Source: an uncultured virus (IMG/VR IMGVR_UViG_3300025398_000011) (Duplodnaviria; Heunggongvirae; Uroviricota; Caudoviricetes). Taken from it: a stretch of DNA of 32,988 bases. The stretch lies in IMG/VR virus record IMGVR_UViG_3300025398_000011; one strand, given 5' to 3'. Below the pieces are notes generated by a model that saw nothing but the letters and a program-made list of their open reading frames with translations, had not been told where the DNA came from and made no database searches. A program made the position numbers and the translations under genes. Position 1 is the stretch's first letter. Every line of letters starts with the position of its first letter. Shown piece by piece: positions 1 to 32,988 of this stretch.

Positions 1-65
1 CAGAAGTGGTACTAGGATTACAGAACGCACAGCACATGATTCGTGGAGAGAGGGCTATTGCATGA
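1..65 (+). CDS. 3' end of an upstream gene (partial, product unknown)
   Basis: Open frame ...EVVLGLQNAQHMIRGERAIA* ends at TGA 63-65 and overlaps the next ATG (ATGA coupling). Confidence 0.55.
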   Translation, partial: EVVLGLQNAQHMIRGERAIA

Positions 66-595
66 TCATTGGTCTTACAGGATTTGCTAGAAGTGGTAAG
101 GACTCAGTGGCTAAAGTTCTTGTTGAACATTATGGTTTTACACGCGTAGCCTTTGCAGACAAGATAAGAGACCTACTGGTTGAGATGGATCCTATTCTTG
201 AGAATGGTCATCACTTAAGTTCTATGCTTGAAGACTATGGCTGGGAGCTTACTAAAGCAAAGCCTGAGGTTAGAAGGTTATTACAATCGCTGGGCGTAGG
301 CGCTCGTAAGATCTTTGGCGACAACCACTGGATTGTAGAAGCCACAAAGAATTTAGATAGAACCGCTAACTATGTTATTACTGACGTGAGGTTTATAAAT
401 GAAGCCACGTGGGTGAAGGATGTGTTTGGTGGACAGATCTGGCGGGTAGAACGTCCAGGTGTGAGCGCTATTAACAACCACGTCTCTGAGTCTGAAATGT
501 CGACATTTGAAGTAGATCAGACTTTTATTAATGAAGGCTCTCTTGAAGACCTTGAAGCGATGATTAAAGCTCGTATGGTAGGTTTGCTTGTATGA
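62..595 (+). CDS. deoxynucleoside monophosphate kinase
   Basis: N-terminal P-loop GFARSGKD, FAD motif, R-x-LLQ-x-LG, VITDVRF-x-NE and H-x-SE motifs typical of phage dNMP kinases. Confidence 0.9.
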   Translation: MIIGLTGFARSGKDSVAKVLVEHYGFTRVAFADKIRDLLVEMDPILENGHHLSSMLEDYGWELTKAKPEVRRLLQSLGVGARKIFGDNHWIVEATKNLDRTANYVITDVRFINEATWVKDVFGGQIWRVERPGVSAINNHVSESEMSTFEVDQTFINEGSLEDLEAMIKARMVGLLV

Positions 596-2181
596 CTTTT
601 ACAGGGACGCTTCTCCCTTATCAACCTGAGGCAGTAGATCGCATGTGCGACCGCTCTAGCATGTTGGTTGCCTATGACCTCGGGCTGGGTAAAACTGTCA
701 TCACCATAGCCGCCATAGAACGCCTTATGGATGAGCGGAAAATTGATGAGCCAGGCCTTATCATTTGTTTATCCTCACTTAAATACCAGTGGGCTAATCA
801 GATTGAGAAGTTTACAGATGGCACTTCAAGAGCTTTGGTCATTGATGGAACCCCGGCTAAAAGAGCAGCGCAATACGAAGAGGCTTATGATTGGCGTAAC
901 TCTGGGGTTGATTACATTGTTCTTAACTATGAACAGGTGGTCAACGACTGGAAGTTCGTCGAAAGACTCCCTAGAGGATTTGTAGTATTAGACGAAGCAA
1001 CGGCTATTAAGTCGTTTAAGTCTAAGCGCTCTAAGCAGGTTAAGAAGCTAATCCAAACCCCTTATCGCTTCGCTCTTACAGGTACACCTATTGAGAACGG
1101 CAAGCCAGAAGAGCTTTATAGCATCATGCAGTTTGTTGATCCAACAGTTCTGGGTCGCTTTGATATCTTTGACTCAGCTTTTATTGTCCGCAATAGCTGG
1201 GGTGGGGTTGATTACTACCGCAACCTTTCCACTCTTCATACCAAGATGAAAGAAGCGTCTGTCCGTAAGGCTCAGAAAGACCCAGACGTTGCGCCGTTCT
1301 TGCCAGAGACTATTCATCAAGACCCTATCAAGATTACCTTTGATCGTAAGACAAGCAAACTTTACTCAAAGATTGTTAATGATCTACTGACCGACCTAGA
1401 AGATGCTCAGACACTTTTTGGCGCATCCTTTAACGTCTTTTCTCATTACGGGCTTGAATCCCAGCGCGGCGGTCCAGAGGATGAGATGCGTGGAAAGATC
1501 ATGTCTAAGATCGGCTGTTTAAAGATGCTCTGCTCACACCCAACCTTATTGCTAACTAGCTCTAAAAAGTTTGAGTTGATGAACGGCGAAGGCTCAGCTT
1601 ACGCCAATGAGCTGGTTAACAATGGCGCTCTTGATGGCATAGCCAGTTCTCCTAAGCTTGAATACCTAACGCAGTACGTCAAAGACTTTCTTGAGCAGAA
1701 TGACGATAACAAGGTAGTCATCTTTGCCACATACGTAGACATGCTAGACATGATTGCTGAGGCGATTGGTTTAGATCAATGCCGCCTCTACTCAGGCAAG
1801 TTAGATGCTAAGACTAAAGAAGATAATAAGATAGCGTTCAATACCGACCCATCCATCAGAGTCCTTATATCTAGCGATGCTGGCGGTTACGGGGTAGACC
1901 TACCTGCAGCAAACCTGCTAATCAACTATGACCTACCTTGGAGTTCTGGAACGGCCGTCCAACGCAATGGTCGTATCAAGCGCGCCTCTAGTCTGTGGCC
2001 CTCTATTGTTATCACTGACATCATTGCTACAGGCTCTATTGAGCAGCGTCAGTGGGAGGTTCTACAGCAGAAAAATGCTTTGGCCAACGCGGTTATTGAT
2101 GGTGAGGGTATTACTGAGGACGGTGGCGTAGAGATGTCTGCAGGGAGCTTAAAGCAGTTCTTGCAGAGTTCTATTGTATAA
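592..2181 (+). CDS. SF2 (SNF2-like) helicase
   Basis: Motif I DLGLGKT, motif II LDEAT, motif III LTGTP, GYGVDL, motif VI QRNGRIKR. Confidence 0.92.
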   Translation: MTFTGTLLPYQPEAVDRMCDRSSMLVAYDLGLGKTVITIAAIERLMDERKIDEPGLIICLSSLKYQWANQIEKFTDGTSRALVIDGTPAKRAAQYEEAYDWRNSGVDYIVLNYEQVVNDWKFVERLPRGFVVLDEATAIKSFKSKRSKQVKKLIQTPYRFALTGTPIENGKPEELYSIMQFVDPTVLGRFDIFDSAFIVRNSWGGVDYYRNLSTLHTKMKEASVRKAQKDPDVAPFLPETIHQDPIKITFDRKTSKLYSKIVNDLLTDLEDAQTLFGASFNVFSHYGLESQRGGPEDEMRGKIMSKIGCLKMLCSHPTLLLTSSKKFELMNGEGSAYANELVNNGALDGIASSPKLEYLTQYVKDFLEQNDDNKVVIFATYVDMLDMIAEAIGLDQCRLYSGKLDAKTKEDNKIAFNTDPSIRVLISSDAGGYGVDLPAANLLINYDLPWSSGTAVQRNGRIKRASSLWPSIVITDIIATGSIEQRQWEVLQQKNALANAVIDGEGITEDGGVEMSAGSLKQFLQSSIV

Positions 2182-2188
2182 TTTAAGG

Positions 2189-2347
2189 ATGCCTAACGCA
2201 CCTAAGACACCGACCCGTACCATCCGCGTCTCGGATGATATTTGGCTTGCCGTCCAGAAGAAGGCTGCCAAGGAGGGCGTTACAGTCACCAGCGTCATTA
2301 TCGACGCCCTTGAGAAGTACATCAAGGTTGACAAGCCTCTAGACTAG
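2189..2347 (+). CDS. ribbon-helix-helix (Arc/CopG-like) DNA-binding protein, 52 aa, not in ORF track
   Basis: MPNAPKTPTRTIRVSDDIWLAVQKKAAKEGVTVTSVIIDALEKYIK: alternating beta strand, helix, G-x-T-x-S turn, helix; TATAAT 6 nt before ATG. Confidence 0.8.
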   Translation: MPNAPKTPTRTIRVSDDIWLAVQKKAAKEGVTVTSVIIDALEKYIKVDKPLD

Positions 2348-2356
2348 AACTAATGT
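2328..2356 (+). promoter_or_regulatory. sigma70/SigA-type promoter
   Basis: TTGACA (2328-2333), 17 nt spacer, TAATGT (2351-2356), upstream of ORF 2379. Confidence 0.7.
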
Positions 2357-2378
2357 AGTGCTTCTTAGGGGGTACTAA

Positions 2379-2783
2379 ATGAATCTAGAAGAGCTAAAGA
2401 AAAGCGCCCGTCAGTTCCTCGCCTTAAAGAGTGAAATGGGTATGTTGGCAGATCGCCAAAGCGAATTGAAAAGCCGTATGACTCAAGAGATTGATGCACT
2501 TGAGCCAGATGATAAAGGCCATAGGGTCATCCAGTTTGAGGACGCTAACCTAGGCAACATTAAAGTTACTAAACAGCGCCGAGTGTCTAAGACCCTTGAT
2601 ATGGACGTTGCCGATAAGATCCTCACAGATAAAGGTATTAAAAACACCTGTATCAAGATGGTTCCAACCCTTGACGAAGCAGCAATCATGGCCGCTTTCT
2701 ATGAGGGCTACCTTACAGAAGAGGATATTGACACGATGTTTCCTGCTAAGGAGACGTTTGCGTTTATCGTAGAGAACAAATGA
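2379..2783 (+). CDS. hypothetical protein (coiled-coil N-terminus)
   Basis: 134 aa ORF with an SD-like GGGGG upstream, coupled to the next gene. Confidence 0.75.
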   Translation: MNLEELKKSARQFLALKSEMGMLADRQSELKSRMTQEIDALEPDDKGHRVIQFEDANLGNIKVTKQRRVSKTLDMDVADKILTDKGIKNTCIKMVPTLDEAAIMAAFYEGYLTEEDIDTMFPAKETFAFIVENK

Positions 2784-3253
2784 CCGAAGACTTTATTGAC
2801 AAAGCGTTTGCTGACCTTGATGAGTACTACCCAGGTAGTAAGAAGAAGCGCAAGGCAGTAGTAAAGAAAGAACCAGAGGTTGTTGTGTCTCCTAACTGGG
2901 ACTCACGGCCTACTAAGCGCACACTTCCTAACGGAACAGACGTAGATATGTTTACCATTGGCGCACTTGCTGCAGCCCTTGGACGACCTATCATCACTAT
3001 CCGTTCATGGATCAAGGAAGGTTACCTGCCTTCCGCACCCTATAGACTTCCCGCTAAGAAAGATATTAACGGGAAAGACCATCAAGGGCTTCGTCTCTAC
3101 TCGCGGGCTATGATTGAAGCGGTCATTGACCTCTTTGACAAGGCTGGCATACTGGAGATAAAGCGTATAGACTGGTCTCAACATCAGCACCTCAGTAATG
3201 AGATCGCTGAAGCGTGGAGTAACATCCGGGCTGATGAAACAAAAACAAACTAA
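2780..3253 (+). CDS. MerR-like helix-turn-helix DNA-binding protein
   Basis: FTIGALAAALGRPIITIRSWIKEGYLP...RLYS matches the MerR-type winged HTH pattern. Confidence 0.75.
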   Translation: MTEDFIDKAFADLDEYYPGSKKKRKAVVKKEPEVVVSPNWDSRPTKRTLPNGTDVDMFTIGALAAALGRPIITIRSWIKEGYLPSAPYRLPAKKDINGKDHQGLRLYSRAMIEAVIDLFDKAGILEIKRIDWSQHQHLSNEIAEAWSNIRADETKTN

Positions 3254-3266
3254 CAAAGGAAAAATA

Positions 3267-3929
3267 ATGTCCGTAAATCGCACAGAAGCATATCTGCCAA
3301 CCACTGACGAGTTCAGTGCATCTGCAATCAATGACCGCCCAGCGCAGTCAACTTCAGCAGCCATCCAATCAGGTTGGGAAGCTGGAGAAAAGATCACACC
3401 TGTTTCACAGGGATACGCCAAAGACTTTAAGTTCACTGATGGCGGCTTCCAAGTAATCAAGTTCCTTGATCAAGATGGCCCATTTGCCGTCTACAAGCAG
3501 CACTTCCTTACTAACAAAGAGGGACAGAAGTCGTACATCTCTCTAGGTGCTAACGACCCACTTTGCATCAAGCTTGGCAGCAAGCCAGAAGAGAAGCGCG
3601 CCTTCTCTATCGTTAACCTATCTGCTGAAGGTGGACCACAGCGTCAGATGCTTATTGCATCACCACGTTTGTGGAAAGCACTTCACGCAGCACACTTCTC
3701 CCCACAAGGTCCACTCACCCGTAATTATTGGGCAGTGAGCCGTACAGGTAAGCAACAGACAACCGCCTATCACATCAACCCAGTAAAGGGCCGTGACTTG
3801 ATGGAAGACTGGCAGATTGATGAAACGGCTGCAGAAGCCTTCATTGCATCAGTTCAGCCTTACACACGCGCTGACATCAAGACACCTACTTGGGATGAGC
3901 TAGAGGCTATTGCAGACTCTTTGCTCTAA
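3267..3929 (+). CDS. putative single-stranded DNA-binding protein (gp32-like)
   Basis: Start reassigned to ATG 3267 after AAGGA; IKFLD..P..Y.QHF pattern, SRTG..T.Y motif, acidic C-terminus, position before DNA polymerase. Confidence 0.55.
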   Translation: MSVNRTEAYLPTTDEFSASAINDRPAQSTSAAIQSGWEAGEKITPVSQGYAKDFKFTDGGFQVIKFLDQDGPFAVYKQHFLTNKEGQKSYISLGANDPLCIKLGSKPEEKRAFSIVNLSAEGGPQRQMLIASPRLWKALHAAHFSPQGPLTRNYWAVSRTGKQQTTAYHINPVKGRDLMEDWQIDETAAEAFIASVQPYTRADIKTPTWDELEAIADSLL

Positions 3930-3941
3930 AAACACATAGCT

Positions 3942-3981
3942 GTTAGAGACCGGTGCCCCCCTTCCATCGGTCTCTAACTTT
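3942..3981 (+). terminator. hairpin, probable intrinsic terminator
   Basis: GTTAGAGACCG / CGGTCTCTAAC inverted repeat followed by TTT, between SSB and polA. Confidence 0.55.
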
Positions 3982-3995
3982 ATAGGGGACAACAC

Positions 3996-5981
3996 TTGAA
4001 TATTATTACGACTAAAGATCAGTTAGATGAGATGGTTGCTTACTATCTTAAGCAAGATGCGTTTGCATTTGACGTAGAAACTGTTGGTCAACATAGAGGT
4101 ATACCTGCAGTTAACGAAGTGCTTTGGATTTCTTTTGCTACCCGCGGTCGCGGTGATGTTATTCCTATGGGCCACCCTAATGGTGAGTTCTTAGAATCAA
4201 TCAAGCCTTTAACAGGTCAGGGTCAGAAGCGTGTAGATCAAGGATTACCCGCCAGAGACTACGACTACTCACGTGATAAGAAGAAGCACGTGAAGAAGTT
4301 TGGCCCAGCACCTAAACAACTATTCCCAGCAGAGGTCTTTGAAGCGCTTAAGCCATTGATGTTTAATGAAGATATCTTAACTATCGGTCACAACTTAATC
4401 TTTGACCTATGCTCCGTGGCTAAACACTACGATGGAGTAATCCCTGCAGGTCCTTACTTTGATACCTTGATCGGCTCCTTCTTATATGACAGCCGCAACA
4501 GTGGCAAGCTTGGCTTAGATGATTGCCTTAAGCGTGACCTAGGGTTCAGCATGGAGAAGGGCATTGGCCACAAGGTTGAAGAGTATTCTTTTGATGAAGT
4601 CGCCAAGTACTCATACCTAGATTCTAAGTACACATTTCTACTGTGGCAGGTTGTTACGCCTAAGTTGATAGATGCTGAGGTTGATAAGGTTATGGATCTT
4701 GAGATGAGTCTCTTAAAGGTTCTATGCCAGATGAAACTTACAGGCGCGGCTATTGACGTTAACTTATTAAAGGATCTACACACTAAACTTGAAACAGAGA
4801 TAGAACAAGTAAAGACAAAGATTTACGGCATTGCCGGTAAGGTCTTTAACCTTAACTCCAATGCTGAAAAGCAAGAACTTCTTTACGGCCCAGTATCAGA
4901 GGGCAATCGTGGTATTAAGCCAACAATCCTTACGGGTAAAGGTGAGAAGACCCAGCCTGATAAGCGCACTTACTCTGACTACTCAGTATCTGCAGAGGCA
5001 CTTGAGGCTCACCCAGATGATGAACTTGTAAGAGCCATGCTTGAGTACGCGGAAATCAACAAGCTTCTTAGCACCTACATCATCCCTTACATTGGCGGGG
5101 AAGTAGTTAAGTCTGTCAATGGTAAAGAGAAGATTGAAGAGCGTGAGAGCATGCTCATCAATGGCAAGATCTATGGAGACTTTAAGCCTTGGGGTACAGA
5201 GACAGGTCGTTTCTCTAGCTCCAACCCTAACCTTCAGAACATTCCTGCGCCTAACGATAAGGTGCCAGAGGAGAAGAACTACGGCAAGATGATTCGAGAC
5301 CTGTTCTATGCTCCAGAAGGTTACAAGTTAGTAGTGGCTGACTACTCCCAGATTGAACCGCGTATTATTGCCTCTATGTCAGGTGATCCTATTATGCTTG
5401 AAAATTATCGCATTGGCGGAGATATTTACACTACCGTTGGTAACACCATGGGAGTAGACCGCAAGGCTGGTAAGGTCTTAGTTCTAGCCATTGCCTATGG
5501 CGTAGGGCCAGATAAGATCTCGCGCCAGATCGGTTGTACTATCCAGGAGGCTAAGACCCTTCTCACAGACTTTGCCGCCAAGTTCCCTTCCGTAGACCTG
5601 TACCGCGCCAAGGTTATTGGGGTAGCCCGTAATACTGGCTATGTATCCACCATCCTAAAGCGCCGCAGATACCTGCCGGATATTAAGTCCAAGGTGCCTG
5701 CCTTTAGGTCTAGCGCCGAGCGCCAGGCCTTCAACACGCGTATCCAGGGGTCTGCCGCAGACATAATCAAACTTGCTATGATTAGGGCCTACGAGAAGAT
5801 ACCTGCCGAGGCAAGAATTATCTTAACCGTGCACGATGAAATCGTGACCTTGACTCCAGACTCTGTAGTAGATCAAACACGCGAAGCTATCCGCGAGGCT
5901 ATGGAAGAGATTTACTTTCTAGATGTCCCACTGATCGCTGACATTAAAGTGGTTCAGAAATGGGGTGATGCTAAAGGATGA
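3996..5981 (+). CDS. polA: DNA polymerase family A with 3'-5' exonuclease domain
   Basis: ExoI FDVET, ExoII GHNLIFDL, TGRFSSSNPNLQNIP, motif A ADYSQIE, motif B RKAGK...YG, motif C VHDE. Confidence 0.96.
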   Translation: MNIITTKDQLDEMVAYYLKQDAFAFDVETVGQHRGIPAVNEVLWISFATRGRGDVIPMGHPNGEFLESIKPLTGQGQKRVDQGLPARDYDYSRDKKKHVKKFGPAPKQLFPAEVFEALKPLMFNEDILTIGHNLIFDLCSVAKHYDGVIPAGPYFDTLIGSFLYDSRNSGKLGLDDCLKRDLGFSMEKGIGHKVEEYSFDEVAKYSYLDSKYTFLLWQVVTPKLIDAEVDKVMDLEMSLLKVLCQMKLTGAAIDVNLLKDLHTKLETEIEQVKTKIYGIAGKVFNLNSNAEKQELLYGPVSEGNRGIKPTILTGKGEKTQPDKRTYSDYSVSAEALEAHPDDELVRAMLEYAEINKLLSTYIIPYIGGEVVKSVNGKEKIEERESMLINGKIYGDFKPWGTETGRFSSSNPNLQNIPAPNDKVPEEKNYGKMIRDLFYAPEGYKLVVADYSQIEPRIIASMSGDPIMLENYRIGGDIYTTVGNTMGVDRKAGKVLVLAIAYGVGPDKISRQIGCTIQEAKTLLTDFAAKFPSVDLYRAKVIGVARNTGYVSTILKRRRYLPDIKSKVPAFRSSAERQAFNTRIQGSAADIIKLAMIRAYEKIPAEARIILTVHDEIVTLTPDSVVDQTREAIREAMEEIYFLDVPLIADIKVVQKWGDAKG

Positions 5982-6445
5982 GCATCTTCAGAAGAAATAA
6001 AAAAGATGAGTTTGAGATTACTACTCAAGAGGTTCCGCTTAGTACGGTTTACCGTTGGTACCTCTATGACACCGAACTTGTAGACAACATCAATGACCTT
6101 GCTGAAATGGTAGGGCTTAGTCGCATTAGTGAAGAGGGCGAGAGTAAAGAACTAGAAGACAGCGGAGATAGAGTAAAAGCTGTCGCCCCACTCTTTCCAT
6201 TCTTAGAGTCTATTGCGGATATCAGCGCCAAATCTTTGGTAGCGCTTCATCTAGCTGAGGCAATAAATTCAGATGATATGGAAGACCATGAGTTAGAAAA
6301 GCATAGTGATGAGATACTGGCTGTCTATAAAGCGGTAGCACTATCTACTTTAATGGGCGCCTTTTCAATTGGTCTTCACTTAGGTATGATTGAAACTAAT
6401 ACAGTAGGAGCAGATGTTCTTGACTTTGGAGGAATAGATGAGTAA
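5978..6445 (+). CDS. hypothetical protein
   Basis: 155 aa acidic ORF, ATGA-coupled to polA. Confidence 0.75.
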   Translation: MSIFRRNKKDEFEITTQEVPLSTVYRWYLYDTELVDNINDLAEMVGLSRISEEGESKELEDSGDRVKAVAPLFPFLESIADISAKSLVALHLAEAINSDDMEDHELEKHSDEILAVYKAVALSTLMGAFSIGLHLGMIETNTVGADVLDFGGIDE

Positions 6446-6821
6446 CTCAGATTGGTTCTCACGCAAATTAGGTAACCCAGTACCTCAGCAACCGCAGCAG
6501 GCCCCACAGTATGCTGCACCACAGCCTGCTACCTATGCACAACCACAACAGCCGCAGTATCCACCCTCACAACAGGCAACCCCTCAAGCACCTCGTTGCC
6601 CAGGGTGCGGCAGTGGTAACTATGGCAGTGTTCAGGGAGCAACACCAAGGTGCTACGATTGCGGCTATCCACTTCAACAGTCAGGTAGTGGTCTAGGTAA
6701 AGGAATTATTACCCCTGGTCAGTCTTCAGCAGGACCAGCAACACCAGCACGCCAGATACCTACAGGTACTTTTAATGGCACTAAGCCCGCAATCGGGGCA
6801 GACGGAGGGTTCTTAGGATGA
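6438..6821 (+). CDS. Gln/Pro-rich protein with zinc ribbon
   Basis: CPGC...CYDC pair flanked by Q/P-rich and G-rich low-complexity segments. Confidence 0.7.
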   Translation: MSNSDWFSRKLGNPVPQQPQQAPQYAAPQPATYAQPQQPQYPPSQQATPQAPRCPGCGSGNYGSVQGATPRCYDCGYPLQQSGSGLGKGIITPGQSSAGPATPARQIPTGTFNGTKPAIGADGGFLG

Positions 6822-7870
6822 GCACATTAACAGGCGATCTAGCAAAAGTATTTAGTGCAATCAACAAGAAGATGGGCGATGACACCATCGTTCTTGGTTC
6901 AGATATTACCCAAACTGGTAGCCGTCTAACAACGGGTTCAGTTGCGATAGACGTTGCTTTAGGTGGCGGATGGCCGTCTAATCAGTGGCACGAAATTATT
7001 GGAGAGGCAAGCAATGGCAAGACCGCGCTTGCTCTTAAGACTATTGCTGCTAATCAACGTCGCGATCCAGAGTTTACGACTGTATGGATTGCAGCAGAAG
7101 AGTGGGTGCCAGGTTACGCAGAGATGTGCGGCGTAGATGTTTCCCGCGTATATGTAGTGTCTACAAATATCATGGAGGAAGCGTATGAAGCGGTCATTCG
7201 GATCGTGGAAAGTAAAGCTATTGATTGCATTGTTCTTGACTCACTTCCTGCTCTGGTGCCTGGAGCAGAGGACGAGAAGGAAATGGAAGAAGCAACAGTA
7301 GGGCGCGGAGCGCTTCTTACTAACAAGTTCTTCCGTAAGGTAGGCAAGGCATCTAAGAGGTCGTTAATCCGCCCAGAGCGCCCTTTCATCGGCATCATTA
7401 TCAATCAGTGGCGGTCAAAGGTTGGCGTAATGTATGGCGATCCTCGAACTACTCCGGGGGGTCTAGGCAAGGACTACGCCTTCTTTACCCGCATGGAGGT
7501 CCGCCGCGATGAATGGATTGAGGCTGGAACTGGGCAAGATAAGCGCAAAGTAGGCCAGTCAATTAAGGTCAGAGTCATTAAGAATAAGTCAGCCGCCCCA
7601 GGCCAAATCGCTATTGTAGACTTCTATTTTGCTAATGGCGGGGACATTGATGCGGGTCAGTTTGACTTTGCCAAAGAGATTGTAGCTATAGGAAAACTTA
7701 ATAAGGTCATTGTCAGAGCAGGTGCCTACTATCGTTATGCCGGTAGACAATGGCAAGGCGAAGATGCTATCCTAGCGTCCATACGGGAAGAGATTGACCT
7801 TCGAGAAACCCTTGAACGCGATGTACTAGACTCTATTAAAGCAGGCTCTAAGTACGCGCATGAAGAGTGA
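6818..7870 (+). CDS. recA: RecA/UvsX-like recombinase
   Basis: TGS..D.ALGGG.P, Walker A GEASNGKT, IVLDS, IINQ.R..VGVMYGDP.TTPGG, KNK.A.P. Confidence 0.95.
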   Translation: MSTLTGDLAKVFSAINKKMGDDTIVLGSDITQTGSRLTTGSVAIDVALGGGWPSNQWHEIIGEASNGKTALALKTIAANQRRDPEFTTVWIAAEEWVPGYAEMCGVDVSRVYVVSTNIMEEAYEAVIRIVESKAIDCIVLDSLPALVPGAEDEKEMEEATVGRGALLTNKFFRKVGKASKRSLIRPERPFIGIIINQWRSKVGVMYGDPRTTPGGLGKDYAFFTRMEVRRDEWIEAGTGQDKRKVGQSIKVRVIKNKSAAPGQIAIVDFYFANGGDIDAGQFDFAKEIVAIGKLNKVIVRAGAYYRYAGRQWQGEDAILASIREEIDLRETLERDVLDSIKAGSKYAHEE

Positions 7871-8240
7871 GGGTTTAAAGAAATCACAGAAGCATGAGGC
7901 ACGACTAGCAGGAGTTCTAGACGGGAAAGTCAACGCTGGAAGCGGAGCTTTCTGGAGTCGTAAAGGTGATGTGCGAAGTACCGACATTCTATTAGAACAT
8001 AAGTACACGGGCAAAGCCTCCTTTACTGTTAAAGCCGCAGTTCTGGAAAAGATTGTCAAGGAAGCAATACTTGAGAGTCGTATGCCTGTGCTAGGTGTCA
8101 GCCTCAATAATGAGAACTACGTATTGTTAACCGAAGACGACTTCCTGGAAATGCGCCAGAGCTTCCAGGAGCATAAAACTTGTACGACGAAGACTTCGGA
8201 CCAGAACCTTGGCGATATAGAGCAAAATGCCGAGGGATGA
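7860..8240 (+). CDS. PD-(D/E)XK nuclease, putative Holliday junction resolvase
   Basis: E in N-terminal helix, SGA, KGDV...LLEHK catalytic pattern. Confidence 0.7.
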   Translation: MKSEGLKKSQKHEARLAGVLDGKVNAGSGAFWSRKGDVRSTDILLEHKYTGKASFTVKAAVLEKIVKEAILESRMPVLGVSLNNENYVLLTEDDFLEMRQSFQEHKTCTTKTSDQNLGDIEQNAEG

Positions 8241-8497
8241 ATACCAACACTTGGTACCCGCCGCGCGATAAAGATCAATACAAAGACATCGCCGATGTAG
8301 CCAAGGCTGTTTGCTACGGCAAAGATGGTTTGCCTGAGTGCCCAGTGCGTAAAGAGTGTTTACTTTACGCAGAAGAGATGGAAGATACCCACGGTATATG
8401 GGGCGGCATGAGCCACCGCGAACGTAATGCGCTTAAGCGTAAAGCAACACGTTCAGGCATGACTCTAAAGGAATGGGTATTAACTAAAGATATATGA
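8180..8497 (+). CDS. whiB: WhiB-family Fe-S transcription factor
   Basis: W...A.C, AKAVC...CPV...C and GIWGG.S..ER signature; AGGAG SD before TTG start. Confidence 0.92.
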   Translation: MYDEDFGPEPWRYRAKCRGMNTNTWYPPRDKDQYKDIADVAKAVCYGKDGLPECPVRKECLLYAEEMEDTHGIWGGMSHRERNALKRKATRSGMTLKEWVLTKDI

Positions 8498-8509
8498 TAA
8501 GTTACCCGC

Positions 8510-9340
8510 ATGAGTCAGCTAAAGAAATTTGTAGATGTGGGTAAGAAAAACACCCGTGTTCTAGGGTCATTAGAGCGCCATCTAATGGCCAAGCCAAAAG
8601 ATAGATCACGCAGAACCGACGTCTTACATCCGTCAGAGATGGTCGGTTCTGATTGGTGTCACCGCGCTTCTTACTTTCAGCTGCAAGGCGAAGAGCCTAT
8701 TAGTACTCGCACCAACAGCCTACGACTAGCCTCAGTATTTGCTGAAGGCCACGCTATCCATGCTAAATGGCAAAGCTGGCTGCAAGACATGGGCGTTCTA
8801 TTTGGCAAATGGTATTGCTATGAATGTGAAGAGTTTTTCTGGGGCGGTGCGGACTGTCACGAAGGTCCCCTTGCTTACAGAGAAGTGCCGTTATTCTACG
8901 AGCCCTTGCGAATATACGGACACTCAGATGGTTGGTTGACAGGGCTTGGCGACCCAATGATGCTAGAAATCAAGTCTATCGGCGTAGGCACCCTGCGCTG
9001 GGAAGCTCCCGAGCTTTTGATAGAGCATAACAATGACTTTGATAAAGCATGGAAGGCTATTAACGCGCCTTTTATGAAGCACATAATGCAGGTGCAGATC
9101 TACATGAAGTTGGCTGAACTGCTTAACTATGAAAACTACCCACAAGAAGCAGTAATCATCTATGAGAACAAAGCCAATCAAGAGGCTAAAGAGTTTGTAG
9201 TAAAGAAAAGTGACTTCGGCATCTCGCATTTGTTTGACGCAGCCGCTATGATTGTAGAAGCAATAAAGACTAACACGCCACCACCATGCAACCTAAGCAC
9301 AGATGGTTGCGCTAAATGTAAGGGGTATACAAATGGTTAA
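8510..9340 (+). CDS. Cas4/RecB-like exonuclease
   Basis: HPS...C.R, G..IH, DG...LEIKS, H..QVQIY and C-terminal PPC...C..C cluster. Confidence 0.8.
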   Translation: MSQLKKFVDVGKKNTRVLGSLERHLMAKPKDRSRRTDVLHPSEMVGSDWCHRASYFQLQGEEPISTRTNSLRLASVFAEGHAIHAKWQSWLQDMGVLFGKWYCYECEEFFWGGADCHEGPLAYREVPLFYEPLRIYGHSDGWLTGLGDPMMLEIKSIGVGTLRWEAPELLIEHNNDFDKAWKAINAPFMKHIMQVQIYMKLAELLNYENYPQEAVIIYENKANQEAKEFVVKKSDFGISHLFDAAAMIVEAIKTNTPPPCNLSTDGCAKCKGYTNG

Positions 9341-9809
9341 TATAGTTGCCACAGGTATTAGTGAAGACCTATTAAAGGTACTAGAGTCCCAAGGCTTGCC
9401 AGTTAAGCGCAGCCTAGACATTGAGATTAAGCCTTTTCCAGCAGATATTACTGGCGTAGATGACCAGCAGCTCATGGAGATGGCTCGCTCCTATATGGAG
9501 AACTACAACTTCCTACTTACACAGGTAGCCTGCGCTGAGTTGGCGGTTACTGAGGCTGAGAACTATTACAAGCAGGAAGAAGCCAAGCTTCTTATCCAGA
9601 AGTCTTCAGACCCAAAGACCAAAGCCACAACCATCAAGGCTATGATTCTTATCGATCCAGATATGCAAAAACTATCTGCCGATCGCATGCACGCTGAGGC
9701 TTACCACAAGTTACTAAAGACAACCATGGACAACCTAGAGCGGTACTACCAGCTAACTAGCCGTGAACTCACCCGTCGAACATCTGTTCTAAAGGCGCGC
9801 GGTTACTAA
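9333..9809 (+). CDS. hypothetical helical protein, possibly a UvsY-like recombination mediator
   Basis: Start reassigned to ATG 9333; all-helical composition ending ...TSRELTRR; lies in the recombination cluster. Confidence 0.45.
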   Translation: MVNIVATGISEDLLKVLESQGLPVKRSLDIEIKPFPADITGVDDQQLMEMARSYMENYNFLLTQVACAELAVTEAENYYKQEEAKLLIQKSSDPKTKATTIKAMILIDPDMQKLSADRMHAEAYHKLLKTTMDNLERYYQLTSRELTRRTSVLKARGY

Positions 9810-10345
9810 TGAAGGTCTTTAGCAAGGGCACTGTAGATGGCCCGGTCTATCTAGGCATAGACCAGTCATATAGTGGGTTTGCTATAACCGCGTTCAAGGA
9901 TCAGGACAACTACTACACAGAGGTTTACAAGTCTGACAAGCGCGGCATAGACCGCCTGCGGGATATCCAAGCCCATGTCATGAACTGGCTCCATGAGTTT
10001 GATGAGATAAAGGATGTTGCCATAGAGGGTTACGCCTTTGGCTCACAGATGGCTAACATGCTTGGGGAGCTGGGCGGCATGGTCAAGTTGACCCTCCTAG
10101 AGTTTGGGATCTACCCGCTTATAGTTCCGCCTACTAACCTCAAGAAGTACACATGCGGCAAGGGCACAGGGGTATCTAAAAGCCAGATGCTCATGTATGC
10201 CTACAAGAACTGGGACGCCGAGTTTAATGACGACAACGCTGCCGACTCCTATGCCCTAGCCCACCTAGTATCAGGGTCAGGTAAACGTACATACGAAAAG
10301 GAAGTCTATGCTAAACTTCAGGATCCAAAGTTTAGGGAGCGGTAG
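9809..10345 (+). CDS. ruvC: RuvC-like Holliday junction resolvase
   Basis: YLGIDQS, VAIEGY, ELGG, P..LKK..G.G...K, DDNAADS acidic tetrad. Confidence 0.85.
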   Translation: MKVFSKGTVDGPVYLGIDQSYSGFAITAFKDQDNYYTEVYKSDKRGIDRLRDIQAHVMNWLHEFDEIKDVAIEGYAFGSQMANMLGELGGMVKLTLLEFGIYPLIVPPTNLKKYTCGKGTGVSKSQMLMYAYKNWDAEFNDDNAADSYALAHLVSGSGKRTYEKEVYAKLQDPKFRER

Positions 10346-10893
10346 TGACCACCATAGTAGCCGTCCAATACAAGGACCGTTGTGTATTTGGCGCCGATAA
10401 CCAGGTAACTGATGGCAGTGGCCGCATTTATAGGCACAAAGACATGGCTAAAATCAGCCAAAAAGGGCACTATTTAATTGCTGGAAGCGGCGAGGTTCAA
10501 CCTTGCGATGTAGCCCAGCATATCTGGAAGCCACCAGCCGTAACCGCCAGTGACCGCAAAGACATCTATCATTTTGTTATCACCAAGGTCATGCCTTCCC
10601 TGCGAGAAGCCCTAAAAACCAACGGGTACAACTTTGAAGAAGAACGGGACAAATCGGACACAGGACCGAGGTTTAATTTTCTCCTTGCAGTTTGCGGAGA
10701 AGTCTTTGATGTATCAGATGACCTGTCTGTATGCCGTACAGATAGCGGGCTATACGGAGTAGGTAATGGGGCAGCCTATGCTCTAGGCGCCCTTCATGCC
10801 GGCGCGTCTATTCTAGAATCCTTAAAGATTGCGGCATCATTAGACGCATATACTTCAGGACCATTTATTGAAGTAGAGCAGCGTAAAGGATAG
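10345..10893 (+). CDS. HslV/proteasome-beta-like Ntn threonine protease
   Basis: N-terminal TTI after Met, GADNQVT, conserved K, IAGSG, GVGNG..YALGAL, D..TSGP. Confidence 0.8.
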   Translation: MTTIVAVQYKDRCVFGADNQVTDGSGRIYRHKDMAKISQKGHYLIAGSGEVQPCDVAQHIWKPPAVTASDRKDIYHFVITKVMPSLREALKTNGYNFEEERDKSDTGPRFNFLLAVCGEVFDVSDDLSVCRTDSGLYGVGNGAAYALGALHAGASILESLKIAASLDAYTSGPFIEVEQRKG

Positions 10894-10895
10894 AG

Positions 10896-11063
10896 ATGCC
10901 ATCATACGATTTTAAGTGCGACACCTGTGGCTCGGTTATAGAGATCCAGCGCTCATTTGATGAAGAGGGTTCACCTATGTGTACCTCATGCAATTCAACT
11001 ATGACCAGAGTTTGGCAGGCTACGCCAGCTCACTTTAAAGGAGGAGGCTGGGGCGGACAATGA
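10896..11063 (+). CDS. FmdB-like zinc-ribbon protein, 55 aa, not in ORF track
   Basis: MPSYDFKCDTCG...CTSC...M.RV...HFKGGGW pattern. Confidence 0.85.
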   Translation: MPSYDFKCDTCGSVIEIQRSFDEEGSPMCTSCNSTMTRVWQATPAHFKGGGWGGQ

Positions 11064-11302
11064 GTAAGACACAGAATAAAAGACAAGAGCGCATCCGTGA
11101 AGCCGCGCACTTTGTATCAGAGCGCCGTACTATTCAATTGCAAATTTTAGAGCAGAACTATGAGATGGGCGTCAAGCTTTTCTTAGATCAAAAGGACAGC
11201 CTTTCATCAGAAGAGGTTGAGCAGATAGAAAAGATGATGACAGAACAAAGAGCGGCATTGGACAAGTTACATGAACAAGTCAATCCGCGAACTGAAGCCT
11301 GA
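11060..11302 (+). CDS. hypothetical coiled-coil protein
   Basis: 80 aa ORF with ATGA coupling. Confidence 0.65.
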   Translation: MSKTQNKRQERIREAAHFVSERRTIQLQILEQNYEMGVKLFLDQKDSLSSEEVEQIEKMMTEQRAALDKLHEQVNPRTEA

Positions 11303-11483
11303 TTACACAGGCACCATGGATTACGCAGATCAAATCTGCCATGAGTGCCCCAAGTGTGAGTCAAGCATCTGGTTAATCAAAGCCTCCTTTGAAGATTACG
11401 AGATATCCCAGTACTTCATTGACATGGAGTGCGCTATCTGTGGCACATACGCCAAAGCCCCTACCCCAATAGACCGACCATAA
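11271..11483 (+). CDS. small zinc-finger protein
   Basis: CPKC...CAIC, C-terminal APTP.D. Confidence 0.75.
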   Translation: MNKSIRELKPDYTGTMDYADQICHECPKCESSIWLIKASFEDYEISQYFIDMECAICGTYAKAPTPIDRP

Positions 11484-11692
11484 TGTGGTCATGGGTACTA
11501 GCCTGTGTAGGAGTCACAGGCATTTACTTTGTTGGCCGCAAAACTATCTGGGGCTGGTTTGTTCTACTGTTTAATGAATGCCTATGGATGGGGTACGCAA
11601 TAGATACCCACCAGTACGGTTTTATATTTGCATCCCTAGCCTACGCCGCTACTTATGTGCGGTCATACCTCCATTGGAAACAAGACGTTTAA
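11483..11692 (+). CDS. small PnuC-like membrane protein (3 TM)
   Basis: Start reassigned to ATG 11483 (TAATG overlap); G.....K.IWGW....N...W..Y.....YG pattern. Confidence 0.65.
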   Translation: MWSWVLACVGVTGIYFVGRKTIWGWFVLLFNECLWMGYAIDTHQYGFIFASLAYAATYVRSYLHWKQDV

Positions 11693-11766
11693 CCTTATTT
11701 TGTCTAAATTACCCTTCATACTTTATGCCACGGGGAACCACAATACGTAAACCCAAGGAGCATAAA

Positions 11767-12039
11767 TTGTCAGAAGAACAGGAGCCATTGCGCGTAGGCG
11801 CAGGCAGCAACCCTCAGTCCGTAGCCTCAGCGGTTGCCCACGCTATTTATGAAAAGCGTGAGGTAAAAATCCGTGCAGTAGGCGCAGGCGCAGTCAATCA
11901 GGCCGTAAAAGCCATTGCTATCGCCCGTGGATATACAGCCCCAAGAGGTATAGATCTAGTCTGTATCCCAGGCTTTGCCAGCATTAAGAGCCATGACGGT
12001 GACATCAGTGCCATCGTATTCCAGGTTATTGCTAATTAA
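11767..12039 (+). CDS. spoVS: SpoVS-family protein
   Basis: LRV...SNP.SVA.AVA...V.IRAVGAGAVNQAVKAIAIARG..AP.GIDL.CIP.F; TTG start after AAGGAG. Confidence 0.88.
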   Translation: MSEEQEPLRVGAGSNPQSVASAVAHAIYEKREVKIRAVGAGAVNQAVKAIAIARGYTAPRGIDLVCIPGFASIKSHDGDISAIVFQVIAN

Positions 12040-12101
12040 GCCTGTATTAAGCGCGTAAGTACCGTACATTTATAAGAACAATTCCTCGGCCAAGGAGAAC
12101 C

Positions 12102-12434
12102 ATGAAAGCTTCATCTAAGAAGAACCCAGCACCAATTGCGCCAGTAGACGCAAAGAAGACCAGCGTTGACTTCACCAACGCTTCAGCTGCACCTTCAGCT
12201 AACACTAAGTTGATGCCAAAGAAGAACACAGCAGCTGGCGACCCATACAAGATGGCTAAGCCATCACGCACATTCGTAAAGGCTACATCCGGGGCCCGTT
12301 ACGGTGTTCGCGTTAAGTTCCAGAAGGCAGAAGCTCACGAAGCAGGCGCTACACAGGGTAACGGCCGCCTACTTCCATCAGCCATCAAGCGTTCTTCTCA
12401 GAACTTCAGCGCAGGCATGGGTGACCATAACTAA
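12102..12434 (+). CDS. basic low-complexity hypothetical protein
   Basis: AAGGAG SD; K/A/S/P-rich 110 aa. Confidence 0.75.
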   Translation: MKASSKKNPAPIAPVDAKKTSVDFTNASAAPSANTKLMPKKNTAAGDPYKMAKPSRTFVKATSGARYGVRVKFQKAEAHEAGATQGNGRLLPSAIKRSSQNFSAGMGDHN

Positions 12435-12443
12435 TAGCTAGAT

Positions 12444-12484
12444 AAATAGCCCCCGGGACTCTAGTCCGCGGGGGTTATTTTTTG
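12444..12484 (+). terminator. intrinsic terminator
   Basis: AATAGCCCCCG...CGGGGGTTATT stem followed by a T run. Confidence 0.8.
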
Positions 12485-12485
12485 C

Positions 12486-12548
12486 TATAATTAATGCAGG
12501 ACGCCGAACGGGTCCTAACTAACCTATATCGTCTAAGGAGATATAACA
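12486..12548 (+). promoter_or_regulatory. hsp20 promoter (-10) and structured 5' leader (RNA thermometer candidate)
   Basis: TATAAT 12486-12491; hairpin AGGAC/GTCCT; second hairpin TATATC-G-TCT / GGA-GATATA covering the SD. Confidence 0.55.
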
Positions 12549-13055
12549 ATGGCTTCAGGCTACCCAACACGTAGCCCGCATGAAATGTGGGCAACTAAAG
12601 AACCAACAAAGACAGTCACAGTCAAGACCCCAGCTCAGATTGTTACAGAGCTAACCAATCACCTAGTTAACCGAGGAATCGGCTTCAATACTCATGCCGC
12701 TTTCTTCAATGAACTGGTCAATCAATTCGATACACGATCAACCTATCCTCCGTACGACATCCTTTCAGCCGGAGAGAACAAGTACCTTATCCGCCTTGCG
12801 CTTGCAGGGTTCTCTAAGGAAGATCTGGAGATCACCTTCAAGGATCAGGTCCTTACTATTGAGGGCAAGAAGGATGACGAATCTATTGATGAATACTTCC
12901 ACAAGGGTATTGCGGCTCGCGCATTTAAGCAGTCCTTCCCATTAGCTGAGTACGTAACAGTAGAAGGCGCGGAGATGAAAGACGGCATCTTAACTGTAAG
13001 ACTGGAGAGAGAAATTCCAGAAGAGTTAAAGCCAAAAACAATTAAGATCAAGTAA
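12549..13055 (+). CDS. small heat-shock protein (Hsp20/IbpA-like)
   Basis: YPPYDI, LALAGF, YFHKGIA.R.F...F.LAE.V.V.GA.MKDGIL, C-terminal PKTIKI. Confidence 0.95.
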   Translation: MASGYPTRSPHEMWATKEPTKTVTVKTPAQIVTELTNHLVNRGIGFNTHAAFFNELVNQFDTRSTYPPYDILSAGENKYLIRLALAGFSKEDLEITFKDQVLTIEGKKDDESIDEYFHKGIAARAFKQSFPLAEYVTVEGAEMKDGILTVRLEREIPEELKPKTIKIK

Positions 13056-13068
13056 CTCCTTGAGCATC

Positions 13069-13097
13069 AGCCCCCGTCAAATTGGCGGGGGTTTTTG
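13069..13097 (+). terminator. intrinsic terminator
   Basis: GCCCCCGTCAA-A-TTGGCGGGGGT followed by TTTT. Confidence 0.85.
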
Positions 13098-13161
13098 CTT
13101 GATTTGTCAGACTTTTATGTTAGTCTTATCGTGTCGCAGCTTGACGAACACAAGGAGAGAC

Positions 13162-13395
13162 ATGTTAGAAGTGCTAAATAAGCACCTAGATGGGGTTTCA
13201 TTGAGCGGTTGTGTAGTTGCCCAGTGGATTTCTACTCTAGGTAAAGATGAACAGAAATTATTTGAGCAAATAAAAGCAAACAATACAGCTGTAAAGGTCG
13301 CACATCTATTCCAAGATCTAAATAAAGATACTGAACTCCCATTTAAACTGACCGCCTTCCGCTCCCACCTTAGAGGATATTGCACATGTCAATAA
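13162..13395 (+). CDS. small Cys/His protein (C...H...CxC)
   Basis: Start reassigned to ATG 13162 after AAGGAG; GC.V..W...HLRGYCTC. Confidence 0.7.
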   Translation: MLEVLNKHLDGVSLSGCVVAQWISTLGKDEQKLFEQIKANNTAVKVAHLFQDLNKDTELPFKLTAFRSHLRGYCTCQ

Positions 13396-14402
13396 AGACC
13401 AGCCTACTTGACGTATTAGAGAACGCAGTTACTACTACCAATACTGATTGGGCATGGCCACCAATCCAGCAGGCAAAGCCAACTGTTATCAAGCCCGCAG
13501 AGTATAAAGAGCGCCAAGCAAGTAAAAATGGTTTTAAGTTATTTGTATTTGTTCCAGATCCACAGATCGGCTATCGTAAGTATGAAGATGGAACACTAGA
13601 TCCGTTTCACGATGAGGCCGCAATTGATGTCCACTTTCAACTACTAGCTTATTTAGAAAAGCGTTATGGCGTAGATGAGATTGTGCACCTTGGAGATTAT
13701 CTAGACCTACCAACAATGGGTAAATATGCACAGGAAGAAATGTTTGCGCATACAGTTCAGCCAGCCCTTGATTATGGTCACGCACTACTAGCAAAGCAAC
13801 GCGCTACCTGCCCTACTGCAAAGATCACATTGCTAGAGGGCAACCACGATTGCCGTATGCAAAAGTACGTAACTATGAACGCCATGGCATCTAAGGGTAT
13901 TAAGCGCGCTAACGCTGCCCCAGATGAGTGGCCAGTTATGACAGTCCAATACCTACTACGTTTAGAGGAGTTGAACATCAACTATGTGGGCGCGTATCCG
14001 GCTGGCGAGTACTGGATTACTCCTCACCTTCGTGCTATTCATGGCACTACCGTTCGGTCTAATGGCTCTACTGCATCTGCTTACGTCAATAAGAATCCGC
14101 ATGTTTCTACAGTCTTTGGGCATGCCCATCGACAAGAACTACAGTATAAAACTGTAGCCAATGGTGACGGCCCTATCCGCAGCGTGAGCGCCAGCCCTGG
14201 TTGCCTATGCCGTGTAGATGGCGCAGTTCCTTCCTACGGTTCTGGTCTCAATGACAACGGTCGTCCAGTAAAGCACTGGGAAGACTGGCAGCAGGGAATC
14301 ATGATCGGTTGGGTTCATGACGAGGGCCGCTTTACACTACAGCCTATTCACATCATGGATGGTGAAGCCCTGTATGAGGGAAAGCAGTTTAAGGCCAAGT
14401 AA
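13386..14402 (+). CDS. calcineurin-like metallophosphoesterase
   Basis: PDPQ, LGDYLD, GNHD, IHG and GHAH motifs. Confidence 0.9.
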   Translation: MSIKTSLLDVLENAVTTTNTDWAWPPIQQAKPTVIKPAEYKERQASKNGFKLFVFVPDPQIGYRKYEDGTLDPFHDEAAIDVHFQLLAYLEKRYGVDEIVHLGDYLDLPTMGKYAQEEMFAHTVQPALDYGHALLAKQRATCPTAKITLLEGNHDCRMQKYVTMNAMASKGIKRANAAPDEWPVMTVQYLLRLEELNINYVGAYPAGEYWITPHLRAIHGTTVRSNGSTASAYVNKNPHVSTVFGHAHRQELQYKTVANGDGPIRSVSASPGCLCRVDGAVPSYGSGLNDNGRPVKHWEDWQQGIMIGWVHDEGRFTLQPIHIMDGEALYEGKQFKAK

Positions 14403-14429
14403 TTAAGTAATTACGCGTATCCTTGTGGT

Positions 14430-14964
14430 ATGGCCAACCCTTCCCCGCATCAAAACGTACAGAATCTCGGAGCTTCCGGGATGTACGGCACCAATACCGT
14501 TTACGGTGGCGGCGGCGTACCAGTAGCCAGAAGTGAATTGGATTTCCTCCGTCTTGGCGTGGGTCGGGCCCCGCAAGCGGAGTATCCCTGACGGCTACCT
14601 AGGCACAATCCGTACACGCCGCGATGATCGTGGGCGTGATACATCGGATAACGTACTTAACGCACTCAAGGTACGAGTAGGACAGCGTTCGTACCAGCGC
14701 GGTGTTCACCGTGGAGAAAGAATTGACGTTCAAGACTATTACTATCCAGAAGGTCTTGATGCAATGCGCGGAATAAGACGCCAAATGAAAGGCGTTAGAG
14801 ACGGTAATGTCATCCGCGTCCAGCGCGGGGTAGAGAACGCTATGGCGGCCCCCGCGCCTCATCTTCCTAATGATGGTAAGGCAAATATGAGAAGTACATC
14901 GCCACTATCATTAGATAGTCGCCGTGTAGACCAGATGGCCCGCATGAGAACACCTTGGAGATAA
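14430..14964 (+). CDS. hypothetical protein split by a +1 frameshift at CCC-TGA (14586-14591)
   Basis: Leaderless ATG 14430 opens a 53-aa frame ending AEYP-stop; the +1 frame continues DGYLGTIRTRRDD to 14964; the track's GTG 14533 start is unconvincing. Confidence 0.65.
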
Positions 14965-14965
14965 G

Positions 14966-15208
14966 ATGAACACAGACGAAAGCCAATTCCCGCAGCCTGC
15001 TCGCCCACACTCAATTAATAAAAGCACCACTATGACTATGAAGCATGGCACCGCTGAGTTAAACGTAAACGCAAGCGCTAGCACCCTACACGTTCCAGGC
15101 GCCGAACCCCTTGCTAAAACAAATCCAATGACTATGACCGCTAAAGGCAAAGCAAAGGATGTTGGAGTACTCCTACGCCATATTAAGAACAGCAGCCCAA
15201 AGAACTAA
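14966..15208 (+). CDS. hypothetical small protein
   Basis: GGAG SD, TAATG coupling to the next gene. Confidence 0.65.
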   Translation: MNTDESQFPQPARPHSINKSTTMTMKHGTAELNVNASASTLHVPGAEPLAKTNPMTMTAKGKAKDVGVLLRHIKNSSPKN

Positions 15209-15567
15209 TGACTAAATTCGCAGATGGAGTCTACGGACGTAGACCGTGGGTAGCGCCGCCCGAGGCCGCCAATCCCCCGCAAGATTACGTCGGGCCATTT
15301 CAGTCTAATCAAGAACGCCTTCTAAGTCAGTCGATGGCCGCATGGACAATGGGACGCGAAGACATCCAAGAGTATGTGCGGCCACCGCTCCCACAGGTAA
15401 AGCTATTTCCATCCCGTTTTGGTTACACTGAGCATGAGATCACCATTGAAGACATTGCACAGATGCCACGCAAGACCGCTACAACCCAGCGTGTAGAGTC
15501 TGACTTCAGCCAGACCCCTAACACTCAGGAATCAACCAGCACCAACTCACTAGGAGGAACAATCTAA
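15208..15567 (+). CDS. hypothetical protein
   Basis: TAATG overlaps on both sides. Confidence 0.7.
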   Translation: MTKFADGVYGRRPWVAPPEAANPPQDYVGPFQSNQERLLSQSMAAWTMGREDIQEYVRPPLPQVKLFPSRFGYTEHEITIEDIAQMPRKTATTQRVESDFSQTPNTQESTSTNSLGGTI

Positions 15568-15815
15568 TGGGCCGTAATAACAACGATTTTAACGCAGGAA
15601 AGACCCCCGAAGGGCCAGCACAGCAGGTAACTTGGACTGGGCAATCTGGCGATAGCTATTCTTTTAAAGTACCTCCAGGAAGCTCTAAGAAAGATGCTGG
15701 AAAAACTATTGCTCACTACACAAGTGTTGACCGCAGTTACAAGAACGCTGGAATCAACGATCAGACTGTAGAAGAGCCGGTAAAGGGTTCAGTGCGCTGG
15801 AATAAAAATGACTAA
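15567..15815 (+). CDS. hypothetical small protein
   Basis: AGGAGG SD, TAATG overlap. Confidence 0.7.
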   Translation: MGRNNNDFNAGKTPEGPAQQVTWTGQSGDSYSFKVPPGSSKKDAGKTIAHYTSVDRSYKNAGINDQTVEEPVKGSVRWNKND

Positions 15816-16041
15816 CGACCCAGGTTTATACACCGATAGCACAGGCGACGGCATGGCTGGGGCTATGGACGTCAGCCTTCAAACCCAGCGTGACCTTAGC
15901 AAGACCATTTATAACGGAGATAAGGCCTGTAAAGCCTGTGGCGCGCGTATTGACCCCGTACAATCATTGATGAACCAAGAGCACTGCCCATCCTGCTCCC
16001 GTAGAATGAAGCAGTCACACGTGAAAGGCGGCATGGCATGA
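15808..16041 (+). CDS. small zinc-finger protein
   Basis: CKAC...CPSC. Confidence 0.7.
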   Translation: MTNDPGLYTDSTGDGMAGAMDVSLQTQRDLSKTIYNGDKACKACGARIDPVQSLMNQEHCPSCSRRMKQSHVKGGMA

Positions 16042-16247
16042 CCGTTAATAAGTTTCGTTCTGAGAACGCGTCCTTAGAAGAGGGCGCCACAGACGGCAAG
16101 TACCGTAAGCGCCGTCCAAACACAGAGGTAGCCGCTGGACAGGGTGACGAACTAGTCGTCAAGAACCGCGCTAGCCTCCACCCGTACTTCAACTATGGTT
16201 TCATCAACTCTGAAGACACTTCTAAGGTTAATCCAGCAGGTAACTAA
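16038..16247 (+). CDS. hypothetical small protein
   Basis: ATGA and TAATG coupling. Confidence 0.7.
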   Translation: MTVNKFRSENASLEEGATDGKYRKRRPNTEVAAGQGDELVVKNRASLHPYFNYGFINSEDTSKVNPAGN

Positions 16248-16447
16248 TGGCTGAAGACCGCGCTTACGATCCTGCACGTAAACCTAATCTAGGGTTACCC
16301 AACTTCGTGCAGGATAAATTAGTTGCAAAGCCAGCCGTTAAAATAACAAAAGTTACAGACCTAGGTACTGTGGGTCCTGAATCAGAAGGTAAACCAGAAA
16401 TAGTTTTCCACCGAGGCAGAGGTAAAAAAGGAAGGTCAAACGACTAA
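16247..16447 (+). CDS. hypothetical small basic protein
   Basis: TAATG coupling; begins MAEDRAYDPAR. Confidence 0.65.
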   Translation: MAEDRAYDPARKPNLGLPNFVQDKLVAKPAVKITKVTDLGTVGPESEGKPEIVFHRGRGKKGRSND

Positions 16448-16448
16448 C

Positions 16449-16811
16449 ATGGCTAAAGATAGAGCAAGAGACGATCGCCGTTCTGTAGGTTCATTTGAAA
16501 AGATGAAAGGCGCACTTGGTAAAGCCGCTGGCTGGACAAGGCACACAGATCCAGACTTTGGAGCATATGCAATTAAAGCAGATGAACAGGGTAATGCTAA
16601 GTTGCCTGCAAATTATCGTGTAGGTAAAGACGCTACTTTTCCAATTGGATATTCGTCAGCTACTAGATACAACTCTGTAGCCGCCATTGAGCGCACTCGT
16701 GGAGGGCAGCCTAGTGAGCCAGAAAAGCGTGCTGTAGAGAACAAAAACAAGATGATGAAGGGCCCTAGCGATCCTTCTGTAGTTAAGATTAATACAAATC
16801 CGGTTAAGTAA
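16449..16811 (+). CDS. hypothetical basic protein
   Basis: Begins MAKDRARDDRR; follows the previous stop by 1 nt. Confidence 0.7.
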   Translation: MAKDRARDDRRSVGSFEKMKGALGKAAGWTRHTDPDFGAYAIKADEQGNAKLPANYRVGKDATFPIGYSSATRYNSVAAIERTRGGQPSEPEKRAVENKNKMMKGPSDPSVVKINTNPVK

Positions 16812-17179
16812 TGGGACGTCCACTATCAGGTAAGACTGCGCCTCAAGGCCGCATGTCCCTCATTGACCGCGTAGCGGGTGGTTCATACACACCACCAGCA
16901 CCGCAGCCTTTGGCTATGCCACGTCAATTAGAAACTGTAAGTGCCCCTGAAAAAAATAACGAAGTTAAGCCCGCTGCTGAGGCAGTAGCCGCCCCTAAGA
17001 AGGCCGCCGAGAAGCCTGTAAAGAAGCCTGCTGAAAAGAAGACTATTGTTAGTGAGGCTGATGAAGTAGAGGCGCACAAGAAGAAGTTGGCGCAGGAAAA
17101 AATCGACAAAGATATTTTGGCGTACAAGCAGAAGAAGGCACAAGAGGCCATCGCTGCAAGATTAAAGAACAAGAAGTAA
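16811..17179 (+). CDS. Lys/Ala/Pro-rich hypothetical protein
   Basis: APKKAAEKPVKKPAEKK histone-like segment; TAATG coupling. Confidence 0.7.
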   Translation: MGRPLSGKTAPQGRMSLIDRVAGGSYTPPAPQPLAMPRQLETVSAPEKNNEVKPAAEAVAAPKKAAEKPVKKPAEKKTIVSEADEVEAHKKKLAQEKIDKDILAYKQKKAQEAIAARLKNKK

Positions 17180-17225
17180 TAGCGCGCCTTTAGGCGCTAA
17201 TCGGCACATATGATAGGATCACCAC

Positions 17226-17771
17226 ATGGAACTGGACGAAGAGCGCGTTAACCTGCTTGTTTGCAAGACCTGTAAGACCATTGAAGAGATTCCTTACGCT
17301 AAGAATGGTAAGTATCTTGGCGAGGGCAAATATGATCAGTCAGAGAACCCCTTTTTAGAGGCCGCCGTATCACCCCACGAGCGTGGCGGTCATATGGGCA
17401 TGCTTACAGACGTTAACTTTGTCTATTGGATGACCCCAAAGGTAAAAGCCTCCATTATTGCTCAGATTAAAGAGCAGTTCACAGGTAAGAGCAGCCCACT
17501 AACCGCTGGTCTTGACGCATTTGGCACTAACTTTTACGAGACCAAAGATAACTATAGTCAAGATGCTATGTCGTGCTGGCAACTGCACAATAGAACTACT
17601 GATTGCAGTGATTACAAGAACGATAGAAAACTACTTGATGCTGGCACAAGCAAAGAGCGTAAAGCAGAAGGCCTTGGCAAGTCAACAATTAAAGTCTATC
17701 TATGTGACTTCTGTCCTGTAAAGATGGAAGTGCAGAAGAAGGCTATGAAGGCCAAAGGTCTAGACAAGTAA
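17226..17771 (+). CDS. Cys-rich hypothetical protein
   Basis: CKTC, C...H....C, CDFCP; leaderless TAGGAT 6 nt upstream. Confidence 0.75.
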   Translation: MELDEERVNLLVCKTCKTIEEIPYAKNGKYLGEGKYDQSENPFLEAAVSPHERGGHMGMLTDVNFVYWMTPKVKASIIAQIKEQFTGKSSPLTAGLDAFGTNFYETKDNYSQDAMSCWQLHNRTTDCSDYKNDRKLLDAGTSKERKAEGLGKSTIKVYLCDFCPVKMEVQKKAMKAKGLDK

Positions 17772-17839
17772 CCTTTGCCCCTTTACTAACGAGTTTAGTA
17801 GGTATACTGTAACTACATAGCTAGGTAAAGGCGGGTAAT

Positions 17840-18043
17840 ATGTTCATTGAAATGTCCTGTTCTTGTGGAGCATCATTTCAGTCTGACTCAGATGAGAATG
17901 AAACCCTAGCGCTAATGTGGGGTCACCGTTTTGCTACCGCACATCAAGACTGCGGTTTTATGGTTAAAGCCCAAGAAGAAGTAGAGGAAAAAACCAAGCG
18001 CTATGACATTACCTACAAAGAACAACGCGAAAACGAACTATAA
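17840..18043 (+). CDS. small zinc-binding protein
   Basis: CSC...H..C. Confidence 0.65.
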   Translation: MFIEMSCSCGASFQSDSDENETLALMWGHRFATAHQDCGFMVKAQEEVEEKTKRYDITYKEQRENEL

Positions 18044-18050
18044 TATCTGA

Positions 18051-18980
18051 ATGGACTTGTACGCAGCGCTCGCCAAACAAGCCACACCTGTAACCTTAGA
18101 GCCGTCTGAGACCTCATACTTCAGCGCGCCTGGTGCTGGTCTAGACCCACGTCTATTTAGAGATAACAAGTTCGTTCCATCAGTTCGCGCCTCTATTCTT
18201 CGTATTCTATTTGACCATCTGCGCAATCATTATTACAACCCAGAGGCCTATACAACTGTATGGATTGCCGGCTCTGGTGTGAGCTACCAATGGACAGCTT
18301 CCCGTACCCCAGCTGATCTAGACTGCTTGGTAGGTATTAATTACCTTATGTTCCGCCAGTCTAATCCAGAGTACAAAGCGCTTAGCGATAAGCAAATCGC
18401 AGATATGTTTAACTCGGACTTCCGTAAAGACCTTCACCCGTTAACCTCCAACTTCTTGGACGCTTACGAGCTGACCTTCTTTGTAAATGTTAAGTCGGAC
18501 ATTCTTCAGATTAAGCCGTATGCGGCGTACTCACTAACTAATGACGACTGGACTGTGCATCCAGAGGTTAAAGCGCCACCAAAGAGTAAAGCGCTAGAGC
18601 AGAAGGTCGCCAAAGATACATCTATGACCTTAGACATTTTGTCACGCTACTCAGCCGCGCTTAACTCGATTGCTAACGCGCCTACTGATACCGCTCGTAG
18701 AAACGCAGAAGCAACGTTAAAGTTAGCGGTAGAACAAGGTGTTGCATTGTTTGAAGAGATTCACGGCGGTAGAAGTAGTGCATTTAGTCCATCTGGGCTA
18801 GGATACACAGACCCAGCTAACTATCGTTGGCAAGCGGGTAAAGAGGCCGGCACTATTCAGGCCTTACGTAAACTAAAAGATATATCAACAAAGAGCAGAA
18901 AAGAGTTTGAGGCTCAGACATATGGTATGGAACTACCAGATGTTAATACCTTAATACGCCGAGCAATCGGCGGCAGATAA
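18051..18980 (+). CDS. Pol-beta-superfamily nucleotidyltransferase
   Basis: IAGS...DLDCLV (hGS..DxD) plus a third acidic strand YELTFFV. Confidence 0.7.
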   Translation: MDLYAALAKQATPVTLEPSETSYFSAPGAGLDPRLFRDNKFVPSVRASILRILFDHLRNHYYNPEAYTTVWIAGSGVSYQWTASRTPADLDCLVGINYLMFRQSNPEYKALSDKQIADMFNSDFRKDLHPLTSNFLDAYELTFFVNVKSDILQIKPYAAYSLTNDDWTVHPEVKAPPKSKALEQKVAKDTSMTLDILSRYSAALNSIANAPTDTARRNAEATLKLAVEQGVALFEEIHGGRSSAFSPSGLGYTDPANYRWQAGKEAGTIQALRKLKDISTKSRKEFEAQTYGMELPDVNTLIRRAIGGR

Positions 18981-19013
18981 CACAATTCGTAATTTAGTAG
19001 TAGGGTACAACTC

Positions 19014-19478
19014 GTGGCAACACTTATGTTTATTGATGGCGTTCTTCGTAACCCCATAACTAATGCTCCCATACCTCAGGGTATGTCCCTTTACCGCACC
19101 CTGAAAGAGAAGGGTCGCGTTTTACTACTATGTTCACATAAAGAAAAAGATGACCGTTGGTTGCGTGAGAACAAGACTAACCTAGTAGATGACTTAATCG
19201 GTTTAGAGATGACTGCGGGTGTCGAGTGGCCTGAGTTGCGCCAAGTAGAGTATTGTCGCGGACAACAGAGCGGGGTTGAGCTGGTAATAACCGCTGATCC
19301 AGCATTAGCCGCTAAACTACTCGAGATTGGTATTACTAGCCTGATGTTCCTTCATCCAGTCTATATGGCTGAGAAGTTCCGCCCAGATGGTAGGCAGGGC
19401 GCAAAGTCGTGGGAAAAGATCAAGAGTGAGATCATAAGTCAGCAGGAAACCTTTGTAGAGGATCACCGCATCCAATGA
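19014..19478 (+). CDS. HAD-like (PNK-phosphatase-like) protein, degenerate motif I
   Basis: LMFIDGVL N-terminal strand, WL..N, VITADP; first Asp of DxD absent. Confidence 0.5.
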   Translation: MATLMFIDGVLRNPITNAPIPQGMSLYRTLKEKGRVLLLCSHKEKDDRWLRENKTNLVDDLIGLEMTAGVEWPELRQVEYCRGQQSGVELVITADPALAAKLLEIGITSLMFLHPVYMAEKFRPDGRQGAKSWEKIKSEIISQQETFVEDHRIQ

Positions 19479-19513
19479 AGATCGTATTCCTATTTAGTAA
19501 GTATATTTTTTAA
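19475..19513 (+). pseudogene. orphaned 5' stub (MKIVFL...) of the gene resuming at ~20086
   Basis: ATGA-coupled start encodes MKIVFL, which matches RIVFL read in-frame just before G-C-E-V-P at 20086-20100. Confidence 0.6.
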
Positions 19514-19534
19514 TTGAGATATATACTTTTCACT

Positions 19535-20092
19535 ATGACTACTACTGTATGGACAACTGAGGCTAAAGTCGCGCGCAACAAGAAGAACCTTACCGGTCAC
19601 TCTAAAGCAAAAGCGTTAGGCCTGCGATACTGCCCTAAATGCGAACTGGCTAAAGAGCATGAATGTTTTGAGTTTCCTTTGGGCTCCAGGGTTCAAAAAG
19701 CTTGGTGCAAGGACTGTCGTTCGGTAAAAAAGTGCCCTAAATGTCACAAGATTTTGCCTAGAGCAACTCACTATCAGCAACTAAAAACGGGGTACAAGTT
19801 AAATCATGCCTACTGTTTAGACTGTGATAGGTTGTACCAAAGAGAATGGAAGTTAAAATCTAACTATTTGATGTCTCAAGAGGAGTACGCAATAATGCTT
19901 GAGGCGCAAGGTAAAAAGTGCTATTTGTGTAAATCAAGTAAGAAGTTAGTCGTAGACCATGACCACAATACAGGTAAAGTGCGTGGGCTATTGTGTGACC
20001 TATGTAACCGAGGGCTAGGTTACTTTAAAGATAACCCAGATGTTCTTATAGCGGCGGCCAAATATGTAAAGCAGGTGACATTATCCGTATAG
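19535..20092 (+). mobile_element. free-standing endonuclease VII-type homing endonuclease
   Basis: N-terminal CxxC repeats; Y..ML..QG.KC..C...LVVDHDH.TG.VRGLLC..CN.GLG.F.DN; own AT-rich promoter (TATACT 19522-19527). Confidence 0.88.
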
Positions 20093-21549
20093 TGTTTTTA
20101 GGTTGCGAAGTCCCCAGCAACCGTACCCTTTTAGAATCCACGGGGGCCACGCATGTCGGGGTCAGCTTTTGGGGACTTACCAAGCGCGGTTTACCCCAGA
20201 ATAAGGCCTATCTACTGAAGAATTACTTCAAAGACCATTTTTACATCTATGTATACCCCGGCATTCCCAAAACTGAAAAGCTCACAGCTGATGAGCTGAT
20301 CGAGTTTGCGGCTGAGTACGAGGACTTTATTGCAAACAACATTGACCGCATCAATATGTTCAGCGAAATAGCTGCTGAAGACGATACTTTTGTAGCTCAG
20401 CAGCGCAAGTCAGCTTGGTCTCAAGTACCGCCCAGTAAGTTCCTGCCCGCTTGGAACCCTGAATCTGGATTTGCTGAGCTTAATCTACTCGGAAGTAACT
20501 ACCTAGACATAGCCATCCCTGGAGAGGCTTTGGAAGAGAACCACCAGCTCCTAACTGTCACACGAACACTTGTTCGGAAGCACGGCACCCGTTTTCATAT
20601 CCTTGGTTCGGCTAAGCCCGATACTCTACGGCAGATTGCCGCTGAGACGGCCAGCACTATGTCGTGGCTATCACCTATGAGGAACGGTGAAACTATCGTC
20701 TGGGACGGTACAAAACTGGTACGCTACCCAGCCCGTATGAAAGATCAGGCTCGCCCTAGATACAGGAACGCCTACCTCAAAGCAGGGTTAGATGTAGATA
20801 AGATTCTGGAAGATGATGATAAGGAAGTCTGCCGTCTGGCGGTCTGGTCTTACCAGCAATATGAAGCGAGGTTAAACGGAATGACCCCAGACGATAATGA
20901 GAAGTTATCAGATAATAACAACTTACAGGTGAGTGAAGAAAGTGGAGAAACTACCCTCGCTAATAGTGATAAGAAGGGTGTTTCTGCGCGGAAGTTAGAG
21001 CCAAGAACTCCTGAAGAAATGGGCAATTTACCTGTCTTTGGATACGATATGAAGCAGGTTGTTGAGAGCGAAAATGGGGTAGAAGTATTCAAAGAAGTCC
21101 CTGTCGTTCAGTCCCAATCAGTCAGCCTTCGGGTCTGTGATTCCTGCTATGTAGCCGCTACCTGCCCTGCATTTAAGCCTCAATCTGTATGTGCATTTAA
21201 GTTACCAGTAGAGGTTAAGACCAAAGATCAACTCAAGTCCCTAATTAATGCAATCATTGAAATGCAGGGTCAAAGGGTCGCTTTTATGCGTTTTACTGAA
21301 GAAATGAATGGTGGATACGCTGACCCCAACGTATCAAAAGAGATAGACCGACTGTTCAAATTGATTAAGACTACTAAGGAATTGGATGACTCTAGAGAGT
21401 TCATTAGGATGACTGTTGAGCGCCAAGGTAGTGCAGGAGTCCTCTCCTCTATCTTCGGTGACAAGGCAAATGTCCTCAAAGAACTACCCGCAAATGGGCT
21501 GGATGAGAACCAAACTACCGAGATAATCAAAGACTTAACCGCCGAGTAG
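20092..21549 (+). CDS. two-domain protein: TGT/DpdA-like barrel plus C-terminal Cys4/helical domain
   Basis: FHILG...STMSW resembles the HxLG...DSxSW segment of TGT-like proteins; CDSC.....CP.F.....C cluster after a low-complexity linker. Confidence 0.45.
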   Translation: MFLGCEVPSNRTLLESTGATHVGVSFWGLTKRGLPQNKAYLLKNYFKDHFYIYVYPGIPKTEKLTADELIEFAAEYEDFIANNIDRINMFSEIAAEDDTFVAQQRKSAWSQVPPSKFLPAWNPESGFAELNLLGSNYLDIAIPGEALEENHQLLTVTRTLVRKHGTRFHILGSAKPDTLRQIAAETASTMSWLSPMRNGETIVWDGTKLVRYPARMKDQARPRYRNAYLKAGLDVDKILEDDDKEVCRLAVWSYQQYEARLNGMTPDDNEKLSDNNNLQVSEESGETTLANSDKKGVSARKLEPRTPEEMGNLPVFGYDMKQVVESENGVEVFKEVPVVQSQSVSLRVCDSCYVAATCPAFKPQSVCAFKLPVEVKTKDQLKSLINAIIEMQGQRVAFMRFTEEMNGGYADPNVSKEIDRLFKLIKTTKELDDSREFIRMTVERQGSAGVLSSIFGDKANVLKELPANGLDENQTTEIIKDLTAE

Positions 21550-21573
21550 CTAAACGAAGTTATCAGATAATAA
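20901..21573 (+). repeat. 18-bp direct repeat GAAGTTATCAGATAATAA (20901-20918 and 21556-21573)
   Basis: Exact match; core TTATC-A-GATAA is palindromic. Confidence 0.85.
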
Positions 21574-21597
21574 GAGAGTTTTAGAAAGGAAACTAGG

Positions 21598-22104
21598 GTG
21601 TCTAGCGTAGAAGGTAAAGAACCGCAAAATTGGCATAATTGCGGTACGCACTCCGGCTATCAAAGCCATAGAAAACGAGGAGAAATTGCCTGCGATTCTT
21701 GCCGAGCCGCCAACACCCTTTACCGAAAAAACTGGGGTAATAAAAACAGAGAAAGAAGCAATCAGATAGCCTACAACTGGGGTAAAAATAACCCCGATAA
21801 AGTACGAGGTTACATGAGAAATGTGGCTCGTGTTCGTAGGGCTAAAAAACTATTAGTTGAATCTGACACCTATACTCAAGAAATGATCTTAGAGTTATAT
21901 GGCTTTAACTGCCATATATGCTCAAAAGAAATTGACCTTAAAGCACCTCAGCACCCAAAATGGGGTGAAGGATGGGAGTTAGGTTTACAGTTAGATCATG
22001 TTGTTCCGTTATCCAGCGGGGGTAACGACAAAATAGAAAATATAAGACCCGCTCACGCTAAATGTAACATCTCAAAAGGAAGTAAAACTGCTAGCACTCT
22101 GTAG
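21598..22104 (+). mobile_element. free-standing HNH endonuclease
   Basis: CHIC...LDHVVPLS.GG.D...N...AH..CN..KG; N-terminal CGT..GY..H......C..C motif. Confidence 0.9.
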
Positions 22105-22176
22105 CAGTACCTTCTCGCTGAACCCCAAGATTTTTGCCCCTAAACTATCAAACCCCCCTAGAGAACCGAGGAAAAA

Positions 22177-24213
22177 ATGGCACTGTCCTTTCGTCTTGCA
22201 GACGACTTTGTATCAGGTTATAAATCAAAGAAAGTCCCTTGGGGCTATCAAGATGCCGCTGGTAACTCGGTTGGGGAAATTACCTTCCTCAGAACCTACT
22301 CCCGACTAAAGGAAGATGGCACTAAGGAAACTTGGGTTGATGTATGTGAGCGCGTCATCAATGGTATGTATTCTATTCAGAAAGACCATTGCAAGAGCCA
22401 GCGCCTACCTTGGAATGATGCCAAAGCTCAGGCTTCGGCTAAGGAAGCCTTTGACCGCCTCTTTAATCTAAAGTGGACACCGCCCGGCCGAGGTCTATGG
22501 GTTATGGGTACTCCCCTCGTAAATGAGCAGAAGAACTCAGCCGCTCTCCAAAACTGCTCTTTTGTATCCACCGAGTCTATGAGCAAGAACAACCCTGCCA
22601 AGCCATTTGCCTTCTTAATGGAAGCCTCAATGCTTGGAGTAGGCGTGGGCTTTGACGACAAGGGTGCGGATAAGGACTTCACTATCTACGAGCCTAAGTT
22701 ACCGCCCGTTACCTATCAGATTCCAGATACACGCGAGGGGTGGGTTGAGTCGGTATCTATGCTAATCAACTCGTATCTGCGCCCAGAACAAACAATCTGC
22801 GACTTTGATTACTCGATAATTCGACCTGCGGGAGAGCCAATCAAAATCTTTGGCGGCACAGCCGCTGGCCCAGATCCGCTCATTAAATTGCACGACCATA
22901 TCCGTAAGATATTCAAAGGTAGGGCTGGTCAGAAGTTAACTAGAGTAGATATTGCCGATCTTGGCAATCTAATCGGGGTCTGCGTAGTTTCCGGCAATGT
23001 CCGCCGCTCGGCTGAGCTGCTTATGGGGCGCTTAGATGACCAAGACTTCCTTAATCTAAAGAACTCTAAAGTATATCCTGAGCGTAATTCCTACGACCCT
23101 GCTGCTCCTGGATGGGCTTGGATGTCTAACAACTCAGTAGAGGTTAGCGTCGGCTCTAATCTAGACTCCATTATTGACGGCATTGCTCTCAATGGTGAGC
23201 CTGGAGTCATCTGGATGGATGTAACTCGTAAGTATGGGCGCTTGGCTGACCCAATCAACAACAAAGACTGGAGAGCGGCGGGCTACAATCCTTGCGCTGA
23301 GCAATCTCTAGAGTCCTACGAATGTTGCACTTTGGTCGAAACTTACCTCAATCGTCACGACTCTATTGAGGACTTTAAGCGTACTCTCAAGTTTGCTTAC
23401 CTCTACGCCAAGACAGTTACTCTCTTGCCTACGCACTGGGAAGAAACCAACGCGATTATGCAACGCAATCGCCGTATCGGCACTTCTATCTCAGGAGTGG
23501 CTAACTTTGCAGATAACAAGGGGCTTCCTGCTCTCCGTCAATGGATGGATGAAGGTTACAAAACTGTTCAGACCTACGACAAGGGTTACTCTGAGTGGCT
23601 TGGTATCCGCGAGTCTATTAAGACTACAACTGTGAAGCCTTCGGGAACTGTGTCTATCCTTGCAGGTGAGAGTCCAGGAGTTCACTGGTCAGTTGGTGGT
23701 AAGTTCTTCTTGCGCGCTATCCGCTTCCGCAATAGCGACCCTATGTTGCCTCTCTTTACTATGGCGCAATATAGAATCGAACCAGCAAGCGAAGACCCAC
23801 AAGGTACTTCTGTTGTGTTCTTCCCAGTAGAGTCTGACGCTCGGCGCTCAGAAAAAGACGTTTCTATTTATGAGAAGGTGGCTCTCGCGGCTACTGCTCA
23901 GAGATATTGGAGCGACAACTCTGTATCGGTTACTGTGTCGTTTGACCCTGAGAAGGAATCTAAAGATGTGGGAACTGTTCTTCATCTCTATGACGGACAA
24001 CTAAAAACTGTTTCCTTCTTGCCTTCGGGTAACACAGTTTATCCTCAAATGCCTTACACACAGATTACTGCTGAGGAGTACGAGAACTATCGTATGACTC
24101 TCTTTCCTATTGACTTTGCTGGCGTGTACGCTGGTATGGCTGCTGACGCGGTGGGCGAAGCCTATTGCACCACAGACGCTTGCGAAGTAAAGTTGATTAA
24201 AGACAACCAGTAA
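22177..24213 (+). CDS. nrdJ: class II (B12-dependent, monomeric RTPR-type) ribonucleotide reductase
   Basis: RTYSR, PPGRGLW, NC, NVRRSA, NPCAEQ, TTVKPSGT, DNSVS.T, C-terminal C..D.C. Confidence 0.95.
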   Translation: MALSFRLADDFVSGYKSKKVPWGYQDAAGNSVGEITFLRTYSRLKEDGTKETWVDVCERVINGMYSIQKDHCKSQRLPWNDAKAQASAKEAFDRLFNLKWTPPGRGLWVMGTPLVNEQKNSAALQNCSFVSTESMSKNNPAKPFAFLMEASMLGVGVGFDDKGADKDFTIYEPKLPPVTYQIPDTREGWVESVSMLINSYLRPEQTICDFDYSIIRPAGEPIKIFGGTAAGPDPLIKLHDHIRKIFKGRAGQKLTRVDIADLGNLIGVCVVSGNVRRSAELLMGRLDDQDFLNLKNSKVYPERNSYDPAAPGWAWMSNNSVEVSVGSNLDSIIDGIALNGEPGVIWMDVTRKYGRLADPINNKDWRAAGYNPCAEQSLESYECCTLVETYLNRHDSIEDFKRTLKFAYLYAKTVTLLPTHWEETNAIMQRNRRIGTSISGVANFADNKGLPALRQWMDEGYKTVQTYDKGYSEWLGIRESIKTTTVKPSGTVSILAGESPGVHWSVGGKFFLRAIRFRNSDPMLPLFTMAQYRIEPASEDPQGTSVVFFPVESDARRSEKDVSIYEKVALAATAQRYWSDNSVSVTVSFDPEKESKDVGTVLHLYDGQLKTVSFLPSGNTVYPQMPYTQITAEEYENYRMTLFPIDFAGVYAGMAADAVGEAYCTTDACEVKLIKDNQ

Positions 24214-24228
24214 TCTCTCTCTCAATAG

Positions 24229-24259
24229 AAAAACCCCCTGTGAGTAGCAGGGGGTTTTT
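24229..24259. terminator. bidirectional intrinsic terminator at the strand switch
   Basis: AAAAACCCCCTG...CAGGGGGTTTTT between convergent genes. Confidence 0.9.
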
Positions 24260-24356
24260 AACTTATTAGGCGCAGGTACGGCTAGGTGCGAAAGATCACC
24301 ATAATGACCGCCCTTAGCGTTAGAAAGGTTAGACTCGCTTTAACGCCTAATAAGTT
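24260..24356 (-). ncRNA. ~97-nt structured element (three-way junction candidate)
   Basis: Perfect 13-bp closing inverted repeat AACTTATTAGGCG/CGCCTAATAAGTT with two internal stems. Confidence 0.4.
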
Positions 24357-24357
24357 C

Positions 24358-24621
24358 TCAACTAAAGTTATTTACTGTGTGGAAGAATGCTTCTGTGAAA
24401 GATAGGGTAAGGGTAGCAAAGTCGTGTATGTGACTCTCTCCTTTACCAGCGGAGTCCTTTAGATACTCCTCTAAGGCTACCGCGTATCTCTCTACAAATG
24501 CTTTGGGGGTGCCGTACTTAGAATCATCTAAGTGGTCTTTACTACCCTTGACGCTATTCATAATCTCGTCAATATCTCTCCCTGAAGGGTTGTGCCAATC
24601 AGCGTTGAGATTATCTTCCAT
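24358..24621 (-). CDS. hypothetical protein
   Basis: 87 aa, TAATG coupling. Confidence 0.7.
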   Translation of the reverse strand: MEDNLNADWHNPSGRDIDEIMNSVKGSKDHLDDSKYGTPKAFVERYAVALEEYLKDSAGKGESHIHDFATLTLSFTEAFFHTVNNFS

Positions 24622-24899
24622 TAGAGCGCTACCTTGTAGTCAATAGAACCAGCGATTAGGGTTGGCTTCTCATTAGCGTCTGCTTGAACAACGCTGAACT
24701 TGAGGCTCTTTCTTCCTGTAATCTCTACTAACTCAGCCTTGACCCAACGCTTACCAGCAGAGGCGTTAGACCACGCGCTTACTTTAGAGTTTGTCTCTCC
24801 ATTTTCGTCACGAATTGCGACTCGGCATAGCCAAGAGCCACCCTTTTCTAGATTCTTCTCTAGTGTTGCGGTAAATGTACGAGTTACTTTCTTAGCCAT
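24621..24899 (-). CDS. hypothetical protein
   Basis: 92 aa, AAAGGA SD. Confidence 0.75.
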   Translation of the reverse strand: MAKKVTRTFTATLEKNLEKGGSWLCRVAIRDENGETNSKVSAWSNASAGKRWVKAELVEITGRKSLKFSVVQADANEKPTLIAGSIDYKVAL

Positions 24900-24939
24900 T
24901 TTCTATCCTTTTCTATTCTGTGGGGTGATCTTACTAGCC

Positions 24940-25143
24940 TTAGCCCTGTGGGGCAAGCGTGGGTTTGTGTTGGGCTCTCCTGCGTGGGGTCGCCTTCTTT
25001 GTGGCTCTCTCCTTTGCCGGAGTTTTTGCCGGAGTGGTTTTATGCTGCTTGGCATTGTGTTTGGAGAGTTCTAGGTGGGCAAATCTACTCTTGACTTCTA
25101 GTTTAGAGTTGCAAGTCGGGCAAGTGATCTCTCTAGTAACCAT
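24940..25143 (-). CDS. C2H2-type zinc finger with basic tail
   Basis: CPTC...H....H followed by a K/R/P/A-rich tail. Confidence 0.6.
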   Translation of the reverse strand: MVTREITCPTCNSKLEVKSRFAHLELSKHNAKQHKTTPAKTPAKERATKKATPRRRAQHKPTLAPQG

Positions 25144-25288
25144 TTAGGCAATCCTCTCCTTGTGTGTGCTTGGGTAGGGCTTTCTGCATTTCATATAGGG
25201 TTGGGGTATAGAGCATAGAGCCACAGGCTGAACACTCATAACTCCATTCATCAGCACCAAAGTCGTGCTGGAATCCGTTGGGGTTCAC
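25133..25288 (-). CDS. small zinc-binding protein, 51 aa, not in track
   Basis: MNPNGFQHDFGADEWSYECSACG...H.....C; GTGA overlap. Confidence 0.6.
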   Translation of the reverse strand: MNPNGFQHDFGADEWSYECSACGSMLYTPTLYEMQKALPKHTQGEDCLNGY

Positions 25289-25437
25289 TTAAACTCCTCA
25301 CCGCACTCGGCGCAGGTCTGACCCCTGCTAACTTCTATCTCTCTCACTAACTCAGGGTTATCTATTATGCCCCTGAATAAGCCGTCACCATAACACTCGG
25401 CGCAGGTGATATAGCCGTTGGCTTCGTAACCAATCAC
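25285..25437 (-). CDS. small zinc-finger protein (start reassigned)
   Basis: TCAEC occurs twice; GTG start overlaps the upstream TGA; GGAG SD. Confidence 0.6.
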   Translation of the reverse strand: MIGYEANGYITCAECYGDGLFRGIIDNPELVREIEVSRGQTCAECGEEFK

Positions 25438-25631
25438 AACGCGATCTCCGCGTCTGTCTTGCCTTCCTTGATACACTCCGAGCAGACAAACCATTGTCCG
25501 TTATCATCAAACCATAAGAAGTCTGCCATACCTTCGCAGAAGATACACTCTCTATCTTCCTTTGGCTCTTTGCATTTGTGGGTTTCCCACACGCCTTCGG
25601 CTACTTCATCACCGCACCAATTACAGTTCAT
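25434..25631 (-). CDS. small double zinc-finger protein
   Basis: CNWC..H.C and CIFC...CSEC. Confidence 0.65.
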   Translation of the reverse strand: MNCNWCGDEVAEGVWETHKCKEPKEDRECIFCEGMADFLWFDDNGQWFVCSECIKEGKTDAEIAL

Positions 25632-25801
25632 AGGTTTCCTTCTAATAAGTTGATCGCGTCTAATATGCCGTAGTAATAGCCCTCATTAAAGTTCCACTTA
25701 GGGTCGCTTGTGTGGTTCGGCTCATCATCTTGTGGCACTAGAACCGCTAATCTATTATTAAGTGCGTTATGCAACTTATCTAAGACTTCTTTATTACTCA
25801 T
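25628..25801 (-). CDS. hypothetical protein, 57 aa, not in track
   Basis: MSNKEVLDKLHNAL...YYYGILDAINLLEGNL; ATGA overlaps on both sides. Confidence 0.6.
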   Translation of the reverse strand: MSNKEVLDKLHNALNNRLAVLVPQDDEPNHTSDPKWNFNEGYYYGILDAINLLEGNL

Positions 25802-26022
25802 AGCAAATCCTCAATCTCGTTGCCCTCATCATCATAGAAGTGGGTGGGGATATAGTCATTAAAGGACTCATCAGCCCACTCTGCAATTAGTTCGACAATC
25901 ATCTCTAAAGTAATCTCTGAAACTTCACACTCGTTGCTCTCAGCCATATCGCTTAAGAAATCTTCGTCAATCGTGTAACTGATTGACCTTTGCGCCGTAA
26001 TAACTTTAGGTAACTTACTCAT
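25798..26022 (-). CDS. acidic hypothetical protein
   Basis: 74 aa, ends FYDDEGNEI. Confidence 0.7.
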   Translation of the reverse strand: MSKLPKVITAQRSISYTIDEDFLSDMAESNECEVSEITLEMIVELIAEWADESFNDYIPTHFYDDEGNEIEDLL

Positions 26023-26044
26023 CAGTATTCTTTCTCTCGTTAGG

Positions 26045-26595
26045 TTGCGCGTAAATCAAGGTACAAGGAAGGTCGCTACTCCTACCCTCTCGGATACTAG
26101 GCGTAACCATAGGCTTACCTATATCTCATCTATTGTGAAGTAGTAACCTAGTCAATCTATATGACCTTGATACTTCTCCTTGCCCTTGACTTACACAATT
26201 ATGGTCGAGTGAGGGTTGGGTTAGGTACTAGAGGTAATCAGGTCGTGACCAACATACCTTGCTAATCCGATACCGCCCCCACAAGACAGGGGTTGCCATA
26301 CCATACAAGTTTTAGGGCGGTTTAAGTAGTCCACTATTTCAGAGCCACACGCACATTAAGGGTAACTAAGTACCCACGCCGTATCCGCAGATCGCTAAGG
26401 CTCGCCTACACCCAATCAACTTACTGGTATAGCAATTCTATTTAATTTTAGGTTGGTAGGGCTAGATACAGATTTTATAGGCGGTGCTGAAGGTAGTGAC
26501 TACTAAAACAATTAGCAAGGCTATTTCTAGCGTTGTGTCTTTTCGCTCTATTGCTTATTAACGGCGTATTACTCTCTACTCTAACCCTAACCAAT
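26045..26595 (-). ncRNA. large structured non-coding RNA candidate (family unassigned)
   Basis: No ORF of 60 aa or more in 26023-26596; multiple nested long-range helices, G-U pairs favouring the minus strand, GNRA-capped hairpin. Confidence 0.65.
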
Positions 26596-26596
26596 T

Positions 26597-26896
26597 CTAT
26601 TCGTCTAGGCTCTCAGCCATTTTCTCTGTTACTGCAAAGTCAGCAAAACTAATTCCACCAGCAATAGTACCCATCTGAGTTAGAACAGTTACCATAGCCA
26701 ACGACTCCTCAGTATCAACGCCGAGTGCTACCAGCCTCTTATGAATAGCCTTTTTCATAATCTCTACCATAGGAGAGGCGTTGTTGATGAGGTACTGCAT
26801 ATCCTCAGCACTAGGCTTGCTATTGCTCCCCATAGTTTTTAAGATACGCATAGCAATTTCTTTTTCGTTCTTGCTTAGATTGTCTAGTGGGTTCAT
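26597..26896 (-). CDS. hypothetical protein
   Basis: 99 aa, GAAAGGA SD. Confidence 0.7.
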   Translation of the reverse strand: MNPLDNLSKNEKEIAMRILKTMGSNSKPSAEDMQYLINNASPMVEIMKKAIHKRLVALGVDTEESLAMVTVLTQMGTIAGGISFADFAVTEKMAESLDE

Positions 26897-26921
26897 AATG
26901 TAATCCTTTCGTTAGTTACTG

Positions 26922-26947
26922 AACAGTAATATAGTTGATTTTATTCC
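26922..26947 (-). promoter_or_regulatory. ECF sigma (SigR/SigH-type) promoter
   Basis: GGAAT-N18-GTT, intergenic, upstream of 26896. Confidence 0.7.
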
Positions 26948-26949
26948 CG

Positions 26950-27417
26950 TTACCAAGAACTCTGATAGTAGAAACTCCAAGTTTCAGGGGCGGTATTTAG
27001 GAGTATAGTAATGCGAGAAGCGGTTTCTTTAAGAGAATCAAAGTAGTAAGAGTCATACTCTGTACCACCAAAGAAAAACCCCTCTGAGGTAGGAAGTAAT
27101 TTATGCGCTAAGTCGCGGTTCTGAACCACCTTTACGCATAAATCTCTGAGTTCTCTCAACTTATCTCGGCTTACCCAATACCTCTCGCAGTTATCGTTAC
27201 CGCCCTGAACATTTTTTACGAACCAATCGTGGATTGCATTAGCCTTGCGCCAATACATTGAGGTAACAGTTATATCCGCGCTAGGCGAGTTGAGGTCGGA
27301 AATAGCCGTTGCCTCAACCGCATTGACCACGCTTTTATACTGCTCGCGTTCGTTTTCTTCTCGGAAGCCGTAACCGCTTATATGCTTCTCGGCGTATAGG
27401 TACATATCCAAGCCCAT
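26950..27417 (-). CDS. conserved phage hypothetical protein (MGLDMY...YWRKAN family)
   Basis: MGLDMYL, YWRKANAIH.WF, LP...GFFFG, YYQSSW motifs. Confidence 0.8.
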   Translation of the reverse strand: MGLDMYLYAEKHISGYGFREENEREQYKSVVNAVEATAISDLNSPSADITVTSMYWRKANAIHDWFVKNVQGGNDNCERYWVSRDKLRELRDLCVKVVQNRDLAHKLLPTSEGFFFGGTEYDSYYFDSLKETASRITILLNTAPETWSFYYQSSW

Positions 27418-27603
27418 TTAATTATCCTTTCCTGAGTTTGCGTACATAGTATTGAGTAGATTAACTGCATTACTGACTACTTCACTAGCCTTTATGTGAA
27501 TTGCTAAGGAAGTGTCTGAAGCGAAATTGTTTGTTGTGGGTTCTTGTGACCACTCGCCCATAGTTGGGTCAAATACTAAAGTGAATCGGTGCTGGCTCAT
27601 CAC
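27418..27603 (-). CDS. hypothetical small protein
   Basis: Fits the tightly packed operon. Confidence 0.55.
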   Translation of the reverse strand: MMSQHRFTLVFDPTMGEWSQEPTTNNFASDTSLAIHIKASEVVSNAVNLLNTMYANSGKDN

Positions 27604-27767
27604 TTAACCCTTTCGTCAGATAAGTAGAACCCATAATCAAGTGCGGTATCTACCAAGTTGATTAGGTATTCTTTAGTTGCTGACTCAGACTCTAGCGCGC
27701 CTTTTAATTGCAAGAGAACTTCTTTCTGTAATAGAGCGTAGTCAAAGTCATTTGCAGGATTTACCAT
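27600..27767 (-). CDS. hypothetical protein, 55 aa, not in track
   Basis: MVNPANDFDYALLQKEVLLQL...; GAGG SD; fills the operon gap. Confidence 0.55.
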   Translation of the reverse strand: MVNPANDFDYALLQKEVLLQLKGALESESATKEYLINLVDTALDYGFYLSDERVK

Positions 27768-27862
27768 TTGTCTGCCTCATTTTCTATTGGTTGGTCGAGT
27801 TGGATTAGTAGTGCGGAGATTGCTAGGACTATTACTAGCCCTAGCAAAGTGATACCTAGCAT
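27761..27862 (-). CDS. 33-aa single-TM membrane peptide, not in track
   Basis: MLGITLLGLVIVLAISALLIQLDQ...; starts immediately after the vWA gene stop. Confidence 0.5.
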   Translation of the reverse strand: MLGITLLGLVIVLAISALLIQLDQPIENEADKW

Positions 27863-29773
27863 TTATGCCACCTTCTTTAGAGTTGATTTAACTAGGGCGG
27901 TGGCAACATTGAGAATATCTCTAGGAGTTGATACCGCGTGGAATACCTGAGCCTTATGGCGTAGGCGCTTGATGTAGTTGGTGGCTTGCTCGTCACCAGT
28001 AATCGAACGGCTGAGGACTTCCTTGTAGGACTTGTAATCGCCCAAGAATACAACTGAGGTAATCACGCCCTTCTCGCCCATACGCTTGATTAGTTCATCA
28101 CATTGGGCTTCTTTCTCCCACTCGCCGTCAGTAACGATAAAGAGAATCTTAATAGATTTCTTAGAAGCAGAGAGGATACGATCAGCCTCAATAATTCCGC
28201 GAATAGGGTTGGTGCTACCGCGCGACTCCACATAACGCATAGTTCTAGGCTTAGCCTTATCCTTTGACTCATAGAGGAGTTCGGTATCAGAGTCGAACGA
28301 GTACGCCGTAACTGAGCCGTTGATTGACTCGATACCGCGCTTGATAATCCAAGTGTTCTCGCAGACCGCCTTCATAAGCCCGCCCATTGAGCCTGAGTTA
28401 TCTGTAAGGATAACCGCCTCAATATCGGTGGCTTCATTACCCATATCCCATTGGTCGAACGCCTCAGAGATTGCATTAACATCAGGGTTCATAGTGCGCG
28501 AGATATTAAGGCGACCACTACGGACACGACTTACCCAAGCAGGGTCGTTATTGCGAACTAGGCGCTCCAACTCTGTACCGAAACGCTTTGCAGTAGAGAT
28601 TGCTCCCTCACTAGGTTCTAATAAGGCGTGATTTCCCTGAGCGATTGCGGTACGCGCAGTATCAGAATCTAAAATCGCGTTACGAGTATCCCGAATCTCG
28701 CGCTTAACGCTCGAATCGTTCTTAATCTGCTCCATACGCTCATTGAGTGCCTGAGCGAGTGCAGAGTCCTCAGAGTCCTTCTCGCGGTCAGGTTGCTCTA
28801 CTGATTGCTCGCTAGGCGCTTTGTTTGTTGTGGGCTGGCTATCCTGAGGCTTGCCGTTGCCCTTACCCAACTTCTCAGTAGGGAACTTGCAACCGCCTTC
28901 CTCTTGCAACTGCTCCTGCTCCTTAGTACCAGCAGGGCGACCCTTAGTAGGAAGTGTGCAGGTATCTGTGTCGCTAGGGATACCGCCCTGTGGAGTCTGC
29001 TCATCATCAAGCCCAACCAACTGTGCTAGTCGGTGAGCGAGAACCTTTGCAGTATCGAAATCTCTAGGGAATACGAGATTGCGGTATTCGTGCATAATCG
29101 AGTGAACCTCTTGGACAATATCTAATCCGTACTGTGCCACCGCTTTGTCTGCAATAACCTGTCGTAACTCAACTGGTAAGTAAGTGCGACCTGTGATTAA
29201 GTGGAACTTACCGCCCCAAGTGGAAGGCTTACCAGCGAGCAGGTAGGTATAGACACTAGCCTCTAGGTACTTGCGAACGGCAGGGTAGCGAGTGATGAGC
29301 AACTGCTCGGTACGCGCTTCCTCTAGGAGAGCAAGAGCGCGGAATAGTTTATTCTCACGCGCATAGATACCTAGATTAGAACCGATACGAGGGCTGAATA
29401 GAATATGACCGAGTTCGTGATAGTTCACGCCATTGAGGGAGATGAGTGACTCATCAGTTAAGTCCTCAATCAAGCGAGCATTTAACTCCATATCCTTGCC
29501 GTTAGTGCGCGCATTGGTATCTAAGTCAGGGTCGTTGATAACTGTAACTGTTACTTCCTCACCTGTGATAATGCGGTTAGCGCGCTGATAAACTCCTGCA
29601 ACTGCATTGAGTCGGTTGGTGCGCTCAGCATATTTCTCCACCGCTTCCGCGTGGGTGAGTCCGTCTTTGCTGGAAATAATCCACTCACCAGTAGTTTCGT
29701 CTAGTTCGTGGCTTAGACCATAGAAGTCGGTTAGTGCGTCTAACTCATCTCGCTTATGATTACGGCGCGCCAT
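27863..29773 (-). CDS. vWA-domain protein with N-terminal HExxH metallopeptidase-like domain (CobT-like partner)
   Basis: YHELGH, LEEAR.E, acidic linker, MIDAS DNSGSM...T...VTDG. Confidence 0.85.
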   Translation of the reverse strand: MARRNHKRDELDALTDFYGLSHELDETTGEWIISSKDGLTHAEAVEKYAERTNRLNAVAGVYQRANRIITGEEVTVTVINDPDLDTNARTNGKDMELNARLIEDLTDESLISLNGVNYHELGHILFSPRIGSNLGIYARENKLFRALALLEEARTEQLLITRYPAVRKYLEASVYTYLLAGKPSTWGGKFHLITGRTYLPVELRQVIADKAVAQYGLDIVQEVHSIMHEYRNLVFPRDFDTAKVLAHRLAQLVGLDDEQTPQGGIPSDTDTCTLPTKGRPAGTKEQEQLQEEGGCKFPTEKLGKGNGKPQDSQPTTNKAPSEQSVEQPDREKDSEDSALAQALNERMEQIKNDSSVKREIRDTRNAILDSDTARTAIAQGNHALLEPSEGAISTAKRFGTELERLVRNNDPAWVSRVRSGRLNISRTMNPDVNAISEAFDQWDMGNEATDIEAVILTDNSGSMGGLMKAVCENTWIIKRGIESINGSVTAYSFDSDTELLYESKDKAKPRTMRYVESRGSTNPIRGIIEADRILSASKKSIKILFIVTDGEWEKEAQCDELIKRMGEKGVITSVVFLGDYKSYKEVLSRSITGDEQATNYIKRLRHKAQVFHAVSTPRDILNVATALVKSTLKKVA

Positions 29774-31230
29774 TAGTTGCTACCCCCTAACTGTGATTGC
29801 AACTGCATAGCCCGAACCATTTGGTTGGCTAACTGCTCAGGAGATACTTGCTCTACTGTGGAAGTGTCCACATCAGGAGTATCTACGACTAGACCTAGAT
29901 CACGCGCGATATTGACCTTCATAGTTTCGATACTCATACGCACCGCACTACGCTCATCTTTATCGAAGCCGTTCACATAAGAGGAGATTGCTAGGTTGAG
30001 TCCTAGACCAAGCGCGTTCTTTTGGAAGGCAACGAGTCCGCGAGTAGAGATAGGAGTAGAGATTTCCTCTCGGTCATACTGGTCGCGTAACTTGCCAGCC
30101 AACTCCAAGAGTGCTTTGGACTTGATGAGTTTAGCCTCAATACGCTTATCGTATGGGAACTCCAACTTAACCTTCCAGCGATCATTGTTCGCCTGTGAAA
30201 GTTCGTGAGTGCCACGATAGCCAGCGTTCATATCTGCAACGACTAGAAGATCAGGGTGAGCCTTGATGACTTCTCCACCATTGTCGAGCAACTGAATCTC
30301 TCGGCGGTCATCTAGTAGCGAGTAGAGAACTGTAATAATGCGCTCAGGCATAAAGTTCACTTCATTTAAGAGTAGAACTCCACCATAGCGGACTAGGAGA
30401 GTGACCGCGCCGTCTTGCCAGCGATAGCCCTGTCCGTCATCTCTAGGAATCCAACGACCAAAGAGTTGTGAAGGGTCAAGACCAGCATTGGAACTCACGT
30501 TAAAGTAACGCTTGCCACGCGCTGAGGCATAGGCGAGTACGCTCATAGTCTTACCTGAGCCAGCACCGCCCTCAATCAGTACGTTGATATTATTCTCTAG
30601 GGCATAGTCATAAATATCAAAGTCAGACTTGCCGTCATCAAAGTAGCGGTTGATATATTCCTTAGCCCACTTAGAGTCGGGAACTGTAATCATATTTTCG
30701 TATGCGAGTGCGCTTGCCCTATCCATTTGAGGGACTTCTACACGCTCATACTTGGGCGGAGTCTGCTCCTGTATGAACTCCACGATCTCCGCGCGCTGAG
30801 GCTTTACACCTGTAAGCGGTTCGAGAGTAATGCCATTGACTCGGCGCTTATCAGTAATGTAGGCGGTGAGAGAGTTATCTCCTGCATAGAGTGAGCCGAT
30901 AAGGTTCTCTACTGCCTCTCGGTGAGTGGAAGGCGCGATAATAGGCTCGGCACTTTCTAGGGCATAGAGAGCCTTAGCCCCGATATTGGTAACGAGTCCT
31001 GAGCCTACGAGTGCGGTATCGCGCTCGGTGAGGAGTACGGCAACAGGGTTGAGCGTGAGCAGGGTATCGGGCAGGGTAGAGGTATCCTCTAGTTGCGCCC
31101 AAGTCTGACCACGACCTGCCTGACCAGTTGAGTCGCGGTGATAGGTAACGACCTCTCCATTGTGGGGAAGAATAAGAGTCTGCTGGCTGAGTTCGCCAAC
31201 CTGTGTTTCTACGAGTAGTGCGATAGTCAT
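29773..31230 (-). CDS. MoxR-family (CbbQ/NirQ/CobS-like) AAA+ ATPase
   Basis: Walker A GGAGSGKT, WQDG, Walker B LLLNE, I.AHPD, MN.GY.GT..L..A..DR. Confidence 0.88.
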   Translation of the reverse strand: MTIALLVETQVGELSQQTLILPHNGEVVTYHRDSTGQAGRGQTWAQLEDTSTLPDTLLTLNPVAVLLTERDTALVGSGLVTNIGAKALYALESAEPIIAPSTHREAVENLIGSLYAGDNSLTAYITDKRRVNGITLEPLTGVKPQRAEIVEFIQEQTPPKYERVEVPQMDRASALAYENMITVPDSKWAKEYINRYFDDGKSDFDIYDYALENNINVLIEGGAGSGKTMSVLAYASARGKRYFNVSSNAGLDPSQLFGRWIPRDDGQGYRWQDGAVTLLVRYGGVLLLNEVNFMPERIITVLYSLLDDRREIQLLDNGGEVIKAHPDLLVVADMNAGYRGTHELSQANNDRWKVKLEFPYDKRIEAKLIKSKALLELAGKLRDQYDREEISTPISTRGLVAFQKNALGLGLNLAISSYVNGFDKDERSAVRMSIETMKVNIARDLGLVVDTPDVDTSTVEQVSPEQLANQMVRAMQLQSQLGGSN

Positions 31231-31271
31231 TGGGTAGTGCCTTTCATATTAGGTATGGGGTATAGGGGTAG

Positions 31272-31297
31272 AACATTTTAGAGTTGAGTTTTATTCC
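31272..31297 (-). promoter_or_regulatory. ECF sigma (SigR/SigH-type) promoter
   Basis: GGAAT-N18-GTT upstream of the AAA+ gene. Confidence 0.7.
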
Positions 31298-31298
31298 C

Positions 31299-31472
31299 TC
31301 AGGTGAGAGGGATTTTGTCGAGCAGGGCAAGGATTAGGGCGATACGCGCCTTAGTTTCCTCATTGTCCTCATCTGTGGGGTTATCGGCAACCCACCCCTC
31401 TAGTTGGATAGAGGCTACTGAGAGAGCAACGCGGATTTCGTGCGCTTCCTCATTGGTGACTTCTAGGAGCAT
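31299..31472 (-). CDS. hypothetical protein, 57 aa, not in track
   Basis: MLLEVTNEEAHEIRVAL...; GAAAGGA SD, TAATG coupling. Confidence 0.6.
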   Translation of the reverse strand: MLLEVTNEEAHEIRVALSVASIQLEGWVADNPTDEDNEETKARIALILALLDKIPLT

Positions 31473-31585
31473 TATTTTCCTTTCTCTGCGCTAAGGCAGG
31501 AGTCGCATAGGGGCATAGATATACCCAAGATGAACGAGTGAATAATAGAGGCGGTCTGAGCGCCACAATCGAAGCAGGGCTTCAT
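31472..31585 (-). CDS. 37-aa zinc-finger peptide, not in track
   Basis: MKPCFDCG...LCDSC; TAATG coupling on both sides. Confidence 0.55.
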   Translation of the reverse strand: MKPCFDCGAQTASIIHSFILGISMPLCDSCLSAEKGK

Positions 31586-31845
31586 TATGCCCCCTTCACA
31601 CAAGGTCGGATAATGAGGCGACCTGAGGCTTCCTCATTAACGCGCTCCAACCACTCGTCAGGCTGAGTGTCGGGGTCATAATCATCACCAGCGAGATCGC
31701 CATAGAGGTCAATCTTGATAGTGCGGAGATCGTCATACTCAAAGTCAATCAACTCCGCGCCCTTAGAGAGTTCCTTCTGAATATCGGAGCAACCTGAGGC
31801 GTGGACAACGTCATCTTGACCTTCATAGTAAATAACTGTAAGCAT
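31585..31845 (-). CDS. acidic hypothetical protein
   Basis: 86 aa, GAAAGGTGA SD; VH..GC.D...PC. Confidence 0.7.
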   Translation of the reverse strand: MLTVIYYEGQDDVVHASGCSDIQKELSKGAELIDFEYDDLRTIKIDLYGDLAGDDYDPDTQPDEWLERVNEEASGRLIIRPCVKGA

Positions 31846-31910
31846 TGGGTCACCTTTCTACTGCATAGTGCGCGTTTGGCGCGGTTATGGGGTTTGTCTT
31901 ACATACTTAG

Positions 31911-31936
31911 AACAGAATAGGGGGGTACTTTATTCC
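31911..31936 (-). promoter_or_regulatory. ECF sigma (SigR/SigH-type) promoter
   Basis: GGAAT-N18-GTT upstream of 31845. Confidence 0.7.
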
Positions 31937-31957
31937 ATAGTAGGAGAAGGAATATAG

Positions 31958-32211
31958 ACTCTCAGGAATCTCTCAGACTTCTCTCGGCTCTCAGTTATCA
32001 TATAGGGCAATTCGGACATATGCGGACAAAGTAGTTATCATATAGACAAAAAGGGGTAAAGTGTCTAAATGTGGTCGCTCCCCTGCACTCTCGCCCTAGT
32101 GTTTAGACAGTAGCCCAAATAATGTCTAATCTCTGCTCTCTCACTCTACTCTAGAGTATCTCTCGGCTAACTCTCAGGAATCTCTCAGCCGGTGTTCACC
32201 TAATGTTCATC
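31958..32211. repeat. 11-bp-periodic direct repeat arrays and a 13-bp direct repeat
   Basis: ACTCTCAGGAATCTCTCAG at 31958 and 32170; AGTTATCATATAG at 31993 and 32033; phased TCTCAG/GTTCAC units. Confidence 0.85.
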
Positions 32212-32215
32212 TGCC

Positions 32216-32355
32216 GGCGGGAATAGTTTGTGTTGGGCTAATTGTTAATTCAATTAGCCCAATTGCTTATTCCGTGTTAATTCACGGAATAAGAGGTCTT
32301 TGTTCGGATGTGGGTGGGTGGGTCCAACACAAACAATCGGCGGATTATTCCCGCC
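32216..32355. repeat. nested inverted repeats with twin TTAATT-loop hairpins
   Basis: 12-bp stem 32233-32262, 11-bp stem 32266-32293, outer arms 32216-32236 / 32324-32355. Confidence 0.85.
32326..32351 (-). promoter_or_regulatory. ECF sigma (SigR/SigH-type) promoter
   Basis: GGAAT-N18-GTT, just downstream of a terminator. Confidence 0.55.
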
Positions 32356-32376
32356 TGACTGGTCATATTCTATTGT

Positions 32377-32411
32377 AAAGAAGGGGCGCCCCTACTACAA
32401 GGCGCCCCTAT
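32377..32411 (-). terminator. intrinsic terminator
   Basis: GGGGCGCC/GGCGCCCC stem followed by TTCTTT on the minus strand, after the stop of 32418..32627. Confidence 0.75.
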
Positions 32412-32417
32412 TAGTTC

Positions 32418-32627
32418 CTACTTCTTGATGCGTAGGAAAGCGAACGATCCGTGCTGATTTACTTTCGGTAATACTTCCTCTAGCACAGAGATTGAGAGGA
32501 TTTGGAAGAAGGACTCACGCTCCTGATCTGTGAAGTTCTCCACGATCTCGCGCTGGCTTTCGCTCAAACCATCAAGGTCTACATCTGCCACCAGAGTGAT
32601 CTGGTGTTCTACGGCTATCTTGCTCAT
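32418..32627 (-). CDS. hypothetical protein
   Basis: 69 aa, GGGGTGA SD, TAATG coupling. Confidence 0.7.
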   Translation of the reverse strand: MSKIAVEHQITLVADVDLDGLSESQREIVENFTDQERESFFQILSISVLEEVLPKVNQHGSFAFLRIKK

Positions 32628-32941
32628 TATTCACCCCCTAGATACTGGTAGGGATTCTCTGAGGCGAGCGCTTGGGCGCCCTCAGGGTCTTTAAAGAGCA
32701 GGAAAGCATAGTCAGGCAACTCTAGACCTGCGCTCTCGGCACTTGCTGAGAGAAGTCCTAGTGCGCGCATAGCGCTGGTACCTGCTTGACTTGCCCACGC
32801 CACATTTGCGGCTAGTGTGAAAGCCCATAGGTCTTGCTCTAGGATAGATTCGCGCTCCATAACCGCGCTCATAGCGGTGTTAAGAAGCGAGTTGTAGAGA
32901 TACATACGCCACGTATCGGACTCGTGCATAGCCTGAGTCAT
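32627..32941 (-). CDS. hypothetical protein
   Basis: 104 aa, TGATG coupling to a partial upstream ORF. Confidence 0.65.
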   Translation of the reverse strand: MTQAMHESDTWRMYLYNSLLNTAMSAVMERESILEQDLWAFTLAANVAWASQAGTSAMRALGLLSASAESAGLELPDYAFLLFKDPEGAQALASENPYQYLGGE

Positions 32942-32988
32942 CAGCGCTTGGAATAGAGGCTCATCTAAGCCGTCAGTACCAGCAGGGA

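Follow-up and report, generated by a model that had tools for sequence, protein, structure and literature searches.

A probable prfB-like +1 frameshift cassette with a proline slip codon in an early gene of uncultured, probably actinobacterial, phages

In Escherichia coli prfB, UAU serves as the spacer and E-site codon of a +1 ribosomal frameshift signal. As set out in the available text of a 2025 study (PMC12421855), the prfB signal comprises a Shine–Dalgarno (SD)-like element six nucleotides before the stop codon, a run of four pyrimidines, UGA, and a C after the stop, with TGAC constituting a weak stop. A second precedent is CCC_UGA, which is documented as a +1 site in the tail-shaft (tsh) genes of Listeria phages and, at a frequency of 15%, at the end of E. 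coli pheL (PMC5009743, in the portions available). According to the accessible sections of PMC3082878, CCC and CCU are read by the same proline tRNA, and shifting at CCU_UGA reaches about one-third of that at CCC_UGA. A third class consists of compensatory "savior" indels (Atkins et al. 2016, available in part), in which slippage restores a protein whose gene carries an indel and indel-bearing and in-frame alleles coexist.

A gene displaying features of all three systems is found on the plus strand at 14430..14964 of an uncultured tailed-phage record (IMGVR_UViG_3300025398_000011), whose 32,988 nucleotides are referred to here as the window. The 0 frame opens at ATG 14430 and ends after 53 codons at a TGA (upstream ORF 14430..14591, product ending in QAEYP), such that the 0-frame coding part spans 14430–14588. 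The +1-frame coding part spans 14590–14961 and is closed by TAA at 14962–14964, giving a downstream portion (GAC to TAA, 14590..14964) of 124 codons plus stop. At the junction, the 0 frame reads GCG GAG TAT CCC TGA C. Together with the following GGC codon, this cassette occupies 14577..14595 and contains GGAG at 14579..14582, three nucleotides 5′ of the slip codon and six 5′ of the stop; the codons GAG (14580–14582) and TAT (14583–14585); the slippery sequence CCC_U at 14586..14589; and UGA (14589–14591) followed by C (14592), a weak termination context (14589..14592). When CCCT is read as a single step, the two frames yield a 177-residue fusion product (P0001) with the junction AEYP|DGYLG; the stretch across the junction is AEYPDGYLGTIR, and the tryptic junction peptide is APQAEYPDGYLGTIR. 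This layout, including the 0 frame ending at TGA, the +1 continuation to 14964 and the length of the fusion, had been described in an initial annotation of the window and was confirmed in full. The 53-residue product is present as a called protein (P0241) in a public protein library, where gene callers split the gene into the 53-residue ORF and one of roughly 125–160 residues; annotation pipelines therefore mislabel the recoded gene.

The putative shift signal is a complete prfB-like cassette with a proline slip codon, and the site belongs, by its anatomy, to the SD-stimulated +1 frameshifts at a slip codon before UGA-C. As in prfB (AGGGGG-TAT-CTT-TGA-C), the SD-like element ends three nucleotides before the slip codon, a four-pyrimidine run covers the slip codon and the first base of the stop, UGA is followed by C, and GAC is the first codon of the +1 frame. 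No RNA structure is needed in either case. Among 22 distinct phage genes carrying the interruption (hereafter carriers), RNAalifold returned no conserved structure downstream of the site and only −5.2 upstream, and minimum free energy z-scores at the site were −0.6 and −1.1 against mononucleotide shuffles. The two systems differ in the slip codon, which is Leu CUU (CTT_T, read by tRNA-Leu) in prfB and Pro CCC or CCU (read by tRNA-Pro) in the phage gene, with +1 re-pairing allowed in both. They also differ in the SD-like element, which in the phage gene is only GGAG, or GGAA in a few carriers, rather than AGGGGG. Whereas prfB encodes release factor 2 (RF2), the phage gene does not, so no autoregulatory loop is formed; because the slip codon and the gene both differ, the phage gene falls outside the prfB gene family.

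The comparison with CCC_UGA sites is equally informative. The tsh genes of the Listeria phages PSA, A118 and A500 share with the phage gene the CCC_UGA sequence and the proposed slippage of P-site tRNA-Pro; in them, shifting extends a structural protein at its C terminus, and both products are used. In the available text, their context is given as (AAA) CCC_UGA, and an SD element is not among the features mentioned there (PMC5009743). By contrast, the phage gene, which lies in the replication/early module, is probably non-structural, its site lies at codon 53, and its non-shift product would be a peptide of 53 residues. The end of pheL likewise combines CCC_UGA with a pause at Pro-stop (15% shifting in strain K-12; PMC3082878 and PMC5009743, both in part). 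That shift was judged by its authors, in the text available, not to be utilised, whereas the phage +1 frame comprises 124 conserved, selected codons. Relative to the savior-indel class, which also combines coexisting alleles with slippage that restores the protein, the phage gene differs in having dedicated stimulators whose synonymous sites have been conserved over long divergence. The prfB cassette anatomy and the PSA precedent that the initial annotation had cited agree with the respective sources (PMC12421855 and PMC5009743), as far as their available text goes.

We consider it highly likely that both frames belong to a single gene whose translation involves a programmed +1 ribosomal frameshift like that of prfB (RF2), with the slippage itself deduced from comparisons of sequence. 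The initial annotation had offered such a shift at GGAG-TAT-CCC-TGA-C as one of two readings, and it is now favoured by a frozen cassette and a selected downstream frame in diverged carriers. Initiation would occur at ATG 14430, the mRNA probably being leaderless, and after 53 codons the ribosome would pause with its E site occupied by tRNA-Tyr (on UAU), its P site by peptidyl-tRNA-Pro (on CCC) and its A site facing UGA-C. GGAG (14579–14582) may pair with the anti-SD end of 16S rRNA. Slow release at Pro-UGA-C, together with strain imposed on P-site pairing by the short SD spacing, would favour re-pairing of tRNA-Pro one base forward (from CCC at 14586–14588 to CCU at 14587–14589). GAC would then enter the A site, and translation would proceed in the +1 frame to the TAA at 14962–14964 to give the 177-residue protein. 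Ribosomes that do not slip would release the 53-residue peptide, and the split between the products would be set by competition between RF2 and slippage, with both the efficiency and the RF2 dependence being predictions of the scheme.

Host ribosomes appear to use SD pairing, because about half of the window genes (19/39) have SD-like motifs, and TGA works as a stop, because 10 of the 39 end in it. Upstream of the recoded gene there is no SD-like motif; instead, TATCCT, a −10-like hexamer of the form TANNNT, lies at 14418..14423 on the plus strand, −12 to −7 relative to the ATG. TANNNT occurs at exactly this distance from the ATG in 78 of 133 distinct homologues, which suggests a leaderless first gene of an operon with its transcript probably starting at the A of the ATG. 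Such −10-like promoters at this distance, and leaderless mRNAs, are common in actinobacteria.

The recoded gene sits in the replication/early module of a tailed phage, which the window represents. This module encodes an SNF2 helicase, a family-A DNA polymerase, RecA, a Cas4-like exonuclease, SpoVS, Hsp20, a metallophosphoesterase (13380–14402), a DpdA-like transglycosylase, a class II ribonucleotide reductase, a CobS-like AAA protein, a dNMP kinase, WhiB (8180–8497), endonuclease VII and an HNH endonuclease. Complete genomes of relatives measure about 95.8 kb. The nearest cultured phages by protein similarity are the Streptomyces phages BRock, GiJojo, LuckySocke, Alone3 and pSt2308 (113–116 kb), to which the recoded gene is 42% and the polymerase 37–38% identical; at the DNA level, the region matched none of the 50,697 phage records searched. 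The window WhiB scored 59.9 bits against a cut-off of 23.6; WhiB was present in all four related genomes, and Corynebacterium glutamicum was the only one of 14 control genomes to match. In the available text of PMC10914622, whiB is used as a marker for calling freshwater actinophages. Given the phage WhiB and the Streptomyces phages as nearest cultured relatives, the host is most likely a freshwater actinobacterium.

This host assignment bears on how well the signal could work. According to the accessible part of PMC12421855, the prfB frameshift occurs in 0 of 2,658 Actinomycetota genomes, so the presumed hosts of this phage, unlike organisms with the prfB signal, would lack it; the Bacillus subtilis prfB motif gave 6.6 ± 4.4% shifting in Mycobacterium smegmatis versus 52.7 ± 2.8% in B. 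subtilis. On these data, shift efficiency in the phage gene may be low if the host is an actinobacterium.

The encoded protein is basic and mostly predicted to be disordered. Searches against Pfam, PHROG, NCBIfam and PADLOC assigned it to no family and did not identify it as a release factor. A sequence profile search of the PDB gave only E values of 0.26 and 0.72, a search of the Atlas returned no usable match, and AlphaFold2 supplied with 66 in-frame homologues reached a mean pLDDT of 55.3 and a pTM of 0.24.

Within a library of 1.84 billion representatives, the gene family forms 181 clusters at the 50% identity level, and most of its members are uninterrupted. A word-indexed protein search gave 1333 homologue matches, of which the 120 listed are 162–179 residues long, full-length single-frame members measuring 174–179; the best homologue among the matches listed is 97% identical over all 177 residues, and AEYPDGYLG forms an invariant block in the alignment of those listed. 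Among 80 IMG/VR loci fetched by protein similarity, 70 read EYPDGY (TAY CCN GAY GGN) in frame, eight more have different residues at the motif but are likewise single-frame, and two carry the shift. The window differs from the in-frame loci by one extra base, TAT CC(C)T GAC. An estimated 700 or so IMG/VR stretches match the in-frame pattern, 111 of 120 returned loci being confirmed homologues. Streptomyces phage GiJojo gp168 aligns across the junction at 42% identity. The AEYP|DGYLG junction is, by these alignments, the best-conserved motif of the family and is contiguous in in-frame relatives. Of the two states that the initial annotation had contrasted for homologues, both exist: most homologues read CCN GAY in frame, and a diverged minority retains the interrupted cassette.

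The extra base is present in the sampled DNA. Logan contigs of three sequencing runs contain it (X1, depth 25.9; X7, 17.2; X8, 8.4) and show neither substitutions nor gaps across the site; these are contigs rather than raw reads, so minor variants are possible. X1 is a possible source of the window, and X7 and X8 are other samples. A fourth run from 2012 (X11), which covers part of the stretch, contains an in-frame TAT CCT GAC allele with 290 identical nucleotides downstream. RNA runs X23 and X24 contained 4% of the sampled window words. The initial annotation had considered a single-C insertion, through assembly error or mutation, to be an equally simple explanation of the interrupted frame. 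Part of this stands, in that the window does carry a one-base insertion relative to in-frame relatives, but the insertion is maintained, and an assembly error is ruled out by the contigs of the three runs together with diverged carriers from many lake samples.

It is accordingly very hard to credit that the interruption is a sequencing or assembly artefact, or that a real TGA is overcome by being read as an amino acid, by transcriptional slippage or by quadruplet decoding with a suppressor tRNA-Pro; of all the readings considered, we give this group the lowest probability. Its one point of support is the three-C run at the site, and three C residues are too short for slippage by RNA polymerase. 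An artefact is opposed by the occurrence of CCCTGA in independent Logan contigs of three runs and in diverged contigs, and reassignment of TGA by the ten window genes that terminate with it. Quadruplet decoding would need two different quadruplets (CCCU and CCUU). No tRNA gene was found in the window or in the complete carrier genome G002 (95,920 bp), and carrier genome G003 has only tRNA-Asn and tRNA-Arg; a phage suppressor tRNA was thereby rejected for G002 and G003, neither of which has a tRNA-Pro gene, with a suppressor tRNA of the host remaining conceivable.

Additional carriers were gathered by pattern scans. The two interrupted loci among the 80 fetched by similarity were L035 and L079. 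L035 (= G001) is 100% identical to the window over 1–16140 and was dropped as independent support, and L079 shows 83–90% protein identity to the window. Scanning IMG/VR with GARTAYCCCTGAYGGNTAY retrieved 30 stretches, 21 of them homologues and nine unrelated; in all 21 homologues, frame 0 gives way to frame +1 precisely at residue 53, with identities in the downstream part reaching down to 43–48%. A generic one-base-insertion pattern, GCNGARTAYCCNNGAYGGNTAY, in which any inserted base is allowed, retrieved 35 stretches comprising 27 homologues (21 CCC_TGA_C and six CCT_TGA_C) and eight unrelated sequences; none of the 27 homologues in this any-base scan had CGA, AGA or GGA instead of TGA. In metagenomes, a pattern with free third codon positions and the stop fixed as TGA, GCNGARTAYCCNTGAYGGNTAY, matched 101 stretches, including 25 homologues. 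These homologues read GCG in 25/25, GAG in 23/25, CCC in 16, CCT in nine and GAC in 25/25, and the 76 unrelated matches show every codon variant. All 27 IMG/VR and all 25 metagenome carriers read GCG-GAR-TAY-CCY-TGA-C at protein identities down to about 45%; the two sets overlap, because some contigs are the same records.

Other lesions at the site were absent from the same kinds of search. A two-base-insertion pattern gave no homologue among 17 stretches, and a one-base-deletion pattern none among two. A search for the DNA of two variants seen only as proteins (P0209 and P0221) returned 80 more distant loci, none with a shift and none matching the variants. With 27 contigs compared with roughly 700 in-frame IMG/VR stretches, carriers make up about 4% of the family. 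The signal is therefore polymorphic in these phages, in contrast to its hyper-conservation in prfB as reported in the available text of PMC12421855.

The interrupted genes are otherwise intact. In all 51 interrupted loci (repeat fetches included) the ATG is present and no second lesion occurs; complete loci end in a single terminal stop and encode fusions of 174–182 residues, and three loci are truncated where the fetched stretch ends. Among 189 in-frame loci, none is broken elsewhere. These data bear on the proposal that the window allele is a recently inactivated gene, that is, a real mutation without productive decoding. The closest relative of the window, L003, is in frame (98% protein and 87% DNA identity), and the window lineage is little diverged, G001 being identical and L365 differing downstream by synonymous changes alone (three synonymous and no non-synonymous differences in 309 nt), which counts in favour of this proposal. 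Inactivation nevertheless seems most improbable. The cassette is letter-for-letter that of 26 other IMG/VR contigs, a second lesion is lacking, and a random indel is unlikely to fall on the one codon at which TGA, C and GGAG stand ready: the window contains a single copy of the motif GGAGNNNCCYTGAC, for which 0.03 copies per window are expected and at least one match appeared in 3/100 shuffles.

Selection on the downstream frame was assessed from a tree of 133 distinct complete genes (111 in-frame, 18 CCC and four CCT; IQ-TREE quick mode, LG+G4). Carriers are scattered on this tree, requiring at least 14 state changes and providing eight independent pairs on well-supported branches, and well-supported carrier-only clades are also present. 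Within the carrier-only clades, the +1-frame part shows dN/dS values of 0.03–0.21 at dS 0.5–1.8 (Nei–Gojobori); between the window and carrier L339, the downstream part has a dS of 0.96 and a dN of 0.042. By these ratios the predicted downstream +1 frame is under strong purifying selection in carrier-only clades. Shared descent of the shift within those clades is the parsimonious reading; recombination could move the cassette. The nearest in-frame relatives are 65–93% identical in DNA and are thus too distant for gain or loss to be caught directly.

Alternatively, the locus might be a split gene encoding two proteins, with the downstream part made by internal initiation or by termination–reinitiation. 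The window +1 frame does contain GTG 14533 and a TTG upstream of the site, and a short subfamily of 122–136 residues (P0155, P0157 and P0185) begins about ten codons before the site, showing that the C-terminal part can exist without the N-terminal 40 residues. In 5 of the 22 distinct carriers, however, only 27 nt of open +1 frame precede GAC, and ATG, GTG and TTG are all absent from them, so the selected downstream codons of these five are reachable only from the upstream frame. Moreover, no start codon lies at ribosome-binding-site distance after GGAG, and the AEYPDGYLG junction is contiguous in all in-frame relatives. We regard a split gene as very improbable, on a par with inactivation.

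The cassette itself departs from the codon usage of the family. At the positions flanking the slip codon, GCG (−3) is used by 22/22 distinct carriers and 15/111 in-frame relatives, GAG (−2) by 19/22 and 35/111, TAT (−1) by 20/22 and 79/111, GAC (+1) by 22/22 and 36/111, and GGC (+2) by 18/22 and 22/111, respectively; for the control codon TAT (+3), the counts are 11/22 and 55/111. The weaker GCGGAA is present in three of the 22 carriers. As slip codon, 18 carriers use CCC and four use CCT, and none uses CCA or CCG, though CCA is the commonest proline codon at this position in in-frame relatives (CCC 6, CCT 24 and CCA 78 of 111). Across the eight independent pairs, GCGGAG accompanies the shift in 6.5 and opposes it in 0.0 (median p 0.0156). 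Single codons gave p 0.031 for GCG, 0.0625 for GAG and 0.125 for GAC (4.0 with, 0 against), and the control codon split 2.0 with versus 1.9 against. Over the 22 carriers, GCG (−3) and GAC (+1) are single-codon columns, whereas none of the 47 amino-acid-invariant degenerate columns outside the cassette is. In clade A, six of six cassette codons are invariant against a background of 39%; in clade B they are likewise invariant, against a background of 52%.

These observations bear on the choice between programmed decoding and its closest competitor, a tolerated (savior, or compensated) indel. According to that explanation, one base was duplicated in TAT CCT GAC, a low level of shifting suffices because little of the protein is needed, and the allele comes and goes in the population by drift without any regulatory role; the mechanism of +1 slippage is common to both readings, and the only difference is whether the signal is selected. 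A scattered distribution of carriers with at least 14 state changes means that the shift state is labile and could be merely tolerated, and the rarity of carriers (about 4% of the family) points the same way. In-frame alleles one deletion away exist (L004, GCGGAATATCCTGAC; L196, GCGGAGTATCCCGAC), as does the run X11 allele with its identical downstream sequence. Compensatory frameshifting is a described class (PMC5009743, available in part), and low efficiency is expected in Actinomycetota. Nevertheless, carrier-only clades persist to dS 0.5–1.8 with the synonymous sites of the cassette frozen, which indicates that selection maintains the stimulators once the indel exists, and GCG, GAG and GAC are commoner than in sister lineages. 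A merely tolerated indel is on this basis an unlikely explanation, and the programmed shift is preferred.

A full-text literature search outside subscription journals found no published account of this phage frameshift. The case is unusual in having two proline slip-codon versions, a natural polymorphism between in-frame and interrupted alleles, and probable hosts without the prfB signal. Whether the shift is also a regulatory device is a more tentative matter. Conceivably, though we hold this to be doubtful, it is a selected switch that ties output of the first gene of an early operon to RF2 levels or termination capacity of the host, the 53-residue peptide being functional and allele toggling reflecting balancing selection on dose. 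If so, freshwater actinophages would use RF2-type control in a phylum that lost the prfB frameshift, and the toggling (two slip codons, at least 8–14 transitions) would reflect selection on protein dose, for example against host defence.

The complete RF2-type signal is best known from prfB, and a comparable signal appears to have arisen in a phage gene unrelated to it. Hundreds of genomes supply matched alleles, in-frame and interrupted, that form a comparative series for the contributions of individual cassette elements. The phages also offer a test of whether ribosomes of actinobacteria, or at least of their low-GC freshwater lineages, use the signal efficiently, or whether a few percent of shifting suffices.

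The proposed +1 frameshift site of the recoded gene (14430..14964, + strand), at which slippage on the CCC codon (14586-88) would join AEYP to DGYLG, lies near a natural domain boundary. A short subfamily of homologous proteins (P0155, P0157, and P0185; 122-136 aa) lacks the glycine-rich N-terminal 40 residues and starts about 10 codons upstream of the AEYPDGYLG motif, which places the site close to such a boundary.

In freshwater run X11 (2012), a contig matching window positions 14587-14876 exactly, downstream of the site, carries an in-frame allele without the extra base. Its loose upstream end reads ...GCGGAATAT and then CCTGAC, and this upstream half differs from that of the window. An in-frame allele combining a different upstream half with an identical downstream half suggests recombination at or near the frameshift site.

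Other possible interruptions lie at the same spot. A distant homologue (locus L423, 1468-1515) reads TGG CCT TAG CTT GAC at the matching position, where an in-frame TAG and one additional codon separate Pro and Asp; this arrangement could represent readthrough, a pseudogene, or an error. Four called proteins (P0209, P0221, P0247, and P0260), drawn from a source library without DNA, switch frame exactly at the DGYLG motif in ways unlike that of the window. P0209 and P0221 display an out-of-frame N-terminus, ...RSI(H/R)SS, followed by DGYLG, and the 0 frame continues as EYPQM(A/V)TSER in P0247 and P0260. The encoding DNA was sought in IMG/VR and not found; the protein sequences hint at further types of interrupted allele.

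Directly 3′ of the recoded gene, eight overlapping or closely packed small ORFs (14966-17179, +; 66-122 aa) encode lysine/arginine-rich products, probably on one transcript with the recoded gene; no scanned ORF of this run received a family assignment. Upstream of the recoded gene, the phage encodes an Hsp20 small heat-shock protein (12549-13055, +) and a SpoVS (11578-12039, +; Pfam E 1.7e-28), whose true start is probably downstream of that listed, given the long N-terminal extension of the ORF. A DpdA-like queuine tRNA-ribosyltransferase homologue (20092-21549, +; PHROG 887, E 3.4e-48) is a hint that the phage DNA carries 7-deazaguanine modifications. The gene for a WhiB-family transcription factor (8180-8497, +; 59.9 bits, cut-off 23.6), present in one to three copies in related genomes, indicates that this is probably an actinophage.

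What the first reader, a model, noticed from the sequence alone, without database searches (positions are those of the whole stretch)
26045..26595. Large (~550 nt) ornate non-coding RNA candidate in the minus-strand gene block
Seen: the only long ORF-free gap in a densely packed operon is filled with nested complementary pairs. These are 26568-26592/26214-26238 (long bulged closing helix), 26511-26520/26257-26266 (perfect 10 bp), 26494-26507/26321-26336, 26315-26321/26272-26278 and 26399-26403/26342-26346. A second domain is closed by 26177-26194/26051-26069 and contains a GAGA-tetraloop hairpin (26083-26096). Possible pseudoknots: 26561-26568/26375-26382 and 26536-26541/26283-26288. A-C mismatches on + become G-U on -, matching the gene direction. 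I found no tmRNA, RNase P or clear group I/II signatures. Inference: a phage large structured RNA, either a GOLLD/ROOL-like class or new, likely transcribed from the ECF promoter at 26947.
Basis: partly seen in the sequence, partly recalled or inferred. Interest (0 to 1): 0.85.

Follow-up and report, generated by a model that had tools for sequence, protein, structure and literature searches.

The report
New modular folded RNA of lake phages
The gene-free gap holds a folded, non-coding RNA of about 400 bases that belongs to no catalogued RNA family and is shared by a small group of freshwater-lake phages; what it does is still unknown.

Summary
The 574-nt gap (26023-26596) is real. It matches no Rfam family, tRNA or tmRNA. 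Relatives found through the neighbouring 155-aa gene show that only about 400 nt are conserved (26199-26600, minus-strand sense). Six further distinct versions from lake metagenomes keep an ORF-poor gap there. Two more distant versions (L162, L213) lie in another gene context.

The conserved fold is three domains side by side, not one large closing helix. It has 83 pairs, 94% of cells paired and 19 pairs with compensatory changes, above all 500 shuffles. Only its GAGCC/GGCUC helix is confirmed by covariation.

G-U outnumbers A-C 78 to 6, and 52 of 55 indels break the reading frame. So this is an RNA read in the gene direction, not a gene or a DNA site.

Each domain starts with the junction AUAGA(A)UUG followed by a closing helix. 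Domain 1 recurs in 600-nt RNAs of other phages.

Weak points: no transcript data, few sequences, the core's folding energy is unremarkable, and the function is unknown. Verdict: a real, undescribed, modular phage RNA family.

The parts
26933..26948 (-). Promoter-like or regulatory motif GGGAATAAAATCAACT, between the 155-aa and 99-aa genes. It is the candidate start of the transcription unit 99-aa gene + RNA.
   Evidence: A second copy lies at 31282-31298 (-), upstream of the AAA ATPase gene: 2 matches, 0 in 100 shuffles. The GGGAATAA(A/T) core is kept at the same place in L082-L091 and occurs three times in L162, two of them flanking the RNA. It overlaps a weak sigma-70-like hit, TTGGTA-17-TATATT. 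Function is inferred.
26597..26896 (-). 99-aa gene of unknown function, directly upstream. Its stop codon lies inside the first junction motif of the RNA.
   Evidence: ORF list. Conserved in all six close relatives at 49-97% aa identity. No Pfam or PHROG hit.
26450..26600 (-). Domain 1. It starts with junction motif AUAGAAUUG (26592-26600). The closing helix P1 pairs 26576-26594 with 26453-26471, and there are internal helices.
   Evidence: Inner P1 (12 pairs) is 100% paired in 10 distinct sequences, including L092, L009, L105 and L137. Four pairs covary, and the score lies above 500 of 500 shuffles. The window MFE gives the same helix. Coordinates.
26433..26452 (-). Single-stranded linker with the second copy of the junction motif (AAUUAAAUAGAAUUG; AUAGAAUUG at 26433-26441).
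   Evidence: Nearly invariant in subfamilies A and B. Three of the 6 window-wide matches to ATAGA-N0-3-TTG lie on the minus strand inside the gap.
26293..26435 (-). Domain 2, the most conserved core. P2 pairs 26420-26435 with 26293-26309. P3 is GGGUG 26409-26413 with CGCCC 26315-26319. P4 is GAGCC 26399-26403 with GGCUC 26342-26346. The P5 hairpin is 26360-26375. The invariant loop UGAAA..GGACUACUUAAAC is 26320-26341.
   Evidence: Covariance model R1 finds it in all A members and in L162 (E 4e-7) and L213 (E 0.015). nhmmer gives L162 1.6e-9 and L213 8.9e-13. P3+P4 in 8 distinct sequences: 97.5% paired, 4 of 10 pairs compensatory, 0 of 500 shuffles as high. P2 has 15 pairs, 99% paired, 3 compensatory.
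26199..26292 (-). Domain 3. The outer helix pairs 26273-26287 with 26204-26215. The inner helices include GGAUUAG 26262-26268 with CUAGUACC 26224-26231.
   Evidence: Helices 10-14: 27 pairs, 75-100% paired, 6 pairs with compensatory change. Conserved only in subfamily A. L213 and L162 have a plain long hairpin at this position.
26023..26198 (-). It has an 18-bp stem (26177-26194 with 26051-26069), a GAGA-loop hairpin (26083-26096) and a third junction-like motif AUAGAUUG (26153-26160). The ribosome-binding site of the 74-aa gene follows.
   Evidence: Folds far better than shuffles (z -5.03, 0 of 200). It has no counterpart in any relative except the identical contig L082. Relatives have the start of a different gene here. 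Motif.

Best explanation
The gap encodes a member of an undescribed family of modular, structured non-coding RNAs of freshwater-lake phages.

Shown:
- A core of about 400 nt (26199-26600, minus-strand sense) is conserved.
- It folds into three side-by-side domains.
- Domains 1 and 2 begin with the junction AUAGA(A)UUG, whose UUG opens an 11-19 bp closing helix.
- Domain 2 carries invariant unpaired stretches.
- Large lineage-specific domains are inserted at three different points.
- The domains recur in other combinations and other gene contexts in related phages.

Inferred:
- The RNA is transcribed together with the upstream 99-aa gene from the conserved GGGAATAAAA motif. I found no promoter-like site within the element and no terminator-like site beside it.
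- It is then trimmed at the A/U-rich junctions into a stable species.
- It acts on its own as a structural RNA. It would bind a protein, or itself, through the invariant domain-2 loop. It is not a regulator of one particular neighbouring gene.
For: - Homologues: 9 of 161 loci fetched around the 155-aa gene hold it, and all 9 come from the metagenome scan. All have an ORF-poor gap there.
- Non-coding: 52 of 55 indel runs are not multiples of 3.
- Strand: 78 G-U against 6 A-C cells. Pairing is 94.3% in the sense direction and 81.8% for the antisense equivalent.
- Covariation: 83 pairs, 19 compensatory, score 0.247 against 0.153 in shuffles (0 of 500 as high). Slid controls give 35-47% paired.
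- P3/P4 hold in 8 distinct sequences. P1 holds in 10.
- Nucleotide identity of domains 2 and 3 equals or exceeds that of the flanking genes in most comparisons. Example L090: domain 2 is 87.5% against 70-74%.
- A closing helix of different sequence follows the junction motif in every lineage, enclosing 125-156 nt in 11 of the 13 sequences tested.
- The MFE folds of L213, L091 and L009 each give side-by-side domains on their own, with z -3.7, -4.0 and -2.5.
- The context changes. In the window the RNA lies after the 155/99-aa genes. In L213 it lies before the ATPase gene, 4 kb from the 155-aa homologue. In L009 it lies before the 155-aa gene.
- One copy per record in the two records where it was found.
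Against: - No RNA data: no listed sequencing run is RNA, so transcription, ends and processing are not shown.
- Only 7 + 2 distinct full homologues, several of them close. Shuffle controls ignore relatedness, so the statistics are indicative only.
- The window core's folding energy is not better than shuffles (z -1.42).
- Several conserved G-rich and C-rich segments have two or three possible partners that invariance cannot separate. Examples: CGCCC with GGGUG or with GGGCGG, and the 5' end with the domain-1 or the domain-3 strand.
- No promoter or terminator of its own was found. This fits a cis-acting mRNA element equally well.
- No partner protein was identified. The 155-aa protein has no informative fold match.
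Confidence: 0.55

Rival explanations
1. It is a cis-acting part of the polycistronic early mRNA. It would be an intercistronic element that controls processing and stability of the flanking messages, read-through of RNA polymerase (processive antitermination), or translation of the next gene. It would not be a free-standing RNA.
For: It starts at the stop codon of the upstream gene. In relatives it ends about 10-15 nt before the ribosome-binding site of the next gene. The simple scans gave no promoter-like hit within the element and no terminator-like hit beside it. It always lies inside a co-directional gene block. The A/U-rich junction next to a stable helix looks like an endonuclease entry site; this rests on the RNase E preference as I recall it, not on a test.
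Against: It is 5-8 times larger than the cis elements of this kind that I recall. The downstream gene differs between lineages: 74 aa, 86 aa, the AAA ATPase, the 155-aa gene. A gene-specific control role is therefore unlikely. Invariant unpaired loops and tolerated 95-210-nt domain insertions are typical of autonomous structured RNAs.
Confidence: 0.25
2. It is a catalytic RNA, either a self-cleaving or other ribozyme. The invariant domain-2 loop would form the active site, and the junction motifs would mark cleavage sites that release the modules.
For: There are strictly invariant unpaired nucleotides inside a covarying scaffold. A repeated junction motif sits at the 5' edge of domains 1 and 2. 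Peripheral insertions are tolerated.
Against: No match to any ribozyme family in Rfam, even at E<=10. Domain 1 and the L098-type element carry the junction motif without the domain-2 core, so the motif does not depend on that core. No activity data.
Confidence: 0.08
3. The conserved sequence works as DNA: a replication origin, a packaging or recombination site, or a block of protein-binding sites.
For: It is an ORF-free conserved region in a DNA-metabolism neighbourhood (DNA polymerase A, RecA, SNF2 helicase, ribonucleotide reductase). The opposite strand of the core folds slightly better in energy terms.
Against: Pairing depends on G-U pairs that become A-C on the other strand (78 against 6). 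Compensatory changes keep long-range helices up to 125-235 nt apart. No iterons or tandem repeats were seen in the alignments.
Confidence: 0.04
4. It is a decayed protein-coding gene, or it hides small unannotated genes.
For: Some relatives have ORFs of 52-97 aa in the region (L084-86: 61 and 52 aa; L083: 97 aa inside its insertion).
Against: These ORFs are not shared. L087, L090 and L091 have no ORF of 45 aa or more that starts inside the element. 52 of 55 indel runs break the frame. Conservation is highest in segments that pair.
Confidence: 0.03

Closest known systems
[quoted passage not shown]
   Same: Both are phage or prophage-encoded, large and multi-domain, with one universally conserved part and a less conserved part, and of unknown function. 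GOLLD's name refers to lake samples. (GOLLD properties from passages of PMC12286853.)
   Different: No match to the Rfam model in the window or in 10 relatives. This RNA is about half the size, and there are no tRNA genes nearby. It has different conserved motifs and a repeated junction motif at domain starts. Self-assembly has not been tested.
ROOL RNA (rumen-originating, ornate, large)
   Same: Both are phage-encoded large structured RNAs with no known protein partner. ROOL is thought to work as RNA only (PMC12286853).
   Different: No Rfam match. No tRNA island. The architecture is side-by-side helix-closed domains, not ROOL's pseudoknotted fold. The habitat is freshwater-lake phages.
Intercistronic processing and antitermination RNAs of phages (RNase III sites between T7 early genes; put RNA of HK022). 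These are recalled, not looked up here.
   Same: Both lie between co-directional genes of an early operon with no terminator of their own. Both are built of stable helices.
   Different: This element is many times larger and has covarying long-range helices and invariant loops. It also moves between gene contexts in different phages.
The 10,006 candidate structured RNAs predicted in viral sequences (Fremin et al. 2023, PMC10690425)
   Same: The same kind of object: conserved structured intergenic regions of uncultured phages found by comparative genomics (abstract read).
   Different: I cannot tell whether this family is among them. A search of the held supplement text for two core motifs (each as DNA and as RNA) and two sample numbers found nothing, but 3 files were not searchable.

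Membership tests
GOLLD RNA | Match to the Rfam covariance model | tested here: not met
   No hit at the gathering score in the whole window. None at E<=10 in 25900-26750. None at E<=1 in 10 related loci.
GOLLD RNA | Usually beside tRNA genes in phages or prophages (PMC12286853) | tested here: not met
   ARAGORN finds no tRNA in the 33-kb window.
ROOL RNA | Match to the Rfam covariance model | tested here: not met
   no hit.
Group I / group II intron | Match to the Rfam intron models, and an interrupted host gene | tested here: not met
   No Rfam hit. The upstream gene ends with its own stop codon. In relatives the downstream gene has its own ribosome-binding site and start, and it differs between lineages.
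tmRNA / RNase P RNA | Detection by ARAGORN (tmRNA) or by the Rfam models | tested here: not met
   none.
Large structured ('ornate') non-coding RNAs, as a loose kind | More than 300 nt, non-coding, several conserved helices supported by covariation, invariant unpaired segments | tested here: met
   Core of about 400 nt. 83 pairs, 19 of them compensatory. Frame-breaking indels. Invariant loop 26320-26341.
Large structured ('ornate') non-coding RNAs, as a loose kind | Exists as a discrete transcript | not testable with these tools
   No RNA run among the 24 listed holders. Only DNA contigs could be laid on the region.
Ro60 / Y-RNA type ribonucleoprotein (considered because a vWA protein is encoded nearby) | A TROVE-domain Ro protein encoded next to the RNA | tested here: inconclusive
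   The 636-aa neighbour has no Pfam hit. 13 of its 120 listed homologues carry vWA and none carries TROVE. An invariant H-E-x-x-H points to a metallopeptidase-vWA protein. The structure prediction was not accepted.

The most novel reading that the evidence does not exclude
This would be a new class of modular phage RNA. Helix-closed domains of about 125-155 nt each start with the same AUAGA-UUG junction. They are shuffled, duplicated and inserted like building blocks between phage lineages. Domain 1 is shared with 600-nt RNAs of other phages. Domain 2 is shared with RNAs next to the ATPase gene. Extra domains occur in L091, L083, L090 and in the window itself. The modules would be cut out at the junctions and would work as an RNA-only or RNA-protein machine during takeover of the host, through the invariant domain-2 loop, possibly with catalytic or self-assembling activity.
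Probability: 0.3. Interest if true: 0.8.

Novelty: new variant of a known kind. Interest (0 to 1): 0.68.

Why it matters
Only a few large structured RNAs without a known job are known from phages, GOLLD and ROOL above all. Those two turned out to build RNA-only cages larger than a ribosome (PMC12286853). A further unrelated family shows that such RNAs are more varied than the catalogue suggests. This one has a clear domain grammar, invariant loops and natural domain insertions, and its compact natural version (L213, about 320 nt) is small enough for probing and cryo-EM. The repeated junction motif gives a concrete, testable idea of how large phage RNAs are assembled and processed.

Tried and rejected
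- Expression: no RNA holder was listed among 24 runs. Laying 4 runs gave DNA contigs with strain variants only.
- DNA search of cultured-phage records with the region found no match. The 155-aa protein finds only 5 distant (about 31-33%) hits there, in Klebsiella and Escherichia phages.
- IMG/VR: the 80 loci kept around 155-aa homologues had no sequence homologue of the RNA.
- IMG/VR motif scans gave only L162 and L009's contig. The 3 loci gave no profile match. 42 of 43 stretches and 5 of 6 were chance or coding matches.
- The genome-contig scan gave 3 stretches, none a significant profile match; the best, L164, had E 0.28.
- Flanking 99-aa and 74-aa proteins used as probes in IMG/VR gave 1 marginal and 0 hits.
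- The nearest held record, G001, is a 19.8-kb fragment without the region.
- Domain-2 profile against L009, L092 and L098-type gaps: only the junction motif aligns. Domain 2 is therefore not shown there.
- L214, upstream of a related ATPase gene, holds a repeat-rich regulatory region like window 31846-32417, not the RNA.
- Junction motif as a -10 promoter element (TAGAAT): rejected. A start 5-9 nt downstream would remove the 5' strand of the covarying helix. The motif does not recur elsewhere in the window.
- Link to one protein: the 182-aa gene upstream in L162 and L213 is unrelated to the 155-aa and 99-aa proteins. Most 155-aa homologues have no large adjacent gap.
- 155-aa protein: the model is confident (pLDDT 92) but has no clear structural relative. 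Foldseek's best E is 0.08. VIA's best Z is 7.2 to the N-terminal part of DapD and 5.0 to YfbM. The profile finds nothing among PDB sequences.
- Ro60/Y-RNA idea for the 636-aa neighbour: no support.
- Literature: 4 full-text searches found no description of this family.
- Earlier findings of this scan: none for this genome or sequence. The word search returned only unrelated RNAs of other genomes.

Full report
THE WINDOW AND THE GAP. The window is a phage region. It encodes DNA polymerase A, RecA, an SNF2 helicase, ribonucleotide reductase and an AAA_5 ATPase. The DNA runs that hold it are labelled freshwater or aquatic metagenomes. Between the 99-aa gene (26597-26896, -) and the 74-aa gene (25798-26022, -) lie 574 nt in which no ORF exceeds 39 aa. 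Rfam gives no hit at the gathering score for the whole window, nor at E<=10 for 25900-26750. ARAGORN finds no tRNA or tmRNA. It is not the only such gap in the minus-strand block: 31846-32417 also lacks ORFs of 50 aa or more.

All the listed complementarities exist at the stated coordinates. The whole gap folds better than shuffles on the minus strand (z -3.47, 0 of 100) and less so on the plus strand (z -2.19). Most of this excess comes from 26023-26198 (z -5.03). The part that turns out to be conserved, 26199-26596, has z -1.42 (10 of 100 shuffles as good), and its opposite strand has z -2.64. Folding energy therefore does not carry the case. Comparative evidence does.

HOMOLOGUES.
- Direct DNA search of cultured phages found nothing.
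- The 99-aa and 74-aa proteins were poor probes.
- The 155-aa neighbour (26950-27417, PHROG 7971, no Pfam hit) has many relatives. The 80 IMG/VR loci kept (36-56% identity) contained no sequence homologue of the RNA.
- The metagenome scan returned closer ones. There, blastn and nhmmer found the element in 9 of 161 loci. L082 is identical to the window. The others are L083, L084, L085=L086, L087=L089, L090 and L091, with 155-aa identities of 88% down to 62%.
- In all of them the stretch after the 99-aa gene is ORF-poor.
- The alignment shows that only the first 398 nt after the stop codon are shared. In relatives, the window's 26023-26198 is replaced by the start of a different gene.
- The conserved part has lineage-specific insertions at three separate points: about 210 nt in L091, about 95 nt in L090 and 183 nt in L083. 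A 25-nt piece is present only in the window and L084-86.
- Motif scans and a neighbour search added two distant members in another context: L162 (nhmmer E 1.6e-9) and L213 (8.9e-13). There the RNA lies between a 182-aa gene and the AAA ATPase gene.

RNA, AND ON WHICH STRAND. 52 of 55 indel runs relative to the window are not multiples of three. In the consensus structure, 78 cells are G-U and 6 are A-C, so pairing falls from 94.3% to 81.8% if read on the other strand. Nucleotide identity of the RNA domains equals or exceeds that of the flanking genes in most comparisons. For L090, domain 2 is 87.5% and domain 3 is 81.6%, against 70.3% and 74.3% for the two genes.

STRUCTURE. RNAalifold on 7 sequences, the window's own MFE fold and independent MFE folds of relatives agree on domains lying side by side.
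- I replaced the interior of domain 2 by two helices that also hold in L162 and L213. P3 is GGGUG/CGCCC, with AGGUG/CGCCU in L091 and AGGUG/UGCCU in L213. P4 is GAGCC/GGCUC, with GAGGC/GCCUC in L091, GCAAC/GUUGC in L213 and GAGAC/UUCUC in L162.
- On 8 distinct sequences these 10 pairs are 97.5% paired, and 4 have compensatory changes. No shuffle reaches the score, and slid controls give 39-54% paired.
- The full model on the 7 close sequences has 83 pairs, 94.3% paired and 19 compensatory pairs. Its score is 0.247 against 0.153 (0 of 500), and slid controls give 35-47% paired.
- The 10-bp helix uses the 25-nt insert that three sequences lack.
- The long closing helix (74-83% paired in its two runs) competes with P1, which is 100% paired.
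- ACCGCCC/GGGCGGU (90% paired) competes with P3 and has no counterpart in L213.
- These alternatives involve invariant bases and cannot be settled here.
- All these statistics rest on few, related sequences. The model was partly derived from them.

A WIDER, MODULAR FAMILY.
- Domain 1 starts with AUAGAAUUG, which overlaps the stop codon of the 99-aa gene. Domain 2 starts with the same nine bases. A similar AUAGAUUG lies in the window-specific part. These are 3 of the 6 matches to ATAGA-N0-3-TTG in the whole window on both strands.
- L091 carries the motif three times, the extra copy opening its inserted domain.
- The same motif, followed at once by a closing helix of different sequence, opens ORF-free gaps next to 155-aa homologues in other phages. 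These are L098/L099 (about 150-nt element), L092, and L009/L105/L137 (about 600 nt, upstream of the gene). In 11 of the 13 sequences tested the helix closes 125-156 nt.
- Domain 1 aligns across the window type, L092 and the L009 type. Its inner helix (12 pairs) is paired in all 120 cells, with 4 covarying pairs.
- Domain 2 is not detectable in those gaps.
- Domains are therefore combined differently in different phages.
- None of 10 related loci hits a relevant Rfam family at E<=1. The element is single-copy in the two records where the model finds it.

CONTEXT.
- The window order is AAA_5 ATPase, a 636-aa protein, two small ORFs, the 155-aa gene, the 99-aa gene, then the RNA. Homologues of the 636-aa protein carry vWA domains, and it has an invariant H-E-x-x-H.
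- In L213's record the RNA precedes the ATPase gene, and the 155-aa homologue lies 4 kb further on.
- The RNA thus travels with this gene block but not with one gene.
- A 16-nt motif, GGGAATAAAA(C)TCAACT, occurs upstream of the 99-aa gene and again upstream of the ATPase gene, with 0 expected by chance. Its core is kept in all close relatives and flanks the RNA in L162. It is promoter-like by position and recurrence, but nothing shows an ECF type.
- The simple scans gave no terminator-like hit beside the element.

HOW IT MOST LIKELY WORKS. Shown: a conserved, non-coding, minus-sense, multi-domain fold with invariant loops and swappable domains. Inferred: it is co-transcribed with the 99-aa gene and trimmed at the A/U-rich junctions. 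As I recall the RNase E preference (a purine, any base, then A/U-U-U), the junction fits it; I did not check this. The RNA would then act as a free structural RNA through the invariant domain-2 loop (26320-26341). The main rival is a cis-acting intercistronic mRNA element. Ribozyme, DNA-site and decayed-gene readings are less likely, for the reasons given under each.

COMPARISON AND NOVELTY. The closest known things are GOLLD and ROOL, which are phage-borne, large and of unknown function (passages of PMC12286853). Their models do not match, there is no tRNA neighbourhood, and the domain grammar differs. Four literature searches found no description. The catalogue of Fremin et al. (abstract read) may include this family, but three of its supplement files could not be searched. 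I rate it a new RNA family within the loose kind 'large structured phage RNAs'. Reality is fairly secure, function is open, and known distribution is narrow: about 15 distinct sequences, nearly all from the metagenome collection.

Noticed in passing
window 31846-32417 (minus strand): A second gap of about 570 nt without ORFs of 50 aa or more, in the same gene block. It begins with a GC-rich hairpin followed by U's right after the upstream gene. It holds repeated CCUGAGAG/CCGAGAG-type words. A similar repeat-rich region lies upstream of the related ATPase gene in L214 (1-578). It is probably a regulatory or promoter region.
   Followed up: partly
window 26933-26948 and 31282-31298 (minus strand): A 16-nt motif, GGGAATAAAA(C)TCAACT, occurs twice, each time upstream of a minus-strand gene, with 0 expected by chance. 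The core GGGAATAA(A/T) is conserved in relatives and present three times in L162. It is a candidate phage promoter or operator.
   Followed up: partly
window 27863-31230 (minus strand): A gene pair. One gene encodes an AAA_5 (MoxR/CobS-like) ATPase of 485 aa. The other encodes a 636-aa protein whose homologues carry vWA domains and which has an invariant H-E-x-x-H motif near residue 119. The pair is conserved next to the RNA-bearing region in several phage lineages.
   Followed up: partly
window 26950-27417 (minus strand): The 155-aa protein family (PHROG 7971) is very common in freshwater viral contigs: 207 relatives in IMG/VR and at least 538 in metagenomes. It gives a confident model (pLDDT 92) with no clear structural relative. 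Invariant residues include Y-W-R-K and G-F-F-F-G stretches.
   Followed up: partly
L009 3399-4000; also L105 and L137: ORF-free RNAs of about 600 nt lie upstream of the 155-aa homologue. They share domain 1 and the junction motif with the window RNA but carry other, well conserved downstream domains, including another AUAGAUUGGG-initiated domain. There is no Rfam match.
   Followed up: partly
L091 1029-1247 and L083 4100-4282: The large insertions in the RNA are bounded by short duplications: 16 nt containing the junction motif in L091, and CAACCC in L083. This suggests that whole domains are gained by duplication or insertion.
   Followed up: no
L098 3626-3675: Directly after the small L098-type element there are three tandem copies of a unit of about 11 nt (CAAACAAACCG).
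   Followed up: no
L213 1563-1611 and about 1750-1765: In L213 the 5' strand of the domain-1 helix (GGACUACU) is identical to the start of the invariant domain-2 loop. The 3' strand UAGUAGUCC could therefore pair with either, which is a possible alternative or tertiary pairing.
   Followed up: partly
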